Shown: piece by piece, positions 1-17,779 of the stretch | How positions within the stretch are numbered: position 1 is the stretch's first letter | Layout: every line of letters starts with the position of its first letter | NCBI GenBank assembly: GCA_030820665.1 | Contig: GCA_030820665.1_4852.1 | Strand: one strand, 5' to 3' | Length of the DNA stretch: 17,779 nucleotides | Source: a phage | Program-made: the position numbers and the translations under genes | Notes under the pieces: generated by a model | What the model saw: the letters and a program-made list of their open reading frames with translations, nothing else | The model's database searches: none | Told to the model about the DNA's origin: nothing

Positions 1-168
1 GGAGTAAAAGGTGTGAGTTGGGATGCAGAGAAAAATAAATGGAAGGCGCATTGCAGGGTTTTTGGGAAAAAATATACAGTAGGTAGGTTTTCATCAAAAG
101 AATATGCTGAGAGAGCCGTGGCGGAGTTCAGAGAGAAACATCACGGGGAGTTTTTTAATCATGGCTAG
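1..168 (+). CDS. HNH-family homing endonuclease, C-terminal fragment (AP2-like DNA-binding domain); 5' end lies outside the window
   Basis: Frame 1 is open from base 1 to TAG at 166-168. The translation GVKGVSWDAEKNKWKAHCRVFGKKYTVGRFSSKEYAERAVAEFREKHHGEFFNHG closely parallels the C-termini of the two complete HNH proteins in this window (GIKGVNW...NKWHARVGVNGKRFTVGYFS...EFRRMHHNEF and SGVKDVVWD...RWRVQITANGKHYYGGRFSS). Confidence 0.65.
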   Translation, partial: GVKGVSWDAEKNKWKAHCRVFGKKYTVGRFSSKEYAERAVAEFREKHHGEFFNHG

Positions 169-1585
169 AAAAAGACTCTCAAGTGTGGCAATCGAAAAAC
201 TTGAACAGGCGGTTGGAAACTCAACTTCAAAGCCTGAGTCTGCTGTATTTGGCATTGTTAACAAACTGCTTGCCGATGGTACGCCTAATGTTATAAAGCG
301 CCTAAAAATGACATCAACAGGCGTATCTGAAACAAACGAAGAACCAACAATCCTCATTCCCGAGAGAATGGAATTACTGCTTTATCCTCGCCGTTTCAAA
401 GTGTTCTATGGAGGTAGGGGCAGCGGAAAGACGGCTAACGTTGTTTCTTACCTTATAGAAAAGGCAAGATTTCGCAACAGCCGCGTCGGATGCTTTCGTG
501 AGATACAGAACTCAATCAAAGAATCAAGCTATGCCGAACTGGTTGATGAGATAAACAGGAAAGGACACACTCAGGAATATCGTTGCGTGGATGGTGAAAT
601 AACCCACCATTCAACGAGGTCAAAGTTTGTTTTCCGTGGTTTGTGGCGAAATATAACCGCCATTAAGGGTATGGCTGGCCTTACAGATGTATTCTGTGAA
701 GAATCAGAAAATATCAGCCAGGTTTCATGGGATACGCTAATCCCAACAGTCCGCGCCGCTGGCTCTGAAATTATTATTGTTTTTAACCCAAACAAAGAGA
801 CGGACCCGACATGGACTAACTTTGTTGCGCCTTATATTGACAAGATGGTTGACGGCATATATCAGGATGATGACATCGTTGTTGTTAATGTTAATTACAT
901 CCACAACCCGTGGTTCACGGAAGAACTTAAGCAGCACATGAACCAGATGAAAGCTGTGGATTATGATCGCTACCTTTGGGTGTATGAAGGCTTATTCAAC
1001 AAGCGGTCTGACGAAGCTGTTCTCGGGGGGAAATGGCAAACACTCGACTTTGAACCATCTCCTGAGTGGGGTGGGCCTTACTACGGCATTGACTTTGGTT
1101 TTTCTCAGGATGCAACAGCAGCAACTGAATCATATGTAGAAGATTTGGGTGATGGACGAAGAAACCTGTATATCTATCGTGACTTTGCAAAGGTTGGCCT
1201 TGAGATAACTGACACGCCGGAAGCGATGCGCTCAGCATTCCCAAATTCAGAGAAGTACAGATGGTATGGGGATTGCGCAAGACCTGAAACAATAAGCCAT
1301 ATACGACGCTCTGGATTCGATATTCATCCGTGCGCAAAATGGCCGGGGAGCATTGAGGACGGTATTACGTGGCTGCGTGGGTGTGACAGGATTTACGTGC
1401 ACTCAAGATGCAGGCACGTCATTGAAGAGATGACAATGTACAGCTATAAGGTGGACAAATTAACAGGTAACATACTCCCTGATATAGTTGATAAATACAA
1501 TCACGCGATTGATAGTTTACGCTATGGACTTGGAGATCACATCGTTCAACGCGGTAGCGGGATGCTAATCCGGCGCAGGCGATAA
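161..1585 (+). CDS. Terminase large subunit (TerL)
   Basis: Long ORF (track 104-1585) with a Walker A P-loop, VFYGGRGSGKT. ATG at 161 is preferred because GGAG lies about 10 nt upstream; 104 and 308 are alternatives. Size and position upstream of the portal fit a packaging ATPase/nuclease. Confidence 0.88.
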   Translation: MARKRLSSVAIEKLEQAVGNSTSKPESAVFGIVNKLLADGTPNVIKRLKMTSTGVSETNEEPTILIPERMELLLYPRRFKVFYGGRGSGKTANVVSYLIEKARFRNSRVGCFREIQNSIKESSYAELVDEINRKGHTQEYRCVDGEITHHSTRSKFVFRGLWRNITAIKGMAGLTDVFCEESENISQVSWDTLIPTVRAAGSEIIIVFNPNKETDPTWTNFVAPYIDKMVDGIYQDDDIVVVNVNYIHNPWFTEELKQHMNQMKAVDYDRYLWVYEGLFNKRSDEAVLGGKWQTLDFEPSPEWGGPYYGIDFGFSQDATAATESYVEDLGDGRRNLYIYRDFAKVGLEITDTPEAMRSAFPNSEKYRWYGDCARPETISHIRRSGFDIHPCAKWPGSIEDGITWLRGCDRIYVHSRCRHVIEEMTMYSYKVDKLTGNILPDIVDKYNHAIDSLRYGLGDHIVQRGSGMLIRRRR

Positions 1586-1601
1586 ATCCGCATCACCACA
1601 C

Positions 1602-1633
1602 TTGACCAATCTACACCGAGCGCATAGTATAAT
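1602..1633 (+). promoter_or_regulatory. Candidate sigma70-type promoter for the small-gene cluster
   Basis: TTGACC at 1602-1607, 17-nt spacer, TAGTAT at 1625-1630 (overlapping a perfect TATAAT at 1628-1633); about 30 nt upstream of the ATG at 1662. Confidence 0.35.
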
Positions 1634-1661
1634 CTACATCAGGCTTATCGGAGATATCACT

Positions 1662-1868
1662 ATGCGCAGCTATGCAGGGTTCACACAGGAGGAGAAAGAG
1701 CAGGTTTATTCACTGGCTCGGGCTGGTGTGCCAGATGAGGTGATTTGCCGTCGGTATGACATCGACGAGGATTTCCTGCTGCGCGTTATTGATGATGTCT
1801 TCGTTAACCTGCAAGAGAAGCGCGGATATAAAGGTATCTGCTGCAAGAATGATTTTTTGAGAGGGTGA
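1662..1868 (+). CDS. Hypothetical small protein (68 aa)
   Basis: ATG 1662 with GGAG about 8 nt upstream; ends at TGA 1866-1868 inside the SD/start of the next gene. No recognisable motif. Confidence 0.5.
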   Translation: MRSYAGFTQEEKEQVYSLARAGVPDEVICRRYDIDEDFLLRVIDDVFVNLQEKRGYKGICCKNDFLRG

Positions 1869-1872
1869 TGTG

Positions 1873-2067
1873 ATGATTAAGATGAGCAAGATGAGCAACA
1901 GAAGCAAGGTTTGCAGGATTGCTTTATTGCCAATCTTCCTGCCTGTGTGGTTGTTATGGGTTTTATTTTCTGGGGCGAGAAATCTATTTGAGTATCTTGA
2001 ATTTTGTCAGGCAAAGGTTATACGAAAATTCCATGATGTCATTGATAAGTGGTTTCCGCTTGGTTGA
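1873..2067 (+). CDS. Hypothetical small membrane protein (one predicted TM helix)
   Basis: GTG 1870 / ATG 1873 follows GAGGGTGATGTG; hydrophobic stretch IALLPIFLPVWLLWVLF. Confidence 0.5.
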   Translation: MIKMSKMSNRSKVCRIALLPIFLPVWLLWVLFSGARNLFEYLEFCQAKVIRKFHDVIDKWFPLG

Positions 2068-2076
2068 GGTGATGTG

Positions 2077-2244
2077 ATGAAAATTGAAGAAACAGTTAAC
2101 TGCATGGCGATTAATGTGTTCACGGATTGCGATACCATTTGCGTGCAGGATTTCACTGGCGATTATGTCAGGATTGACAAACACCAAGCCGCGCAGCTAA
2201 TCGAAGTCCTGCAACGCTGGGTTAATGGTGAGGAAATTGAGTGA
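2077..2244 (+). CDS. Hypothetical small protein (55 aa; below the ORF-track cutoff)
   Basis: ATG 2077 preceded by GAGGTGATGTG. Translates MKIEETVNCMAINVFTDCDTICVQDFTGDYVRIDKHQAAQLIEVLQRWVNGEEIE. Its TGA (2242-2244) overlaps the next ATG (2244). Confidence 0.4.
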   Translation: MKIEETVNCMAINVFTDCDTICVQDFTGDYVRIDKHQAAQLIEVLQRWVNGEEIE

Positions 2245-2429
2245 TGAGTGTTTATTTCATTCATGGTGAAGTGCTTGATGGTGGTGATGTTGTTACCAAG
2301 GTTTGCGCGACATCTACGGCATCAAACGCCAGTGAAGCGTTTGATTGGTTTTTGGGTTGCGAATTGGTTGTAAAGTACGAAATAAAAGGCTACGACGTCA
2401 TCATTGATAAACTGGAAAAGGTGGAGTGA
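2244..2429 (+). CDS. Hypothetical small protein (61 aa)
   Basis: TGATG stop/start overlap with the upstream gene; ends at TGA 2427-2429, overlapping the next start. Confidence 0.5.
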   Translation: MSVYFIHGEVLDGGDVVTKVCATSTASNASEAFDWFLGCELVVKYEIKGYDVIIDKLEKVE

Positions 2430-2626
2430 TGCATTTCAAATCACTAAATACCATAAGGAACGAGATGGTTGGTGGCAAATATAAAAACCACAGAGACGAA
2501 GTAGTAACCGTTGTTAATGTTGTTGGCGCTGGCGGTGGTTATCAGGTCCATTTTAATTACGGCATGCCATACAATGTGGTTTGCGGACTTGGCAAGTTCA
2601 GGCAGCGATACCCGCATAAGGTTTAG
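2429..2626 (+). CDS. Hypothetical small protein (65 aa), glycine-rich beta-type
   Basis: GGTGGAGTGATG junction (SD plus overlapping stop/start); followed by the terminator at 2647-2677. Confidence 0.5.
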   Translation: MHFKSLNTIRNEMVGGKYKNHRDEVVTVVNVVGAGGGYQVHFNYGMPYNVVCGLGKFRQRYPHKV

Positions 2627-2640
2627 CCATATACCATCCA

Positions 2641-2649
2641 TGCTATAAT
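2641..2649 (+). promoter_or_regulatory. Candidate extended -10 promoter (TGcTATAAT) upstream of the portal gene
   Basis: TG at 2641-2642 and TATAAT at 2644-2649; weak -35. The -10 overlaps the left arm of the terminator hairpin. Confidence 0.3.
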
Positions 2650-2677
2650 CCCATCCAACGTGATGGGATTTTTTATT
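2647..2677 (+). terminator. Rho-independent terminator
   Basis: Perfect 9-bp stem AATCCCATC (2647-2655) / GATGGGATT (2662-2670), 6-nt loop, then a T-run. Confidence 0.7.
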
Positions 2678-2685
2678 GGTGACAT

Positions 2686-4098
2686 ATGTCAAAAATTGAT
2701 GCACTAAACGCTTATATACGCGACCGCGTAGCGAACAATAACCGGGCGATCCAGCAGCAACGGCTTTGCGCTGGCGGGAAGAATCTGGACCAGAAGCGAG
2801 AGTTCATGTGGAAGGAACTTGGCTACCCGCAGGAAATCACCGCCGAGATGTTCCGCTATGCCTATGAGCGACACCCAGCCGCCGCCGCTGGAATTAACCG
2901 CATTATTAATAAATGTTGGCAGAAATACCCTGAAGTTGTCGAAGATGGCGAGGATGACAAGAACTCAACGACATGGGAGCTGTCCATCAACGACATGATG
3001 AAGCGCGCCTACCCGTTCATCAAGGAGGCTGATAAGCGCAACGCCATCAACCGCTATTCCGCTGTTATCCTGCAAATCCGTGACGGCAAACAGTGGAGTG
3101 AGCCTGTAGACATTACAAAAACCCGCCGCATTAAAGATAAATCCATCGCTCGCTTTATTCCGGTATGGGAAGAGCAGCTACGCGTTAGCGCATGGAATAA
3201 CGACGAAACCAGCGAAGACTACGGAATGCCTGAGATGTACGAATATCAGGAAAGCGCCGTGGAGGACTTCGATAGCGATGGCAAGCCTGAGCGTTCCGTG
3301 CAGATTCACCCTGACCGCATCATCATTCTGGCTGAGGGTAGTTTTGACGGCAGTATGTTCAGTGGCATCCCGATGTTGCGTGCTGGCTACAATAGCCTTA
3401 TCGACATGGCTAAGGTTTCAGGTAGTTCAGCAGAAGGATTCCTGAAGAATGCCAGCCGTCAACTGGCTGTTAACTACACGAAGGACAACGTAACGCCAGC
3501 AAGCCTTGCGCAGTCTATGGGTGTCGATATTGAAGAACTCACTGACATCATGAATGAGAACATCGAAGCGCTAAACTCAGGCATCGACGCAGCTATGTTC
3601 ACAATGGGGGCGGATGCAAAGGTGCTTGCCGTAACGCCAGCCGACCCGAAACCAACATGGGAAGTGGCTGCCAACCAGTTCGCTGCATCAATGGCGCTTC
3701 CGTTCACCGTCATTTTTGGTCAGCAAACCGGACGCCTTGCGAGTGATGAGGACAAGATGCAGGAGGCGATGACAGCCAAGCAGCGCCGCGAAACGTGGGT
3801 TGATTATGTCATCTCAATGTTCGTTGAGCGCATGATTCAGTTCGGCATTGTCGATAAAGCACCGGCAAATGGCTACAAGGTTAAGTGGGATGATCTGCTT
3901 GCCCCATCAGAGCTGGATAAAGCTGAATTGCTGTCCAAGCTCGCCACTGCGAACAAGTCCTTCTTTGATGCTGGTCAATCTGCACTGCTGACCGTCGATG
4001 AAGCTCGCGGCATGGTTTGCATGGAGCCAATTGAACTTGACGAAAGCTATCGCGAAGACACACCGCCGGAAGACGAAAATGAAGATACTCCGGTTTAA
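2686..4098 (+). CDS. Portal protein (putative)
   Basis: 470-aa ORF immediately downstream of TerL and upstream of a MuF-like gene, with an acidic C-terminal tail ([11 protein letters not shown]). Called from size and gene order, not from a specific motif. Confidence 0.7.
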
Positions 4099-5029
4099 CG
4101 CAAGGCTACCCCAACCGCGCATATCGCAGAGCCTGACAGACCCGCTGGGTGCTGCGACTCGCCTGTCGAAGATGGATAAGGTGATAACGCGCAAATACAA
4201 ACAATTCAGGACTCGTGCTCTTGAGTTGTTTCGCACTATTCCGAACGGTCAGGCTAATGCAGAATCAAGCGGTCTGTATTTCTACGATTTCAGCAGTGCA
4301 CGGGCTGCCACTTTCATGGATGAGTTACAGGCGCTGATTGACGAGATTCTTCTTGAAGGTGATGATTTCGGTCACGGCAGGATGTGGGCCAATGTGTTCA
4401 TTGGTGATGCGTATCAGGCCGGAACACAAAAGGCTAACTCAGAACTGTCAAGCCTGTCTCCGGTTTACGCTGAGCAGAGGCCGATTGCCGCGATACTCTA
4501 CAGTGAGCCTTACCTGAATCGGCTCCAACTGGCTTATACGCAAGGTTACTCAGACTGGCGCGGATTGAGTGATTACTCCCGCCAGCAACTGGCATCTGTC
4601 ATTATGGAAGGCATTGCCCGTGGCGCTAATCCTCGCGATGTTGAAGCTGACATTGTTAAACGTGTTGATGTATCTCACAGCTACGCGAAACAGTTGGCGC
4701 AGACTGAAATAACCGGAACGCTACGTCAGGCTAACAGGCGGGAGGTCATTGAGGCGCGCGAAGAGTTAGGCATTGAGACGGTGATGCTGTGGCAATCGGC
4801 GTTGATGCGCACAACCCGCCAGACGCACGCAGCGCGACACGGACGGTTTTATACACCAGAAGAGATTGACACGTTTTATAGCGAGAATGGCAATAAATAT
4901 AATTGTCACTGTGCACAAACACCAGCATTGCTAATGGATGGGAAACCAGTCATTCTTGAATCCTCGCAGGAAAGGCTTGATAAACAGCGTGAAGCATGGC
5001 AATCAGTCAACAAAAAGCCCTCTAAGTGA
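4079..5029 (+). CDS. Head morphogenesis protein, MuF / SPP1 gp7-like (minor head protein)
   Basis: ORF track 3998-5029; the ATG at 4079 (MKILRF...) overlaps the portal stop by 20 nt. Position after the portal and about 315 aa fit the MuF-like family. Start is uncertain (4172 is an alternative). Confidence 0.65.
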
Positions 5030-5047
5030 GGGCTTGGTTTTGTCTTG
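5016..5047. terminator. Rho-independent terminator between convergent genes
   Basis: AGCCCTC (5016-5022) / GAGGGCT (5028-5034) stem with a 5-nt loop, followed by TGGTTTTGTCTTG. The stem overlaps the stop codon of the MuF-like gene. Confidence 0.6.
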
Positions 5048-5112
5048 TGAGCATACACAGAACAAATATTATTATCGCATAGCACAATATCTCTACGATG
5101 CTGAATATTGTT

Positions 5113-5757
5113 TTAATCATCCAGTTTCACGCCTGGAATTTTTCCTGCTGCAATGGCTTCATAAATTAGCTTGGCCTCGTCCTCGCGCCTGTAATCTTGA
5201 GCTGCCATTTCTAACACCGCGCAGATAGACTCAAGTACAGCCTCATGCTTCTTTTCTGCTTCTGTGCGTAGTGGTTTTAGGCTTTCCGGTACGAAGCAGC
5301 ATGACCGACCAGCACCACCTTCATCCCAATAGCAAACAGCCACATCGTTTCCGTCCGTTGTTGTCTTGTGCGCTACAACTTCCATTTCAGTGCCAGCATC
5401 AGGAATCCAGTCATTGCAGTATCCTAACTTTGGATTAAAGAAGAATTCTACTTTTGCACCAACTGGCGGCAGGCCTTCTCCATTCCATGTCTGCTTTTGC
5501 AATGCTGCTAGCGCGGATTCATACAAGTCGCGAGTTATCATACAATAATCCGTGGCTACGCTGACATAGCGACCGGGTATGGGGATTGCCACGGTGTACT
5601 GAAATGGCACATCAAAACCATCGCTATATCCCTTTGGGAAACAAAAAGCAATTGTGATACTGTCACCATTGAAATCACCAACTCGACACCTCTCAGCACC
5701 ATCAGGCCACCCACCACGCTTAGGTAATTCTTGAACTAACAGGTCGATAAGTTTCAT
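5113..5757 (-). CDS. Hypothetical protein (214 aa), distal gene of the minus-strand operon
   Basis: Uninterrupted minus-strand ORF; its start overlaps the stop of the upstream gene (5754-5757). No motif recognised. Confidence 0.65.
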   Translation of the reverse strand: MKLIDLLVQELPKRGGWPDGAERCRVGDFNGDSITIAFCFPKGYSDGFDVPFQYTVAIPIPGRYVSVATDYCMITRDLYESALAALQKQTWNGEGLPPVGAKVEFFFNPKLGYCNDWIPDAGTEMEVVAHKTTTDGNDVAVCYWDEGGAGRSCCFVPESLKPLRTEAEKKHEAVLESICAVLEMAAQDYRREDEAKLIYEAIAAGKIPGVKLDD

Positions 5758-6068
5758 TTTGTTTCTCCCAATGCTTTATTAACCGCGGCACGTGCATTAT
5801 CCAGAGCGCGACGCTTGCTTGATGTTGTCCAGCATTTTCCGGAGTGGTCGTCGTAGATTTCCAGAAGTTGCTGGAGTGCTGATAACAGGTCAGGAGATGC
5901 CGCTATTAGCCTTGCGTTATGCCATTGCTCGGTTTTATCACCGTTATATGTTGGAGTGAATGCAACCTCGACACCAATATCCGAGATAACATCTGGCGCG
6001 TTATCATCACCAACAACAACTTCCCATTTTCCATGCGTACCTTTAAATTCTTTCACATCCAACCTCAC
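5754..6068 (-). CDS. Hypothetical protein (104 aa), GTG start
   Basis: Minus ORF with no internal Met; the GTG start at 6068 overlaps the TGA of the upstream mini-ORF (GTGA). Confidence 0.55.
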   Translation of the reverse strand: MRLDVKEFKGTHGKWEVVVGDDNAPDVISDIGVEVAFTPTYNGDKTEQWHNARLIAASPDLLSALQQLLEIYDDHSGKCWTTSSKRRALDNARAAVNKALGETK

Positions 6069-6208
6069 TTAATATACTCAACAATCTCAACTTCACGCAT
6101 CTGCACCAGGCCAAATGGTGCAACCACCTTACCGCACGGACGGATTTTGATTTGCTCAAGGTTGAACACTCCGCAGCGTCCGTTTTCTTTGAATTTGACC
6201 ATTACCAT
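6065..6208 (-). CDS. Hypothetical mini-protein (47 aa)
   Basis: Hand translation of the minus strand: MVMVKFKENGRCGVFNLEQIKIRPCGKVVAPFGLVQMREVEIVEYIK. Packed between neighbours with overlapping stop/start codons. Confidence 0.4.
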   Translation of the reverse strand: MVMVKFKENGRCGVFNLEQIKIRPCGKVVAPFGLVQMREVEIVEYIK

Positions 6209-6210
6209 AA

Positions 6211-6369
6211 TTAATACCCGTTTTTCTTGGCTAATTGTTGCGCACGTTTCTTCGTGTACCCACAGGCCATCAGGCGCTTGACCTCGTTGCGGCGCCTTGC
6301 GAAATGGTACTCACGAGAATTAAATGCACATTCGTTGCTAAAGTTAACATTACGTGGATTCATCTTCAT
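6211..6369 (-). CDS. Hypothetical basic mini-protein (52 aa), first gene of the minus-strand operon
   Basis: Hand translation: MKMNPRNVNFSNECAFNSREYHFARRRNEVKRLMACGYTKKRAQQLAKKNGY. Strong SD (GAGGTGATGAAG then ATG) on the minus strand; Lys/Arg-rich C-terminal half. Confidence 0.45.
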   Translation of the reverse strand: MKMNPRNVNFSNECAFNSREYHFARRRNEVKRLMACGYTKKRAQQLAKKNGY

Positions 6370-6432
6370 CACCTCATTCATCACTTGATGTAGATACTAT
6401 GCACCAACAACCAATCTACGTCAACACCATTG

Positions 6433-6441
6433 TGATAGAAT
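6433..6441 (+). promoter_or_regulatory. Candidate extended -10 promoter (TGaTAGAAT) for the lysis cassette
   Basis: TG at 6433-6434, TAGAAT at 6436-6441, about 27 nt upstream of the GGAGG SD of the 6468 gene; lies in a divergent intergenic region. Confidence 0.3.
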
Positions 6442-6467
6442 TAATCATTATTTGAACTGGAGGCAGA

Positions 6468-6746
6468 ATGAAACTATCGCAACGAGGCGTGGAGACGTTT
6501 GGAATTACCGATGCCGTGAATATATCGCCTTACATCACTACCGAGACAACGCAGAATCAGTTCGACGCGCTGGCAAGTCTTGCCACCGACATTGGCATTT
6601 ACGCGTTCCGTAAATCAACGCTTCTGAAGAAGCACAACCTCCGCTGCTTCTCATGTGCTGTTGCGCATTTCATCGCGTGGGGCGAGAAGACTGGCGACAA
6701 AGCAAAACGCAAAGCTGAAAAAGAGGTTTACTGGTATGGCTATTAG
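6468..6746 (+). CDS. GH24 (T4/P22-type) lysozyme-like protein, truncated; probably catalytically inactive
   Basis: Strong SD (GGAGG, 5-nt spacer). The C-terminal half, TQNQFDALASLATDIGIYAFRKSTLLKKHNLR...AHFIAWGEKTGDK, matches the conserved C-lobe of GH24 phage lysozymes (recalled P22 gp19-type NQNQYDALCSL..IG.SAF.GSTVLRQLNL...AF..W). The N-terminal catalytic region is reduced to about 27 residues. Confidence 0.55.
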   Translation: MKLSQRGVETFGITDAVNISPYITTETTQNQFDALASLATDIGIYAFRKSTLLKKHNLRCFSCAVAHFIAWGEKTGDKAKRKAEKEVYWYGY

Positions 6747-7200
6747 TAAAAACATGAAGGCGTTTCTGGATATGCTGGCGTACAGCGAGGGCACTGATAA
6801 CGGGCGGCAGAAAACCAATAATCATGGTTATGATGTGATTGTTGGCGGCTCACTGTTTACCGACTATTCCGACCACCCGCGCAAGCTGATTAGCCTGCCA
6901 AGGCTGGGCATTAAATCCACCGCCGCCGGTCGCTATCAGGTACTGGCTAAGTTTTATGATGCGTACAAAAAGCAATTGCGTTTACCGGACTTCTCCCCCG
7001 CATCGCAGGACGCCATTGCAATGCAGCTAATCCGTGAATGCAAGGCCACCGCTGATATTGAGGCTGGTCGCATTGCTGATGCCATCCATAAATGCCGCTC
7101 CCGCTGGGCCTCATTGCCGGGCGCTGGGTATGGTCAGCATGAGCAGAAGCTGGATAAGCTGATTCAGGTATACAAAGAGGCTGGCGGAGCTGTGGCATGA
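6736..7200 (+). CDS. Endolysin, lambda R-type lytic transglycosylase
   Basis: From the ATG at 6736 (AAGAGG SD upstream) the protein is MAISKNMKAFLDMLAYSEGTDNGRQKTNNHGYDVIVGG...WASLPGAGYGQ..., near-colinear with lambda R as recalled, including the catalytic Glu context LAYSEGTD. Confidence 0.88.
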   Translation: MAISKNMKAFLDMLAYSEGTDNGRQKTNNHGYDVIVGGSLFTDYSDHPRKLISLPRLGIKSTAAGRYQVLAKFYDAYKKQLRLPDFSPASQDAIAMQLIRECKATADIEAGRIADAIHKCRSRWASLPGAGYGQHEQKLDKLIQVYKEAGGAVA

Positions 7201-7436
7201 AAAAGCTAAGCAACTGGCTGCTCGCCGCGTGGATTTCATTCTGCTCGCTGTTACAACTATGGCCTGATGCAATGATGCATGTGTGGGTAATGATGCCGGA
7301 TGACCTGAAAGCAGCGCTACCGCTAATCGTGGTCAAAGGTGTGAGTTACTCAATTATGCTTGTCGGCATCATCGGCAAAATGCACGGCATGAGGAAGGAA
7401 AACCGGAGGCTGCGCAATGATGTCGATTCTCGTTAA
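7197..7436 (+). CDS. Putative holin (two predicted TM helices, charged C-terminus)
   Basis: 79 aa; the ATGA overlaps the endolysin stop. Hydrophobic segments LSNWLLAAWISFCSLLQLW and LPLIVVKGVSYSIMLVGIIG, then KMHGMRKENRRLRNDVDSR. Confidence 0.45.
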   Translation: MKKLSNWLLAAWISFCSLLQLWPDAMMHVWVMMPDDLKAALPLIVVKGVSYSIMLVGIIGKMHGMRKENRRLRNDVDSR

Positions 7437-7908
7437 ATACTGGCGACCGCTGGCAATTATTATAATTGTTGCCGCTGGCGCGTTGTGGGTGGCAAATAAA
7501 GTGTCCGGTTATGGCGAGCAACAATATGCCGCCGGATACGCGAAGGCAGTCGCAGAACAGAAGGCCGCAGACGAACAAGAGGAGCAACGACGCAATGCAG
7601 AACTGCAAAAGATTCAGGCCGACGCACAGCAAAGGATTGATGCTGCGCGCAATGATGCTGTTAATGCTGCCGCTAAGTCTGGCAGGTTGCAGCAACAACT
7701 CACCAGTATCCGCAAGCAGCTCGTCGGATATTCCACCGCTGAGTCCATTGGCAACCCAGCCGCAGAAACCGGAGTTTTGCTTGCAGACGTGCTCCGCAAA
7801 TCTGTCGAAAGAAATCAACAGCTGGCAGATTACGCTGACAGGGCGAGAGAGGCAGGATTGACGTGTGAGGCACAGTATAATTCTCTGCGTAATAAAAAAG
7901 CCCCGTGA
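7417..7908 (+). CDS. Rz-like inner-membrane spanin (i-spanin)
   Basis: N-terminal TM helix (LAIIIIVAAGALWVA) followed by a Gln/Ala/Glu/Arg-rich predicted coiled coil; CCGGAGG SD; lies after the endolysin and holin candidate. Confidence 0.75.
   Translation: MMSILVKYWRPLAIIIIVAAGALWVANKVSGYGEQQYAAGYAKAVAEQKAADEQEEQRRNAELQKIQADAQQRIDAARNDAVNAAAKSGRLQQQLTSIRKQLVGYSTAESIGNPAAETGVLLADVLRKSVERNQQLADYADRAREAGLTCEAQYNSLRNKKAP
7640..7861 (+). CDS. Rz1-like outer-membrane lipoprotein spanin (o-spanin), nested in the +1 frame of the Rz-like gene
   Basis: ATG 7640 with AAAGGA SD. Translates MLRAMMLLMLPLSLAGCSNNSPVS...DIPPLSPLATQPQKPEF...: signal peptide, lipobox LAGC, proline-rich periplasmic segment. 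Lies entirely inside 7417-7908. Confidence 0.75.
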   Translation: MLRAMMLLMLPLSLAGCSNNSPVSASSSSDIPPLSPLATQPQKPEFCLQTCSANLSKEINSWQITLTGRERQD

Positions 7909-7922
7909 TGGGGCTTTGTTTT
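7898..7922. terminator. Rho-independent terminator (bidirectional) closing the lysis cassette
   Basis: AGCCCC (7899-7904) / GGGGCT (7910-7915) stem with loop GTGAT; A-run upstream and T-run downstream. Overlaps the Rz-like stop codon. Confidence 0.7.
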
Positions 7923-7942
7923 AACCTTCTCCGTAGCCAATG

Positions 7943-8320
7943 TCACGCATAAAGCGCCTCCATCTTGTACCCAAACATAATTGCATTCTGATGCTCAGTG
8001 CTACCAGAAAACACCAGATAGCGTTTACCTCGATTATCCGTAACGATGTAGGCAGCTGGTGAGTTTTCCTTCCTAAATCTGGCTTCGTCATCACTCCCTT
8101 CATACATCCTCCCACTCGCTGGCAGATACAAATCGAATGTTTGAATTTCCGTTCCGCTGCATTCATTGCTACGTTCATTGAACAGGATAGCCAATCTTGG
8201 GTTGCCATTGGAATGCTTTGCAGGGAATGCGATTCTCCAGCCATCGCACATATACTGACTTGGGTAGGATAGCCATGACTTACCGCGCCTACCCTCCGTA
8301 AGAATCGGCTTACTCGCCAT
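7943..8320 (-). CDS. Hypothetical protein (125 aa)
   Basis: Minus ORF (track 7943-8368). The ATG at 8320 has a strong SD (GGAGGATCATA then ATG). No motif recognised. Confidence 0.55.
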   Translation of the reverse strand: MASKPILTEGRRGKSWLSYPSQYMCDGWRIAFPAKHSNGNPRLAILFNERSNECSGTEIQTFDLYLPASGRMYEGSDDEARFRKENSPAAYIVTDNRGKRYLVFSGSTEHQNAIMFGYKMEALYA

Positions 8321-8585
8321 TATGATCCTCCACAATCCGCACCAGTGAGCACTCAAGATTCGGTGCATTGTAATTACCAGCCAGAAACAGCACGCTACCA
8401 GTGCTAATAAGCACCTGCTTCGCGTTCGCCTGCGACAGATTCTGCACGATGAATTGCGCTGTTTCTGTGCCGATTTTCAGCACTGCGCTGCCGTCGCTGT
8501 TCAGTGATACAAGTTGTGCGGAAGTGTCAGTAATGTTGGTGAAGTTCGCGTTTCGCTGCGCGATTGTGATGTCGCAAAAAGACAT
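8310..8585 (-). CDS. Hypothetical protein (91 aa)
   Basis: Minus ORF; overlaps the downstream gene start by 11 nt and abuts the upstream gene. Confidence 0.5.
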   Translation of the reverse strand: MSFCDITIAQRNANFTNITDTSAQLVSLNSDGSAVLKIGTETAQFIVQNLSQANAKQVLISTGSVLFLAGNYNAPNLECSLVRIVEDHNGE

Positions 8586-8887
8586 TATTTAATCTCTCCG
8601 TTCAGTTCATTAACAATTAACGTTGCATAGCCAGCAATATCTTTCCAGCTGTCATCATAAGTCGGGTCGCCATTCAGAATGCGCCCAATCTTGTGCTGAA
8701 TCATGTCGAGCGCCTCGCGTTGACTTGGTGTGAGATTGCGCCAGCCATCTACCTTGCGCATCACATCTTTCAACTCCTGCATAATTTCAGCGCCGTCTTT
8801 GAATTTACCGTATCGACTACCGCGTTCGGTGATGAGTCGCTCTGTTGCGTCAGTATGGCGCTTATCGCCCGTGATTTGTGAACTCAT
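8585..8887 (-). CDS. Hypothetical protein (100 aa), probably all-alpha
   Basis: Minus ORF with SD GGAGAA. Translates MSSQITGDKRHTDATERLITERGSRYGKFKDGAEIMQELKD...SQREALDMIQHKIGRILNGDPTYDDSWKDIAGYATLIV. No confident family assignment. Confidence 0.55.
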   Translation of the reverse strand: MSSQITGDKRHTDATERLITERGSRYGKFKDGAEIMQELKDVMRKVDGWRNLTPSQREALDMIQHKIGRILNGDPTYDDSWKDIAGYATLIVNELNGEIK

Positions 8888-9374
8888 TGTGATGCATTCT
8901 CCTGAATTCTTTTATTTTTGCTTCTGCTTCTCTTATGTCGGAAAAGTAACCAACTGTGAATCTTTTGCCATTTACTCCAACTCTTGCATGCCACTTGTTG
9001 TGCGATGAACTCCAGTTAACCCCCTTGATACCGCTAGTGTTGTTTTTGTTCATTGCTTTGTTGTGGCTATTCTCAAATTTGCTGGCCTCCCTTAAATTGC
9101 ACGCCCTGTTGTCATTGCGAATGCCATTAATGTGGTCAATCATTTCACTTGCTGGCGCGCCATGAATGCATATCCATGCCAATCTGTGAGCAAGAAAAGC
9201 CCTACCGCAAAGAATTATTTGCACATATCCATCTGGCTTTAAGTAGCCAGCCACACTCCCTTTTTCTGCAATCCTATTCCTTGTCTTTAGCCATTTAAAT
9301 TCCCCAGTTAGTGGATTGTAGTAAAGGTAACTCAATATAAACTCCCTACTCGGCTCATCTCTCCTATGCCTCAT
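8862..9374 (-). CDS. HNH homing endonuclease (HNH_3-type core with AP2-like C-terminal domain)
   Basis: Motifs YNPLTGEFKW, HRLAWICIHG, IDHINGIRNDNRACNLR and C-terminal SGIKGVNWSSSHNKWHARVGVNGKRFTVGYFSDIREAEAKIKEF. The region looks AT-richer than the flanking sequence. Confidence 0.85.
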   Translation of the reverse strand: MRHRRDEPSREFILSYLYYNPLTGEFKWLKTRNRIAEKGSVAGYLKPDGYVQIILCGRAFLAHRLAWICIHGAPASEMIDHINGIRNDNRACNLREASKFENSHNKAMNKNNTSGIKGVNWSSSHNKWHARVGVNGKRFTVGYFSDIREAEAKIKEFRRMHHNEFTNHGR

Positions 9375-9577
9375 TTCTCATCCTCTTTCATTGTCACCCT
9401 ATTATTCTCGTCAACACTGAAGTTGGCCCGAATCAAATCATACATATCTTCCTTAGGCATATCAGCCAGCGCCACATAGCAACGGGCGAAGTAGCGAACA
9501 TCACGGAGTGTCAGCGGTTGTCGCTTCTCCACAATGCTGGTGATAATGTCCATCGGCTCGCGTCGTGGTCTTGGCAT
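9371..9577 (-). CDS. Hypothetical protein (68 aa), first gene of the minus-strand operon
   Basis: Strong SD on the minus strand (GAAGGAGTAGTAAAT then ATG); its stop overlaps the HNH start (ATGA). Confidence 0.5.
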   Translation of the reverse strand: MPRPRREPMDIITSIVEKRQPLTLRDVRYFARCYVALADMPKEDMYDLIRANFSVDENNRVTMKEDEK

Positions 9578-9676
9578 ATTTACTACTCCTTCTCGAAAAA
9601 CATCTTGACGTTTCTACATCATTTAGTCAATGCTTGTTGACGTAGATTGTACCACAACGGAAAAGGTGATGTGGAA
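9578..9676. promoter_or_regulatory. Divergent intergenic region, probable promoter(s) for the 9577 minus operon and the 9677 plus block
   Basis: 99-bp AT-rich gap between divergently oriented genes. TTGACG (9606-9611) and TTGACG (9637-9642) on the plus strand; TTGACT and TACAAT-like hexamers on the minus strand. Spacing is not ideal for any single pair. Confidence 0.25.
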
Positions 9677-9874
9677 ATGCGATACAAAGAAATAGCAGCG
9701 AGATACCAGAAGGAAGTTCGCGAGGTTATGGAAATCCTTAACGTTCGCGAGGATACCATTAAGTTTGTGGAAACCGCCATGTGTTCACTGGCGCTTGAAG
9801 CGGAGGTTGCGGGTCGTGAAAAGGCTGACGAACTTATATCTGCGGTGGTTTATAGTTCAACCAGTAACGGTTGA
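9677..9874 (+). CDS. Hypothetical protein (65 aa)
   Basis: ATG 9677 with AAGGTG SD (track ORF 9647 starts at an upstream TTG). Confidence 0.45.
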   Translation: MRYKEIAARYQKEVREVMEILNVREDTIKFVETAMCSLALEAEVAGREKADELISAVVYSSTSNG

Positions 9875-9934
9875 AGATGAAGGTTATCTGTGCGTTGAGC
9901 ACGTTGTTATCAAATTCTACGGGAGAAATTATAA

Positions 9935-10129
9935 ATGGCGCATGACGAACTGTACGAAGAATCGTTAATCCAGAGGTTGAATGAAGTTGAGCGCACTCGC
10001 GAATGGCTGGAGTGCGAGTTACGAGAAGTGCGCAACCGCCTGCAACGCAAGCGCAGTCAGCAAAGAGATGTCATCGACTGGTCTGGGGGTACACCTAAAT
10101 TTAACAATCTGGGAGAATGGTTGAAATGA
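9935..10129 (+). CDS. Hypothetical protein (64 aa), charged, probably helical
   Basis: GGGAGA SD; its stop overlaps the start of the downstream HNH gene. Confidence 0.45.
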   Translation: MAHDELYEESLIQRLNEVERTREWLECELREVRNRLQRKRSQQRDVIDWSGGTPKFNNLGEWLK

Positions 10130-10656
10130 GCAACATTAGTAAGGAAAGCATTTTAAAGTTCCTCCAGCATGATGAAAATACAGGAAACTTTCTATGGATT
10201 GATAATTTCTCAAGAAAATCAAAGAAAGGGAAGGTGGCTGGAGGTATTACATCGCATGGGTATTGGAGAATTCAACTCCCCATCGGGAGGTTTTACGCAC
10301 ACAGAATGGCGTGGATTGTTTGCAATGGAGATATACCAAACGGATATGAGATTGATCACATAAATGGGAACAAGAAAGATAATCGCATCAGCAACCTAAG
10401 ATTGGTCACAAGAGGTCAAAATGTTATGAATGTAGGCGTGAAAAACAATAATACAAGCGGAGTTAAGGATGTTGTTTGGGACTCTTCGCGAGAAAGGTGG
10501 AGGGTTCAAATTACAGCCAATGGCAAGCATTATTATGGAGGTAGATTCTCGTCAATAACACAAGCAAAAGAGGAGAGGAACAGGCTCATAAAGATGGTTC
10601 ACGGGAAATTTTTGAATACAAAAGGTGAGCAATATGACACTACTAATGAACGATGA
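10126..10656 (+). CDS. HNH homing endonuclease (HNH_3-type core with AP2-like C-terminal domain)
   Basis: Motifs ENTGNFLW, HRMAWIVCNG, IDHINGNKKDNRISNLR and SGVKDVVWDSSRERWRVQITANGKHYYGGRFSS; paralogous to 8862-9374 and to the fragment at 1-168. Start is 10126 or 10117. Confidence 0.85.
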   Translation: MSNISKESILKFLQHDENTGNFLWIDNFSRKSKKGKVAGGITSHGYWRIQLPIGRFYAHRMAWIVCNGDIPNGYEIDHINGNKKDNRISNLRLVTRGQNVMNVGVKNNNTSGVKDVVWDSSRERWRVQITANGKHYYGGRFSSITQAKEERNRLIKMVHGKFLNTKGEQYDTTNER

Positions 10657-10870
10657 GAAATTACTTGAATGCCCGTTTTGTGGTTGTGATGACGTAAGTG
10701 TTATTGATGACGGCGAATGGTTGCACGTTGAGTGCGGAGATTGTTTTTGCCGCACTGACTCGTATTGCTGCGCATCCACGGCAATGAAGAAATGGAACAC
10801 AAGAGGTGGACACCTCTACACTTCCGACGACTTCAATCAGGCAGCAGAGGAGCGTGATTATGGACTATAA
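10634..10870 (+). CDS. Lar-like zinc-finger protein (restriction-alleviation family candidate)
   Basis: About 78 aa with LLECPFCG...x19...CGDCFC plus additional Cys, and a C-terminal AMKKWNTRGG resembling the Lar-family ...AWNRR ending (family recalled from memory). AGGTGA SD; the 5' end overlaps the HNH 3' end by 23 nt. Confidence 0.55.
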   Translation: MTLLMNDEKLLECPFCGCDDVSVIDDGEWLHVECGDCFCRTDSYCCASTAMKKWNTRGGHLYTSDDFNQAAEERDYGL

Positions 10871-11348
10871 ATCACAAATCATGCGCGTGATTATGAATCA
10901 CCCCGGAGCAACGCGCGCATACATTGAGAAGCATTGCGGAGGTAAGCATTCAAGCACCACAACGCATCGCTTACATGAGATGCTTGCTCTTGGATTCATT
11001 CGTCGCGAGAAGTCAGTGATTCGCGGCGGCAAGTGGCAGTATAAATATTTCATCTCTGATGATGCAGCCGGTATTGATGATGCTATTAAGTGCCATTTGC
11101 TTGATAACGCTGGCGCGGAAGTGAAAGAAATCAGTACCACCACTGGCATTGATTATCGCATCGTGAAAAGCCGCATCCGCATTATGTTTCATAACGGTGA
11201 TGTGACGCGAAGCTATGACCACCACAAGAAGCTGTGGCGTTATTCATGGAAGGAGAAGGAAGTCAATGTAAGCAATCTATTTAATTCACTTCTTCGCAGC
11301 GTAAGGGGTCAGCATGGGAAAAGCCAAACGCAAGAAGCAAGAGTATGA
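10860..11348 (+). CDS. Putative DNA-binding protein with two winged-helix-like repeats
   Basis: The ATG at 10860 overlaps the Lar-like stop. Two similar segments (MRVIMNHPGATRAYIEKHCG...RLHEMLALGFIRRE and KEISTTTGIDYRIVKSRIRIMFHNGDVTRS) resemble wHTH recognition units. Pattern-based only. Confidence 0.45.
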   Translation: MDYKSQIMRVIMNHPGATRAYIEKHCGGKHSSTTTHRLHEMLALGFIRREKSVIRGGKWQYKYFISDDAAGIDDAIKCHLLDNAGAEVKEISTTTGIDYRIVKSRIRIMFHNGDVTRSYDHHKKLWRYSWKEKEVNVSNLFNSLLRSVRGQHGKSQTQEARV

Positions 11349-11490
11349 ACCTCTACCGCCATGCGAAATGTCAGGAATGCCGCAGCAGGAGGATGTGATT
11401 CTCACCGAGGCTGAGTGGCGCAAGGTGGCAAGAGTGCAAATCATGTTCCGCACACTTGCTGAGGATGTACTAAATGAAATGGGCTATTAA
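11314..11490 (+). CDS. Hypothetical mini-protein (58 aa; below the ORF-track cutoff)
   Basis: ATG 11314 with GGGG SD. Translates MGKAKRKKQEYEPLPPCEMSGMPQQEDVILTEAEWRKVARVQIMFRTLAEDVLNEMGY. Overlaps both neighbours. Confidence 0.3.
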   Translation: MGKAKRKKQEYEPLPPCEMSGMPQQEDVILTEAEWRKVARVQIMFRTLAEDVLNEMGY

Positions 11491-11827
11491 GCATAAATCC
11501 GGCAGAACTCTGTTTGTAACATCGGATGAGTTTATTGCCAATAACCGTAGAAAGATGGGCTGGATAGTAGAGGAAGTGAAGATGACGAGTAGAGAGCAGT
11601 TTGAGCTCCAATGCAGAAATGGGTTGATCAATGGCGGATTAGCAGTGTTTGAAAATGGTGTTTACGCTTCCGAATTAACAAGAGCTGTCTGGGCTGGATG
11701 GAAAGCATCGCGCGCAGCAATTGAAATTGAATTGCCAGAGGAAGAAAGTTTGGGATGCCACGCTATTTACTATGCAGAAGATGTTATTGAGGCAATTGAA
11801 CAATCAGGCTTAAAGGTGAAAAAATGA
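11474..11827 (+). CDS. Hypothetical protein (117 aa)
   Basis: ORF with GAGGATG SD; ATGA overlap with the next gene. Confidence 0.5.
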   Translation: MKWAIKHKSGRTLFVTSDEFIANNRRKMGWIVEEVKMTSREQFELQCRNGLINGGLAVFENGVYASELTRAVWAGWKASRAAIEIELPEEESLGCHAIYYAEDVIEAIEQSGLKVKK

Positions 11828-12150
11828 TTATCCAACTAAACGACATTATGAAAGCAGACATCATTCAGCTTGAAGATTATGACGTGCAACTGGCGTTTGA
11901 AATCGAAACAGTTGAGCGTCAGCTGCAGTATGCTGATAAGAAGAATGATCGTGTCTGGCACGAGAAAGCACTTAAGGCGCGCGACCACATGAAACGCACG
12001 CGAGCGCTTATCAAAACGCGACTCGACAAGCTGTATTTTGGTGAAGAACGCATGTTGCATGGCGCGATACTGGCGCAAATCCGCAAGGAAATGCCAATTG
12101 GCAAGTTTATGTCATACGTTCACCGCGCAAAGCAGGAGGCCGGGTTATGA
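11824..12150 (+). CDS. Hypothetical protein (108 aa)
   Basis: Coupled ORF (ATGA overlaps at both ends). Confidence 0.5.
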   Translation: MIIQLNDIMKADIIQLEDYDVQLAFEIETVERQLQYADKKNDRVWHEKALKARDHMKRTRALIKTRLDKLYFGEERMLHGAILAQIRKEMPIGKFMSYVHRAKQEAGL

Positions 12151-12335
12151 GCGAACCAAAATTTCCAGAGCTGCCTGTTGAGGTTCAGGTTGCATTGATC
12201 AATGCGGCAAGTGCAATGGCGACAAAGAAGATTGAGGCAATAGGCAGTGATTACAACAGGAGCATAGACTGGTTTCAGAGGGAGTATCAAAAAATCTGCG
12301 ACGCACTCTACAAAGAAAACAGAGGTAGATCATGA
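12147..12335 (+). CDS. Hypothetical protein (62 aa)
   Basis: Coupled ORF; its stop overlaps the next ATG (12332). Confidence 0.45.
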   Translation: MSEPKFPELPVEVQVALINAASAMATKKIEAIGSDYNRSIDWFQREYQKICDALYKENRGRS

Positions 12336-12478
12336 TTTCATTGCTTTGGATATTATCAGCATATGCATTTGCGAGAGTATTTGAGGCCGACACTCTGTAC
12401 CAGATGATTTGCTATGGCGCTCTGTTCTGTCTCTCTGGTGCTGCGCTCGCATTCATTGATGATGTGATTTCAGAATAA
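12332..12478 (+). CDS. Hypothetical small hydrophobic protein (48 aa; below the ORF-track cutoff)
   Basis: ATGA overlap with the upstream gene. Translates MISLLWILSAYAFARVFEADTLYQMICYGALFCLSGAALAFIDDVISE. Confidence 0.35.
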   Translation: MISLLWILSAYAFARVFEADTLYQMICYGALFCLSGAALAFIDDVISE

Positions 12479-12632
12479 CTCCGTATATCTTTTGTTCATC
12501 ATGGGCTGCTATCATTTAATCATGAGGTAGCCCATGAACATAATCCCTATCACTTACTTTCTCACGCTATACGCACTCACCAATTCGCCATTGTTTGCAC
12601 TGGCTACCGCCTCGTGGTGCTATATCTCCCTG

Positions 12633-12641
12633 TGTTATAAT
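12633..12641 (+). promoter_or_regulatory. Candidate extended -10 promoter (TGtTATAAT) for the head operon
   Basis: TG at 12633-12634 and a perfect TATAAT at 12636-12641, about 32 nt upstream of the ATG at 12673 (GGAGAG SD). Preceded by a 194-bp non-coding leader. Confidence 0.45.
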
Positions 12642-12672
12642 TCGACCACAAACTAACCGTGGAGAGTTAACC

Positions 12673-14088
12673 ATGATTGTCAAGATTGGCGATAAGTGGG
12701 TGGTCAAGTCGAAAGACGGCTCACAGCAATTTGGTGAATACGACACAGAAGAGGCAGCAAAAAAACGCCTCGCAGAAGTCGAAGCGTTTAAGCACATGAA
12801 TAATAAATTGCAGGTTAACGTCCTGACAACCATCAATTCAGCCAGCAATATCAGTGAGCAAATCATTGATGGCGACCCGCACTACGTAATTAAAAACGTC
12901 GTGCCAGTGGTTGATGATGTTGTGATGAATAACGGCCTGTATCCGGGAGAGGAAATCCGCAAGAGCTATCACGGACTTGATGGTAAACCTGCACCATACA
13001 ATCACCCGATGATTGACGGTAAATATGTCTCTGCAAGCATGACGCGCGCAGCTAACCAGTTCAGCGTTGGCGCATGGATTGAAAACTCATCTCATGACGG
13101 CAGCAAGGCGCTGGTTGACCTGAAGGTAAACAAAGTCATCGCTGAACGCTCCGAGAAAGGTCAGGAGTTGCTTGGTCGCATTGAAGCGCTAATGAACTCC
13201 GCAGAAGGCGCAGAGCCAATCCATGTATCCACCGGCTTATTGCTCAACCGCGAGGCTACGGAAGGCACAAGCAAAGGCAAAAAATACACATGGATTGCGC
13301 GCAACATGGAATGGGACCATCTCGCCATCCTGCCGCCGGGAGTGCCAGGAGCTGGAACGCCAGAAGATGGTGTTGGAATCTTTGCCACCAACGGCGAGCA
13401 AATCGAACGCATCACCGTAAACCTTGAGGACTCAACCGTGCCAGACGAAAGCGCCAACAAGATTAATTATAAATCGTGGCTACATAAGGCCATCAACTAC
13501 ATCACCAACAAATCAGATTTGTCGTTTGAGAACATCAGTGAGCAGATTCGCCAGATTCTGAAGGCTGAAGTTGGCGAGGATGTCTGGCCTTATATTGTGG
13601 CTGTGTACGACGACCGCGTCGGATTTGAAATCAAAGGCCAGATTTTTCAGCAGCTCTACATCGTTGAAGATGATGTGGTAAAATTGGTCGGTGAGCGGGT
13701 CAAGGCTGTTTATAAAACTGAACTTGAGCCGGTAAAATCAACTGAAGGGGAAATCTCAATGACGAACGAGGAATTACAAGCGGCAGTAGCGGAAGCTACC
13801 AAGTTGGCCGTTAATGAAGCCCTCAAGCCGGTTCAGGAAAAGCTTGATTCCGTCACTGCTGAACTGACCGATGTTAAAGGCAAGCTCGCAGCCAACGCCG
13901 AGCAGGAAGAAACCGCGATGCGTGCTGCTATCATCGCGGAACTGAAACTGCCGGAATCCGCTGTGAATGCGCTGAAAGGCGAAGCACTGCGTGAAACCTA
14001 TGCGTTGACCAGCAAGCCTGCTGCGCTGAAGGGTGGCTTCCAGCCGAACCACGCTGATGACGATTTTGATATGGAGGCACCGGAATAA
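12673..14088 (+). CDS. Putative prohead scaffold / head maturation protein (C-terminal coiled-coil domain)
   Basis: ORF track 12595-14088; ATG 12673 follows GGAGAG. The C-terminal ~110 aa ([48 protein letters not shown]...) is scaffold-like. Position immediately upstream of the small head protein and capsid gene. Confidence 0.55.
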
Positions 14089-14573
14089 TGGCTACTATCC
14101 GTTATGGCACCATCATTGGTGGTCCAGCTCGCAAGAACGACCCGCAGATTCGCGAAGGCATCATGAAGGTCGCGTTGAAGCCGGGCGCACTGGTTGACTT
14201 CGATACTGCCTCCTCAATTCGTTCCAATTATGACAAAATCATCGCACACGCTACCGCTGGCGGTCAGGGATTCCCTTACGTGCTTCAGCATAACTATCTC
14301 GGTGGTGGCGATGTATCTGAATCAGTTCCTGCTAATGCTACTGGCATGGCTGTGCAGTGCGAATTTGGCGTCACCTATCACGCACTGGTTGCTGCATCTT
14401 CCGAGCTGAAGAAAGGCACCCCGTTGGCAAGTAATGGTACTGGCGCGCTGAAAGTTGCTGGTAATAGGGATAACATCCTGTTCTATTCTTATGAAACTTA
14501 CACCGTTGCCTCTGATGGCGCTGAGCTGGTTGCAGTTCGTCGCGCTGGCAATGCTTCCATGCCTGCGGCGTAA
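14088..14573 (+). CDS. Putative head decoration / auxiliary capsid protein (161 aa)
   Basis: TAATG overlap with the scaffold stop; lies between the scaffold-like gene and the capsid gene; Gly/Ala/Thr-rich, beta-type composition. Confidence 0.45.
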
Positions 14574-14584
14574 GGAGCCGAATA

Positions 14585-15658
14585 ATGGAAAAGATTATTT
14601 TTACCAAAGACTTGGTAGCCAACTCCGCAGTGGTGGCTGACCAGTGGAAACATCTCACCATCGACCGCAAGGTGTTCTGCAATGCAGAAGCTGAACTGGC
14701 GAAAACATACGGTGTTAACGCCACCGCGCTGGTAACGAAAGATTACTGGCGCGACGTGGATAACGTCACCACCCGTGTTTTCCGCAACGAAGCTGGCCAG
14801 GACATGATGGCTGACCTGATGGGTATCGCGGCAAACATTAACATTGGTAAGACTGTGGCAATCAGCCGCATTGCTTCCGATGCTGGCAAGGTAGTCCGCA
14901 CTCTGTCTGGTCAGGAGCCGGAAGACTTGGATAAAACTCGCTACGATTACACTGGCGACGTGATTCCAATCTTCAAAACTGGCTACAGCCGCGAATGGCG
15001 CGAACTGCTGGGTATGCAGTCTGAAGGTTTTGACCCCCTGCTGGACGATCAGGCTAACGTCACCTTTAACCTACGTTCCGACATGGCGCAGTATCTGCTG
15101 ACCGGCGACCAGACTCTGAACGTGAACGGCGTTTACACTGGCTACGGTATCACCAACCACCCGAACACCATTCAGGTCGACCTGAACGTTTCCAATGGCA
15201 GCCTGAAGATCGACCTGCAAACCGCAACGCCAGATGAAATCGTGAAATTCTTCAATCAGGATTTCCAGGCTATTCTGGATGCGCAGAACGTATTTGAGCA
15301 GGTGACTCTGTGGGTTTCCCCGGCAGTGCGTCGCAGTTTCATGCGTCCGTATTCTGATGCGGCTGGCTTCAAAGGCGGCACGGTTGAGCAGTACATCACG
15401 CAGTTCGGTAATGGTCGCATTGGTAAGATTGGCACCAACTTCCTGCTGACTGGCAACCATTTCGTTGGTTACGTTCGCAACGACATGTACATCCGTCCGC
15501 GTGTTGCTCAGCCTGTCTCCACCTATGCGGCAGCTCGCACCAACCCGCACGATAACTTTAACTTCCTCGTATGGTCTGCTTTCGGTCTGCAGATTCGCAA
15601 GGATGCCGCTGGAAAAAGCCGCGTCTTTAATTGCTATGGTAGCCAGAAAGCTAAATAA
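14585..15658 (+). CDS. Major capsid protein (putative)
   Basis: 357-aa ORF with a strong AAGGAG SD, last gene of the scaffold-decoration-capsid block, followed by a strong terminator. Confidence 0.65.
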   Translation: MEKIIFTKDLVANSAVVADQWKHLTIDRKVFCNAEAELAKTYGVNATALVTKDYWRDVDNVTTRVFRNEAGQDMMADLMGIAANINIGKTVAISRIASDAGKVVRTLSGQEPEDLDKTRYDYTGDVIPIFKTGYSREWRELLGMQSEGFDPLLDDQANVTFNLRSDMAQYLLTGDQTLNVNGVYTGYGITNHPNTIQVDLNVSNGSLKIDLQTATPDEIVKFFNQDFQAILDAQNVFEQVTLWVSPAVRRSFMRPYSDAAGFKGGTVEQYITQFGNGRIGKIGTNFLLTGNHFVGYVRNDMYIRPRVAQPVSTYAAARTNPHDNFNFLVWSAFGLQIRKDAAGKSRVFNCYGSQKAK

Positions 15659-15660
15659 TA

Positions 15661-15687
15661 AAAAAGGGGGTTTATCCCCCTTCTTTG
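15661..15687. terminator. Rho-independent bidirectional terminator
   Basis: AAAAAGGGGG-TTTAT-CCCCCTTCTTTG: GGGGG/CCCCC stem (15666-15670 / 15676-15680) with an A-run upstream and T-run downstream. The minus-strand gene's stop (15672-15674) lies in the loop. Confidence 0.8.
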
Positions 15688-16478
15688 TATCTAATTTCAC
15701 CGTAAACCATGTACTGTAACATGTAACAAAACTCCCATTCCGTCATATCTGTCCGTAGCCACTTCCTGTTCTTCTTGTAATTGTACTCCGCCAGCTCCGC
15801 TTTTAAATTGTGAAGAGCATTAACCAGTTCTGGATATACGAGGTTATTCTTAACAAACCAGTTGACAGATAAAATATGGTCAATATGCCAATTATTGCGG
15901 TCATCAAAACTCATCCATGGAAGCATGGTTGATTTTATATGCTTAATGAAATCATCCTTTGAGTACCCGAGAACATCATCTACTGTTCTATCAAGCGCAA
16001 TGTCAGATACTCTCATATCAAGCCGCTCAAGCATTTTTCTTAGGAACACGTGGTGTGGGTGCTTCTTTTGCCATTGCCTGACATTATCCAGAGCCTTTTT
16101 ATTGCCTTTCTCTGAGTAGTACCATCTGCGATAAGCTTCCCTTTTCTTTTGTAAAAACTCCTCCTTTTTCTCTGGATTCTCGTTAAGCCTTTGCATCTTC
16201 CTTTTGTTGTACTCCTGTTGTGATTGTTTTCTTTTCTTTTTGTACTCGCTGTTATCCTTGTTTTTCTGCCACTCCTTTTTTCTGTACTCACTTTCCTTGC
16301 GTTTGCGCTCCTCTGTTGTTCTCTGCTTCCTTGTTCTTTCGTATACGCAATGCTTGCATCCGCCTGATGCTGTAAAAAACACAGTTCCACCACATACAGA
16401 GCATGGAATCCATTCACACACAAATTGCTTCAGTCCAGCAACCCTTGCTTCTTGCGCGGCTTCTTTTCTTGTTTTCAT
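15672..16478 (-). CDS. Zinc-ribbon protein with Lys/Arg/Glu-rich repeat linker and a C-terminal HNH-like motif (putative nuclease)
   Basis: 268-aa minus ORF with a strong SD (AGGAGTG). N-terminal CEWIPCSVCGG...GGCKHC; central low-complexity basic region with reiterated SEYRKK/SEYKKKRK/QEYNKRK; C-terminal NNWHIDHILSVNWF...NALHNL resembling an HNH core. Confidence 0.65.
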   Translation of the reverse strand: MKTRKEAAQEARVAGLKQFVCEWIPCSVCGGTVFFTASGGCKHCVYERTRKQRTTEERKRKESEYRKKEWQKNKDNSEYKKKRKQSQQEYNKRKMQRLNENPEKKEEFLQKKREAYRRWYYSEKGNKKALDNVRQWQKKHPHHVFLRKMLERLDMRVSDIALDRTVDDVLGYSKDDFIKHIKSTMLPWMSFDDRNNWHIDHILSVNWFVKNNLVYPELVNALHNLKAELAEYNYKKNRKWLRTDMTEWEFCYMLQYMVYGEIRYKEGG

Positions 16479-16504
16479 AAAGTCACTCCTAATTTGGTTT
16501 TATA

Positions 16505-16534
16505 TTACCACGAGTGTAACTAGTGTGCTACAAT
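16505..16534 (+). promoter_or_regulatory. Candidate promoter (TTACCA, 18-nt spacer, extended -10 TGcTACAAT)
   Basis: TTACCA at 16505-16510; TG at 16526-16527 plus TACAAT at 16529-16534; about 30 nt upstream of the ATG at 16565, in a divergent intergenic region. Confidence 0.35.
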
Positions 16535-16564
16535 TAACCAGCATTAACTCATGAGGATATTTAA

Positions 16565-16762
16565 ATGGCTAAATACGAAGTGATTGCGCGAGGCATCTTT
16601 GTCAAAGAAAAAGGCAAGATTCGTGAGTTGCAGCTTGGCGAGGTGATTACCGAACCTGCTGATCATCTGATGTCAAAGCTGCGCGTTATGCCAGAACTGG
16701 AAAAATCTTTCGAAGTCGCAACCCCGCAAGAAAAGACGACAAAGAAAAAGAAAGCAGAGTAA
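16565..16762 (+). CDS. Hypothetical protein (65 aa), Lys-rich C-terminus
   Basis: ATG with GAGGA SD; followed directly by a terminator. Confidence 0.5.
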   Translation: MAKYEVIARGIFVKEKGKIRELQLGEVITEPADHLMSKLRVMPELEKSFEVATPQEKTTKKKKAE

Positions 16763-16766
16763 ACTG

Positions 16767-16790
16767 AACCCGCATAATGCGGGTTTTTTA
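16767..16790 (+). terminator. Rho-independent terminator
   Basis: CCCGCAT-A-ATGCGGG hairpin (16769-16783) followed by TTTTTT. Confidence 0.75.
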
Positions 16791-16802
16791 TTGGGGGTTT
16801 CT

Positions 16803-17621
16803 ATGGCTGTCAGGTACGAAATAAACACAACTCCGGCTGACGGAGAGGTTTTGCTTAGCGAAACCATGTCTGCGGACTGGTCAGCATTACAGGTGCAGAT
16901 TGTGCCGCTAAATTCTTCCGGTGGCTATGTGCCATTAACAAGCGGGTCTGTTTACGTAATGGTATCGCCGTTTGCGTCTGGTGATTTCTGGATTGACGTC
17001 AACAATAATAATTATTATGGCGTAGCGCTGCGGCTGAAGGTGATCAAGTCCCAAATACCTGCTGGCATTGCATCTCTGAAAGTCCTTGTATGGCGAGCAG
17101 CTACATCAGTGCCATCAAGTCAGGTTGTGGCACAGTCCTATGCAGAGTTTGCTAACAAGCAAGGGAAGTTATTCACTGCGTCGCGCAGAGTAACTGATGT
17201 CGCTGGCAGCTCAAACCTTGACAGCATATTTATCACCGGAACAAAGCAGGTGATATTCAACCAGCGCATTATTGGTTACACGGGGAAAGGTGTTGTTGCA
17301 TCAATCTATCGCGGCGCAGTTGCCACTGGCGGTACGACGGCAGAGATTAACAACCCAAACGACATAACGCCACAAGCAGCTACGGCGCAGTTAATTACTG
17401 GCGCTACCGTGACAAACATCGGGCAGCTGACGGTGGCGGCAACATACAGTGAGGGTAACGCATCGAATCAGGGGCAGGGTAACTCGCAGGCGAAGCTCGG
17501 CGAGCAGATTATCATGGCACCGAATACGACGTACTTACTTCGCATAACATCACTAGATACTGCGGCGCAGAATATCAATGCGTACGTTTCATGGTTTGAG
17601 GATGATACTTATCTGGCGTGA
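16803..17621 (+). CDS. Putative virion structural protein (273 aa, beta-rich, Thr/Ser/Gly/Ala/Asn-rich)
   Basis: ORF track 16791-17621; ATG 16803 follows GGGGG. Composition resembles a decoration, tail or fibre-type protein; no motif recognised. Confidence 0.45.
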   Translation: MAVRYEINTTPADGEVLLSETMSADWSALQVQIVPLNSSGGYVPLTSGSVYVMVSPFASGDFWIDVNNNNYYGVALRLKVIKSQIPAGIASLKVLVWRAATSVPSSQVVAQSYAEFANKQGKLFTASRRVTDVAGSSNLDSIFITGTKQVIFNQRIIGYTGKGVVASIYRGAVATGGTTAEINNPNDITPQAATAQLITGATVTNIGQLTVAATYSEGNASNQGQGNSQAKLGEQIIMAPNTTYLLRITSLDTAAQNINAYVSWFEDDTYLA

Positions 17622-17623
17622 TA

Positions 17624-17650
17624 AAAGAAAAGCCCCGCAAGTGGCTTTTT
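17624..17650. terminator. Possible weak bidirectional terminator
   Basis: AAAAGCC ... GGCTTTTT with an 8-nt loop (CCGCAAGT); short stem, so weak. Confidence 0.35.
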
Positions 17651-17654
17651 ATTG

Positions 17655-17779
17655 CTACAGACGCATAGGCATAACAACAATCTTCGCAGTCTCTCCAGAT
17701 GGCGCACTAAGACAGCAAACAGCGGCATCTGTGTTTCCATTTAGTTCAAATTTAACGCAACAGAATCTTGGGTTAAACA
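17655..17779 (-). CDS. Possible 3' end of a minus-strand gene entering from beyond the window
   Basis: Minus frame open from the window edge to TAG (complement of 17655-17657); C-terminal 40 aa FNPRFCCVKFELNGNTDAAVCCLSAPSGETAKIVVMPMRL. Too short to judge. Confidence 0.25.
   Translation of the reverse strand, partial: FNPRFCCVKFELNGNTDAAVCCLSAPSGETAKIVVMPMRL

Follow-up and report, generated by a model that had tools for sequence, protein, structure and literature searches.

What are the five small open reading frames (ORFs) that lie between the genes for the terminase large subunit (TerL) and the portal protein in this phage, and how have they come to stand there? We address this question in a window of 17,779 nucleotides, the whole stretch of DNA analysed, which belongs to a Skatevirus-type siphophage; membership in the Guernseyvirinae was considered and rejected in favour of the Skatevirus cluster. 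A sequence-only reading had regarded the ORFs as a cassette inserted between two genes that are normally adjacent. Judged from their sequence and distribution, the five ORFs instead form a genuine self-contained operon, made up of a conserved core gene, O1, and swappable accessory genes, O2-O5. We consider it likely that the locus, fixed between TerL and portal, represents a hypervariable operon of accessory genes in the form that it takes in the Skatevirus group.

In agreement with the sequence-only reading, all five micro-genes exist. They lie on the plus strand, and each of them matches a PHROG family (Table 1); a Pfam scan of O1-O5 returned no family, and Rfam gave no family within the window. 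Among 36 related loci, O1 heads every array, and the accessory genes occur in 5 (O2), 22 (O3), 28 (O4) and 6 (O5) of the loci, O3 being usually paired with O4. Our analysis supports a single predicted transcription unit for O1-O5, equipped with a promoter-like site and an intrinsic terminator of its own; both elements had been proposed as candidates, and both were recovered by our scan and are conserved across relatives. The window also holds a second small-gene array, on the minus strand at 5113-6384, between whose genes no GTGATG junction is found.

Table 1. Features of the TerL-portal interval and its two neighbouring genes (positions in the window).
Feature	Position	Strand	Basis or remark
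TerL, left neighbour	161-1585	+	PHROG terminase large subunit, E 3e-53
P_A, conserved promoter block	1582-1661	+	promoter scan; nearly invariant in 36 loci
O1, 68 aa, conserved anchor gene	1662-1868	+	phrog_13301, E 1e-47
J1, TGAGAGGGTGATGTGATG	1858-1875	+	TGA stops in all three frames, SD, ATG
O2, 64 aa, basic, one predicted TM helix; accessory	1873-2067	+	phrog_20630, weak match, E 7e-5
J2, TGAGGTGATGTGATG	2065-2079	+	
O3, 55 aa, acidic, pI 4.3; accessory	2077-2244	+	phrog_13627, E 2e-30
J3, GAGGAAATTGAGTGATG	2230-2246	+	TGATG overlap
O4, 61 aa, acidic, alpha+beta; accessory	2244-2429	+	
J4, AAGGTGGAGTGATG	2418-2431	+	site of 390-bp two-gene indel vs HC6
O5, 65 aa, basic; accessory	2429-2626	+	phrog_36357, E 4.5e-20
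Extended -10-like element, TGCTATAAT	2641-2649	+	TGnTATAAT in every locus
Predicted intrinsic terminator, 9-bp stem AATCCCATC / GATGGGATT, then T-run	2647-2677	+	
Portal protein, right neighbour	2686-4098	+	phrog_146, E 1e-106

The P_A block contains a sigma70-like promoter with -35 TTGACC at 1602-1607, a 17-nt spacer and -10 TAGTAT at 1625-1630, the latter matching the consensus at only 4 of 6 positions. A TATAAT at 1628-1633 is not conserved and is replaced by TAGTATATC in many of the related loci. Additionally, the block carries a 9-bp inverted repeat and two AATCTACAY boxes (1608-1616 and 1631-1639), a motif that recurs phage-wide and is present at other promoters too. At the opposite end, the hairpin listed in Table 1 is the only terminator-like one with a proper T-run, and its stem covaries among relatives, where pairing and T-run are kept in all four sequence variants. 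Its 5' arm overlaps the extended -10, and TGnTATAAT is kept in a remote relative in which the terminator is a separate element. The conserved extended -10 probably restarts transcription for the portal gene; owing to the overlap, transcripts arriving from upstream would form the hairpin and stop, and those initiated at the -10 would enter the portal gene without the 5' arm. The conserved right flank includes the first ~75 nt of the portal gene, with 81-97% nucleotide identity across 2627-2760 where the portal body falls to 69-75%.

The four internal junctions have in common the sequence RAGGTGRWGTG-ATG. The strings reported at these boundaries by the sequence-only reading are all present, 0-3 nt from the positions it gave, and we located them at 1861-1875 (GAGGGTGATGTGATG), 2066-2080 (GAGGTGATGTGATGA), 2239-2246 (GAGTGATG) and 2420-2431 (GGTGGAGTGATG). 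One base is common to O3 and O4 and one to O4 and O5 (TGATG), the gaps between O1 and O2 and between O2 and O3 are 4 and 9 nt, and the Shine-Dalgarno sequence (SD) lies within the 3' end of the upstream gene; O2 also has an in-frame GTG at 1870. With at most one mismatch, GGTGRWGTGATG occurs four times in the window, where 0.34 occurrences are expected, and every one of its three exact copies in the window is a cassette junction, whereas GTGATG closes none of about 21 other gene starts there. Across relatives, 39 distinct tight gene-pair types have GG at -9/-8 in 32, G at -3 in 36, and T at -2 and G at -1 in 32 of them. GTGATG terminates 34 of 59 junction types and is the end of 11 of 15 unrelated upstream gene families, as opposed to 0 of 21 control starts, and in 48 of 132 array junctions the two genes share exactly 1 nt. 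A scan of the window found neither promoter-like sites nor hairpins at J1-J4. This architecture supports the view that the junctions are built for tight translational coupling. Obligate coupling, as proposed earlier, goes beyond what the junctions show, since each of the downstream genes carries a suitably spaced SD of its own.

Gene gain and loss at these junctions is directly visible. Within the window, J1 and J2 contain a perfect 13-nt direct repeat (GGTGATGTGATGA, 1864-1876 and 2068-2080) that brackets O2, and O1 is joined directly to O3 in other phages. Across 800-4000 (3.2 kb), the window and phage HC6 differ by 1 mismatch and by a single indel of 390 bp that comprises two genes and has a perfect 13-nt repeat at its borders: HC6 has AGGTGGAGTGATG twice, 390 bp apart, and one copy is retained in the window. 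Families c67 and c30 are likewise bracketed by a 16-nt and a 13-nt repeat, respectively; by our estimate, about 0.01 exact 13-mer repeats would be expected by chance in 1.1 kb. Moreover, genes of six different families follow the O1 tail in other phages, a single upstream tail can be followed by 5-6 different genes with similarity stopping exactly at the ATG, and 3' tails of 20-23 nt are common to unrelated genes (e.g., c81/c3 and c10/c34). Array genes are 92-97% identical in nucleotide sequence between phages whose portals are ~70% identical, as with O5, which shares 97% of its nucleotides with phage Skate, the portal body of which has ~70% nucleotide (67% amino-acid) identity. The shuffling of small genes between phages involves at least 30 families, and O2-O5 belong to this pool.

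These observations suggest a model in which P_A, as a sigma70-type promoter, would drive O1 and then a variable string of promoterless micro-genes (here O2-O5), with the intrinsic terminator closing the unit. Each junction would offer a strong SD, placed about 7 nt ahead of the ATG, in which GAGGTGAT is complementary to the 3' end of 16S rRNA, together with a TGA stop that overlaps the start or lies just before it, so that ribosomes could pass between genes with little dependence on local context. Since the same 8-16-nt junction stands at every boundary, recombination between copies would remove or insert whole genes in register; the phage group encodes exonuclease VIII, an AAA ATPase and a single-stranded DNA-binding protein (SSB). 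The conserved flanks, P_A with O1 on one side and the terminator with the portal 5' end on the other, could additionally permit whole-array exchange between diverged phages.

It is possible, if doubtful, that the locus goes further and works as a plug-and-play array, with RAGGTGRWGTGATG as a docking sequence for the phage's exonuclease VIII, annealing ATPase and SSB, and with O1 as a global regulator that binds AATCTACRTCA boxes. Promoterless micro-genes would then be added or dropped in register at a maintained docking sequence, and a docked gene would retain expression, aided by the three-frame TGA stops at some junctions. O1, through the boxes that occur in P_A and in nearly every other intergenic promoter region of these genomes, would tie the expression of any cargo present to the infection programme. 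Our search of the literature on junction-microhomology shuffling in phages found nothing relevant.

We think it unlikely that the junctions resemble one another merely because selection for tight coupling and strong ribosome-binding sites has been convergent, with genes exchanged by random illegitimate recombination in which the motif has no role. The motif is found at several gene starts outside the array in the Skate genome, so that the junction is in part just the preferred strong ribosome-binding site of the phage. Many presence/absence events have just 3-7 nt of common sequence at their borders, and sharing of 4-7 nt is what illegitimate recombination and subsequent selection could leave; selection by itself predicts breakpoints at gene boundaries. 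The enrichment of alignment (HSP) ends within 15 nt of a start (39% of cases, compared with 12% of positions) is explained by either model. However, selection alone fits poorly with perfect 13-16-nt repeats placed exactly at the borders of recent indels, given the chance expectation above, with the common tails of unrelated genes, with the uniform register of the 1-nt overlaps, and with the conservation of GTG at -3 to -1, which extends to intergenic copies that neither encode protein nor act as an SD.

A further alternative, which appears improbable to us, is that the genes, or at least O1 and O4, encode head-assembly or portal-vertex components or a packaging factor and belong to the morphogenesis module instead of being accessory. 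O1 is present in 36 of 36 related loci at 91-100% amino-acid identity and was found in 151 phage records, its remote homologs likewise lying directly upstream of the same portal type. The DNA of O1 and its promoter is 90-96% identical throughout, despite portal and TerL amino-acid identities that go down to 67% and 31%. In 70 seszw records, which include CRISPR genome-reduced mutants, O1 and the neighbouring c5 are never lost, and the HNH gene is; therefore, not every array gene is clearly dispensable. The possibility that O1 is the small terminase was rejected, as the protein is too small and does not covary with swapped TerL types, and Skate has a 138-aa candidate upstream of TerL, on the other side of the genome ends. 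An AlphaFold2 model of O1 (pLDDT 81.6; helices 9-20, 25-31 and 36-53) has a three-helix, helix-turn-helix (HTH)-like arrangement; Foldseek searches with this model returned HTH matches only, none of them significant (E about 1), a PDB sequence search gave nothing meaningful, and an O1 profile run against 1.84 billion representatives found only 16 clusters, all of small unannotated proteins. O1 is modelled as a three-helix protein that probably binds DNA, and our best guess is that it acts as a regulator.

Among the accessory products, the TM helix foreseen by the sequence-only reading belongs to O2, in which residues 13-31 form a 19-residue stretch with a mean Kyte-Doolittle hydropathy of 2.21. 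The other families of the arrays are mostly unannotated in Pfam and PHROG scans, the exceptions being an HslV-like peptidase, an HNH-AP2 endonuclease and an HTH_3 protein, and neither Pfam nor PHROGs gave an anti-defence annotation for array members. As a best guess, the array products would be non-structural accessory proteins for host takeover, superinfection exclusion or counter-defence.

Is the locus an acquisition of this particular phage? TerL and portal are adjacent in none of the 36 related loci, in which they are separated by 541-2399 bp, and therefore the locus is ancestral rather than an insertion; its presence with O1 in all 36 loci, and the position of remote O1 homologs, further indicate that both locus and O1 are ancestral and core. 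The possibility raised beforehand that these are conserved core genes accordingly holds in part, for O1, and only O2-O5 are accessory. The gene on the left is itself mosaic, with TerL amino-acid identities of 31-100% among relatives and TerL proteins of either the Terminase_3 or the Terminase_6 type beside the same portal type. The patchy distribution of O2-O5, along with the presence of a promoter-like site and a terminator, is what a foreign cassette (moron) recently inserted between otherwise adjacent genes would show, but such an origin is very unlikely, considering that all 36 loci, and remote relatives too, retain promoter, O1 and terminator.

The coding status of the ORFs is supported by the differences among relatives at codon positions 1, 2 and 3, which number 28/8/404 in O1 (404 of 440 at position 3), 10/4/49 in O3 (49 of 63), 26/33/78 in O4 and 14/5/28 in O5, where they fit the plus frame; in O2 the signal is weaker than in the other ORFs (17/5/22), but none of the four sequence variants interrupts its frame, whereas the other frames contain stops. 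A minus-strand ORF over O5, annotated in HC6, was rejected because the codon signal fits the plus frame and it has no PHROG match. An artefact, whether one longer gene split by frameshifts, as the sequence-only reading had allowed, or a true minus-strand O5, would suit the shortness of the ORFs and the HC6 annotation but can practically be dismissed, as dozens of genomes sequenced independently agree on the boundaries and frames, every ORF matches a separate PHROG family and shows a third-position excess in its own frame, and the minus-strand ORF would cross the terminator into portal.

The closest precedent for the proposed repeat-mediated shuffling appears, by analogy, to be the PeSL-mediated modular shuffling of hyperplastic regions in T4-type phages, for which excised mini-circles in lysates would be a hallmark (Arbiol et al., 2010, PMC2839356; Comeau et al., 2014, PMC4122927). 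In both cases, short regulatory motifs are repeated at the borders of small uncharacterised ORFs, indels between close relatives are bounded by two motif copies (here, the 390 bp relative to HC6), and variable genes occupy a fixed region between core genes; moreover, the element before portal, a -10 overlapping a stem-loop, resembles one PeSL subclass. However, PeSLs are intergenic composites of promoter and terminator that make each T4-type ORF its own transcription unit, whereas the junctions described here are 8-16-nt SD/stop/start sequences inside one operon, with promoter-like sites only at the two array ends and no promoter or hairpin between genes.

Other systems share some of these traits. 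Morons, reportedly described in lambdoid phages, are non-structural transcription units with their own promoter and terminator in the late morphogenesis region, and are defined by their absence from relatives. The present locus resembles them in having, on the basis of sequence and conservation, its own promoter and terminator, but every relative (36 of 36) possesses it, its first gene is core, and inside it variation occurs gene by gene. Anti-CRISPR (Acr) and other anti-defence operons with Aca combine a strong promoter, small unrelated genes of fast turnover and a conserved small HTH-type gene, and in Mu-like Pseudomonas phages anti-CRISPR operons sit inside the head-gene region. The array shows a comparable combination of strong promoter, small fast-turnover genes and one conserved small gene (O1, whose HTH is only modelled), and the P_A boxes with the 9-bp inverted repeat represent a candidate operator, although the boxes also occur at other promoters. 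In contrast to those operons, the conserved gene here comes first rather than last, and within Pfam and PHROGs no array member matches a known inhibitor. As in integron arrays, one promoter serves promoterless cassettes that are gained and lost at a recurring junction; there are, however, no attI/attC or folded recombination sites. A translation signal makes up the junction, exchange would go by homology or microhomology, and neither the window nor the annotation of the Skate genome contains an integrase. Finally, boundary or linker sequences reportedly lie between modules of lambdoid phages, where, as here, short conserved sequences at gene boundaries have been proposed as preferred crossover points. 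The lambdoid ones are sporadic and disputed, whereas here most gene boundaries within a single array carry the motif, and recent indels bordered by repeats can be seen directly.

Small siphophages of this group are under development for the biocontrol of Salmonella and E. coli and as synthetic-biology chassis. In this regard, the array offers a defined and insulated slot for expression, in which promoter and terminator are conserved and the junction is reusable, and is a natural place for the insertion of cargo. The slot also concentrates the fast-turnover genes that are likeliest to decide host-specific success through exclusion, takeover or counter-defence. Whether certain short sequences are favoured as joints in phage mosaics, or joints form at random and are then sorted by selection, is an old question for which the array provides a clean case, and since its repeats are short, countable and easily mutated, the question becomes testable here.

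Judged from its sequence, the stretch between TerL and the portal gene is a conserved, insulated operon slot, in which a core first gene is followed by shuffled micro-gene cargo and the same SD/stop/start junction is reiterated from gene to gene. The sequence-only reading had described five coupled micro-genes (O1 to O5) inserted as a cassette between two genes that are normally adjacent; its observations, namely the five ORFs, their junctions, a transmembrane helix and a terminator, held up, whereas its interpretation was right only in part, the insertion being the part that failed.

The region matches Escherichia phage HC6 at 99.9% identity and is also related to Salmonella phage Skate; both phages fall within the Skatevirus cluster, a group of small siphoviruses (PMC11990801). 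Our comparison covered 36 loci: 34 IMG/VR loci having the portal protein, plus HC6 and Skate. TerL and portal are adjacent in 0/36, and the gap between them measures 541-2399 bp, which contradicts insertion for the locus as a whole. An O1 homolog opens every array at 91-100% amino-acid identity, staying this similar even where the portal is 67-70% and TerL 31-37% identical; O1 is present in 151 phage records, and remote homologs (about 65% identity and lower) lie directly upstream of a Phage_portal_3/Mu_F pair. Collectively, these observations indicate that the TerL-portal locus is ancestral and that O1 is a core gene. The alternative that all five are conserved core genes therefore fits O1 and not O2-O5, which are patchy (O2 in 5/36 loci, O3 in 22/36, O4 in 28/36, O5 in 6/36) and intermixed, in many orders, with at least 30 further small-gene families. 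Moreover, retention of O1 in 70/70 deposited seszw-type genomes, together with the adjacent small gene c5, suggests that O1 is not freely dispensable; the array HNH endonuclease was lost from many of these genomes (seszw genome-reduction study, PMC9825161).

The neighbourhood has a mosaic history. Among loci L003-L036, TerL ranges from 31 to 100% amino-acid identity and is of the Terminase_3 or Terminase_6 type beside near-identical portals. An HNH_3-AP2 homing endonuclease (window 13-168) precedes TerL, and insertions of that endonuclease family (c42) also occur in some arrays; TerL swaps may be driven by homing. Across the whole window, 75% aligns with HC6 at 93.6% identity, positions 800-4000 being nearly identical and identity dropping sharply at about 4000, where the portal gene approaches its 3' end. 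The window is thus not an HC6 clone, and its TerL-array-portal segment seems to have been exchanged recently.

All five ORFs were recovered on the plus strand, each matching its own PHROG family. Codon-position counts place most differences among relatives at third positions in these frames; for O2, where this signal is weaker, the frame is open in 4/4 sequence variants and the other frames are closed. Since this evidence supports separate genes, a frameshift artefact merging the ORFs is excluded. In HC6, a minus-strand ORF, HC6_0009 (L001 3135-3332, equivalent to window 2444-2641), is annotated over the O5 homolog; it matches no family, agrees less well with the substitution pattern and would cross the terminator into portal. 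The public annotation of HC6_0009 is probably wrong, the substitution pattern and PHROG match favouring the plus-strand gene. Elsewhere in the window, overlapping ORFs at 6468-6746 and 6655-7200 both match endolysin families, and their Skate equivalents are annotated separately as glycosidase-type and transglycosylase-type endolysins.

Genes and motif copies, in window coordinates
Feature	Position	Strand	Remark
TerL	161-1585	+	
O1	1662-1868	+	68 aa
O2	1873-2067	+	64 aa
O3	2077-2244	+	55 aa
O4	2244-2429	+	61 aa
O5	2429-2626	+	65 aa
Portal gene	2686-4098	+	
AATCTACRYC, fuller form CAATCTACRTCAA	1608-1617, 1631-1640, 6413-6422 (+), 9639-9648 (-)		Motif count, window

The four junction strings are all present, 0-3 nt from where they had been placed. 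Stop and start overlap by one base (TGATG) at O3/O4 and O4/O5, and the gaps are 4 nt at O1/O2 and 9 nt at O2/O3. GGTGRWGTGATG has three exact copies in 17.8 kb, all at cassette junctions, with 0.34 expected in a count allowing up to one mismatch. A set of 39 distinct tight gene-pair junctions gives the consensus RAGGTGRWGTG followed directly by ATG, with GG at -9/-8 in 32/39, G at -3 in 36/39, and T at -2 and G at -1 in 32/39. The 16S rRNA 3' end, 5'-AUCACCUC, is complementary to GAGGTGAT. Because of this complementarity, and because GAGGTGAT ends about 7 nt ahead of the ATG, the junction reads as a strong SD with good spacing. The overlapping TGA stop comes from the GTG that precedes the ATG, and the first two junctions (J1 and J2) have TGA stops in 3/3 frames just ahead of the ATG. 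GTGATG ends 11/15 unrelated upstream families as against 0/21 other gene starts in the window. Since similar strings stand at a few non-array gene starts in Skate, the motif is a favoured type of ribosome-binding site, concentrated in the array and not unique to it. Window-wide, the hexamer GTGATG occurs 34 times versus 11.9 expected (both strands), with 8 copies within 1865-2665.

Comparison between phages indicates that the junctions are sites of gene gain and loss. One upstream tail can precede different next genes, with similarity breaking off right at the ATG; six families follow the O1 tail and five the O4 tail. Within 800-4000, the window differs from HC6 by one substitution and one 390-bp indel that takes out two whole genes, with AGGTGGAGTGATG at both borders in HC6 and in single copy in the window. 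O2 is flanked by a perfect 13-nt direct repeat (J1 and J2), and other phages join O1 directly to O3; repeats also bracket families c67 (16 nt) and c30 (13 nt), and 3' tails of 20-23 nt are common to unrelated families. Array genes share 92-97% DNA identity between phages whose portals are at about 70% nucleotide identity. Phages of this group carry genes for exonuclease VIII, an AAA ATPase and an SSB, plausibly a short-homology recombination module. Since many events have just 4-7 nt of common border sequence, and selection by itself would leave breakpoints at gene boundaries, we retain as an unlikely alternative that selection, and not junction-guided recombination, produced the pattern; gain and loss at the junctions is the reading we prefer. 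Inside O2, 2.2 tandem copies of a 9-nt unit, AAGATGAGC (window 1879-1898), encode the N-terminal MSKMSKMS, and in one locus (L009) the tract is shorter by one copy with the frame kept.

Both array flanks are islands of conservation: DNA identity is 90-96% over O1 and P_A, the promoter-like block preceding it, and 81-97% over the terminator and first 75 nt of portal, as against 69-75% in the portal body and 68-73% at the TerL 3' end. On the right, CATGnTATAAT leads in every locus into a hairpin, followed by a T-run and the portal ATG, which bears out, at the level of sequence, the terminator proposed there. Pairing is kept in all four hairpin sequences found among relatives, evidence that the structure has a function, for which intrinsic termination is the simplest reading. 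TGnTATAAT is retained in a remote relative whose terminator is a separate upstream element, which argues that it is the portal promoter. Because this -10 overlaps the hairpin 5' arm, a transcript begun at it would be missing that arm and escape termination; some PeSL subclasses of T4-type phages are reported to have this arrangement (PMC2839356).

On the left, the 80 bp preceding O1 are almost invariant among relatives and contain TTGACC, a 17-nt spacer and TAGTAT. The block first proposed as a promoter is thus conserved, but its TATAAT is not, reading TAGTATATC in many relatives. A perfect 9-bp inverted repeat (GCGCATAGT / ACTATGCGC; 1620-1628 and 1659-1667) spans the P_A -10 region and the O1 start codon; its second arm varies slightly among relatives, and the repeat could occlude the O1 start in TerL read-through transcripts. 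P_A also carries two AATCTACAY boxes. The 10-mer AATCTACRYC has 4 copies in the window versus 0.07 expected and 10 in Skate (L043) versus 0.26 expected, nearly all intergenic, in promoter regions that are often divergent, with inverted pairs in some. It looks like the operator, or a promoter element, of a regulon that spans the phage, and these boxes are probably read by a phage-wide regulator. A second promoter-like site (minus strand, 6424-6390), conserved in most loci, has the core GCATAGTAT..CTACATCA in common with P_A. This site, TTGACGTAGATTG...GCATAGTATCTACATCA, is predicted to drive four small genes that form a leftward array (6384-5113).

The O1 model has three helices (pLDDT 81.6); HTH domains ranked best in a fold search, none significantly, a Pfam search returned no family, and by profile search the O1 family is tiny. 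Being invariant and HTH-like, O1 is a candidate reader of the boxes. O4 is modelled with high confidence (pLDDT 95.1) as a generic fold. O3 and O4 are acidic, and O2 and O5 basic; the transmembrane helix noted earlier is one clear predicted segment in O2, and several other array families were judged by eye to be small membrane proteins. Larger cargo is present in some arrays, namely an HslV-like Ntn peptidase (phrog_1040) and an HTH_3 protein (L012, L013, L015, L032 and L009, family c34; L028 and L005, family c57), and a related contig has a Tad2-like gene, of the anti-Thoeris family, in a different block of small genes (L038 7652-7912).

In its gene shuffling the array recalls PeSL-type modular shuffling, and it resembles moron-like or Aca-like operons, but its repeats are translational, not transcriptional. 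From architecture and turnover, our best guess is that O1 is a regulator and that O2-O5 are accessory early proteins.

What the first reader, a model, noticed from the sequence alone, without database searches (positions are those of the whole stretch)
7197..7436. Holin candidate lies downstream of the endolysin, and the lysis cassette sits inside the head-gene region
The only small two-TMD protein with a highly charged C-terminus in the cassette follows the endolysin instead of preceding it, and is translationally coupled to both the endolysin and the Rz-like gene. The whole cassette has its own candidate promoter and terminator and is inserted between the MuF-like gene and the scaffold/capsid genes. 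This suggests the lysis module is a self-contained mobile unit.
Basis: inference. Interest (0 to 1): 0.4.

Follow-up and report, generated by a model that had tools for sequence, protein, structure and literature searches.

The report
Known holin gene after the endolysin
The small membrane-protein gene is real and is most likely the phage's holin, but this gene order and position are already annotated in over a hundred related phages, and nothing shows that the lysis cassette is mobile.

Summary
The window comes from a virulent Salmonella/E. coli siphophage of the Skate / C1 / Vi II-E1 group, 99.4% identical to phage vB_SenS_ST1UNAM. The 79-aa ORF at 7197-7436 is real. It overlaps the stop of a lambda-R-type endolysin by 4 bases (ATGA) and the start of the i-spanin by 20 bases. 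It has one clear and one weaker hydrophobic helix and a basic C-terminus. It is under strong purifying selection (dN/dS 0.02-0.06). It belongs to Pfam DUF7940 and to PHROGs 13249 and 1356, both labelled "holin". Distant family members sit directly next to endolysins of at least five enzyme types, in the classical holin-endolysin-Rz order. This supports a lysis role, and it is the only holin-family candidate in the genome. No family member has been shown to be a holin. The one published test of an orthologue, a trigger-factor fusion at 16 C, was negative but uninformative. Skate's record already calls this gene a class II holin, and the phage swi2 paper describes the same cassette. The cassette is its own transcription unit with a strong bidirectional terminator. 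It keeps the same position even in the diverged Roufvirus group, diverges at the same rate as its flanks, and has no flanking repeats. The "mobile unit" reading is not supported. Exchange has happened inside the cassette: a lambda-R-type gene sits beside a catalytically dead GH24 lysozyme remnant.

The parts
6385..6467 (+). Divergent intergenic control region upstream of the lysis cassette. It holds the conserved 13-nt motif CAATCTACGTCAA (6412-6424), the extended -10-like TGATAGAAT (6433-6441) and the RBS GGAGG (6459-6463).
   Evidence: The motif and the TGnTAGAAT element are invariant in Skate, C1 and ZCEC08 and nearly so in pYD38-A, while the surrounding bases diverge. The motif is repeated in inverted orientation at 9637-9649. 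It occurs 9 times in the ST1UNAM genome against 1.16 expected, mostly in intergenic regions next to operon starts. A leftward sigma-70-like site TTGACG-17-CATAGT at 6424-6396 overlaps the motif.
6468..6746 (+). 92-aa remnant of a GH24 (T4/P22-type) lysozyme. It lacks the catalytic lobe, and its last 11 bases (stop codon included) overlap the start of the endolysin gene.
   Evidence: It matches Pfam PF00959 positions 55-114 of 125 only. It shares the N-terminus MKLSQRG with the full-length pYD38-A endolysin, and its C-terminal part is 51% identical to that protein. The alignment shows about 55 residues missing, including the Glu, Asp/Cys and Thr positions. dN/dS is 0.15-0.20.
6736..7200 (+). 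154-aa soluble endolysin of the lambda R type (lytic transglycosylase).
   Evidence: E = 6.5e-62 to lambda lysozyme structures 3D3D and 1AM7 over residues 3-153, with the SEGT catalytic-Glu motif kept. It matches phrog_90, endolysin. It has no hydrophobic segment (best KD 0.38). dN/dS is 0.01-0.04.
7197..7436 (+). 79-aa putative class II holin (DUF7940 family). This is the finding.
   Evidence: Pfam PF25612 scores 35.5 bits against a cutoff of 27. phrog_13249 'holin' gives 3.7e-49 and phrog_1356 'holin' gives 1e-6. Hydropathy, AF2 hairpin and charge distribution are. dN/dS is 0.02-0.06.
7417..7908 (+). 163-aa i-spanin (Rz-like): N-terminal TMD followed by a coiled-coil periplasmic domain.
   Evidence: Pfam DUF2514 4.4e-30 and phrog_312 'Rz-like spanin' 5.7e-51. 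The TMD lies at residues 12-30.
7595..7861 (+). Embedded o-spanin (Rz1-like lipoprotein) in the +1 frame of the i-spanin gene, with lipobox LAGC. A later in-frame ATG (MLRAMMLL...) is also a possible start.
   Evidence: phrog_11621 'Rz-like spanin' 1.7e-35. Skate annotates an O-spanin at the same place.
7897..7917 (.). Bidirectional intrinsic terminator shared with the convergent minus-strand operon. The i-spanin stop codon lies in its loop.
   Evidence: Terminator scan. Fold of -13.6 kcal/mol, z = -2.55. Skate annotates a terminator at the same place.

Best explanation
The ORF at 7197-7436 encodes the phage's holin. It is a 79-aa inner-membrane protein with two transmembrane helices, N-in/C-in (class II topology), and a basic cytoplasmic tail. 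It is made from one late transcript together with a soluble lambda-R-type transglycosylase and a two-component spanin. Overlapping stop and start codons tie the translation of the genes together. By analogy with studied holins (inferred), it accumulates in the membrane. At a set time it forms holes large enough to let the folded cytoplasmic endolysin reach the cell wall, and the spanins then disrupt the outer membrane. The endolysin-holin-spanin order is the inherited arrangement of this phage clade. The cassette is a fixed, separately terminated transcription unit in the accessory region between the head-morphogenesis and capsid genes. It is not a mobile element. What has changed over time is the endolysin. 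The ancestral GH24 gene, still intact in Roufvirus, survives as a 92-aa catalytically dead remnant, and a lambda-R-type gene now sits between it and the holin.
For: Shown: The gene is real and strongly constrained (dN/dS 0.02-0.06 against Skate and C1 at dS about 0.3). It has a helical hairpin with a clear TMD2, a weaker TMD1 and a positive-inside charge pattern. It belongs to DUF7940, phrog_13249 and phrog_1356. Of 36 diverse family members, 35 hit DUF7940 and all 36 hit a PHROG labelled holin. Family members in Septimatrevirus, Lokivirus, Serratia phage Stoker and Xanthomonas phage Suba lie immediately upstream of, and usually overlap, the endolysin gene in holin-endolysin-Rz cassettes beside the terminase genes. 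Their partner endolysins are of several unrelated types, including a SAR-type enzyme in PaMx42. Mix-and-match pairing with endolysins is typical of holins. The partner endolysin here is soluble and of the lambda R type, so it needs a hole-former. No other membrane protein in the 47.9-kb genome of the 99.4%-identical phage matches a holin family. GenBank and RefSeq records of relatives already name the gene holin, and Skate's record calls it a class II holin. The swi2 paper reports two TMDs for its orthologue (96.2% identical to the Skate holin) (PMC8185280). Position and order are conserved in Roufvirus pYD38-A. Inferred: hole formation, timing, and the size of the hole.
Against: No member of DUF7940 has been shown to be a holin, and Pfam still lists the family as of unknown function. 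The only direct test, on the swi2 orthologue, found no toxicity or lysis (PMC8185280). That protein was fused to a 52-kDa trigger-factor tag, was soluble, was poorly expressed, and was induced at 16 C without the endolysin, so the test cannot count against a membrane holin. TMD1 is only marginally hydrophobic on the Kyte-Doolittle scale, and no dedicated topology predictor was available. The distant homologues are all preceded by a second single-TMD protein. In those phages the family member could therefore be the antiholin rather than the holin. The relative's genome holds other small membrane proteins of unknown function.
Confidence: 0.75

Rival explanations
1. The 79-aa protein is a lysis regulator (antiholin-like) or has another membrane role, and the real hole-former is a different, unrecognised membrane protein of the phage.
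For: The published expression test of the swi2 orthologue was negative. P2 encodes its antiholin LysA immediately downstream of its endolysin gene (PMC9671378). Distant DUF7940 genes are always paired with an upstream 104-130-aa single-TMD protein. The genome has other small membrane proteins. In the window these are 1870-2067 and 12332-12478. In ST1UNAM they include a 146-aa multi-TMD protein and a 94-aa protein ahead of the head-tail genes.
Against: None of those other proteins matches a holin family or lies near an endolysin. The single-TMD partner seen in distant phages is absent from this cassette, so the DUF7940 protein is the only non-spanin membrane protein in it. The swi2 test design (TF fusion, 16 C) is not informative. 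An antiholin without a holin in the cassette would be unprecedented.
Confidence: 0.13
2. It is a pinholin in the manner of phage 21 S68. It makes small depolarising holes and its weakly hydrophobic first helix leaves the membrane.
For: It has class II architecture, and TMD1 is weakly hydrophobic and rich in Ser, Cys and Gln. One distant family member, in PaMx42, is paired with an endolysin that has an N-terminal Gly/Ala-rich TMD typical of SAR endolysins.
Against: The endolysin here, and the 92-aa remnant, have no N-terminal hydrophobic segment (best KD 0.38 and 0.83). The endolysin aligns end to end with cytoplasmic lambda R. Small holes could not release it.
Confidence: 0.05
3. One reading: the lysis cassette is a self-contained mobile module that inserted into the head-gene region.
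For: It has its own terminator and a conserved upstream control region. The region around it is mosaic and carries homing-endonuclease genes. Across phage groups, lysis genes do sit in different places. In Jersey the spanins lie among the head genes while holin and endolysin lie before the terminase, and in Septimatrevirus the DUF7940 holin cassette lies before the terminase.
Against: The slot is the same in every relative examined, down to about 68% nucleotide identity. Identity across the cassette equals that of its flanks, with no breakpoints at its edges. There are no flanking repeats and no recombinase. It is absent from other phage backbones and from E. coli genomes. The observed exchanges are inside the cassette: the endolysin type, and a 152-bp insert at the holin/spanin junction in C1 and ZCEC08.
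Confidence: 0.05

Closest known systems
Annotated lysis cassette of Salmonella phage Skate (MH321493) and Escherichia phage swi2 (MT768060; PMC8185280)
   Same: Same five genes in the same order and the same genome slot: 92-aa 'endolysin/glycosidase', lambda-type transglycosylase, 79-aa 'class II holin', i-spanin and embedded o-spanin, followed by a terminator. The cassette is about 90% identical in DNA to Skate's.
   Different: Only point differences. In the holin, the window has A10/A11, L43 and I59 where Skate has G10/V11, P43 and L59. The window's nearest relative is ST1UNAM, at 99.4%.
Roufvirus (Vibrio/Aeromonas phage pYD38-A / pIS4-A) lysis cassette
   Same: Endolysin-holin-spanin order, overlapping genes, and the same position between the head-morphogenesis and capsid genes. 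The holin is about 60% identical.
   Different: It has a single full-length 144-aa GH24 endolysin. It has no lambda-R-type gene and no truncated remnant.
DUF7940 / phrog_1356 'holins' of Septimatrevirus (PaMx42, vB_Pae_TR), Lokivirus IMEAB3, Serratia phage Stoker and Xanthomonas phage Suba
   Same: Same family, with the shared loop motif W-x3-P-x-[DE]-[LIV]-K between two hydrophobic helices and a basic tail. The gene is directly adjacent to the endolysin gene and usually overlaps it.
   Different: There the gene precedes the endolysin, in the classical order next to the terminase genes. It is preceded by an extra single-TMD coiled-coil protein and is 83-96 aa long with an N-terminal extension. 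The endolysin types differ.
Phage 21 S68 (the prototype class II holin, a pinholin) and lambda S105 (a canonical large-hole holin)
   Same: Works like them in outline: a small membrane protein with a charged C-terminal tail, encoded in one cassette with the endolysin and the Rz/Rz1 equivalents. It has two TMDs like S21 68 and a lambda-R-type soluble endolysin partner like S105. The properties of S21 68 and S105 are stated from established knowledge.
   Different: No detectable sequence similarity to any named Pfam holin family. It has no dual-start motif, with a single Met followed by KK or KR. The partner is not a SAR endolysin, so the pinholin mode is unlikely.
Mycobacteriophage D29 lysA (gp10) - holin (gp11) - lysB (gp12)
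   Same: [quoted passage not shown] This shows that the order is not unusual.
   Different: It is an unrelated protein in a Gram-positive-type host envelope, and it is followed by LysB rather than spanins.

Membership tests
Pfam DUF7940 (PF25612) | Score above the curated gathering threshold | tested here: met
   35.5 bits against a cutoff of 27, E = 1.5e-8. All 51 close homologues carry PF25612. 35 of 36 diverse relatives match it.
PHROG 13249 / 1356 ('holin', by annotation only) | Significant profile match | tested here: met
   3.7e-49 over the full length, and 1e-6. 36 of 36 and 35 of 36 relatives match.
Holin (functional class) | Small integral membrane protein with at least one TMD and a hydrophilic, highly charged C-terminus | tested here: met
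   79 aa. TMD2 has KD 2.05. 10 of the last 19 residues are charged, net +4. AF2 gives a hairpin.
Holin (functional class) | Encoded with or next to the endolysin in the lysis cassette | tested here: met
   It overlaps the endolysin stop and the i-spanin start. The adjacency is conserved across the family with several endolysin types.
Holin (functional class) | Lethal, timed hole formation; triggering by energy poisons; release of endolysin; complementation of a holin-null phage | not testable with these tools
   The only published test of an orthologue was negative, but it used a soluble TF fusion at 16 C (PMC8185280).
Class II holin topology (two TMDs, N-in/C-in) | Two membrane-spanning helices with both termini cytoplasmic | tested here: inconclusive
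   TMD2 is clear. TMD1 (residues 7-22) is marginal, at 1.27 over 19 residues and 1.70 over 15. Charges of +2, -2 and +4 fit N-in/C-in. AF2 gives helices 2-32 and 43-78. TMHMM and Phobius calls of two TMDs exist only for relatives. No dedicated predictor was available here.
Pinholin / SAR-endolysin system | The partner endolysin carries an N-terminal signal-anchor-release domain | tested here: not met
   The endolysin's best 19-residue hydropathy is 0.38, and it aligns with soluble lambda R from residue 3.
Named Pfam holin families (Phage_holin_* and others) | Profile match | tested here: not met
   There is no hit at E <= 1 for the window protein or at E <= 0.01 for its 35 relatives. NCBIfam gives no match either.
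Lambda R-type lytic transglycosylase (gene 6736-7200) | Full-length homology to lambda lysozyme, including the catalytic Glu in the SEGT motif | tested here: met
   E = 6.5e-62 to 3D3D and 1AM7, residues 3-153 against 4-153, with the motif AYSEGTDNG conserved.
GH24 lysozyme (gene 6468-6746) | Catalytic Glu, Asp/Cys and Thr in the N-terminal lobe | tested here: not met
   Only profile positions 55-114 of 125 match. The alignment with 14 full-length GH24 proteins shows the catalytic lobe deleted. It therefore should not be filed as an active endolysin.
Two-component spanin (Rz/Rz1 type, embedded) | A type II membrane protein with a coiled-coil periplasmic domain, plus a lipoprotein with a lipobox encoded in the +1 frame within it | tested here: met
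   DUF2514 4.4e-30, phrog_312 and phrog_11621. TMD at residues 12-30 and lipobox LAGC.
Mobile genetic module | Flanking repeats or a recombinase, variable location among relatives, or divergence different from the flanks | tested here: not met
   Only chance-size repeats. The slot is the same in all relatives. Identity matches the flanks. There is no match in E. coli genomes.

The most novel reading that the evidence does not exclude
The conserved 92-aa GH24 remnant at 6468-6746 may be more than a decaying pseudogene. It keeps the N-terminal helix and the C-terminal lobe and has lost the catalytic lobe. It could be a retained non-catalytic lysis factor, for example a regulator of the holin or the endolysin, or a leader ORF whose translation sets endolysin output. 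In that case this clade would run a three-part control system: dead lysozyme, lambda-R-type endolysin and DUF7940 protein. My evidence also does not exclude that DUF7940 proteins are not the hole-formers at all, since no member has been validated.
Probability: 0.15. Interest if true: 0.45.

Novelty: already known. Interest (0 to 1): 0.12.

Why it matters
It matters little as a discovery. The gene, its holin label, its position after the endolysin and the cassette's location are already in public annotations of more than a hundred phages and in one paper. There are three practical points. (1) The holin label for the whole DUF7940 family rests on position only, so a proper lysis assay would turn a DUF into a validated holin family. 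(2) The "second endolysin" that several papers report in these biocontrol phages lacks the catalytic residues and should not be counted as an active lysin without better evidence. (3) The cassette shows in-place replacement of an endolysin gene while the holin and spanins stayed put. This is a clean example of sub-cassette mosaicism.

Tried and rejected
- I first guessed that the ~150-bp length difference in ZCEC08 and C1 meant a full-length GH24 gene in those phages. It is instead a 152-bp insert with a 56-aa ORF at the holin/i-spanin junction.
- I recalled PRD1 as a precedent for endolysin followed by holin. The record shows holin XXXV following the virion transglycosylase genes VII/XIV, not endolysin XV, so I dropped it. 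D29 serves as the precedent instead.
- I tested whether the Jersey spanins, which lie in a similar head-region slot, are homologous to this i-spanin. They are not (E = 0.22). The Jerseyvirus S10 holin paper concerns a different, three-TMD holin.
- The sigma-70 consensus scan gave no + strand promoter for the cassette, and its hits were at chance level. The repeated 13-nt motif can be read either as part of the leftward promoter's -35 (TTGACG) or as a regulator site. I could not decide between these.
- A position-independent Hessa scale gave positive insertion energies for both helices. I judged it uninformative without the position-dependent terms.
- Literature searches for DUF7940 and for a functional test of any family member found nothing beyond swi2.
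- NCBIfam gave no family for the holin or the endolysin.
- I did not run fold searches on the two-helix model, because matches to such a small hairpin would be meaningless.
Full report
**What the window is.** A megablast of 6400-7950 against phage records finds 160 records, 138 of them covering at least 80% of the query. The best is Salmonella phage vB_SenS_ST1UNAM at 99.4%. About 90-92% identity is seen to Escherichia phage C1 (Deseoctovirus), Salmonella phage Skate (Skatevirus), Vi II-E1, SeSz-2 and several BASEL-collection phages. The window starts at the end of the ST1UNAM record and runs collinear with it, apart from a few swapped accessory genes. It is therefore the left arm of a roughly 47-kb virulent siphophage. 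It carries the large terminase, small genes, the portal, a MuF-like head-morphogenesis gene, a roughly 7.5-kb accessory region, and then the scaffold/protease, decoration and major capsid genes.

**The observation.** The ORF at 7197-7436 (79 aa) is present.
- Its ATG overlaps the TGA of the preceding 154-aa ORF as ATGA, with GGAG 7 nt upstream.
- The following 163-aa ORF starts at 7417, 20 nt before the 79-aa ORF ends, with GGAGG 6 nt upstream.
- Hydropathy gives a clear TM segment at residues 41-59 (Kyte-Doolittle 2.05). It gives a weaker one around 7-22 (1.70 over 15 residues, 1.27 over 19).
- AlphaFold2 on 19 homologues gives a helical hairpin with mean pLDDT 80.6: helices 2-32, 35-40 and 43-78.
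- The charges are N-terminus +2, loop -2 and C-terminal tail +4, with 10 of 19 tail residues charged. This fits N-in/C-in.
The 154-aa protein aligns end to end with lambda lysozyme R (E = 6.5e-62 to 3D3D and 1AM7, SEGT motif conserved) and has no hydrophobic segment.
- The 163-aa protein is a DUF2514 / phrog_312 i-spanin. An embedded +1-frame ORF (7595-7861) is an o-spanin lipoprotein with lipobox LAGC.
- The first gene (6468-6746) is discussed below.

**Is the 79-aa protein a holin?**
- It passes the Pfam threshold for DUF7940 (35.5 bits against 27). It matches phrog_13249 (3.7e-49) and phrog_1356 (1e-6), both labelled holin.
- It matches no named Pfam holin family and no NCBIfam model.
- The 51 close homologues (65-92% identical over the alignments) all carry PF25612, and where the contig is long enough it is 45-49 kb, so they come from the same kind of phage.
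- A profile search of 1.84 billion representative proteins finds 34 clusters at E <= 1e-3. Aligned, they share an invariant Trp and Pro and a nearly invariant Lys in the loop between two hydrophobic helices (W-x3-P-x-[DE]-[LIV]-K), followed by a basic tail. A few members carry an extra N-terminal TMD.
- In annotated phages the distant members lie immediately upstream of the endolysin gene, usually overlapping it. This holds for Septimatrevirus vB_Pae_TR and PaMx42, Lokivirus IMEAB3, Serratia phage Stoker and Xanthomonas phage Suba. The cassettes have the classical holin-endolysin-Rz order next to the terminase genes.
- Their endolysins belong to several unrelated types, one with a SAR-like N-terminal TMD.
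- Constant adjacency to interchangeable endolysins, in two different gene orders, is good guilt-by-association evidence for a lysis-control membrane protein.
- In this clade it is the only non-spanin membrane protein in the cassette, and its partner is a soluble endolysin that cannot cross the membrane unaided. The gene is under strong purifying selection (dN/dS 0.02-0.06, against 0.01-0.04 for the endolysin and 0.20 for the i-spanin).
- I scanned the whole genome of the 99.4%-identical relative. Its other membrane proteins are two single-TMD proteins between terminase and portal, a 146-aa and a 94-aa protein ahead of the head-tail genes, a superinfection-immunity protein, a secreted protein and a 35-aa peptide. 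None matches a holin family. The same holds for a 48-aa ORF at 12332-12478 in the window.

**Evidence against.** No member of the family appears to have been validated. A full-text search for DUF7940 returned nothing. The one experiment I found concerns phage swi2, whose holin is 96.2% identical to Skate's. [quoted passage not shown] That construct fuses a 52-kDa trigger-factor tag to the N-terminus. It yielded soluble protein, was induced at 16 C and lacked the endolysin, so it says little about a membrane holin. In the distant phages a second single-TMD coiled-coil protein always precedes the DUF7940 gene. There the family member could be holin or antiholin. P2 shows that an antiholin can be encoded just after the endolysin gene (PMC9671378). 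I put the holin reading at about 0.75.

**Is the gene order or location unusual, or a sign of mobility?**
- Skate's GenBank record annotates exactly this cassette: endolysin/glycosidase, endolysin/transglycosylase, class II holin, I-spanin, O-spanin and terminator. RefSeq records of many relatives call the gene holin. The swi2 paper describes the same five genes.
- The order endolysin-holin-spanin and the slot between the head-morphogenesis and capsid genes are kept in Roufvirus pYD38-A. Its holin DNA is only about 68% identical to the window's, and its structural genes are 67-74% identical.
- Against Skate, identity is about 90% both across the cassette and in the flanking small genes. Against ST1UNAM, one 99.4% block runs from 6372 to 10129, straight through the cassette. 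The mosaic breakpoints lie elsewhere, at 5523-6040, 6212-6372 and 10129-10791.
- No repeats flank the cassette other than 14-16-nt chance-size matches. All close homologues are in this phage type. No complete E. coli genome carries the cassette.
- Holin-after-endolysin is also normal elsewhere. In mycobacteriophage D29, lysA, the holin gene and lysB follow one another, each overlapping the next by 4 bases.
- The "mobile unit" inference is therefore not supported. The cassette is a fixed, separately transcribed unit.

**Transcription signals.**
- The terminator at 7897-7917 is convincing. It has an 8-bp stem with 5 G-C pairs, folds at -13.6 kcal/mol (z = -2.55), and is annotated in Skate. It lies between two convergent operons and has A/T runs on both sides.
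- The promoter is only a candidate. The consensus scan found none on the + strand of 6385-6467, and its hits overall are at chance level.
- The intergenic region does contain an extended -10-like TGATAGAAT (6433-6441) and a 13-nt motif CAATCTACGTCAA (6412-6424). Both stay conserved in pYD38-A while neighbouring bases diverge.
- The motif recurs inverted at 9637-9649. It occurs nine times with at most 2 mismatches in the ST1UNAM genome against 1.16 expected (0 of 100 shuffles reach nine). Most copies lie in intergenic regions next to operon starts.
- Its reverse complement begins with TTGACG. It may therefore be the -35 of the outward-facing promoters (TTGACG-17-CATAGT leftward at 6424-6396) or a regulator site. 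A MarR-type regulator gene lies at 10806-11348. I could not resolve this.

**What did change: the endolysin.**
- The first cassette gene (92 aa) matches only positions 55-114 of the 125-position Phage_lysozyme profile.
- It starts with the same MKLSQRG as the full-length 144-aa GH24 endolysin of pYD38-A, and its C-terminal part is 51% identical to that protein.
- An alignment with 14 full-length GH24 proteins shows about 55 residues deleted, covering the catalytic Glu, Asp/Cys and Thr positions.
- The lambda-R-type gene is unrelated to the pYD38-A enzyme. It sits exactly between the remnant and the holin and overlaps both.
- The simplest history is that the ancestral cassette was GH24 endolysin, holin and spanin. 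A lambda-R-type gene was then acquired between endolysin and holin, and the old enzyme lost its catalytic lobe.
- The remnant is not free-running junk. Its dN/dS is 0.15-0.20, and it keeps its 92-aa length in more than 30 protein clusters. Two of these (P0114, P0118) have a C-terminal third that appears to be read in another frame and then returns to the original frame. This hints that translation up to the endolysin start codon matters at least as much as the protein sequence.
- Papers that count it as a second active lysin should be read with caution. Skate's note of an "Ex5Dx8T motif" has the reverse spacing of the canonical E-x8-D/C-x5-T (stated from established knowledge), and the alignment shows the true catalytic positions are gone.

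**Verdict.** The arrangement is ordinary for this well-sampled phage group and is already annotated and published. The mobility inference fails every test I could apply. Novelty: already known. Interest: low.

Noticed in passing
window 6468-6746: The 92-aa 'lysozyme' is a GH24 enzyme with its catalytic lobe (about 55 aa, including Glu, Asp and Thr) deleted. It keeps the ancestral N-terminus MKLSQRG and the C-terminal lobe. It is under moderate purifying selection (dN/dS 0.15-0.20). Its 92-aa length is kept even in variants (P0114, P0118) whose C-terminal third appears to be read in another frame. It may act as a coupling leader ORF or as a non-catalytic factor. Papers and records call it an active second endolysin.
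   Followed up: partly
window 6412-6424 (+) and 9637-9649 (-); L006 (ST1UNAM) 6453, 9679, 20077, 31931, 37602, 37612, 40254, 44205, 44222: The 13-nt motif CAATCTACGTCAA recurs, mostly in intergenic regions next to operon starts (9 copies against 1.16 expected). It is conserved in Roufvirus. It is often followed 9-12 nt later by TA(A/G)AAT, and its reverse complement begins with TTGACG. It could be a phage-specific promoter element or an operator. A MarR-like regulator gene lies at window 10806-11348.
   Followed up: partly
L011 (ZCEC08) 1319-1489 and L012 (C1) about 1330-1470: Close relatives carry a 152-bp insertion at the holin/i-spanin junction. It is flanked by a duplicated GGAGGYTGCGCRATG. 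It encodes a 56-aa soluble ORF that ends with the holin's original last nine residues, and it shortens the holin to 76 aa.
   Followed up: partly
window 8862-9374 (-) and 10117-10656 (+): There are two paralogous HNH/AP2-type homing-endonuclease-like ORFs. The second lies in a segment (10129-10791) with no counterpart in the 99%-identical ST1UNAM, so it looks like a recent insertion or replacement.
   Followed up: partly
window 1870-2067 and 12332-12478: Two small predicted membrane proteins of unknown function lie among the late genes. One is 65 aa with one TMD (phrog_20630). The other is 48 aa with two hydrophobic segments and an acidic tail (phrog_18423), and ST1UNAM does not annotate it. 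Neither matches a holin family.
   Followed up: partly
L003 2076-2420, L004 2076-2456, L008 1607-1981, L009 1573-1965, L010 38-352: In every distant phage examined, the DUF7940 gene is preceded by a 104-130-aa single-TMD protein with a coiled-coil-like domain. This could be a holin/antiholin partner. It is absent from the window's cassette.
   Followed up: no
P0065, P0066, P0069, P0077, P0078 (alignment A4): Some DUF7940 family members have an extra N-terminal hydrophobic helix, giving three predicted TMDs. The family therefore spans two topological classes.
   Followed up: no
L007 (phage Jersey) 7501-7996 and 41182-42221: In Jerseyvirus the Rz/Rz1 spanin genes sit between the head-decoration and scaffold genes, about 10 kb (across the genome ends) from the holin-holin-endolysin genes ahead of the terminase. 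These spanins are not detectably homologous to the window's i-spanin.
   Followed up: partly
window 5899-6070 (within the minus-strand ORF 5754-6068): This accessory ORF is 72% identical in DNA to a gene in the replication arm of ST1UNAM (L006 37412-37588). It is thus a diverged second copy of a phage gene, in a slot where ST1UNAM has a different gene.
   Followed up: no
window 5015-5035: A second bidirectional terminator-like hairpin (8-bp stem) lies right after the MuF-like gene. It separates that gene from the convergent minus-strand operon 5113-6384.
   Followed up: no

Follow-up and report, generated by a model that had tools for sequence, protein, structure and literature searches.

A nested Rz/Rz1-like gene pair as the probable embedded spanin of a Skate/Vi II-E1-type phage lysis cassette

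Positions 7417-7908 of the window, by which the entire 17,779-nucleotide stretch of phage DNA analysed here is meant, very probably harbour the last gene pair of the lysis operon of a lytic siphophage, encoding an embedded two-component spanin of the Bcep176/epsilon15 family. The outer, Rz-like gene (7417-7908, + strand) specifies an i-spanin of 163 amino acids, and the inner, Rz1-like gene, for which a location at 7595-7861 (+ strand) is preferred, specifies in the +1 frame the 88-aa precursor of an o-spanin. The assignment is based on the two open reading frames with their signals, the family membership of their products, their conservation and the dual-frame constraint acting on the overlap, all of which were directly observed. 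The embedded spanin pair is already known and curated, and nothing about it is new; the novelty that the first-pass annotation had attached to a 'compact dual-coding arrangement' was not borne out, the architecture being the classic lambda-type one.

The i-spanin gene was delineated by means of the list of open reading frames and the matches of its product to Pfam DUF2514 and PHROG 312. It is preceded by the Shine-Dalgarno sequence GGAGG (7405-7409, + strand), located 7 nt upstream of ATG 7417; for phage E1, the i-spanin Shine-Dalgarno site is marked in SpaninDB as 'ggaaggaaaaccGGAGGctgcgcg'. Within the i-spanin gene, the +1 frame runs without interruption from 7466 up to its stop codon at 7859-7861. 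The distance between the internal ATG at 7640-7642 (+ strand), with which the nested gene had initially been taken to begin, and the i-spanin start codon ((7640-7417) mod 3 = 1) places the second open reading frame in the +1 frame, and since its stop codon is located 47 nt before the Rz stop codon, the o-spanin gene is fully embedded. The embedded frame encodes ...MQNCKRFRPTHSKGLMLRAMMLLMLPLSLAG/CSNNSPVSASSSSDIPPLSPLATQPQKPEFCLQTCSANLSKEINSWQITLTGRERQD, where the slash denotes the predicted cleavage before the lipidated cysteine, and reads ...MLRAMMLLMLPLSLAG/CSNNSPVS... around this site. The lipobox L-A-G-C, recognised by a PROSITE-type pattern, occupies positions 7679-7690 (+ strand), with the codon of Cys32 at 7688-7690. 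Coordinates, frame and lipobox of the open reading frame that had been proposed to be nested in the Rz-like gene were thus confirmed in the sequence.

The gene pair directly adjoins the holin and transglycosylase genes of a lysis cassette with overlapping stop and start codons, as expected from the features that define two-component spanins and their embedded architecture (Summer et al. 2007; Kongari et al. 2018). On the + strand, this cassette comprises the genes for a lysozyme-like protein (mini-lysozyme) of 92 amino acids that was recognised by profile searches (6468-6746), for a lambda-R-like transglycosylase endolysin of 154 amino acids (6736-7200; PHROG 90 endolysin, 3e-57; termed 'endolysin/transglycosylase' in phage Skate) and for a holin of 79 amino acids (7197-7436; PHROG 13249, 4e-49; Pfam DUF7940; 'class II holin' in Skate). 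The start codon of the holin gene overlaps the stop codon of the endolysin gene (ATGA), and the end of the holin gene overlaps the first 20 nt of the i-spanin gene. The transglycosylase gene was intact in 24 of 24 relatives; an apparent count of only 15 intact copies out of 24 for both the mini-lysozyme and the i-spanin was dismissed as an artefact of fixed-length extraction combined with C-terminal length variation. No NCBIfam model matched the transglycosylase, the holin or either of the spanins. At the distal end of the gene pair, a terminator scan detected the hairpin AAAGCCCC-GTGAT-GGGGCTTT (7897-7917, no strand assigned), which is flanked by an A-run and by T-runs, folds with -13.6 kcal/mol (z = -2.55) and contains the Rz stop codon TGA (7906-7908) in its loop. 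A terminator is annotated at the same place in Skate, and the features of the hairpin suggest that it probably acts as a bidirectional intrinsic terminator at the end of the lysis operon. The neighbouring endolysin and holin genes, along with the spanin-family matches of both products, uphold the earlier classification of the module as a Gram-negative lysis cassette.

The deduced i-spanin scored 105.3 bits against Pfam DUF2514 (PF10721), well above the curated gathering threshold of 26 by which membership was judged (4e-30; profile positions 1-160 of 161). It also matched PHROG 312 'Rz-like spanin' at 6e-51 and was 100% identical to the 'spanin' of Salmonella phage vB_SenS_ST1UNAM. The predicted N-terminal transmembrane segment PLAIIIIVAAGALWVA (residues ~11-26; 7447-7494, + strand) was apparent from the Kyte-Doolittle profile, with a 19-residue maximum of 1.98 over residues 12-30, and is helical in the AlphaFold2 model. 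In this model, a monomer of modest confidence (mean pLDDT 65, pTM 0.25), residues 4-108 form a helix that is followed by a break at residues 109-113 and by a further helix at residues 114-160. Accordingly, the model delimits a periplasmic helix 1 (residues ~28-108; 7498-7740), a flexible linker YSTAESIGNPAAE with pLDDT < 50 (residues ~105-117; 7729-7767) and a periplasmic helix 2 (residues 114-160; 7756-7896), all encoded on the + strand. The modelled i-spanin has the TMD-helix-linker-helix layout described for i-spanins, comprising one predicted transmembrane domain at the N-terminus and a periplasmic domain that is largely alpha-helical. Its sole periplasmic cysteine, Cys150 (7864-7866), is part of helix 2, and the helix-2 half is the part of the protein that is conserved with epsilon15, phiV10 and Bcep176; exactly one periplasmic cysteine was found in 68 of 69 i-spanin homologues. 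The best hydrophobic period was 3.55 residues in helix 1 and approximately 3.5 residues in both helices, a periodicity that differed weakly from that of shuffled sequences (P = 0.12 and 0.046), so that a coiled coil is plausible and 'long helices' is the description kept here. Of the transmembrane helix and the coiled coil previously attributed to the Rz-like frame, the former was thus supported by hydropathy, and the latter is plausible with regard to the long predicted helices and their weak periodicity. A search of solved structures with the i-spanin yielded nothing meaningful, the best match (E = 0.031) being an unrelated protein.

The product of the embedded frame matched PHROG 11621 'Rz-like spanin' at 5e-34. 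A PROSITE-type lipoprotein rule was applied to both candidate starts and was satisfied at LAG/C in either case, with the cysteine at position 32 (or 17 in the case of the short start) and a lysine or arginine residue within the first seven residues; the lipoprotein signal originally ascribed to the embedded frame thereby held. The predicted features of the product, namely its small size, a signal for signal peptidase II, a lipobox and the lack of aspartate at position +2, are those characteristic of o-spanins. The lipobox was present in 65 of 65 complete related loci, and the +2 residue, which is serine in the window, was S, N, A or G, but never Asp, in 68 of 68 homologues. Lipoproteins carrying a +2 residue other than aspartate are sorted by the Lol system to the outer membrane, and an outer-membrane localisation is therefore predicted for the o-spanin. 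The mature protein of 57 amino acids (7688-7858, + strand) consists, according to its composition, of a Ser/Pro-rich linker and the subsequent conserved motif PEFCLxTCSANLS...W, the C-terminal segment being PEFCLQTCSANLS...W. All 68 mature o-spanins contain three cysteines including a CxxxC motif, which is encoded here at 7778-7780 and 7790-7792 (+ strand). The cysteines at mature positions 31 and 35 are conserved and available for disulfides, and the motif of the CxxxC segment is common to the Rz1 proteins of epsilon15 and Bcep176. Proline accounts for 10.5% of the mature o-spanin and for 21% of its first 28 residues, compared with 24% in lambda Rz1 and a background of 3.4%, but serine (19%) is the more common residue; the 'proline-rich periplasmic segment' of the first-pass annotation therefore stands as a moderate enrichment, and its wording was a mild overstatement.

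The closest record to the window is that of phage ST1UNAM, with 99.4% identity over the cassette and 96% identity over 91% of the window, and the phage belongs to the Skate/Vi II-E1 (Skatevirus/Macdonaldcampvirus) group. The same two open reading frames are called I-spanin and O-spanin in the Skate record, the o-spanin coding sequences annotated in Skate and Vi II-E1 correspond to coordinates 7595-7861 of the window, and the same embedded arrangement is described in the paper on phage Skate. The curated collection assigns the embedded pair of E1 to the Bcep176 i- and o-spanin families, with an o-spanin of 88 amino acids and a signal of 31 amino acids (Kongari et al. 2018/SpaninDB, PMC6139136), and epsilon15, phiV10 and SPN1S are grouped with E1 in these families (Kongari et al. 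2018, PMC6139136). Kongari et al. (2018) assign a protein to a family when it shares an identity of 40% or more with family members across no less than 40% of the periplasmic domain. The proteins encoded in the window fall within the Bcep176 families by this measure, with identities that refer to full-length proteins and not to periplasmic domains alone: the i-spanin shares 49% and the o-spanin 66% identity with the epsilon15 counterparts, and the respective values for Bcep176 are 45% for the o-spanin and 38% for the i-spanin over the whole alignment, or 48.6% over residues 89-157. Membership in the Jersey spanin family was rejected, as Jersey-type spanins are 'overlapped' and the relative E1 is placed under the embedded Bcep176 family.

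The conservation of the gene pair was analysed in a set of 66 related loci from IMG/VR and GenBank relatives, 65 of which are complete. An embedded +1 lipoprotein reading frame was present in all 65 complete loci, at i-spanin identities ranging from 36 to 92%. No frame disruption was encountered in independent sequence, and the near-identical phage ST1UNAM (L002) has an identical o-spanin sequence. Within the overlap, the third codon position of the i-spanin gene is the second codon position of the o-spanin gene. In clade A (27 distinct sequences), the third-position diversity of the i-spanin gene was 0.14 in the overlap versus 0.32 outside (Mann-Whitney P = 2e-6), and at 4-fold degenerate sites whose encoded amino acid is invariant, it was 0.08 versus 0.43 (P = 0.0035). 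In clade B (24 sequences), the corresponding third-position values were 0.079 and 0.203 (P = 2e-5), and the diversity rose to 0.34-0.43 immediately 3' of the o-spanin stop codon. This more than two-fold lower third-position diversity in the overlap, found in two clades, clearly indicates that both frames are under selection. Of the three codon positions of the o-spanin frame, the second was the most variable (0.138 versus 0.032 and 0.057), and the o-spanin sequence is accordingly under a looser constraint than the i-spanin sequence.

These data bear directly on the view that the +1 frame might be an unexpressed chance frame in an Ala/Gln/Arg-rich gene, in which case the DUF2514 protein alone, or something else, would disrupt the outer membrane. 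An open frame alone is not rare: among 20,000 synonymous recodings of Rz under two codon models, 5-16% contained a +1-frame ATG-ORF of at least 88 amino acids, and the length of the reading frame is thus unconvincing by itself. Moreover, the +1 frame is uncalled in most automatic annotations, including the ST1UNAM record with its 99.4% identity. However, a lipoprotein-like signal with 25 or more amino acids after it occurred in only 0.01-0.025% of the recodings, and the omission of o-spanin coding sequences is a documented annotation artefact that affects 196 of 528 systems (Kongari et al. 2018, PMC6139136). The reading frame, the lipobox, the CxxxC motif and the non-Asp residue at +2 are moreover retained in 65-68 homologues across deep divergence, the overlap coincides exactly with a halved diversity at synonymous Rz sites in both clades, and the product has its own PHROG profile match. 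A chance frame was therefore rejected on the basis of the lipoprotein signal and the conservation, and next to no credence is left for it.

The start codon of the expressed o-spanin gene is most likely ATG 7595, as judged from sequence comparisons, which gives a precursor of 88 amino acids with a signal of 31 amino acids; the mature 57-aa lipoprotein is identical from either start, 7595 or 7640. ATG 7595 is kept in every clade-A locus, whereas five clade-A loci in which the upstream ATG is retained (L010, L012, L015, L016 and L025) have ACG or ATA in place of ATG 7640. The Shine-Dalgarno sequence AGGAG (7580-7584, + strand) is located 10 nt 5' of ATG 7595, as opposed to AAGGA at a distance of only 3 nt from ATG 7640. 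In clade A, the o-spanin Shine-Dalgarno sequence reads AGAGGAG in all loci except L027 (GGGG), and AGGAG is marked as the o-spanin ribosome-binding site in the Skate record and, for E1, in SpaninDB. Additionally, the third-position diversity of the i-spanin gene is already low from ~7555-7570 onwards, and the constraint holds over 7567-7639, that is, 5' of ATG 7640. The records of Skate and Vi II-E1 and the curated spanin database likewise place the start at the upstream ATG. The length of the 31-aa signal peptide and the rather wide spacer of 10 nt are points against the upstream start; long n-regions are also present in the o-spanins of epsilon15 and Bcep176. Translation from ATG 7640, as the first-pass annotation had assumed, would yield a 73-aa precursor with the 17-aa signal MLRAMMLLMLPLSLAG/C, with ATG 7595 being either unused or used as well. 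This form passes the lipoprotein pattern with its cysteine at position 17 and R3 in the n-region, its signal resembles and aligns to the lambda Rz1 signal MLKLKMMLCVMMLPLVVVG/C, AAGGA is located just 5' of the codon, and ATG 7640 is found in most relatives, clade B included. On the other hand, the far clade, epsilon15 and Bcep176 are devoid of an equivalent usable internal start at this position. Considered together with the lost ATG in five loci, the short spacer, the constraint upstream of 7640 and the curated annotations, a start at 7640 is not favoured and appears rather unlikely, although it retains some plausibility.

Export, lipidation, complex formation, disulfide bonding and membrane fusion would be expected by analogy with the lambda paradigm, essentially all experimental spanin work having been done on lambda Rz/Rz1 (Kongari et al., PMC6139136). 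According to this analogy, the outer gene would yield a type-II inner-membrane protein of 163 amino acids, in which an N-terminal transmembrane helix is followed by two long periplasmic helices with a short flexible linker. The inner gene, most probably read in the +1 frame from ATG 7595, would yield a prolipoprotein of 88 amino acids that signal peptidase II may cleave before Cys32. The lipidated 57-aa o-spanin, with serine at +2, would be carried to the outer membrane by the Lol pathway. The C-terminal parts of i- and o-spanin would then bind each other and span the periplasm, and homotypic disulfides may stabilise the complex, as in lambda Rz/Rz1 (PMC6139136), with Cys150 of the i-spanin and the CxxxC motif of the o-spanin as candidates. 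At least one periplasmic cysteine is available in each protein (i-spanin Cys150; o-spanin mature positions 31 and 35), and at least one such cysteine for intermolecular disulfides is present in 507 of 528 spanin systems (Kongari et al. 2018, PMC6139136). The spanin complexes would be restrained by the peptidoglycan mesh until the wall is destroyed. After the holin has triggered and the transglycosylase has destroyed the wall, they would fuse the inner and outer membranes, leading to progeny release.

The resemblance to lambda Rz/Rz1 is one of architecture. Both systems nest the o-spanin gene completely in the +1 frame of the i-spanin gene and place the pair at the end of the lysis cassette, and both combine an i-spanin of TMD-helix-linker-helix layout with a small lipoprotein of the outer membrane as o-spanin and with cysteines in the periplasmic parts. 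The sequence similarity is marginal, with 25% identity over 123 amino acids between lambda Rz and the i-spanin (pairwise E = 0.005) and a 37% match between lambda Rz1 and the o-spanin that does not extend beyond the signal peptide and the ~17 mature residues following it. Since these values do not reach the 40%/40% threshold that Kongari et al. (2018) set for family assignment, membership in the lambda Rz and Rz1 sequence families was rejected, and the mechanism is transferred by analogy of architecture and not by close homology. Mature lambda Rz1 comprises 41 amino acids with 24% proline and one extra cysteine, and the mature o-spanin of the window comprises 57 amino acids with 10.5% proline, 19% serine and two extra cysteines in the CxxxC motif, which is absent from lambda Rz1; lambda Rz has two periplasmic cysteines, the i-spanin of the window one. 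The marginal similarity and the longer, less proline-rich mature o-spanin with its CxxxC motif leave room for a spanin-like pair that does not act by lambda-style fusion, for example by an intramolecular CxxxC disulfide and a different structural transition, and the intra-to-intermolecular disulfide isomerisation of T4 shows that spanin families differ in detail (Kongari et al., PMC6139136). However, architecture, topology signals and cassette position fit the lambda paradigm and nothing in the evidence points to another mode, which renders such a deviation highly improbable. A related idea, also improbable but slightly less so, combines two in-frame o-spanin starts (7595 and 7640, with 31- and 17-aa signals and different maturation rates, forming a timing device in the spirit of lambda S105/S107) with a CxxxC-based activation switch from intra- to intermolecular disulfides. 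The positive evidence for this idea consists of the finding that most relatives possess two plausible starts.

The practical point of these results is an annotation gap: the o-spanin coding sequence is omitted from the record of ST1UNAM (99.4% identical) and from those of most relatives, and the missing of embedded o-spanin genes by automatic gene callers is a documented weakness. Beyond annotation quality, the gene pair is of little significance, and no open question is made testable by it. It confirms the region as the lysis cassette of a phage that infects Gram-negative enterobacteria and provides a clean textbook case of dual-frame constraint, and the comparative data support the upstream start codon chosen by the curators.

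Among the known systems, the pairs of epsilon15, phiV10 and Bcep176 share with that of the window the embedded +1 architecture, a DUF2514-type i-spanin with a conserved C-terminal half and the o-spanin motif P-E/S-F/I-C-L-P-T-C-S-A-x-L...W. These phages are podophages or temperate, and their genes are arranged in the order holin, endolysin, spanins, whereas the order in the window is endolysins, holin, spanins; their o-spanins are extended by a C-terminal tail of 8-9 residues, and the N-terminal half of their i-spanins is divergent. The comparison with curated spanin collections that had been suggested at the outset led to phage E1 (Vi II-E1; NC_010495; VIP0009/VIP0010), whose homologues are curated as an embedded pair and are identical to the i-spanin by 88% and to the o-spanin by 86% over the full length. 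E1 and Skate (CPT_Skate_018/019) agree with the window in gene order, in protein lengths of 163 and 88 amino acids, in the +1 frame, in the AGGAG ribosome-binding site, in the 31-aa signal and in a mature o-spanin of 57 amino acids with the CxxxC motif. The lipobox is given as SLAG/C in E1 and as LAG/C in the phage of the window, and the differences between the E1/Skate pair and that of the window consist of point substitutions only.

In part of the stretch that codes for both spanins (window 7700-7800, equivalent to codons 96-126 in the clade-B loci L034-L062, one of the groups among the related loci), the first codon position of the i-spanin gene, which is the wobble position of the embedded o-spanin frame, is more diverse than the third. 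In the clade-B example the respective values were 0.10-0.25 versus 0.00-0.18, which argues, at the level of sequence diversity, that the o-spanin frame is locally more constrained than the i-spanin frame, whereas over the whole overlap the pattern is reversed and the i-spanin frame is the more constrained one.

A stem-loop (window 7897-7917; fold energy of -13.6 kcal/mol, z = -2.55) takes in the final two sense codons of the i-spanin gene together with its stop codon, and is flanked by an A-run on one side and by T-runs on the other. This element looks like a bidirectional intrinsic terminator and separates the lysis operon from convergent minus-strand genes starting at approximately position 7943. 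The small genes of this downstream region include a 170-aa ORF (window 8862-9374, minus strand), the matching CDS of which is annotated as 'zinc-binding loop region of homing endonuclease' in the record of the closest relative, Salmonella phage vB_SenS_ST1UNAM. Alignments of the whole window to relatives were fragmented into 7-12 pieces, which is consistent with mosaic insertions in the early-gene region around this ORF.

Some close relatives contain a small additional ORF in the gap between the holin and i-spanin genes, as in Escherichia phage vB_Eco_ZCEC08 (L073:1319-1489; 56 aa, 'hypothetical protein') and in about nine of the 24 IMG/VR relatives, for instance L005, L006, L013 and L022. The window lacks the approximately 100-170 extra bases found there, and the additional ORF could be a moron or could have an accessory role in lysis, for example as an antiholin.

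Upstream of the real endolysin gene, and overlapping its start by 11 nt, a 92-aa 'mini-lysozyme' is encoded (window 6468-6746, plus strand). The protein matches only positions 55-114 of the 125 positions of the Pfam Phage_lysozyme profile, so that the N-terminal portion that is normally catalytic seems to be missing. Full-length versions were kept in all 15 relatives with an extracted region covering the gene, and the codon-position diversities of 0.05, 0.04 and 0.19 look like the result of purifying selection. The gene stands beside a complete transglycosylase gene, and its counterpart in the related phage Skate is annotated as 'endolysin/glycosidase, Ex5Dx8T motif'.

All junctions of the lysis genes in window 6736-7908 (plus strand) overlap, namely at 6736-6746, at the ATGA of 7197-7200 and at 7417-7436, suggesting translational coupling. 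The cassette follows the order endolysin(s), holin and spanins, in contrast to phage lambda, in which the order is holin, endolysin and spanins.

Follow-up and report, generated by a model that had tools for sequence, protein, structure and literature searches.

How several nuclease genes of the HNH type came to lie in one short stretch of a phage genome, and whether they account for its mosaic organization, is the question raised by the window considered here, i.e., the whole 17,779-nt stretch of contig GCA_030820665.1_4852.1 (assembly GCA_030820665.1). Its source is a Skatevirus-like Salmonella/E. coli phage. The window contains three HNH-AP2 genes and one apparently unrelated HNH gene, each confined to a few related phages. 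The initial annotation had counted three HNH genes, which holds for the HNH-AP2 type, but the fourth, a sporadic, putative HNH-superfamily gene on the minus strand, had been missed. The features referred to below are as follows:

1–168, plus strand: HNH0, AP2 tail encoded by the final 55 codons of a gene of 170 aa (AP2 match, ZCEC08 orthologue)
161–1585, plus strand: TerL, Terminase_3 with RNaseH-like domain (Pfam, 7e-36)
8585–8887, minus strand: DUF6378 gene, 100-aa short form (Pfam, comparison with relatives)
8862–9374, minus strand: HNH1, 170 aa, HNH_3-AP2 (ORF, Pfam, PHROG 99)
9371–9577, minus strand: 68-aa gene that leads the leftward accessory cluster, conserved flank of the HNH1 slot
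9935–10129, plus strand: orf64, left flank of the HNH2 slot
10126–10656, plus strand: HNH2, 176 aa, HNH_3-AP2 (ORF, Pfam, PHROG 99, profile, model)
10634–10870, plus strand: Lar-like restriction-alleviation gene, right flank of the HNH2 slot (PF14354, 6.7e-10)
15672–16478, minus strand: ORF268, putative HNH-superfamily gene (phrog_1035 "endonuclease VII", 4e-19)

HNH1 and HNH2, already described as complete genes, are indeed intact ORFs; HNH2 is read from ATG 10126, with an alternative ATG at 10117. Positions 1–168, taken earlier for a gene fragment, are in fact the 3′ third of an otherwise complete gene whose remainder falls beyond the window edge. Frame 1 of this segment encodes the 55-aa AP2-like tail (Pfam AP2, E=7e-5), and the whole gene is present in phage 6947 (L002, 1–513) and in ZCEC08 (47414–47926), where positions 47759–47926 are 100% identical to the window segment. 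The nuclease part of HNH0 lies outside the window and was read from this orthologue. HNH0 is located between a putative TerS (small terminase) and TerL, i.e., inside the packaging pair, and its stop codon (166–168) overlaps the TerL gene by 8 nt, ATG 161 being the true TerL start according to the annotation in relatives.

All three genes match PHROG 99 with E values from 1e-58 to 1e-67 (3e-64 for HNH1; 1e-67 for HNH0, with the whole gene taken from the orthologue). In Pfam, HNH_3 is matched above its gathering score by HNH1 (6.8e-11) and HNH2 (3.4e-20), and AP2 by HNH1 at 9.7e-5 and by HNH2 at 5e-3; for each single sequence of the trio the AP2 score (23.0, 17.5, and 23.5 bits) is below the gathering score of 33.3. 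The motifs quoted earlier do align: the IDHIN/DNR/NLR core is common to both full-length copies in the window, and the G.K.V.W...W...GK...G.FS tail motif to all three proteins. HNH0 has the same HNH_3-type core in the alignment and no cysteine zinc motif. I-HmuI, an HNH nicking endonuclease encoded in a group I intron of Bacillus phage SPO1, is the closest solved structure both by sequence and by fold (PDB 1U3E). It is matched by a single sequence at E=2e-4 and by the nuclease part of a profile of 49 homologues at 6.5e-8, and the tail of the same profile matches the plant AP2/ERF structures WRI1 (7WQ5, 1.8e-9) and TEM1 (7ET4, 9e-5). Among the matches listed, about half of the homologues carry a precomputed PF00847 match. 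The AlphaFold model of HNH2 (pLDDT 91.2) finds I-HmuI (2.5e-4) and the TEM1 AP2 domain (probability 1.0) as its best PDB folds in Foldseek and superimposes on AtERF1 with an rmsd of 1.4 Å over 51 columns. The earlier assignment to HNH plus AP2 proteins of the homing-endonuclease type is supported by all these lines, each protein having a His-Me finger nuclease domain and a C-terminal AP2 domain.

The predicted layout comprises an N-terminal β-rich extension, an I-HmuI-like His-Me-finger core, and a C-terminal AP2 domain that would bind DNA. The catalytic core would be formed by D-H of IDHIN, N of DNR, N of NLR, and a further downstream N; D77, H78, N86, N90, and N102 are invariant across the 49 homologues. 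HNH0, HNH1, and HNH2 are all full length and retain every conserved catalytic residue. They are free-standing: the Rfam scan of the window, group I and group II introns included, gave no family at threshold, the flanking genes are complete around each HNH gene, and the junctions are stop/start overlaps of the adjoining genes. The tRNA scan of the window was empty, no meaningful direct or inverted repeats that might indicate transposition flank the HNH genes, and consensus matches to promoters or terminators proper to HNH1 and HNH2 are as frequent as in shuffled sequence.

The three slots have been compared with their counterparts in relatives, and alleles without the HNH gene, which had been expected earlier, are read directly at each of them. 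In HNH2-free genomes (ST1UNAM, 6947, Sf11, and Skate), orf64 and Lar overlap stop on start in an ATGA, and this is exactly the point at which HNH2 is inserted. In the window, orf64 stops at the TGA of the ATGA on which HNH2 sits, the last 22 bp of orf64 bear 6 substitutions relative to ST1UNAM, and Lar restarts at an ATG within the HNH2 3′ end, preceded by AAAGGTGAG, with 4 codons deleted in comparison with the HNH2-free alleles. Identity to ST1UNAM is 99.7% up to 10113, and the alignment stops at 10129; identity to ZCEC08 is ~99.6% up to ~10854. In a distant contig (L010), this slot is bordered by an orf64-like C-terminus and holds an HNH gene 67% identical to HNH2 in protein, and then Lar; in DNA, the two HNH genes are 74% identical, while the flanks are hardly alignable.

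At the HNH1 slot, the HNH1 start codon and the stop codon of the 68-aa gene upstream share an ATGA, and the start and first codons of DUF6378 lie within the HNH1 3′ end, the overlap being 26 nt. Genomes lacking HNH1 (6947, Skate, and Sf11) encode a 159–202-aa form of DUF6378 with an additional N-terminal domain; their filler of 200–380 bp comprises this domain with or without a 60-aa ORF. Among 215 records, no clean empty HNH1 site was found, only alternative fillers and shortened "seszw" records, which argues that HNH1 came by replacement rather than by simple insertion. In EcoIv28_Lewi, HNH1 is 98.2% identical, whereas the sequences on its two sides reach 90.6% and 92.6% (Fisher p=1e-6). At the TerS–TerL slot, Bas79 and KE08 have a hydrophobic ORF of 52 or 45 aa in place of the HNH gene between a TerS-like gene and TerL, and the N-termini of their TerL proteins are closely related to that of the window. 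Another HNH gene, 49% identical to HNH0, fills this slot in Sf11 and IME207. Between 6947 and Skate, HNH0 is 94.6% identical and TerL 88.5% (p=6.5e-5).

Among the ~211–215 phage records that share the backbone, HNH1 is present in 3, HNH2 in 1 (ZCEC08), and HNH0 in 25–37, while homologues at E<1e-10 occur in ~2,700–2,900 of 50,697 phage records. Most of the HNH1- or HNH2-bearing genomes, which are very few in all, are near-identical around the genes. The presence of HNH1 in ZCEC08 and ST1UNAM and of HNH2 in ZCEC08 may reflect simple shared descent, and purifying selection, not recent transfer, could partly be behind the higher conservation of the HNH genes.

The two complete HNH genes had also been described as AT-richer than the structural genes, and all three HNH-AP2 genes are the AT-richest of their neighbourhoods: GC is 0.421 for HNH1, 0.394 for HNH2, and 0.423 for the HNH0 tail, with 0.46–0.50 in the immediate neighbours, 0.50–0.53 in the head genes, and a mean of 0.473 for the whole window. 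When 520-bp windows are ranked by GC, HNH2 is among the bottom 0.6% and HNH1 among the bottom 6.7%. Their placement at module boundaries, as proposed initially, applies only loosely, since HNH0 is inside the TerS/TerL pair, and HNH1 and HNH2 each lie in the interior of one of two accessory-gene clusters that are transcribed divergently.

Taken with strong confidence, the best account of these data is that HNH0, HNH1, and HNH2 are free-standing HNH(HNN)-AP2 homing endonuclease genes, not intron-encoded, which were independently acquired by a Skatevirus-like virulent siphophage. The earlier word "paralogous" is correct in the sense of one family and does not extend to duplication in this genome. 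A common family and architecture and a distance between copies of at most 10 kb might speak for within-genome duplicates, i.e., true recent paralogues whose patchy presence arose by differential loss. Such an origin is extremely unlikely: pairwise identity of the trio is merely 37–43%, nothing more than 50% identical to any of them was found apart from the respective orthologues, HNH0 is nearer to the Sf11 gene of the same slot than to HNH1 or HNH2, equally distant homologues number thousands in other phages, and an HNH1 cassette 98% identical in flanks 91–93% identical points to gain, not loss. Judged by sequence, the three genes are one family and not recent duplicates.

For HNH0 alone, its position directly upstream of TerL and overlapping it, in a slot that is often HNH-filled, might suggest another role: like HK97 gp74, it could be a non-selfish nuclease that assists packaging by cutting concatemers together with terminase. 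HNH proteins linked to packaging are generally short, of the PF01844 type, and lack a separate domain for sequence-specific DNA binding, whereas HNH0 has the HNH_3 plus AP2 architecture without a cysteine zinc motif, its TerL neighbour is of the Terminase_3 type, and all that it shares with the gp74 type is the place beside the large terminase. HNH0 is not universally conserved by the terminase; Bas79 and KE08 have no HNH gene at a closely similar TerL, so HNH0 is dispensable for packaging. Its conservation above that of TerL between diverged genomes fits a mobile gene, and a packaging function is very unlikely. Finally, all three genes might have lost their mobility, whether by decaying into relics without activity or by being domesticated, either as regulators that bind DNA or as a means of fighting rival phages or satellites. 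Degeneration is the usual fate of the HNH-AP2 family after invasion (PMC2248197), and co-option of AP2 domains as regulators is on record (PMC10448857). The intact catalytic residues, the conservation above the flanks combined with a sporadic presence, and the HNH2 lineage in the identical slot of the distant phage argue instead for recent, site-specific spread, and loss of mobility is improbable.

If the genes are homing endonucleases, they would spread during co-infection with a relative lacking the gene. The enzyme would bind the uninterrupted insertion site and presumably either nick or cut both strands nearby, at target sequences that may correspond to the HNH-free junctions; the break would be repaired by the phage recombination machinery with the gene-bearing genome as a template, and the recipient would thereby gain the gene together with some of the sequence beside it. 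The donor genome would be spared because the insertion and the nearby substitutions destroy the site. Expression would probably be achieved by riding host operons through the ATGA stop/start overlaps, and the HNH genes would provide new start sites for Lar after HNH2, DUF6378 after HNH1, and TerL after HNH0. The three proteins would be active enzymes, and their genes may still be mobile.

Both the HNH-AP2 family and its link to recombination boundaries have already been published, and the ZCEC08 annotation names these genes "HNH homing endonuclease". Free-standing HNH(HNN)-AP2 genes of phages were described by Magnani et al. 2004, as cited in PMC10448857; HNH-AP2 genes of the Xanthomonas phages Xp10, OP1, and Xop411 are treated in PMC2248197, and vibriophage ICP1 carries "IPA-HNH" genes (PMC10448857). 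The window genes share with the published HNH(HNN)-AP2 genes the HNN-type His-Me finger without CxxC zinc motifs, the HRLAW, DNR, NLR, and EN boxes, the C-terminal AP2 domain, several dispersed copies per genome, positions that vary in close relatives, and a location adjoining essential genes, e.g., terminase. There is no substantive difference from these genes; what is new is the lineages (below 50% identity outside orthologues) and the Skatevirus-like backbone. They differ from the IPA-HNH genes of ICP1 in that their HNH domain is found directly by Pfam HNH_3. With I-HmuI they share the N-terminal β extension and the catalytic motif, but I-HmuI is intron-encoded and has non-AP2 C-terminal DNA-binding modules, whereas the window genes have an AP2 tail and no detectable intron.

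The fourth gene, ORF268, has the terminator of the capsid gene on one side and the next gene on the other, has a GC of 0.406, and is sporadic in relatives. Its product combines a zinc ribbon at the N-terminus, a helical region rich in K and E, and, at the C-terminus, the motif WHIDH..N..HNL..N; all records examined label the gene hypothetical. Its family counts 7,179 representatives at E≤1e-3. The residues H198, D200, H201, N220, N224, and N233 are conserved. On the basis of these residues, the phrog_1035 match, and the PF01844 matches of 13 of 36 distant homologues, ORF268 can be relabelled as a probable divergent HNH-superfamily nuclease, apparently unrelated to the HNH-AP2 trio; in hhalign, its profile aligns with the HNH-AP2 profile at the catalytic motifs with a probability of just 5%. 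Neither its sequence nor two profiles drew anything but noise from the PDB, and the AlphaFold model has pLDDT <50 over the putative nuclease domain. NCBIfam yielded a few ORF268 matches, far under the curated cut-offs, and nothing useful for HNH1 or HNH2. A consistent difference in the capsid C-terminus depending on the presence of ORF268 was considered and rejected, since ZCEC08 has an ORF268 homologue and yet an "empty-type" C-terminus.

As to the mosaic, identity to ST1UNAM, ZCEC08, or 6947 reaches 99.5% or more in three blocks (1–4104, 6412–10113/10894, and 15572–17728), and every one of them holds or ends at a nuclease gene common to the window and that relative. Between the blocks, identity to the three closest relatives is mostly 77–97%, with the exception of 14600–15000, which is identical to ST1UNAM. 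The proposal that the HNH genes explain the mosaic is only partly supported: at least HNH2 sits at sharp identity breakpoints, but the mosaic as a whole cannot be accounted for in this way, several breakpoints having no nuclease gene nearby (~4100, 5000–6400, 11600–11800, 12800, 13800, and 14600). It is conceivable, if rather doubtful, that the blocks 1–4104, 6412–10894, and ~14600–17728 are co-conversion tracts of the four HNH genes; they could equally belong to a clonal frame that the window has in common with very near relatives and that unrelated recombination has broken up. High-identity tracts at nuclease genes, as in the window, are also a feature of the "HEG islands" of Barth, Dunham and Seed 2023, as outlined in PMC10448857, compared with which the window offers three blocks only.

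Few accessory genes of phages are as common as those for HNH-AP2 homing endonucleases, and their recognition here carries little weight beyond annotation. The defined junctions provide ready substrates for cleavage assays, and the slots occupied by the HNH genes are dispensable places at which Skatevirus-like phages could be engineered for therapy. If the co-conversion reading were true, mosaicism in Skatevirus-like phages would stem chiefly from homing endonucleases, and ORF268 would represent an unnamed zinc-ribbon HNH homing-endonuclease family targeting the end of the capsid gene.

The window spans packaging, head, lysis and accessory genes of a virulent siphophage from the Skatevirus/Cedarrivervirus/Shuimuvirus cluster, which is related to Salmonella phage Vi II-E1. 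By megablast, it matches 211 related phage records, the nearest being Salmonella phage ST1UNAM (96% identity, 91% of the window covered) and the E. coli phages ZCEC08 and 6947. The gene order, taken from the ORFs of the window and the annotation in relatives, is as follows.

1-168, plus strand: tail of the HNH-AP2 gene HNH0
161-1585: TerL
Between TerL and portal: five small ORFs
2686-4098: portal
After the portal: head morphogenesis gene
After the head morphogenesis gene, before the lysis cassette: three leftward ORFs
6468-7908: lysis cassette
7943-9577: leftward accessory cluster, including the HNH-AP2 gene HNH1
Between the leftward and rightward accessory clusters: short divergent intergenic region
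9677-12335: rightward accessory cluster, including the HNH-AP2 gene HNH2, Lar and a winged-helix gene
12673-15658: scaffold/protease, decoration and major capsid genes
15672-16478, minus strand: ORF268
After ORF268: two further rightward genes

Within the lysis cassette, the endolysin region consists of two ORFs (6468-6746 and 6736-7200), for which 6947 has no matching nucleotide sequence over window positions 6488-7196; a different "lysozyme R" gene (L002, the 6947 genome, 7401-7841) occupies the endolysin slot there between conserved flanks, and no nuclease gene is close to this lysis-gene swap.

Both complete HNH genes of the initial annotation were found in the ORF calls at exactly its coordinates (8862-9374 and 10126-10656), and the HNH/AP2 motifs that it quoted fall in register when the sequences are aligned. 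The stretch 1-168, in contrast, had been mistaken for a C-terminal gene fragment. Its frame 1 is stop-free and encodes the AP2-like tail, and ZCEC08 and 6947 have a complete 170-aa gene whose final 168 nt match the stretch exactly; the gene is incomplete here because the window begins inside HNH0. Pfam HNH_3 is matched well above threshold by HNH1 (E=6.8e-11) and HNH2 (E=3.4e-20), their Pfam AP2 matches stay under threshold, and all three proteins match PHROG 99 "HNH endonuclease" (E=1e-58 to 1e-67). A family profile composed of HNH2, HNH1 and 47 database homologues (49 sequences) matches I-HmuI (PDB 1U3E) with its nuclease part (6.5e-8) and plant AP2/ERF crystal structures with its tail (WRI1, 1.8e-9; TEM1, 9e-5; then ERF096 and AtERF1). 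AlphaFold models HNH2 with confidence (pLDDT 91.2), and the top PDB fold matches of the model are I-HmuI, the TEM1 AP2 domain and AtERF1 (rmsd 1.4 Å, 51 columns). The AP2 domain is established at the level of profile and structure, though single sequences fail the Pfam threshold. The 49-sequence alignment shows no variation at the catalytic D-H pair or at the downstream asparagines, and every copy keeps these residues; no cysteine zinc motifs were found in HNH0, HNH1 or HNH2, which likens them to the "HNN-AP2" class of Xanthomonas phages (PMC2248197).

The HNH genes are indeed AT-rich, as had been claimed, with a GC content of 0.421 (HNH1), 0.394 (HNH2) and 0.423 (HNH0 tail) against a window mean of 0.473, 0.46-0.50 in their immediate neighbours and 0.50-0.53 in the head genes; in a GC scan, HNH2 is the AT-richest half-kilobase of the window (0.6th percentile). 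The term "paralogous" holds in the sense of one family and fails in the sense of recent duplicates, as pairwise identity among the three is only 37-43%. HNH0 is nearer to the HNH at the same slot in Sf11 (49%) than to HNH1 or HNH2, the best non-orthologue matches in tblastn reach 48% identity for HNH1 and 44% for HNH2, and homologues at E<1e-10 occur in about 2,700-2,900 of the 50,697 phage records searched. Judged from these sequence relationships, the simplest reading is that each gene was acquired independently, out of a very large pool.

HNH2 is present in one phage record, ZCEC08. HNH-minus alleles, expected by the initial annotation, were found for both HNH2 (ST1UNAM, 6947, Sf11) and HNH0 (Bas79, KE08). 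In the three former phages, a single ATGA provides the stop of orf64, the left-hand neighbour, and the start of Lar, while in the window the same ATGA provides the orf64 stop and the HNH2 start. Lar then restarts at ATG 10634 within the HNH2 3′ end, with the ribosome-binding sequence AAAGGTGAG ahead of it and four codons lost. A much more distantly related phage (contig L010) has a 67%-identical HNH2 homologue between the end of an orf64-like ORF, which finishes in NNLGGWLK (NNLGEWLK in the window orf64), and a Lar gene, its stop and start codons again overlapping with the neighbours; the HNH DNA is 74% identical to that of the window, and the flanks are hardly alignable. The central zinc-ribbon region of the restriction-alleviation protein encoded by this Lar-like gene (10634-10870, plus strand) is itself hypervariable (46-56% amino acid identity between phages, with flanks at about 90% DNA identity), the N- and C-termini of the protein being conserved; diversifying selection unrelated to HNH2 is a possible cause.

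HNH1 is known from three phage records (ZCEC08, ST1UNAM, EcoIv28_Lewi), its flanks from 215. No clean empty site was found among these 215, so HNH1 is taken to have come by replacement. HNH1-free genomes carry one of two fillers: in Sf11 a 202-aa DUF6378 protein, in 6947 and Skate a 159-aa form together with a 60-aa ORF. The DUF6378 gene of the window (8585-8887, minus strand), compared with L002 9212-9691 and 11576-12184 of Sf11 (L005), encodes 100 aa, misses the N-terminal domain of the long form and is started by an ATG lying inside HNH1, at the 3′ end; the insertion thus remodelled the host gene, leaving the Pfam domain intact. Many "Salmonella phage seszw" records (MZ3753xx, OL964742; reduced, 37-45 kb) have only about 310 bp between the HNH1-slot flanks, which suggests that the slot is dispensable; these reduced-length records may be the phages whose genomes were reduced in the laboratory in PMC9825161.

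HNH0 is found at ≥94% identity in 25 records, a number that rises to 37 when partial or diverged matches are counted. Its slot is filled by an HNH of 49% identity in IME207 and Sf11 and by a 52- or 45-aa hydrophobic ORF in Bas79/KE08. That HNH0 is a packaging nuclease like HK97 gp74 is unlikely, given that there is no HNH at the slot in relatives whose TerL N-termini are closely similar, and that the protein is built like HNH1 and HNH2, with an AP2 domain. The first ~250 nt of TerL (window 201-400), just 3′ of HNH0, are 74-76% identical to Skate and Sf11 against 83-95% for the remaining TerL; this could be because TerL is variable at its TerS-binding end, or because a target site has diverged beside a homing endonuclease.

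A fourth nuclease gene, the AT-rich ORF268 (GC 0.406), is "hypothetical" in every record examined. It follows the terminator of the capsid gene, with the next gene on its other side; in 6947, Skate and Sf11, which do not have it, the capsid gene and that next gene are 59 bp apart, a stretch made up of terminator and ribosome-binding site. ORF268 occurs in 14 phage records, the ZCEC08 copy being a 76%-identical variant. It matches phrog_1035 "endonuclease VII" (4e-19), its family comprises 7,179 representative proteins at E≤1e-3 in an exhaustive profile search, and 13 of 36 distant family members match Pfam HNH PF01844. H198, D200, H201, N220, N224 and N233 are invariant, and the protein has a divergent HNH motif, WHIDH..N..HNL..N; the structural model shows a confident zinc ribbon at the N-terminus and, after it, long K/E-rich helices, with the nuclease domain modelled poorly. 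The best reading of ORF268 is a divergent member of the HNH superfamily and candidate homing endonuclease, of a family distinct from that of HNH0, HNH1 and HNH2. The adjoining 3′ end of the capsid gene (15179-15647) bears 24 clustered mismatches to ST1UNAM amid near-identical sequence, and no consistent difference in the capsid C-terminus was found between ORF268-bearing and ORF268-free genomes.

The HNH1 ORF of EcoIv28_Lewi is 98.2% identical to that of the window (9 differences in 513 bp), its flanks less so (DUF6378 core 90.6%, 68-aa gene 92.6%), and the shift in mismatch density lies no more than about 10 bp from the ends of the ORF (Fisher p=1e-6). A comparison of 6947 with Skate gives 94.6% identity for HNH0 and 88.5% for TerL (p=6.5e-5), and VSt472, CHRF_10023.1 and the KE phages share with the window a backbone at about 89-90%, HNH0 at 94-95% and ORF268 at 95-98%. 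Nuclease genes closer than their flanks, together with the same-slot HNH2 of the distant phage, are what site-specific homing would predict; the three contrasts in identity could come partly from stronger purifying selection on the nuclease genes. That the HNH genes are inactive or domesticated is disfavoured: their catalytic residues are intact, they occur sporadically, and they are better conserved than their flanks. The search for introns in the window and for repeats flanking the HNH genes found none, and that for promoters of HNH1 and HNH2 gave nothing above chance; expression would apparently depend on translational coupling inside host operons. Further HNH or endonuclease genes lie elsewhere in Skate (L004, 4795-5694 and 13535-14041), Sf11 (8123-8608) and ZCEC08 (L003, 34910-35410, minus strand). 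The extra HNH/endonuclease genes of relatives occupy the SSB/recombinase gap, the portal/head-morphogenesis gap and accessory clusters, nuclease-gene load and position varying widely across the group.

The proposal that HNH genes explain the mosaic organisation stands at the HNH2 junction and the HNH1 cassette edges. Relative to ST1UNAM, the window is 99.7% identical over 6412-10113, has six substitutions in the final 22 bp of orf64 and ceases to align at the HNH2 junction (10129); alignment returns at 91% from 10791. Relative to ZCEC08, identity stays at about 99.6% from 7574 until about 10854, some 200 bp past HNH2, and is 90-94% thereafter. Blocks of ≥99.5% identity to ST1UNAM, ZCEC08 or 6947 span 1-4104, 6412-10113/10894 and 15572-17728, and 14600-15000 is 100% identical to ST1UNAM, with 98-98.5% by 15400. 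Every block holds or ends at a nuclease gene common to the window and that relative; the inter-block stretches (about 4100-6400 and 10900-14600) are without such a shared gene and for the most part share 77-97% identity with the three closest relatives, some parts being unaligned. These near-identical blocks look like the "HEG islands" of Barth et al. 2023 (PMC10448857), and, there being three blocks only, they are equally explained by a clonal frame of very close relatives broken by unrelated exchanges. Breakpoints without a nuclease gene nearby lie at about 4100, 5000-6400, 11600-11800, 12800, 13800 and 14600, and HNH-driven exchange therefore does not explain the entire mosaic.

The HNH-AP2 family has been known since 2004 (Magnani et al. 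2004, as cited in PMC10448857), phage genomes with several dispersed copies are well documented (PMC2248197), and homing endonuclease genes have been tied to exchange boundaries (PMC10448857); the ZCEC08 annotation already labels the orthologues "HNH homing endonuclease". Three such genes are indeed there, and the observation was correctly interpreted in its core: it is a textbook case, HNH0, HNH1 and HNH2 being homing-endonuclease-type genes of an already known kind.

Follow-up and report, generated by a model that had tools for sequence, protein, structure and literature searches.

A conserved block of small overlapping genes with its own predicted promoter between the lysis and head modules of a Skatevirus-cluster siphophage

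The locus

The window, by which we mean the whole stretch of 17,779 nucleotides that was analysed, belongs to a Skatevirus-cluster siphophage and shares 96-98% identity with phage ZCEC08. Ten plus-strand genes, 48-176 aa in length, occupy positions 9677-12478. They lie between the lysis genes (6468-7908) and the genes for scaffold, decoration and capsid proteins (12673-15658), and an eleventh gene, o11, follows at 12534-12656 (40 aa), which makes an operon of about eleven small genes. An earlier, sequence-only reading of this DNA had listed the ten plus-strand ORFs and placed them among late genes, between the lysis and head modules; both statements hold, with the addition that a minus-strand block (7943-9577) stands between the lysis genes and the small-gene block. 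Its count of ten is right, whereas its sizes of 179 and 180 aa rest on start codons further upstream; lengths of 176 aa for o3 and 162 aa for o5 are what homologues and the annotation of ZCEC08 favour. The small-gene block is annotated in more than 150 deposited genomes, mostly as hypothetical proteins. The genes and the features that adjoin them are as follows.

9371-9577, minus strand: m1, 68 aa, first gene of the divergent leftward operon (phrog_14963)
9677-9874, plus strand: o1, 65-aa helical protein, first gene of the operon (phrog_37091)
9889-9913, plus strand: weak, terminator-like hairpin in the gap from o1 to o2 (pattern scan)
9935-10129, plus strand: o2, 64-aa charged, coiled-coil-like protein, a core gene (phrog_15697)
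10126-10656, plus strand: o3, 176 aa, HNH_3 domain and weak AP2-like C-terminal region (phrog_99)
10634-10870, plus strand: o4 (Lar), 78-aa zinc-ribbon protein, CxxC at residues 13-16 and 34-37, then WNTR
10860-11348, plus strand: o5, 162 aa, two winged helix-turn-helix domains and a C-terminal helix
11314-11490, plus strand: o6, 58 aa (phrog_17117)
11474-11827, plus strand: o7, 117 aa, PF26207 (Phage_phiTE_015) via homologues, N- and C-terminal parts conserved and middle hypervariable
11824-12150, plus strand: o8, 108-aa helical protein with the invariant basic segment HMKRTRAL.RTRLDKLY.GE.R.LHG (alignment)
12147-12335, plus strand: o9, 62 aa, variable slot (breakpoints 12150-12316/12331)
12332-12478, plus strand: o10, 48-aa hydrophobic protein, GRAVY 1.19, two hydrophobic segments
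12499-12537, plus strand: stable, conserved hairpin in which the ribosome-binding site and the start codon of o11 are sequestered, with no U tract after it
12534-12656, plus strand: o11, gene of a 40-aa hydrophobic peptide, under purifying selection, absent from the earlier list of ORFs
12633-12641, plus strand: putative head promoter TGTTATAAT, extended -10 of the scaffold/decoration/capsid operon, starting 40 nt before the ATG at 12673

Junctions and coding capacity

The block is compact. Its sole intergenic gap is the 60 nt from o1 to o2; at the other eight of its nine junctions neighbouring genes overlap, by ATGA in four cases (o2/o3, o7/o8, o8/o9 and o9/o10) and otherwise by longer stretches (o3/o4 23 nt, o4/o5 11 nt, o5/o6 35 nt, o6/o7 17 nt). 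The genes had been described as chained by ATGA and TGATG overlaps: the former are there, and no TGATG was seen in the junction listing of o1-o10. By direct reading, a Shine-Dalgarno-like sequence lies 6-11 nt upstream of every gene.

Comparison with six relatives gave an excess of third-codon-position substitutions in every ORF tested, with counts at positions 1/2/3 of 50/26/222 for o5, 22/8/187 for o8, 21/4/91 for o10, 4/7/34 for o1, 8/10/69 for o6, 3/2/26 for o11 and 14/15/88 for m1. The dN/dS of o1, o2, o5, o6, o8 and o10 is about 0.02-0.15, and these values indicate that all tested block genes are under purifying selection. Each ORF also matches a PHROG family (E 1e-15 to 1e-70).

Conserved core and variable parts

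Synteny was examined in eight annotated relatives, 65 IMG/VR loci (30 close-clade and 35 distant-clade) and one Logan contig. In two clades, which include Klebsiella phages and whose scaffold proteins are only 76% identical, the core genes o1, o2, Lar, o5, o7, o8 and o11 stand in the same order ahead of the genes for scaffold and capsid. The divergent gene m1 is a conserved partner of the block, present in 30/30 close-clade and 34/35 distant-clade loci. Three parts vary: the slot between o2 and Lar (occupied by the HNH gene here), the middle of o7, and o9. Judged by this comparison the block is a mostly conserved core and not swappable cargo, and the word 'cargo' in the sequence-only reading has to be given up, as seven genes form a syntenic core in two clades and are under purifying selection.

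Conservation differs from gene to gene. The best conserved is o8, with 63% identity in the Klebsiella clade and a dN/dS of about 0.01-0.05; it occurs in 209 phage records from Salmonella, Klebsiella, Escherichia and Shigella, and no relatives of it were found in Pfam or PDB. The gene o1 exists across the phage group as three very divergent but homologous alleles, and o2, whose Pfam matches are weak coiled-coil ones only, is found in both clades with 51% identity to the distant one. Two genes are restricted in range: o6 to the Salmonella/E. coli clade (30/30 close-clade loci, 0/35 distant-clade loci) and o10, which is probably a membrane protein, to the close clade (29/30 and 0/35, respectively). 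In many relatives o9 is absent or replaced, being present in 4/8 and 8/30 close relatives and in none of the distant ones.

Products with recognisable domains

Most products are without a known family, as had been noted before, and the HNH endonuclease and Lar-like zinc finger named at that time both score above the Pfam cut-offs. The first of these, o3, matches PF13392 (HNH_3) with 71.9 bits (cut-off 24.8, E 3.3e-20) and phrog_99 with an E of 1e-57. It resembles the free-standing HNH_3 homing endonucleases of phages (PF13392, phrog_99) in its catalytic core EIDHINGNKKDNRISNLRLV, in its weak AP2-like DNA-binding tail and in its position at an intergenic junction where it is present or absent among close relatives; it differs from them in having a 41% identical paralogue, the HNH gene at 8862-9374, some 750 bp away on the other strand, and homing is putative here. 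At the DNA level a search of 50,697 phage records matched o3 only in ZCEC08. The o2|Lar slot of relatives holds an ORF of 73-76 aa or is empty, and HNH genes are found at three different block junctions in different phages (o2|Lar here and two others elsewhere). Because patchy presence at an otherwise conserved locus is the signature of a mobile gene, o3 is best described, from these comparisons, as the gene of a free-standing homing endonuclease, a selfish element inserted into the o2|Lar slot.

The second, o4, matches PF14354 (Lar_restr_allev) with 39.7 bits (cut-off 28.6, E 6e-10), the match covering residues 8-57, and its two CxxC pairs, C13-x2-C16 and C34-x2-C37, are read from the translation. 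It is like the Lar protein of the Rac prophage and PF14354 in being a zinc ribbon of about 60-80 aa with two CxxC pairs and WNTR that exceeds the Pfam cut-off. It differs in falling below the NCBIfam cut-offs, both for the Lar subfamily TIGR03655 (34.2 vs 39.6 bits) and for the RalR equivalog NF007260 (27.5 vs 113), and in that relatives carrying the gene are reported to be restriction-modification-sensitive: the BASEL study found the O16-dependent small siphoviruses, including Skatevirus Bas77-81, markedly sensitive to restriction-modification systems (PMC11990801), and Bas77-81 carry the Lar-like gene. Two Lar alleles that are only 54-59% identical coexist in the phage group; the N-terminal part of o4 is the divergent one relative to the allele of most relatives, and homology resumes at 10791. 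We regard o4 as a candidate zinc-ribbon host-interaction or anti-restriction protein.

The two-repeat winged-helix-like protein of the earlier reading is o5, which has two winged helix-turn-helix domains and is presumed to be a DNA-binding regulator. Its homologues are annotated as MarR family, a name that we rejected in favour of tandem winged-helix protein, since the Pfam scores are below the cut-offs (MarR_2 19.2 bits vs 27, MarR 14.7 vs 24.6). Unlike the winged helix-turn-helix regulators of the MarR/ArsR type, o5 carries its two winged helices in one 162-aa chain instead of spreading them over a homodimer. The family is nearly an orphan, and identity between the clades is 37% only.

The variable DNA of o7 extends over about 11585-11822 by breakpoint analysis; near relatives are 48-64% identical in this protein, with a dN of 0.26-0.35, and its AlphaFold2 model is poor (pLDDT 59.6). 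It has 584 homologous clusters, and precomputed PF26207 is on every homologue among the matches listed, down to 96% identity.

Promoters and other regulatory sequences

The space between m1 and o1 contains the following features.

9578-9676, no strand assigned: divergent regulatory region with rightward and leftward promoters and three motif copies
9605-9610 (TTGACG) and 9629-9634 (AATGCT), plus strand: predicted rightward promoter of the -35/-10 type with an 18-nt spacer
9654-9646, minus strand: putative leftward extended -10 TGGTACAAT of the divergent regulatory region
9613-9621 (minus strand), 9638-9646 (plus strand) and 9667-9675 (plus strand): the three copies of TGAYGTRGA in the divergent region, one of them within the promoter spacer

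The consensus TTGACn-N18-AATACT, the motif and the leader are conserved at 65 loci in the two clades. Nearly all aligned loci have the -10 hexamer AATACT, the exceptions being one locus (L015) and the window itself, whose AATGCT is a weakening change against the consensus; a promoter scan of Bas77 calls TTGACG-N18-AATACT. Overall, the number of promoter-like sites shows no excess over shuffled controls, and the argument for a block promoter therefore rests on conservation and not on scans. This conservation argues that the block has its own sigma-70-like -35/-10 promoter.

The head operon appears to be served by an element of another type. It has no recognisable -35 and is embedded in the last codons of o11, where TGTGTTATAAT is invariant in 48/48 distinct sequences from two clades and the three codons that it covers are free of synonymous changes. 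The pattern TGNTAYAAT has 6 matches in Bas77 and 6 in Klebsiella phage 6991, and in each genome five of these precede the portal, scaffold, major tail, tape-measure operon and tail fibre genes at a distance of 37-45 nt. The element at the scaffold gene is like the extended -10 (TGnTATAAT) sigma-70 promoters of E. coli that lack a -35, to which TGTTATAAT is a perfect match, but differs from them in lying inside the coding sequence of a 40-aa gene and in being one of five conserved structural-operon elements; its activity is putative. The comparison of a -35/-10 promoter with a separate, invariant extended -10 supports the view that the block is regulated differently from the head operon. As in the structural operons, the promoter of the leftward m1 operon seems to be an extended -10, and the two promoter classes therefore do not cleanly split structural from non-structural genes.

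Between the block and the head genes lies the hairpin that precedes o11, with an MFE of -22.9 kcal/mol and a z of -5.2 (-25.4 and -5.9 in the distant clade). The AUG of o11 is paired in it in 48/48 distinct sequences, and Rfam has no match for it. The gene o11 itself is 56% identical in the distant clade and is annotated only in Bas77, as Bas77_0037. Pattern scans between o10 (ending at 12478) and the scaffold gene (12673) found no intrinsic terminator, only this hairpin without a U tract, and strong terminators occur no nearer than 7897-7917 and 15660-15686; read-through co-transcription of the block and the head genes is therefore possible.

The motif TGAYGTRGA recurs throughout the phage and is enriched, with 11 matches against 3.7 expected, a number reached in 0/200 shuffles. 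In Bas77, 13/14 matches are in or adjoin intergenic, mostly divergent non-structural promoter regions, and in phage 6991 8/11 matches fall within about 60 nt of operon starts. It is also found upstream of some structural promoters, namely those of the lysis, major tail and tape-measure operons.

Interpretation

As we see it, with modest confidence, the block is best read as a non-structural operon under regulation of its own, expressed probably at an early or middle stage. Early timing is inferred from the promoter architecture and, because no transcript data (RNA-seq) in the literature and no proteome or genetic data were found for this phage group, from sequence alone. The block would be the rightward arm of a divergent operon pair conserved in Skatevirus-like and related Klebsiella siphophages, and host RNA polymerase would start on TTGACG-N18-AATGCT and transcribe it ahead of, or uncoupled from, the structural operons with their TGnTAYAAT and no -35. 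Translation would be coupled along the overlapping genes, and the products would act inside the infected cell and not as virion parts. Among them, o7 may be a rapidly diversifying host-interaction protein, and o10 and o11 may be small membrane peptides; the hairpin could limit translation of o11, or mark a site of RNA processing or a 3' end between the block and the head genes.

As a DNA-binding regulator, o5 could act on the TGAYGTRGA sites at most non-structural promoter regions, a link that is weakened because o5 is so divergent between the clades while the motif is conserved. We consider it a long shot that the block encodes the controller of the transcription programme of the phage: o5, alone or with the invariant basic protein o8, would bind TGAYGTRGA and so move host RNA polymerase away from promoters that need a -35 and on to the five TGnTAYAAT promoters, and the pivot would be the head promoter, lodged in the gene of a 40-aa membrane peptide with its start codon locked in the conserved hairpin.

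It is also conceivable, though in our view unlikely, that the block belongs to the late genes as an accessory module of the head region: it would share its transcripts with the scaffold and capsid genes, and core products such as o8, o5 and o11 would serve capsid assembly, packaging or late-gene control and not an early takeover of the host. Such a module would fit the way in which the block, in both clades, keeps its strand and its place immediately before the scaffold, decoration and capsid genes, and it would fit the head promoter embedded in the last gene of the block, the lack of a detected intrinsic terminator before the head genes, and o8 being about as conserved as structural genes (63% against 76% for scaffold). 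No block product, however, matches a virion or assembly family in Pfam, PHROGs or NCBIfam, an outcome in line with the non-structural content proposed in the sequence-only reading. Moreover, the block promoter differs in type from those of the five structural operons, a strong conserved hairpin separates the block from o11 and the head genes, and a Lar-family protein, a winged-helix regulator and a homing endonuclease are typical of non-structural regions.

Doubtful, too, is the notion of an anti-defence or host-takeover cargo island, that is, of exchangeable accessory genes directed against host immunity. Most genes of the block are a syntenic core under purifying selection, even if the o2|Lar and o9 slots vary, the middle module of o7 is hypervariable (584 clusters, raised dN) and o1, the first gene after the promoter, comes as three very divergent alleles. 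The sole lead to an anti-defence function, for which there is no direct support, is the name of the Lar family, and against it stand the score below the NCBIfam cut-off, the marked restriction-modification sensitivity reported for the group of O16-dependent small siphoviruses to which Bas77-81, carriers of the Lar-like gene, belong (PMC11990801), and the lack of a match of any product to a known anti-defence protein in the libraries searched (Pfam, PHROGs, NCBIfam).

That the short ORFs are chance frames in largely non-coding DNA is scarcely credible: five of them are only 48-65 aa long and most have no Pfam family, but the third-position excess in every ORF tested already refutes it, and PHROG matches for each ORF, a ribbon of compact, overlapping junctions with a ribosome-binding site at every ORF, and a gene order kept in at least 65 genomes speak against it as well.

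Runs of genes of 50-180 aa with ATGA-type overlaps, often invaded by homing endonucleases, are known from the nin region of lambda and from the small-ORF early clusters of T4 and T5. The block is like these early or delayed-early clusters in being, on the favoured reading of a separately regulated operon, non-structural and in mixing conserved with variable members. It differs from them in its place on the structural strand, flanked by the lysis and head modules and with no terminator found ahead of the head genes, and in a core order that is fixed across two genus-level clades. It is an ordinary kind of feature, and nothing points to a new kind of biological system.

More than 200 sequenced phages that infect Salmonella, E. 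coli, Shigella or Klebsiella share the block, and many of them have been proposed for therapy or biocontrol. The two conserved promoter types that divide the genome point to where an early/late switch may be sought, and E. coli K-12 derivatives serve as hosts for the BASEL isolates Bas77-81, which makes questions about the block directly accessible.

Position and identity of the block

The plus-strand block of small genes at 9677-12478 is best read, from its sequence, as an operon of non-structural genes that has its own promoter and is translationally coupled; it would belong to a motif-bearing group of promoters rather than to the extended -10 group of the structural operons. Operons of small genes like this one are typical of virulent siphophages, and many public genomes already contain it without annotation. 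A search with 9300-12700 matched 154 deposited phage genomes, the closest being Escherichia phage vB_Eco_ZCEC08 (96% identical across 88% of the query; by finer comparison, 98% identity across 7901-11604). The relatives are small virulent siphoviruses infecting Salmonella, E. coli and Shigella, from the genera Skatevirus, Macdonaldcampvirus (Vi II-E1), Swiduovirus and similar; the BASEL authors treat Bas77-81 as a single Skatevirus cluster (PMC11990801). An identity of the window as Jersey-like, in the Guernseyvirinae, was dropped in favour of the Skatevirus/Macdonaldcampvirus/Swiduovirus cluster. The gene map was drawn from family searches:

Gene map of the window
104-1585, +, large terminase
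1602-2626, +, small ORFs
2686-4098, +, portal
3998-5029, +, head morphogenesis
5113-6384, -, small-gene block
6468-7908, +, lysis genes
7943-9577, -, small-gene block including an HNH gene
9677-12478, +, the block in question
12673-14088, +, scaffold-like gene
14088-14573, +, decoration
14585-15658, +, major capsid

Searches in and around the block gave no Rfam match, no tRNA, no tandem repeat and no meaningful long repeat, and no tandem repeat could be recovered for the "repeat_region" annotation of Vi II-E1.

Reality and layout of the genes

All ten plus-strand ORFs that the sequence-only reading had placed in the block, here o1 to o10, were found:

o1, 9677-9874
o2, 9935-10129
o3 (HNH), 10126-10656
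o4 (Lar), 10634-10870
o5, 10860-11348
o6, 11314-11490
o7, 11474-11827
o8, 11824-12150
o9, 12147-12335
o10, 12332-12478

That they are chained by short start-stop overlaps is right for eight of the nine junctions, but only four have ATGA and the remaining overlaps are 11-35 nt long; the sole gap, of 60 nt, separates o1 from o2. Every gene has a Shine-Dalgarno-like sequence upstream, and every ORF matches a PHROG family (E 1e-15 to 1e-70). In comparisons with six relatives, third codon positions take the overwhelming share of substitutions and dN/dS is about 0.02-0.15 for o1, o2, o5, o6, o8 and o10; the block ORFs are thus genuine genes. The three products named earlier, an HNH endonuclease (HNH_3, E 3e-20), a Lar-like protein (Lar_restr_allev, E 6e-10) and a winged-helix protein, were confirmed, and the remaining seven have no Pfam family in a local copy of that database. 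An eleventh gene, o11 (12534-12656), had been overlooked in the stretch separating the block from the scaffold gene. Its product is a hydrophobic peptide of 40 aa. The differences by codon position (3/2/26) indicate purifying selection on this gene, and it is conserved in the Klebsiella-phage clade, although annotated in Bas77 only.

A conserved core with variable slots

Gene order is identical in eight annotated relatives, and a Logan contig has the same order, followed by the head genes. A profile-guided scan of viral contigs gave 65 loci in two clades, in which o5 is 89-94% identical (close clade) or 34-38% identical (distant clade, Klebsiella siphoviruses such as KpV2811, MK54 and 6991). 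Common to both are m1 (9371-9577, the first gene of the divergent leftward operon), o2, Lar, o5, o7, o8, o11 and the scaffold gene, with the following identities:

Median identity to the distant clade
m1, 55%
o2, 51%
Lar, 49%
o5, 37%
o7, 67% (N-terminal part only)
o8, 63%
o11, 56%
scaffold, 76%

The first gene, o1, comes in three alleles that have diverged yet are recognisably homologous, and o6, o9 and o10 are restricted to the close clade. Homology with near relatives is broken at 10130-10790 (the HNH gene and the N-terminal part of Lar), at about 11585-11822 (the middle of o7) and at 12150-12331 (o9). At the DNA level the HNH gene of the block is found in ZCEC08 only; in relatives its position is empty or holds an ORF of 73-76 aa. 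Other HNH genes lie before o1 in VSt472 and nine distant loci, and at the Lar/o5 junction in one further locus (L042). The conserved order, together with HNH genes at several junctions, implies that the block is a conserved core that has been repeatedly invaded by homing endonucleases. The earlier suggestion of cargo is mostly not borne out; the block is not a cargo island.

The window is rich in selfish nucleases. An AP2-like tail of an HNH gene lies at its left edge (1-100), the HNH_3 genes at 8862-9374 (-) and 10126-10656 (+) are paralogues with 41% identity, and an endonuclease VII-like gene of 268 aa (15672-16478, -) follows the capsid gene, where Bas77 lacks it.

Individual products

The winged-helix protein o5, whose second recognition helix is conserved between the clades, is the obvious candidate for a regulator that binds DNA. 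It has no known remote relatives: a word-indexed search gave only proteins of at least 82% identity, full HMMER gave 8 matches, a PDB profile search only borderline AspA hits (E 0.006), and BFVD only its own family and generic winged helices. The best conserved block gene, o8, encodes an invariant arginine- and lysine-rich helix; it has no Pfam family, no PDB profile match better than E 0.15 and no relatives of known function. Candidate DNA sites for putative o5 or o8 binding are TGACGTAGATTG and TGATGTAGAAAC.

The anti-defence role proposed earlier is mostly unsupported. The Lar-family assignment lies above the Pfam cut-off but below that of NCBIfam, and the BASEL study reports marked sensitivity to restriction-modification systems for the group of small siphoviruses that includes the Skatevirus isolates (PMC11990801); an anti-restriction role is thus only putative. 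Only o7 has, judged by its sequence, the look of an arms race: its ends are conserved and its middle is swappable (584 clusters), and the middle module seems to be swapped in one piece, with the N- and C-terminal parts on either side conserved. PF26207 (Phage_phiTE_015, a family of unknown function) is found in homologues of o7, whose own predicted structure is too poor to use (pLDDT 59.6). In some o7 variants, such as the homologue P0075, the hypervariable middle contains a zinc-finger insert of the CxxCxGxG type. Like o11, o10 is a small hydrophobic peptide.

Two promoter classes

The most useful by-products of the analysis are two conserved promoter classes, a phage-wide motif, and o11 with its hairpin and embedded promoter. 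The 99-nt intergenic region between m1 and o1 is conserved in all 65 loci and contains these elements:

9605-9610 (-35) and 9629-9634 (-10), +, block promoter TTGACn-N18-AATACT
9654-9646, -, extended -10 TGnTAnAAT of the leftward m1 operon
within 9613-9675, three copies of TGAYGTRGA

The leader GGTGRTGTGGAA(A)TG is unchanged even where the first gene differs. The -10 in the window reads AATGCT (change at 9632), which should make the block promoter weaker; almost all of the 65 related loci retain AATACT, and one other (L015) is also off consensus. The o1 and m1 -10 elements are 11 bp apart on opposite strands (9629-9654) and the divergent start sites nearly coincide, so binding of RNA polymerase at one promoter should exclude binding at the other. 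TTGACG at 9637 was rejected as an o1 promoter: it has no usable -10, leaves no space for a ribosome-binding site and is not conserved in ASO78B or Vi II-E1. Generic promoter scans are no evidence alone, their hit counts being those of shuffled sequence.

TGAYGTRGA is enriched in the window (11 observed against 3.7 expected; none of 200 shuffles reaches 11). In the full Bas77 genome 13 of 14 copies lie in or adjoin intergenic regions, mostly divergent ones, and in Klebsiella phage 6991 eight of 11 are located no more than about 60 nt ahead of an operon's first gene. Copies also precede the lysis, major tail and tape-measure promoters, and the motif may act as an operator for some regulator. Sites in the window are at 1607-1641, 6386-6423 and 9613-9675, with many more in Bas77 and 6991. 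It is often extended to TTGACGTAGATTG or TGAYGTAGAAAC, and occurs in both orientations, at -35, spacer and +1 positions, clustering in divergent promoter regions.

The second class is TGNTAYAAT, present six times per genome in Bas77 and in 6991. In each genome five of the six precede the portal, scaffold, major tail, tape-measure operon and tail fibre genes by 37-45 nt, and are probably structural-gene promoters:

TGNTAYAAT elements (none with a -35)
Bas77: 4352, 13702, 22978, 24774, 32722
Klebsiella phage 6991: 4453, 12885, 22112, 24530, 32345
Window, exact matches: 2641-2649 (portal), 12633-12641 (scaffold)

The conserved promoter architecture supports the earlier description of the block as early-like and distinct from the head operon; we infer only that early or middle expression would fit. 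The leftward partner operon of m1 apparently uses an extended -10, and the two classes thus do not divide structural from non-structural genes cleanly. We found no transcript timing for this phage group in the literature; the one Guernseyvirinae RNA-seq paper, on Kagunavirus K1B4, concerns a phage without this block and gives coarse time classes (PMC12645636).

The junction with the head genes

Between o10 and o11, a hairpin at 12499-12537 is predicted to sequester the ribosome-binding site and AUG of o11 (MFE -22.9 kcal/mol, z -5.2 in the window). In the distant clade the sequence is different and the structure is kept (MFE -25.4, z -5.9); all 48 sequences have the o11 AUG base-paired. The hairpin lacks a U tract downstream and matches nothing in Rfam; it may control translation, or be a processing site or an element at a 3' end. 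The strong bidirectional terminators are those at 7897-7917 and 15660-15686. No intrinsic terminator was found between the block and the head genes, and read-through from the block into the head genes is possible.

The TGNTAYAAT of the scaffold operon sits within the last codons of o11, where TGTGTTATAAT is invariant in all 48 distinct sequences, with zero synonymous change, while adjacent codons drift. At 2641-2675 the portal promoter, TGCTATAAT, is directly followed by a hairpin that resembles a terminator, with a T run (CCCATC...GATGGG TTTTTTATT). The 5' arm of this hairpin contains the predicted portal start site, so transcripts from upstream would terminate there and those from the portal promoter would not.

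Follow-up and report, generated by a model that had tools for sequence, protein, structure and literature searches.

Introduction

Hairpins that sequester a ribosome-binding site are known from several phage mRNAs, among them the early transcripts of the T4 genes e and soc, the 'sdi' of lambda S and the MS2 replicase operator. In the case of T4 e and soc, the start of a bypass promoter lies inside the ribosome-binding-site hairpin. A hydrophobic peptide with a start codon buried in mRNA structure is the usual anatomy of the toxin mRNAs of the hok, tisB and ldr types, and in the tna and mgtA/corA leaders Rho termination is gated by a leader ORF. Among promoters, a missing −35 hexamer is typical of the extended −10 type, which needs no activator.

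The 194 bp interval described here (12479–12672) lies upstream of the capsid genes in a 17,779 nt stretch of phage DNA (the window) and resembles each of these systems in part. As in the T4, lambda and MS2 hairpins, the 3′ arm of its predicted hairpin consists of Shine–Dalgarno and start-codon nucleotides and appears to be conserved through changes in the complementary arm. The bypass promoter demonstrated for T4 e and soc has only a candidate counterpart here (TGCTATCAT), the dual start of lambda S has none, and the conserved protein-ligand loop of the MS2 operator is lacking, an Rfam hint of 12.4 bits against a gathering score of 40 being noise. With hok/sok, tisB/istR and ldr/rdl the locus shares a small hydrophobic peptide, the start of which is buried in predicted mRNA structure; it differs from them in that no antitoxin RNA and no sequence-family match were found and in that it is a phage morphogenesis locus. 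A short ORF placed ahead of an operon and transcribed into C-rich, G-poor RNA, which would be left bare unless translated, recalls tna and mgtA/corA, but the peptide is conserved over its full length like a functional protein. Finally, the exact 9-mer TGnTATAAT, the absence of a usable −35 and a purine 7 nt downstream are those of extended −10 sigma-70 promoters of Escherichia coli and its phages, as is the position some 30 nt ahead of an operon's first gene. The difference is that the predicted element is situated inside the coding sequence of another gene, where its bases serve two codes.

A first-pass annotation, made from the letters of the window, had described the interval as a long leader containing an inverted repeat, a GAGGT Shine–Dalgarno sequence followed by an ATG opening a 40-codon hydrophobic ORF, and TGtTATAAT. 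All of these elements are present where they had been placed: the repeat is formed by CATGGGCT (12500–12507) and AGCCCATG (12529–12536) with a 21 nt spacer, and the translation of the ORF is identical. 'Leader' or 'gap' turns out to be a misnomer, as 123 of the 194 bp are the coding sequence of a small gene under purifying selection. The features of the site are collected in Table 1.

Table 1. Features at the site and in its surroundings (positions refer to the window).
Feature	Position	Strand	Remarks
Gene for a 48-residue hydrophobic protein	12332–12478	+	phrog_18423, function unknown, E = 6e-34; stop codon 12476–12478
RNA stem-loop (predicted)	12493–12540	+	5′ arm 12499–12510, loop 12511–12525, 3′ arm 12526–12537
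Speculative second extended −10-like element, TGCTATCAT (TGcTATCAT)	12507–12515	+	One mismatch
Shine–Dalgarno sequence of the small ORF, GAGGT	12524–12528	+	GGT belongs to the 3′ arm
Gene for a 40-residue hydrophobic peptide, MNIIPITYFLTLYALTNSPLFALATASWCYISLCYNSTTN	12534–12656	+	ATG 12534, TAA 12654–12656
Extended −10, TGTTATAAT (TGtTATAAT)	12633–12641	+	Putative promoter of the protease/scaffold, decoration and major capsid genes
Predicted transcription start, A	12648	+	7 nt after the −10, from standard spacing
Shine–Dalgarno sequence and start codon of the protease/scaffold gene	12661–12675	+	GGAG 12661–12664, ATG 12673; read from the sequence and the ORF list
Gene for a 471-residue capsid protease/scaffold-like protein	12673–14088	+	phrog_760, E = 4e-143; weak matches to head maturation protease and DUF2213
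Decoration protein gene	14088–14573		Downstream head gene
Major capsid protein gene (DUF6260)	14585–15658		Downstream head gene

The window and its relatives

The 2 kb around the site are 88–94% identical to siphophages of Escherichia, Salmonella and Shigella (Bas77–81, Sf11, IME207, swi2, C1 and seszw). In the BASEL paper, Bas77–81 belong to a Skatevirus cluster, the outgroup of which is the Klebsiella genus Roufvirus, and by sequence similarity the window is that of a Skatevirus-type phage. For comparison, we used 74 IMG/VR loci that were recovered via the protease protein, together with GenBank loci. Three groups emerge: a close clade from E. coli and Salmonella (35 distinct sequences), a Roufvirus-like clade from Klebsiella (38 distinct sequences, protease about 75% identical) and Salmonella phage CF-SP1 (protease 80% identical). 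The literature searched contains no transcript, ribosome or protein data for phages of this group, and nothing relevant in it concerns transcriptomics or promoter mapping for Jerseyvirus/Guernseyvirinae, Skatevirus, Roufvirus, Swiduovirus or Shuimuvirus.

The site follows a block of small genes on the + strand that extends from about 9647 to 12478. The final gene of this block, encoding the 48-residue protein, is annotated in Bas79 and IME207 and is absent from the Klebsiella clade. On the other side of the site lies the gene for the 471-residue protein, which is labelled as prohead protease, DUF2213 or 'coat protein' in relatives. A MuF-like head-morphogenesis gene ends at position 5029, and the approximately 7.6 kb between it and the protease gene contain − strand genes, a lysis cassette (6468–7908), further − strand genes and the + strand small-gene block. 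In Providencia PSTNGR2lys, Erwinia vB_EhrS_59 and Mannheimia 587AP2, the MuF-like gene abuts the protease/scaffold homologue (36–42% identity), and these three phages have neither the small ORF nor a TGnTATAAT. The split of about 7.6 kb would have cut the head genes off from the packaging/portal operon, so that, judging from gene order, the capsid genes would plausibly need a promoter of their own after the insertion.

A conserved gene for a hydrophobic peptide

What had been put forward as a possible peptide ORF is conserved throughout the relatives. It comprises exactly 40 codons in 71 of the 74 sequences, spread over the three clades, the exceptions being a metagenomic contig with a 2 nt insertion, a sequence that has lost its stop codon and Salmonella phage Akira, in which the C-terminus is altered. 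Amino-acid identity between the clades is 48–53%, and the pattern M-x-I-I-x-I-[ST]-[YF]-F ... T-x-S-P ... S-W-C ... [CW]-Y-N is common to them. Variable sites are distributed over the three codon positions as 7/7/20 in the close clade and as 12/5/25 in the Klebsiella clade. This third-position excess (20 of 34 sites, p ∼0.001, and 25 of 42 sites, p ∼0.0004, using the normal approximation to the binomial) is accompanied by low in-frame dN/dS values (Nei–Gojobori), which are 0.22 for the window versus L053, 0.14 for L053 versus L074 and 0.05 for the window versus L027, against 1.0–2.6 when the same stretches are read in the other two frames. A long − strand ORF overlaps the gene (12567–12866), but it was rejected as the selected frame, since the variable sites would then land on its first codon positions. 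Judged by these substitution patterns, the 40-codon ORF is a real gene under purifying selection. A further ATG at 12501, within the 5′ arm of the hairpin, opens a mini-ORF of nine codons that is not preceded by a Shine–Dalgarno sequence and differs in frame and length between clades; it was discounted because it is an automatic consequence of the self-complementary CATG.

The peptide has a GRAVY of 0.74–1.48 across the relatives, and the version encoded in the window contains no charged residue, hence no Lys or Arg. An AlphaFold model (mean pLDDT 75) consists of two helices, residues 3–16 and 19–39, with a break at Ser18–Pro19. The peptide is probably inserted into a membrane. A lipoprotein signal at Cys29 was considered and rejected, as the preceding residues (A-S-W-C) do not fit a lipobox.

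No family match was obtained in Pfam, NCBIfam or PHROGs, and the family is absent from PHROGs v4. A profile search of 5.8 billion proteins returned just seven clusters, six of which are relatives of 40–61 residues; the seventh is a weak match (E = 0.003) that has only the first 19 residues in common. None of the seven provides a link to a characterized protein. The family is confined to protein clusters and phage records that were recovered with this head module. In GenBank a minority of records annotate the peptide as a hypothetical protein (Bas77–81, AB4P2 and several Klebsiella phages), while most leave the stretch empty. The region was kept in every clone of the CiPGr genome-reduction series of phage seszw, but this retention carries no information on essentiality because the ORF is unannotated and hence was never targeted. 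One clone of that series, 290S, carries the change S18P in the small peptide.

A predicted RNA hairpin over the start of the small gene

The 8 nt repeat that was noticed first is the core of a larger stem. In the predicted structure, U12499–U12510 pair with G12526–A12537 to form a main stem of 12 bp, including three G·U pairs, and three lower pairs are formed between 12493–12495 and 12538–12540. In the 3′ arm, GGU from the Shine–Dalgarno sequence is followed by the spacer and then by the start codon AUG of the small ORF. The hairpin has a folding energy of −22.9 kcal/mol, which none of 200 shuffled sequences reaches (z of −5.5 to −5.9), and z is about −5.5 in three clades. Among the 61 ORF starts of the window that are preceded by a Shine–Dalgarno sequence, this start is predicted to be the most occluded: the mean probability of being unpaired from the Shine–Dalgarno sequence to the AUG is 0.087 versus a median of 0.47, and the free energy is −22.9 versus a median of −10.7 kcal/mol.

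Equivalent hairpins are predicted in all 74 relatives, with energies between −17.5 and −26.0 kcal/mol and unpaired probabilities from Shine–Dalgarno sequence to AUG of 0.02–0.26. The stem of the Klebsiella clade has 15–16 bp and encloses the whole of AGGAGGU and the AUG (−25 kcal/mol), and that of CF-SP1 has 13 pairs, one bulge and three more pairs near the loop (−23.9 kcal/mol). Position 12523 is a T in the window only and a G in every relative, so that the Shine–Dalgarno sequence is weakened to GAGG here and reads GGAGG(T/C) elsewhere. T12523 adds a short upper helix, and the hairpin of the window is the most tightly closed in its clade.

The substitutions found in the stem follow the pairing. 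In the clade alignments 98.8 and 95.8% of stem cells are paired, compared with 33–70% in slid controls; for the close clade, the 98.8% compares with 33–46% when the partner is slid by 1–3 nt. Six distinct substitutions fall inside the main stem of the close clade, away from its ends, and each of them preserves a standard pair: three are C>U opposite G, one is A>G opposite U, and two convert the G·U at 12508/12528 to A–U and to G–C. A null model without structure predicts that pairing survives roughly one in three to one in two substitutions, which gives p ∼0.001–0.02 for six out of six as a rough estimate. The three unpaired stem cells of this clade fall on the base pair of the main stem (12499/12537) and the middle pair of the lower helix (12494/12539), and loop positions tolerate transversions. 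Double-sided compensatory changes do not occur within either main clade, and the shuffle control is therefore flat and uninformative. Between clades, the spacer from Shine–Dalgarno sequence to AUG has a length of 6, 7 or 8 nt (UAGCCC, UGCAGCC and UAGCAGCC), and in a hand alignment the 5′ arm differs to match it (CAUGGGCUGCU, CAUGGCUGCUACC and CGUGGCUGUUACC), an AG insertion in the 3′ arm being matched by CU in the 5′ arm. On these alignments the covariation of the two arms is suggestive. The loop between the arms also differs, with about 15 nt versus 8 nt.

The G·U pairs make the fold more stable in the + strand RNA than in its − strand counterpart (−22.9 versus −17.8 kcal/mol, and −23.9 versus −21.2 kcal/mol in CF-SP1). 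At permissive E-values Rfam returned only noise, the best score being 21 bits against a gathering score of 70. The first-pass annotation had left it open whether the repeat is an operator or an RNA hairpin, and the pattern of substitutions argues for the latter and fits a structure that covers the ribosome-binding site of the small gene. Since the 3′ arm is the Shine–Dalgarno sequence and AUG of this ORF, its translation is the likely target of the hairpin. The suggestion that the repeat regulates the head promoter is not supported, as the repeat lies about 125 nt upstream of it and its 3′ arm belongs to the start of the small gene.

An extended −10 element in the last codons

The putative promoter element occupies positions 99–107 of the small ORF, where it lies within the codons Leu33-Cys34-Tyr35-Asn36. 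It consists of TG (12633–12634), one base and TATAAT (12636–12641), the hexamer matching in six of six positions in every sequence. All 74 related sequences carry TGnTATAAT at this position (ORF offset 99), 30–31 nt before the protease ATG, and across the 73 sequences of the two main clades the element does not vary at all. The invariance includes three synonymous third positions, whereas the ORF is rich in synonymous change elsewhere. CF-SP1 reads TGGTATAAT; its sole change is at the free base and turns Cys34 into Trp, and it is therefore the DNA motif that is conserved and not the amino acid. In Akira, a reverse-oriented gene for a 465-residue protein (matches to DUF723 and REase-like domains) and a bidirectional terminator directly follow the −10 of the small ORF, and because of this terminator the −10 in the ORF cannot serve the head genes. 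A second copy, TGATATAAT, is present in this phage exactly 30 nt before the protease ATG, in upstream sequence that is otherwise unrelated. The invariance, the change in CF-SP1 and the Akira copy together indicate that the constraint acts on the DNA.

A perfect TGnTATAAT occurs twice in the 17.8 kb window on both strands, and this count alone is not significant; the weight of the match comes from its conservation rather than its rarity. At a spacing of 16–18 nt, no −35 better than two of six is present, and a consensus scan called no −35/−10 promoter at 12633–12641. The A at the predicted transcription start is found at the same offset, 7 nt past the hexamer, in the Klebsiella clade, and a start at 12648 would give a 5′ UTR of 25 nt that contains the GGAG of the protease gene. 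Having the sequence features of its class, the extended −10 looks like a promoter for the capsid genes. The earlier proposal of a regulated late promoter is borne out as far as a DNA-constrained element at a fixed distance of 30–31 nt is concerned, while 'late' and 'regulated' find no support. AUCUCC (12623–12628) was considered as an anti-Shine–Dalgarno sequence that could pair, in read-through RNA, with the GGAGAG of the protease gene, and was rejected as it is not conserved in the Klebsiella clade.

A model of the site and its alternatives

The coding constraint, the conserved structure of the hairpin with the predicted occlusion of the start, and the DNA-level constraint on the −10 with its fixed spacing are what the analysis shows. 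From them we infer a module of three layers, in which the hairpin lowers translation, the −10 fires and the peptide has a role of its own; as a reading of the sequence, we consider this module probable, though far from assured. In the first layer, 12534–12656 would encode the conserved hydrophobic peptide. In the second layer, the Shine–Dalgarno sequence and AUG would be paired on read-through transcripts to an upstream anti-Shine–Dalgarno/anti-AUG arm (−20 to −26 kcal/mol), so that initiation at the peptide start would be strongly throttled in cis. Such a lock would hold a potentially toxic peptide at a low level or would limit it to transcripts or conditions in which the hairpin is absent or open. 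In the third layer, TGnTATAAT in the last codons would be usable by host sigma-70 RNA polymerase without a −35, and transcription would start about 25 nt before the protease/scaffold ATG, making the protease, decoration and major-capsid genes independent of read-through.

In thermodynamic work on the MS2 coat gene, helices of at least −20 kcal/mol strength over a ribosome-binding site reportedly cut initiation by orders of magnitude. With so stable a lock, a gene under purifying selection would be all but silent, and some mechanism that opens the hairpin is thus implied. Coupling to translation of the upstream gene is unlikely to do so, its stop codon being 15–21 nt before the stem and beyond the expected reach of a terminating ribosome. 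A bypass promoter of the T4 e/soc kind would explain how the locked gene gets translated. Here, a weaker extended −10 in the 5′ arm and loop would start transcripts at about 12522 that lack the 5′ arm and would be the sole source of the peptide, while read-through from the small-gene block stays silent. The one-mismatch element TGCTATCAT is rightly placed for this between the arms, all three clades retain TGnTAnnnT with GGAGG 7 nt behind it, and one-mismatch matches on the + strand cluster before gene starts in gaps (1625, 2641, 6433, 12507 and 16526). On the other hand, the hexamer is TACCTT (three of six) in the Klebsiella clade and TACCAT (four of six) in CF-SP1, the TG is lost in two sequences of the close clade (L015 and L024), and most of the motif is dictated by stem pairing with GGTAGC. 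We consider such a promoter unlikely.

The same RNA could instead serve as a translation-gated, Rho-dependent insulator. The ribosome-free, C-rich and G-poor RNA of the ORF would load Rho and stop read-through from the small-gene block; the capsid genes would then be served only by the internal promoter, and an open hairpin would couple translation of the peptide to read-through. The stretch 12531–12608 contains 28 C and 8 G, which places it in the top 0.5% of 78 nt windows and makes it the richest in C and poorest in G of such stretches in + strand genes, and the other top C>G windows listed lie in blocks with long ORFs on the − strand. Comparable C>G windows occur in all clades, and a U-tract terminator is missing between the small-gene block and the capsid genes. 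Nevertheless, the C excess stems from the choice of amino acids, the third codon positions not being G-depleted, selection at the amino-acid level shows that the ORF is translated, and the rest of the RNA is predicted to be fairly structured. An insulator of this kind is rather improbable. A related, speculative view takes hairpin, ORF and promoter as one switch, an early/late insulator gated by translation, in a phage whose transcription depends wholly on the RNA polymerase of its host. Read-through RNA carrying the locked, ribosome-free, C-rich ORF would be terminated by Rho before the capsid genes, and starts inside the hairpin, or melting conditions, would permit translation of the peptide and yield both a membrane peptide and licensed read-through, with the embedded extended −10 supplying basal transcription of the capsid genes. 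Judged on the sequence features to hand, such a switch would be a long shot.

A module resembling type I toxins, with a membrane toxin silenced by mRNA structure and an antisense RNA, would account for a 40-residue hydrophobic peptide with sequestered Shine–Dalgarno sequence and AUG. However, no promoter-like site was called on the − strand within 12479–12672 by the consensus scan (which cannot exclude one), Rfam, Pfam, NCBIfam and PHROGs gave no match and, as described above, the family has come up nowhere outside this head module. We regard this reading as very unlikely.

The hairpin might also be a terminator that closes the small-gene block. The stem is stable, contains G+C and comes immediately behind the final gene of that block, and in Escherichia phage vB_EcoS_ASO78B (MZ726796) the hairpin is annotated as rho-independent by WebGeSTer; in the paper on this phage, promoters and terminators were derived by computation alone. 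In none of the clades is the stem followed by a U-run (the flanks are AACAUAAUCCC, CCAAUCAUACUG and UUCAUAACUCAA), a terminator scan does not call the hairpin, and a terminator does not require a 3′ arm that is the Shine–Dalgarno sequence and AUG of a selected ORF, which leaves a terminator highly improbable. That the repeat is a DNA operator binding a dimeric phage or host regulator of the head promoter, as a perfect 8 bp inverted repeat in a conserved intergenic stretch might suggest, is scarcely credible, given its location about 125 bp upstream of the −10 and given that arm sequence, arm length and inter-arm distance vary by clade, that the substitutions fit G·U pairing on just one strand, a property without meaning for duplex DNA, and that there is no second copy elsewhere in the window.

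Implications

Each layer of the three-layer module is of a known kind: an extended −10 promoter, a hairpin occluding a ribosome-binding site and a small hydrophobic phage protein. The novelty lies in the gene family itself, missing from PHROGs v4 and from the majority of annotations, and in how closely the three layers overlap. A conserved gene is consequently absent from most GenBank records of a widely isolated group of Salmonella, E. coli and Klebsiella phages, and in one record (ASO78B) its hairpin is mis-annotated as a terminator. For Skatevirus and Roufvirus therapy candidates, and for genome reduction such as CiPGr, the 194 bp are not mere spacer: edits in them hit the gene, its predicted translational lock and the probable capsid promoter together. 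The site is also a clean case of DNA that carries two codes, in which the change of Cys34 to Trp at the free base of the promoter shows which code wins, and it illustrates how a split head module may have acquired a (putative) promoter of its own.

Variation in and around the small ORF

The window carries a T at position 12523, where all related sequences (73 of 73) have a G. This base turns the Shine-Dalgarno sequence of the small ORF, which encodes a 40-codon hydrophobic peptide, from GGAGG into GAGG and thereby weakens it. It also provides the hairpin of the small ORF with an additional upper helix (UCAU/AUGA).

The peptide itself differs in two laboratory genome-reduced clones of the Skatevirus-type phage seszw (MZ375351 and MZ375352), for which tblastn gives 95.0% rather than 97.5% identity to the window peptide. 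In clone 290S (MZ375352; locus L078, 2128–2247) the extra difference reads as Ser18-to-Pro (TCG>CCG), a change that we infer because proline at position 18 is absent from the natural relatives.

In Salmonella phage Akira (locus L025), a reverse-oriented gene of 465 amino acids is inserted at 1529–2961, between the small ORF and the protease/scaffold gene. Its product is DUF723- and REase_MTES_1575-like, and the gene is probably a homing-endonuclease-type element. The insertion also brings a bidirectional terminator and alters the C-terminus of the small-ORF peptide to ...TTKKGVK.

Paralogous endonuclease ORFs

Two ORFs of the window are paralogues, with common motifs that include LWI/WLK...GYLKPDGY/GITSHGYW...HRLAW...IDHINGI/N. 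Neither is found at the corresponding places in the close relatives Bas79 and IME207, and both are therefore probably mobile insertions.

HNH/AP2-like endonuclease ORFs of the window
Feature	Coordinates	Strand	Length
HNH/AP2-like endonuclease ORF	8862–9374	−	170 aa
HNH/AP2-like endonuclease ORF	10117–10656	+	179 aa

An optional module in the protease/scaffold gene

Codons 1–43 of the protease/scaffold gene (12673–12801) form an optional N-terminal module, with a weak match to phrog_3684 (E = 1.6e-5). Both the E. coli-type clade and the Klebsiella clade have it, and it is missing from the Salmonella Skatevirus relatives, seszw and the Salmonella phage CF-SP1. Genes that lack the module begin at the equivalent of Met44, immediately 3' of the same GGAG.

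The highest-scoring promoter-like site of the scan (TTGTCA-18-TATTAT, 10/12) lies on the − strand at 12829–12800 and is immediately followed by a terminator-like hairpin with a T-run on the same strand (12789–12763). Both elements fall within the optional module, and the pair (12763–12829) might encode a very small antisense RNA or be due to chance.

Further promoter-like elements and an inverted pair

Besides the copy at 12633–12641, the sole perfect TGnTATAAT in the window is TGCTATAAT (2641–2649). Directly 3' of it lies a canonical terminator-like hairpin (CCCATC-N6-GATGGG and a T-run), so that the two together span 2641–2676; the portal ATG (2686) is located 37 nt downstream of TGCTATAAT. 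A promoter adjoining a terminator is an unusual arrangement.

CAATCTACGTCAACA (6412–6426, +) and TGTTGACGTAGATTG (9635–9649) form a perfect 15-nt inverted pair, and these are the only exact copies in the window. Both are intergenic. The first is followed 10 nt downstream by TGATAGAAT (6433–6441) and then by the lysis-cassette ATG at 6468, while the second overlaps TGGTACAAT on the − strand (9654–9646) within the divergent control region (9578–9646). Near 1608, a partial copy, CCAATCTAC, adjoins TTGACC...TAGTATAAT. The 15-nt element looks like a candidate shared operator or promoter-associated site.

Follow-up and report, generated by a model that had tools for sequence, protein, structure and literature searches.

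We consider it likely that one gene in the head module of this phage gives rise to two co-terminal proteins: a protease-scaffold fusion read from the whole open reading frame (ORF) at positions 12673 to 14088, and a 109-aa scaffold read from an in-frame internal start at position 13759. Positions are those of the window, the whole stretch of 17,779 nucleotides that was analyzed. Judging from sequence signals and their conservation, the gene very probably also makes a scaffolding protein that consists of its helical tail only and is read from a conserved internal start. The predicted nested gene (13759 to 14088, plus strand) would have its C terminus in common with the protease.

Head genes of the window

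The window DNA is about 91 to 93% identical to Salmonella and E. coli siphophages of the Jersey/K1G-like type, namely ST1UNAM, VSt472, C1, and Bas77-81. A first group of head genes comprises the large terminase (104 to 1585), the portal (2686 to 4098), and an SPP1-gp7-like head morphogenesis gene (3998 to 5029). A lysis cassette, several small genes, and an HNH endonuclease gene separate these 5' genes from the 3' group, in which the protease/scaffold ORF (plus strand, 471 aa, 51.8 kDa) lies directly upstream of a head decoration gene (14088 to 14573, plus strand, phrog_766), whose ATG overlaps the stop of the ORF, and of the major capsid protein gene (14585 to 15658, plus strand, 357 aa, phrog_771, with DUF6260 over residues 45 to 349). 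The same order of protease/scaffold, decoration, and capsid genes was found in ES18, JBD44, and Mannheimia, Vibrio, Sinorhizobium, Pseudoalteromonas, and Brevundimonas phages.

Because a scaffold is needed and the helical C-terminal domain is the sole candidate in the head module, we take this domain as the putative scaffold. The short protein could instead be made for another purpose, as a regulator or inhibitor of the protease acting at the common C-terminal binding site or as a helper of the portal or decoration protein. We regard this as quite unlikely: a search of the head module of the window found no second recognizable scaffold gene, the capsid protein with its 357 aa leaves no room for a long N-terminal delta domain of the HK97 type, and the position of the short gene is that of Nu3 in lambda and of Z in Mu. 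The size of the predicted scaffold read from 13759, 109 aa, is small for such a protein and counts against our model.

The N-terminal part has a protease fold

The likely start of the ORF is the ATG at 12673, preceded by the Shine-Dalgarno (SD) sequence tGGAGAG, and its stop codon ends at 14088. The protein belongs to phrog_760, a family of unknown function, and no significant family for it was found in Pfam or NCBIfam. Pfam DUF2213 (PF09979) matches only residues 181 to 225 with 15.8 bits (E = 0.014), below the gathering threshold of 22 bits, so that we treat the protein as a distant relative of DUF2213 and not as a member. At an E value of at most 0.1, DUF2213 matches 14 of 41 relatives, some relatives carrying precomputed PF09979 matches or the name DUF2213 at NCBI. 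Against the PDB, neither the protein sequence nor the family profile gave more than coiled-coil noise.

An AlphaFold model, built from a 46-sequence alignment, divides the protein into several parts. The first is an optional module of beta-hairpins and a helix (12673 to 12795, about residues 1 to 42, pLDDT about 90) that matches phrog_3684 and is missing in Jersey-type relatives, whose matches start at residue 44. It is followed by the protease domain (12844 to 13344, residues 58 to 224, pLDDT 70 to 90), a disordered linker, a middle alpha/beta domain (13513 to 13704, residues 281 to 344) that is absent from some family members, and a second disordered linker (residues 344 to 363). The C-terminal part begins with a helix of 60 residues (13765 to 13944, residues 365 to 424) and continues with two short helices and a disordered tail. 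The earlier note had treated the N-terminal 360 aa as a unit to be checked for a protease fold. Such a fold is present, but the region is not one domain, being made up of the optional module of 41 aa, the protease, the small alpha/beta domain, and disordered linkers.

The fold of the protease domain is that of T4 gp21, HK97 gp4, and herpesvirus assemblin, and His111, Ser186, and Asp215-His216 are invariant across the family. On this model, the N terminus of the long ORF is a predicted capsid-maturation serine protease with the fold common to T4 gp21 and herpesvirus assemblin. With hhalign, "VVMNNGLYP...YNH111P" was placed on "VVNRNKRLYP...LNH85P" of gp21, which sets His111 opposite His85, with weak statistics (E = 0.11). 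Ser186 (HVSTGL) resembles VS140SRGL of gp21 at the motif level only, the register being ambiguous by one residue, and in a plain global alignment to gp21 the N-terminal half was unreliable. An S49/ClpP-like protease of the lambda gpC type was also considered and rejected, as there was no such match in Pfam or NCBIfam and the fold is of the gp21/assemblin type.

Initiation signals at the proposed internal start

The ATG at 13759 to 13761 is in frame and is codon 363 of 471. As the earlier note had pointed out, it follows the SD motif GAAGGGG (13744 to 13750, plus strand) at a spacing of 8 nt, and the 109-aa product that would start there (11.6 kDa, pI 4.5) is rich in Ala (20%), Glu (14%), Leu (11%), and Lys (8%) and is predicted to be helical. 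The SD/anti-SD duplex has an energy of -7.9 kcal/mol. This value ranks among the strongest 3.8% for the 398 plus-strand ATGs, is similar to that of the capsid gene (-8.4 kcal/mol), and is stronger than that of the ORF start at 12673 (-6.4 kcal/mol). The ORF has 10 in-frame Met codons, and all but M1 and M363 lack an SD. The mRNA is also open at this site: the predicted folding energy of the 60 nt around the ATG is -4.0 kcal/mol compared with a gene mean of -12.4 kcal/mol, which places it among the least structured 2.2%, and structure around the equivalent ATG is low in 61 of 65 distant relatives. The putative initiation region (13729 to 13761, plus strand, codons 353 to 363) falls within the second disordered linker. 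By the domain layout of the AlphaFold model, M363 closes a flexible linker, and the 60-residue helix starts two residues after it.

When the internal SD was compared with that of the best candidate start upstream, it equaled or surpassed it in 63 of 65 distant relatives, but among the close relatives in only 38 of 74, and on these sequence comparisons an excess of the short product over the full-length protein is plausible.

Conservation and nucleotide-level constraint

Two sets of related loci were compared, a close one of 74 loci from viral contigs with 70 to 94% protein identity (75 distinct sequences analyzed) and a distant one of 64 further loci with 36 to 62% identity, obtained by a profile-based scan. 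The ATG and an SD occur without exception in the 139 related loci (75 of 75 in the close set and 64 of 64 in the distant one), counts that overstate the number of independent observations because of kinship within each clade. In the close set, all 75 sequences have the ATG with AAGGGG or AAGAGG; the latter occurs once, as a Gly-to-Glu change that leaves the SD intact. In the distant clade, the ATG occupies the aligned column in 64 of 64 loci behind GGAG, AAGGA, or GAGG, and one of these motifs is retained with each of the various residues found before the ATG (NGE, NKE, TEG, NEE, SEE, or QEA). The Gly codon within the SD is GGA in 52 of 52 cases, although GGA is the rarest Gly codon gene-wide (9.7%).

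Synonymous variation points to the same site. In the close set, synonymous codon entropy is zero in 9-codon windows over codons 353 to 363, against a gene mean of 0.72 bits, and of 463 such codon windows, the one that ends at the ATG takes first place for low synonymous variation. These 11 codons are the longest run without synonymous variation in the 75 sequences, the next longest being 5; degenerate codon columns without synonymous change make up 14.6% in the gene. In the distant clade, which is independent of the close one, first place among 381 codon windows likewise falls to the one that ends at the Met. We read the conserved SD and ATG, the synonymous constraint, the choice of GGA, and the open mRNA together as a translation initiation region embedded in coding sequence. 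The initiation signal that the earlier note had asked for is therefore present at 13759 as SD plus ATG, under nucleotide-level selection, as far as sequence can tell.

The signal reaches beyond these sets. In ES18 gp7, JBD44 (Pseudomonas) gp22, and Vibrio phiV208, which are about 29 to 31% identical to the window protein, GGAGGGCGAC precedes the equivalent Met, and no other in-frame SD in the respective gene is as strong (-10.0 to -12.2 kcal/mol). An SD and ATG also stand where the helical C-terminal part begins in Sinorhizobium phiLM21, Pseudoalteromonas XCL1123, and Brevundimonas StAshley. The StAshley gene (2839 to 4545 of locus L150) has a very strong in-frame SD and ATG (AAGGAGG, -11.4 kcal/mol) at codon 241, immediately behind the protease domain, and another SD and ATG at codon 391, before the C-terminal part, which suggests that more than one nested product may be made from it. 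A point against the model is that in the prophage-like clade the spacing from SD to ATG is long, about 11 nt.

A single product or another role for the constrained nucleotides

The fusion alone might serve as both scaffold and protease. In phage P2, gpO reportedly combines an N-terminal protease and a C-terminal scaffold in one polypeptide, and it is not known to have an internal start; the window family differs in that its internal start is conserved. If the 471-aa fusion were likewise the only product, the Met and the acidic and Gly residues before it would be kept for reasons of the protein, as a linker or a cleavage site. Such a reading fits the ORF, which is unbroken in 139 of 139 related loci, and it fits the existing annotation, as the nested coding sequence is annotated in 0 of 9 inspected records and in 0 of 60 phage records sampled from the 231 that hold the C-terminal domain. 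Selection on the protein does not explain, however, the zero synonymous change over 11 codons, the exclusive use of a rare GGA codon, the amino acid replacements that preserve the SD, or the locally unfolded mRNA, and the linker is predicted to be disordered and is poorly conserved before M363 away from the initiation motif. We therefore hold a single product to be unlikely.

The constrained nucleotides could also serve another end, such as an internal promoter, an SD-like pause site for domain folding, or a joint for module exchange. Internal promoters for a separate transcript have precedents in herpesvirus UL26.5 and T4 gene 17. Two weak promoter-like sequences are found 50 and 104 nt before the ATG, the lowered synonymous variation spans codons 333 to 367, and in the lineage of the window a divergent cassette starts a few codons past the ATG. 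The promoter hexamers, however, occur in only 31 to 36 of 75 close relatives and in 0 of 52 distant ones, in numbers no higher than in shuffled sequence, and we rejected an internal sigma-70 promoter on these grounds. Neither a pause site nor a recombination joint needs an ATG at a fixed SD spacing in every lineage, and we consider any such role very unlikely compared with translation initiation at 13759.

The divergent cassette is a patch of the long helix (about residues 371 to 408, 13783 to 13896) that is about 52% identical to relatives, while its flanks are 98 to 100% identical. It looks like a heptad-scale insertion/deletion or a swapped cassette starting just after the internal start, and a few database proteins (P0001-P0007) have the version found in the window.

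A stand-alone gene for the C-terminal domain was sought among short database proteins, and no natural case was found. Three candidates were discarded: L151 comes from a Logan contig that carries several frameshifts, L152 from a JGI contig in which the 5' part of the gene is duplicated in inverted orientation, and L153 from the end of a contig. As the six short proteins that turned up include these artifacts, we count none of them as evidence, and the lack of a natural case counts against our model.

Proposed mechanism

In the model that we favor, with two products from one gene, late mRNA read from 12673 would give a 52-kDa protein made up of the serine protease, flexible linkers, and the helical C-terminal domain, while ribosomes entering independently at the SD and ATG of 13759 would give the 109-aa helical domain alone. 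The abundant 109-aa protein would act as scaffold and help the capsid protein to form the procapsid. The full-length protein would enter through the same C-terminal capsid-binding part, and as this part is common to both products, we propose that each procapsid takes up a few copies of the protease, which would later digest the scaffold and itself, clearing the shell for DNA packaging.

Comparison with known scaffolds and proteases

The earlier note had compared the gene with C/Nu3 of lambda. In the GenBank annotation of lambda, nu3 (5132 to 5737) lies inside C (4418 to 5737), followed by D and E, and the window has the same layout of a protease ORF, an in-frame internal start for a co-terminal scaffold, and decoration and capsid genes next to it. 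The analogy holds for nesting and gene order but not for the protease, since lambda C is annotated as an S49 peptidase and the window protein has the gp21/assemblin fold. The two have no sequence similarity, and Nu3 has 201 aa compared with 109 aa here. The likeness to lambda is functional, not homologous; the window gene combines lambda gene order with the protease fold of herpesviruses and T4, and in architecture it resembles herpesvirus UL26/UL26.5 and Mu I/Z more than lambda.

In T4, unlike in the window, scaffold proteins (gp22) are encoded separately from the protease gp21, to which the window protein is 17% identical. T4 gene 21 has itself an annotated in-frame internal start (locus L147, 7515 to 8087) that leads to a slightly shorter protease.

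In the GenBank annotation of Mu, Z (18590 to 19141) lies inside I (18056 to 19141), followed by T, so that here too a protease gene with an annotated in-frame internal start stands just upstream of the capsid gene (T). With hhalign, the family motif "NGExNPMKE" was placed on residues 172 to 193 of Mu I, centered on Met179, the start of Z; the match is not significant, and we take it as a lead only. The initiation regions of Mu Z and of the family look alike (GGAGAACAAACCCATG versus GGAGAAACAAACCCGATG). In our Mu locus (L146, 4067 to 4093), the initiation region of Z reads caGGAGAACAAACCCATG and encodes MNETLRKLLARLGV; that of the prophage-like clade (L082 and related loci), acGGAGAAACAAACCCGATG encoding MKEKMIAALNAAGV, resembles it, and hhalign sets the two in register, though not significantly. 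A fusion with a nested scaffold on an assemblin-fold protease might be an ancient feature common to tailed phages and herpesviruses and not one invented repeatedly, with a nested scaffold homologous to Mu gpZ. The hints are the placement of the family motif on the Z start and the near identity of the two initiation regions, but we consider this reading unlikely.

The herpesvirus UL26.5 scaffold comes from a separate nested transcript, while the likely route here is an internal ribosome-binding site on the same mRNA, as no conserved internal promoter was found. The window gene and UL26/UL26.5 are alike in having an assemblin-type protease-scaffold fusion and, predicted in the case of the window, a stand-alone scaffold. 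In herpesviruses, the assemblin-scaffold fusion is made at a low level and the nested scaffold is abundant (PMC11565193).

Distribution and annotation of the family

At an E value of at most 0.001, phrog_760 and the DUF2213 relatives comprise 4,493 cluster representatives, variously annotated as "coat," "portal," or "hypothetical." The literature covered, on DUF2213, Guernseyvirinae scaffolds, and internal-start scaffolds, held nothing on this gene family, the ES18 genome paper being outside its scope. The terms "prohead protease," "nested," and "same reading frame" occur in the text of a preprint from 2026 in which a tailed virus of archaea was studied by ribosome profiling.

The two-product model would give a specific function to a protein family that is common in phages and prophages but is filed as unknown or mislabeled, and a candidate for the missing scaffolding protein of Jersey/K1G-like (Guernseyvirinae), ES18-like, and JBD44-like siphophages, several of which serve in biocontrol and therapy. 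A nested gene of this kind is out of reach of standard gene callers. The family would also be a bacterial example in which both the protease fold and the gene layout are as in the herpesvirus protease/scaffold, and if the homology to Mu gpZ were true, it would be a tractable bacterial model of UL26/UL26.5. For specialists, the result may be satisfying and not surprising, since a scaffold nested in a protease gene is a classical idea.

Other features of the window

A search of the window against Rfam gave no match. The head module lies in two blocks (104 to 5029 and 12673 to 15658) about 7.6 kb apart, with oppositely oriented small genes, the lysis cassette, and endonuclease genes between them, unlike in ES18, JBD44, and the Mannheimia phage, where the two head-gene groups are contiguous. 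The HNH endonuclease gene (10117 to 10656; Pfam HNH_3, E = 3e-20) stands where ST1UNAM has only small ORFs, and a minus-strand gene (8862 to 9374) corresponds by size and position to an ST1UNAM gene annotated as homing-endonuclease-like. The two genes have probably been inserted as mobile elements.

From its first ATG, the head morphogenesis ORF would overlap the portal gene by 101 nt (3998 to 4098), and it matches its family only from residue 26 on; translation probably starts downstream of 3998. Between the capsid gene and a convergent endonuclease-VII-like gene (15672 to 16478, minus strand) lies a GC-rich hairpin (15660 to 15686) that has runs of T on both strands. This hairpin, a probable bidirectional terminator, overlaps the endonuclease-VII-like gene at its 3' end.

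Follow-up and report, generated by a model that had tools for sequence, protein, structure and literature searches.

A minus-strand open reading frame (ORF) directly behind the major capsid gene of a Skatevirus-like Salmonella siphophage is, in our assessment, very probably a free-standing homing endonuclease gene of the HNH superfamily (His-Me finger, H-N-N variant), carried on a cassette of ~0.9 kb. We analysed it within a stretch of phage DNA of 17,779 nucleotides, hereafter the window, using comparisons with related phages, profile searches, structure prediction, and measures of selection. Presence/absence polymorphism at one site and an altered flank in carriers only, as in free-standing homing endonuclease genes, were found, and the gene is intact and under selection. 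The gene (15672-16478, minus strand) was annotated from the ORF itself, its match to phrog_1035, its dN/dS, and its GC content.

Genomic context and a shared terminator

Over positions 14000-17779, the window is 97.8% identical to phage vB_SenS_ST1UNAM, and it is 92.7% identical to VSt472 across the shared 78% of the same interval. The ORF, whose coordinates include the stop codon, starts with ATG, encodes 268 amino acids, and converges antisense on the major capsid gene (14585-15658, plus strand; phrog_771/264), just as an original prediction made from the sequence had placed it. It is the sole minus-strand gene in the late block of the window, where the genes run in the order large terminase (104-1585), portal, head morphogenesis, a 470-aa protein (phrog_760), head decoration, and major capsid protein.

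Between the two convergent genes the sequence reads TAATAAAAAA-GGGGG-TTTAT-CCCCC-TTCTTT, in which the hairpin GGGGG-TTTAT-CCCCC (15666-15680) has A/T tracts on either side and was called as a terminator on both strands by our scan, with folding energies of -14.9 (plus) and -16.1 (minus) kcal/mol. From the scan and these energies, we delimit a bidirectional intrinsic terminator common to the capsid and endonuclease genes at 15660-15686 (both strands). The TAA of the ORF (15672-15674, minus strand) falls within the hairpin loop, and the final four codons, AAA GAA GGG GGA (K-E-G-G), are complementary to the T-tract and to the 3' arm of the stem, which agrees with the earlier proposal that both genes use one terminator overlapping the minus-strand stop codon. 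In all carriers of the gene, the minus-strand stop codon (TAA, TAG, or TGA) likewise lies in the terminator loop. Insert-free phages also have a comparable hairpin behind the capsid gene, and the terminator is therefore probably ancestral to the capsid operon.

Insertion at a fixed site behind the capsid gene

We found the capsid gene in 162 phage records, 157 of them at 90-95% nucleotide identity, and the ORF, searched as protein or DNA (tblastn or blastn), in only 14 records representing 11 phages, as well as in many metagenome contigs. Named carriers are ST1UNAM, VSt472, 64795_sal3, ZCEC08, CF-SP1, the Klebsiella phages RCIP0071 and BUCT610, and Logan metagenome contigs; the further carriers examined (n=8 phages) belong to Skatevirus, Saltrevirus, or Swiduovirus or are unclassified, and two of them are Klebsiella phages. 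In every carrier examined, the ORF is antisense and occupies the same spacer, bounded by the capsid gene on one side and the same 65-aa gene on the other, and even a metagenome allele that is 38% identical (P0015) holds this position, behind a capsid gene that is 68% identical. Presence in a minority, with the gene missing from >90% of phages that have the same capsid module, is the pattern characteristic of free-standing homing endonucleases, and the same rarity speaks against the earlier idea of a packaged or late structural factor.

Six relatives without the ORF were inspected, and in five of them (HC6, C1, IME207, swi2, and Sf11) the empty spacer measures 41-43 nt from the capsid stop to the next ATG and contains the terminator, a ribosome-binding site (RBS), and then the ATG. 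Both states occur inside Swiduovirus, where swi2 is without and CF-SP1 with the insert. These comparisons bear out the original view of the gene as an insertion behind the capsid gene, as it was present in 14 records vs 162 with the capsid gene, and the capsid gene leads directly to the next gene in five of the six insert-free relatives. The sixth holds an unrelated gene: in Salmonella phage STGO-35-1 (L017, 1672-2019), a 115-aa plus-strand gene matching phrog_322 (unknown function) fills the same spacer, and the spacer is therefore a general insertion hotspot for accessory genes.

BLAST homology to HC6, C1, and IME207 stops at 15639-15682 and restarts at 16564. From these breakpoints and the 41-43-nt empty sites, the inserted cassette spans 15683-16563 and has no counterpart in related gene-free phages; its GC content is 41% vs 51-55% for the capsid genes. 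Farther downstream lies a second variable gene (16791-17621, plus strand; 276 aa; phrog_5335, unknown function; no Pfam match), which is missing in VSt472, 64795_sal3, and ZCEC08 and found in HC6, C1, and ST1UNAM. The minus-strand gene after it (537-540 nt; window 17650 onward; relatives L001-L005) is annotated inconsistently in public databases: some records name it "DNA polymerase III beta subunit", whereas RefSeq has "RusA-like Holliday junction resolvase".

Carriers also show divergence at the 3' end of their capsid gene. Compared with the insert-free consensus, carriers that are near insert-free phages keep 87-100% identity in the upstream part of the capsid gene, and identity falls to 52-57% in its last 60 nt (window, VSt472) or to 75-78% in its last 120 nt (sal3, ZCEC08). 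Insert-free phages stay at 85-100% identity at this end. This divergence tract (15540-15658, plus strand), defined by identity to the insert-free consensus, is a candidate target-site or co-conversion region. No such tract was found on the right flank, where the 65-aa protein of the window is identical to that of C1 and IME207. Divergence on the left alone is the expected outcome of co-conversion or target-site immunity beside a free-standing homing endonuclease gene, and the asymmetry of the flanks suggests a cleavage site in the capsid 3' end or the terminator, although ordinary mosaic recombination could also be the source of the divergence.

An HNH protein inside the head and packaging gene block might instead be a terminase-associated factor that helps genome cutting in packaging, in the manner of HK97 gp74. 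We consider this extremely improbable, given that 14 kb separate the gene from that of the large terminase, which is on the opposite strand, that it is missing in most phages with the same terminase, portal, and capsid module, and that a protein of 268 aa with a large putative DNA-recognition region is unlike packaging HNH proteins, which are small. Membership in the HK97 gp74-like group was rejected, as the gene is neither beside the terminase or portal genes nor conserved with the module.

Putative expression signals carried by the cassette

The homing endonuclease cassette, as we interpret it, includes an 86-bp intergenic region (16479-16564) with divergent extended -10 promoter-like elements and the endonuclease RBS. 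The plus-strand element, TGCTACAAT (16526-16534), matches the consensus, was also picked up in a consensus scan, is present in nine of nine cassettes, and points at the downstream 65-aa gene. On the minus strand, TGGTAATAT (16510-16502) matches the consensus in six of nine cassettes and is followed by AGGAG, a consensus match to an RBS for the endonuclease (16486-16490, minus strand), and then by the ATG. Both elements have been kept in position though the surrounding cassette sequence diverged, and as matches to the consensus they are putative promoters. No extended -10-like element is found in the 41-43-nt spacer of insert-free phages, and the cassette thus apparently brings a replacement promoter for the downstream phage gene. 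Taken with an ORF that ends inside the capsid terminator, which terminates the ORF too, promoter-like elements for itself and for the downstream gene make the cassette appear adapted to its site.

An HNH catalytic core in a large protein family

Cysteines occur at residues 21, 26, 29, 41, 44, and 251 of the protein, and C26, C29, C41, and C44 are invariant in 14 close homologues, so the N-terminal Cys cluster of the original prediction stands. We assign these four residues to an N-terminal zinc knuckle (residues 21-46; 16341-16418, minus strand). In the wider family, the knuckle reads PCKxGH...CxxC, with C41 and C44 conserved at 90% or more, and single family members match treble-clef or zinc-ribbon Pfam models at this position. 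Some members (P0029, P0043) have a doubled N-terminal "YFTGxxCxxGH...CxxC" knuckle or additional Cys-rich inserts, and the two knuckle copies in some members indicate that the N-terminal module is itself duplicable.

The C-terminal motif WHIDHILSVNWF...NALHNL...EYNYKKN is present, with a core of WHIDHI...NALHNL...N. Five of its residues (D200, H201, N224, N233, and K236, query numbering) are invariant across 147 sampled family members, and N220 is conserved at 90% or more in these sequences. D200/H201/N224/N233 form the HNH pattern in its H-N-N form, with an Asp-preceded catalytic His, a central Asn, and a distal metal ligand. Relatives match PF01844 HNH (36/147, best E 1.9e-5) and HNH_4 (7/147) at E 0.01 or better; the query itself has no Pfam match and reaches no HNH Pfam threshold, so its Pfam link to HNH is transitive only. 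Scans of the query against Pfam, NCBIfam, and PADLOC gave nothing meaningful. Sequence searches of the PDB with profiles of 14 and of 147 sequences found nothing better than E 0.37, and the weak alignments to BrxU/GmrSD and ZRANB3 (E 0.37 or worse) line up the HIDH...NL...N motif.

Structure prediction with AlphaFold2 depended on the depth of the alignment: with 14 close homologues, the C-terminal domain was not resolved (pLDDT <50 for residues 197-240), and with the 147-sequence alignment, the model reached pLDDT 94.3 and pTM 0.63. In the latter, strands 197-201 and 225-229 and helix 230-236 are predicted to form a beta-beta-alpha unit. Foldseek searches with the model against viral models gave significant matches to HNH and intron-encoded endonucleases (E 8e-8 to 1e-6), including an intron-encoded endonuclease of Bodo saltans virus (8e-8), HNHc-domain phage proteins (~1e-6), and HNH endonucleases of Hyperionvirus, Xanthomonas phage FoX1, and marseilleviruses. 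Against the PDB, there was no significant match; the best was the STPR major-groove-tracking domain, and Cas9 HNH domains came next, with HNH domains at E 0.1 or worse. From the invariant residues, predicted fold, family Pfam matches, and Foldseek results, we place an HNH (beta-beta-alpha-metal) catalytic core at residues 189-240 (15759-15914, minus strand). The resemblance to HNH nucleases seen originally in the C-terminal motif has therefore gained support from invariant residues (D200, H201, N224, and N233 in 147 sequences), from relatives that match PF01844, and from a predicted HNH-type (His-Me finger) fold that significantly resembles viral HNH and intron-encoded endonuclease models.

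A regulator that binds DNA or RNA without catalysis, or a nucleic-acid-binding protein associated with the virion, might also have a very basic helical array such as this one, for which the best structural match was the DNA-binding domain of a transcription factor. Such a role is barely tenable for a protein that has kept every catalytic HNH residue across 147 divergent sequences; moreover, there is no structural-protein signal, the gene runs antisense to the late operon, and relatives do without it.

With an E threshold of 1e-3, a profile of the 14 close homologues matched 6,845 cluster representatives, and 587 of these also passed a threshold of 1e-10. Among the best 150 of the 6,845, many are ~240 aa long and aligned from profile position ~9 to ~237. 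The family consensus has three parts, i.e., a "YFTGxPCKxGH...CxxC" knuckle, the repeat region, and "GMSWxNxxEWHIDHIxP...INALSNLQPLWxxDNxxK". The domain combination had been thought unusual, but zinc knuckle, basic repeats, and HNH core recur together across the best-scoring members of this 6,845-representative family. In the Salmonella phage SeKF_13 (Kolesnikvirus; L008, 2371-3888), a 30%-identical homologue comes straight after the DNA polymerase gene and an annotated HNH endonuclease gene, placing two tandem nuclease genes at a replication-gene boundary, a neighbourhood typical of homing endonucleases.

Relationship to characterized nucleases

The query matches phrog_1035, labelled "endonuclease VII", over residues 2-257 (E 4e-19), as do all of the sampled family members (147/147 match PHROG 1035), and endonuclease VII is likewise a beta-beta-alpha-metal enzyme with a zinc site (PMC6083498). 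The label would make the protein an endonuclease VII-type Holliday-junction resolvase or DNA-processing enzyme, which we regard as very unlikely. Proteins of the Endo VII/DHHRN family have a central DHDH, close CX2-4C and CX2C flanks, a conserved Arg, and no central Asn (PMC6083498); the ORF, unlike these, has HIDH in place of DHDH, has no flanking Cys pairs (its Cys cluster is ~155 residues upstream), and has a central Asn (N224). With the DHHRN signature missing, the ORF is not a member of this family. PF02945 is absent both from the query matches and from the listed family matches (E 0.01 or better). An essential resolvase would also not be expected to be missing from >90% of close relatives, and a RusA-like resolvase is annotated just downstream in relatives. 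We therefore rejected Endo VII/DHHRN membership on the basis of WHIDHI...NALHNL...N, the missing Cys flanks, and the missing PF02945 among the listed matches. What the ORF does have in common with F-CphI and T4 endonuclease VII ("DHHRN") is the beta-beta-alpha-metal fold and a C-terminal catalytic domain, and a free-standing phage homing endonuclease is known from that group (PMC6083498).

For the homing endonuclease that we favour, the closest counterparts in genetic organization are MobA-E, the free-standing HNH homing endonucleases of T4-like phages (PMC2790892, PMC2988022, PMC5714182). Like the ORF, MobA-E (His-Me finger group 1, PF01844) are self-contained intergenic genes between conserved phage genes, and they share with it sporadic presence in close relatives, an HNH motif, and a divergence or co-conversion tract in the neighbouring gene. 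Unlike MobA-E, the ORF has its catalytic domain at the C terminus, behind the zinc knuckle and 15-residue basic helical repeats, and its nuclease activity is a prediction.

I-HmuI, an HNH nicking enzyme (PDB 1u3e, His-Me group 2), has the same H-N-N site with an Asp-His general base and an Asn metal ligand, and there, too, the active site is joined to an extended modular DNA-binding region, which in the ORF is putative. I-HmuI is intron-encoded, with an N-terminal catalytic domain and NUMOD/HTH modules (PMC5714182), whereas the ORF is free-standing and has a different putative DNA-binding module. A group I intron or intein context was rejected for the ORF, the gene being intergenic and antisense. 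Two further HNH-type genes in the window look like I-HmuI-type homing endonucleases, one (8862-9374, minus strand) encoding 170 aa with HNH_3 (6.8e-11) and AP2 (9.7e-5) domains and the other (10117-10656, plus strand) 179 aa with HNH_3 (3.4e-20), so that together with the ORF this genome is rich in such elements, with at least three genes. Resemblance to Cas9 HNH domains (e.g., PDB 7mpz, 8d2k) is limited to weak Foldseek matches (E 0.1 or worse), and the ORF is without an RNA-guided context.

A basic helical repeat array as a putative DNA-recognition arm

Between knuckle and catalytic core lies a basic helical repeat array, a putative DNA-recognition arm (residues 47-140; 16059-16340, minus strand). 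These 94 residues are 37% K+R, with a pI of 10.2, and have no Pfam match. The original prediction had described an extremely basic low-complexity linker with (S/Q)EY(K/R/N)K(K/R) units; the very basic region and three such units are present in the query (SEYRKK at 63, SEYKKK at 77, and QEYNKR at 88), but the low-complexity linker gives way to a confident helix array with a defined 15-residue repeat family-wide. Five consecutive helices were predicted confidently by AlphaFold2 (42-54, 56-73, 77-100, 102-120, and 123-139). Across the family, the anchor motif is spaced predominantly by 15 residues (117 spacings), and 136 units yield the 15-residue consensus Y-R-x-E-N-K-E-x-x-x-E-Y-x-K-K, of which the query copies are degenerate. 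Judging from the predicted model, we infer that array and zinc knuckle together form the DNA-recognition arm.

In this model, basic helices follow one another in series with short kinks, a geometry as in DNA-bound STPR, and the resemblance to STPR rests on this predicted inter-helix geometry. STPR repeats are strictly 23 residues long, with conserved E1, T/S2, and R9, and have been reported almost only from animals (PMC4856987). The STPR of Bombyx FMBP-1 (PDB 5d23) has this 23-residue repeat, vs 15 residues in the phage family, and there is no detectable sequence similarity between the two. Membership in the STPR family was rejected on the 15-residue spacing (117 spacings) and the different consensus, and with repeat length and consensus both different, the resemblance is one of architecture or helix path. 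We advance tentatively, and with considerable doubt, the idea that the array is a viral counterpart of animal STPR, convergent or very distant, which thousands of HNH endonucleases from phages and giant viruses would have in differing copy numbers. Its short helices would track the major groove with a few base pairs per repeat, and the number and sequence of the repeats would determine how long the homing site is and which sequence it has. Our literature search, which was incomplete, found no link between STPR and phage nucleases and no account of the ORF in Skatevirus papers.

Selection and allele divergence

With dN/dS of 0.06-0.10 (pairs with unsaturated dS), the ORF is, by sequence comparison, a genuine gene under purifying selection. 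The protein ends in a conserved acidic C-terminal extension (residues 241-268; 15675-15758, minus strand), which includes a predicted helix (247-259) and closes with the terminator-encoded K-E-G-G. Its last 25 codons keep 83% amino-acid identity between alleles that are only 33-68% identical over the remaining gene. Synonymous differences in these codons (0.47) are as common as elsewhere in the gene, which places the constraint on the protein. A DNA-level element behind the C-terminal conservation was ruled out by these synonymous differences, only the last four codons being fixed as DNA; among alleles, only AAA GAA GGG GGx (terminator stem and T-tract) is DNA-invariant. Three metagenome homologues are shortened (P0014, 150 aa; P0017, 117 aa; P0018, 91 aa), and two of them (P0017, P0018) have a full-length-like start followed by unrelated sequence, as after a frameshift; all three are possibly degenerating copies or artefacts of assembly.

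The alleles diverged long ago, with ORFs 57-77% identical between phages whose capsid genes are 79-93% identical, and what maintains the element may hence be vertical descent or a benefit and not continuing homing. If the nuclease were domesticated or beneficial (a "moron"), it would persist by harming competing phages (marker or partial exclusion) or by aiding its phage against host defences or in recombination, and not via selfish homing. Strong purifying selection (dN/dS as above) and deep allele divergence at one fixed site are in keeping with such a role, as are a C-terminal extension conserved in capsid-site alleles and the near relatives P0015 and P0026 and missing in typical shorter members, and a spacer that is an accessory-gene hotspot (with a different gene in STGO-35-1). 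We nonetheless judge it unlikely, as no PADLOC defence model was matched and the rarity of the gene (14/~162 records) disfavours a large fitness benefit; mechanistically, it also overlaps with homing, the cleavage and repair being the same.

Proposed homing mechanism

By analogy with characterised free-standing homing endonucleases, we picture the following course for the favoured homing endonuclease. When a carrier co-infects a cell with a cassette-free relative, the enzyme would use its N-terminal zinc knuckle and basic helix array to bind a long site close to the empty spacer; the final ~60 nt of the capsid gene, or the terminator behind it, are the most likely location. The C-terminal HNH site would then nick or cut the DNA by means of D200, H201, N233, and a divalent metal, and recombinational repair off the cassette-bearing genome would copy the cassette and some flank into the cut genome. 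Cleavage, target location, DNA binding by the repeats, and homing itself are putative in this scheme.

Conclusions

Together, these results provide good support for an element of ordinary kind, a free-standing HNH homing endonuclease from a large and poorly annotated family. They give a "hypothetical protein" a specific, testable role in the phage, and they explain a mosaic breakpoint near the capsid gene among Skatevirus-like phages, with the capsid 3' end as the probable cleavage target in relatives. Skatevirus-like phages are under development for the biocontrol of Salmonella and E. coli. For annotation more broadly, PHROG 1035 is mislabelled as "endonuclease VII", and a very large HNH family has a zinc knuckle at the N terminus and a helical repeat of 15 residues that is without Pfam coverage. 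The one feature that could reward more study is the array of basic helical 15-residue repeats with its STPR-like predicted path. If the proposed correspondence is true, the STPR-like array would be a modular, possibly re-codable DNA-recognition scaffold joined to a nuclease, and should the repeats, like those of STPR, read DNA in a modular way, nature would have provided in this family a library of DNA-binding arrays linked to nucleases.
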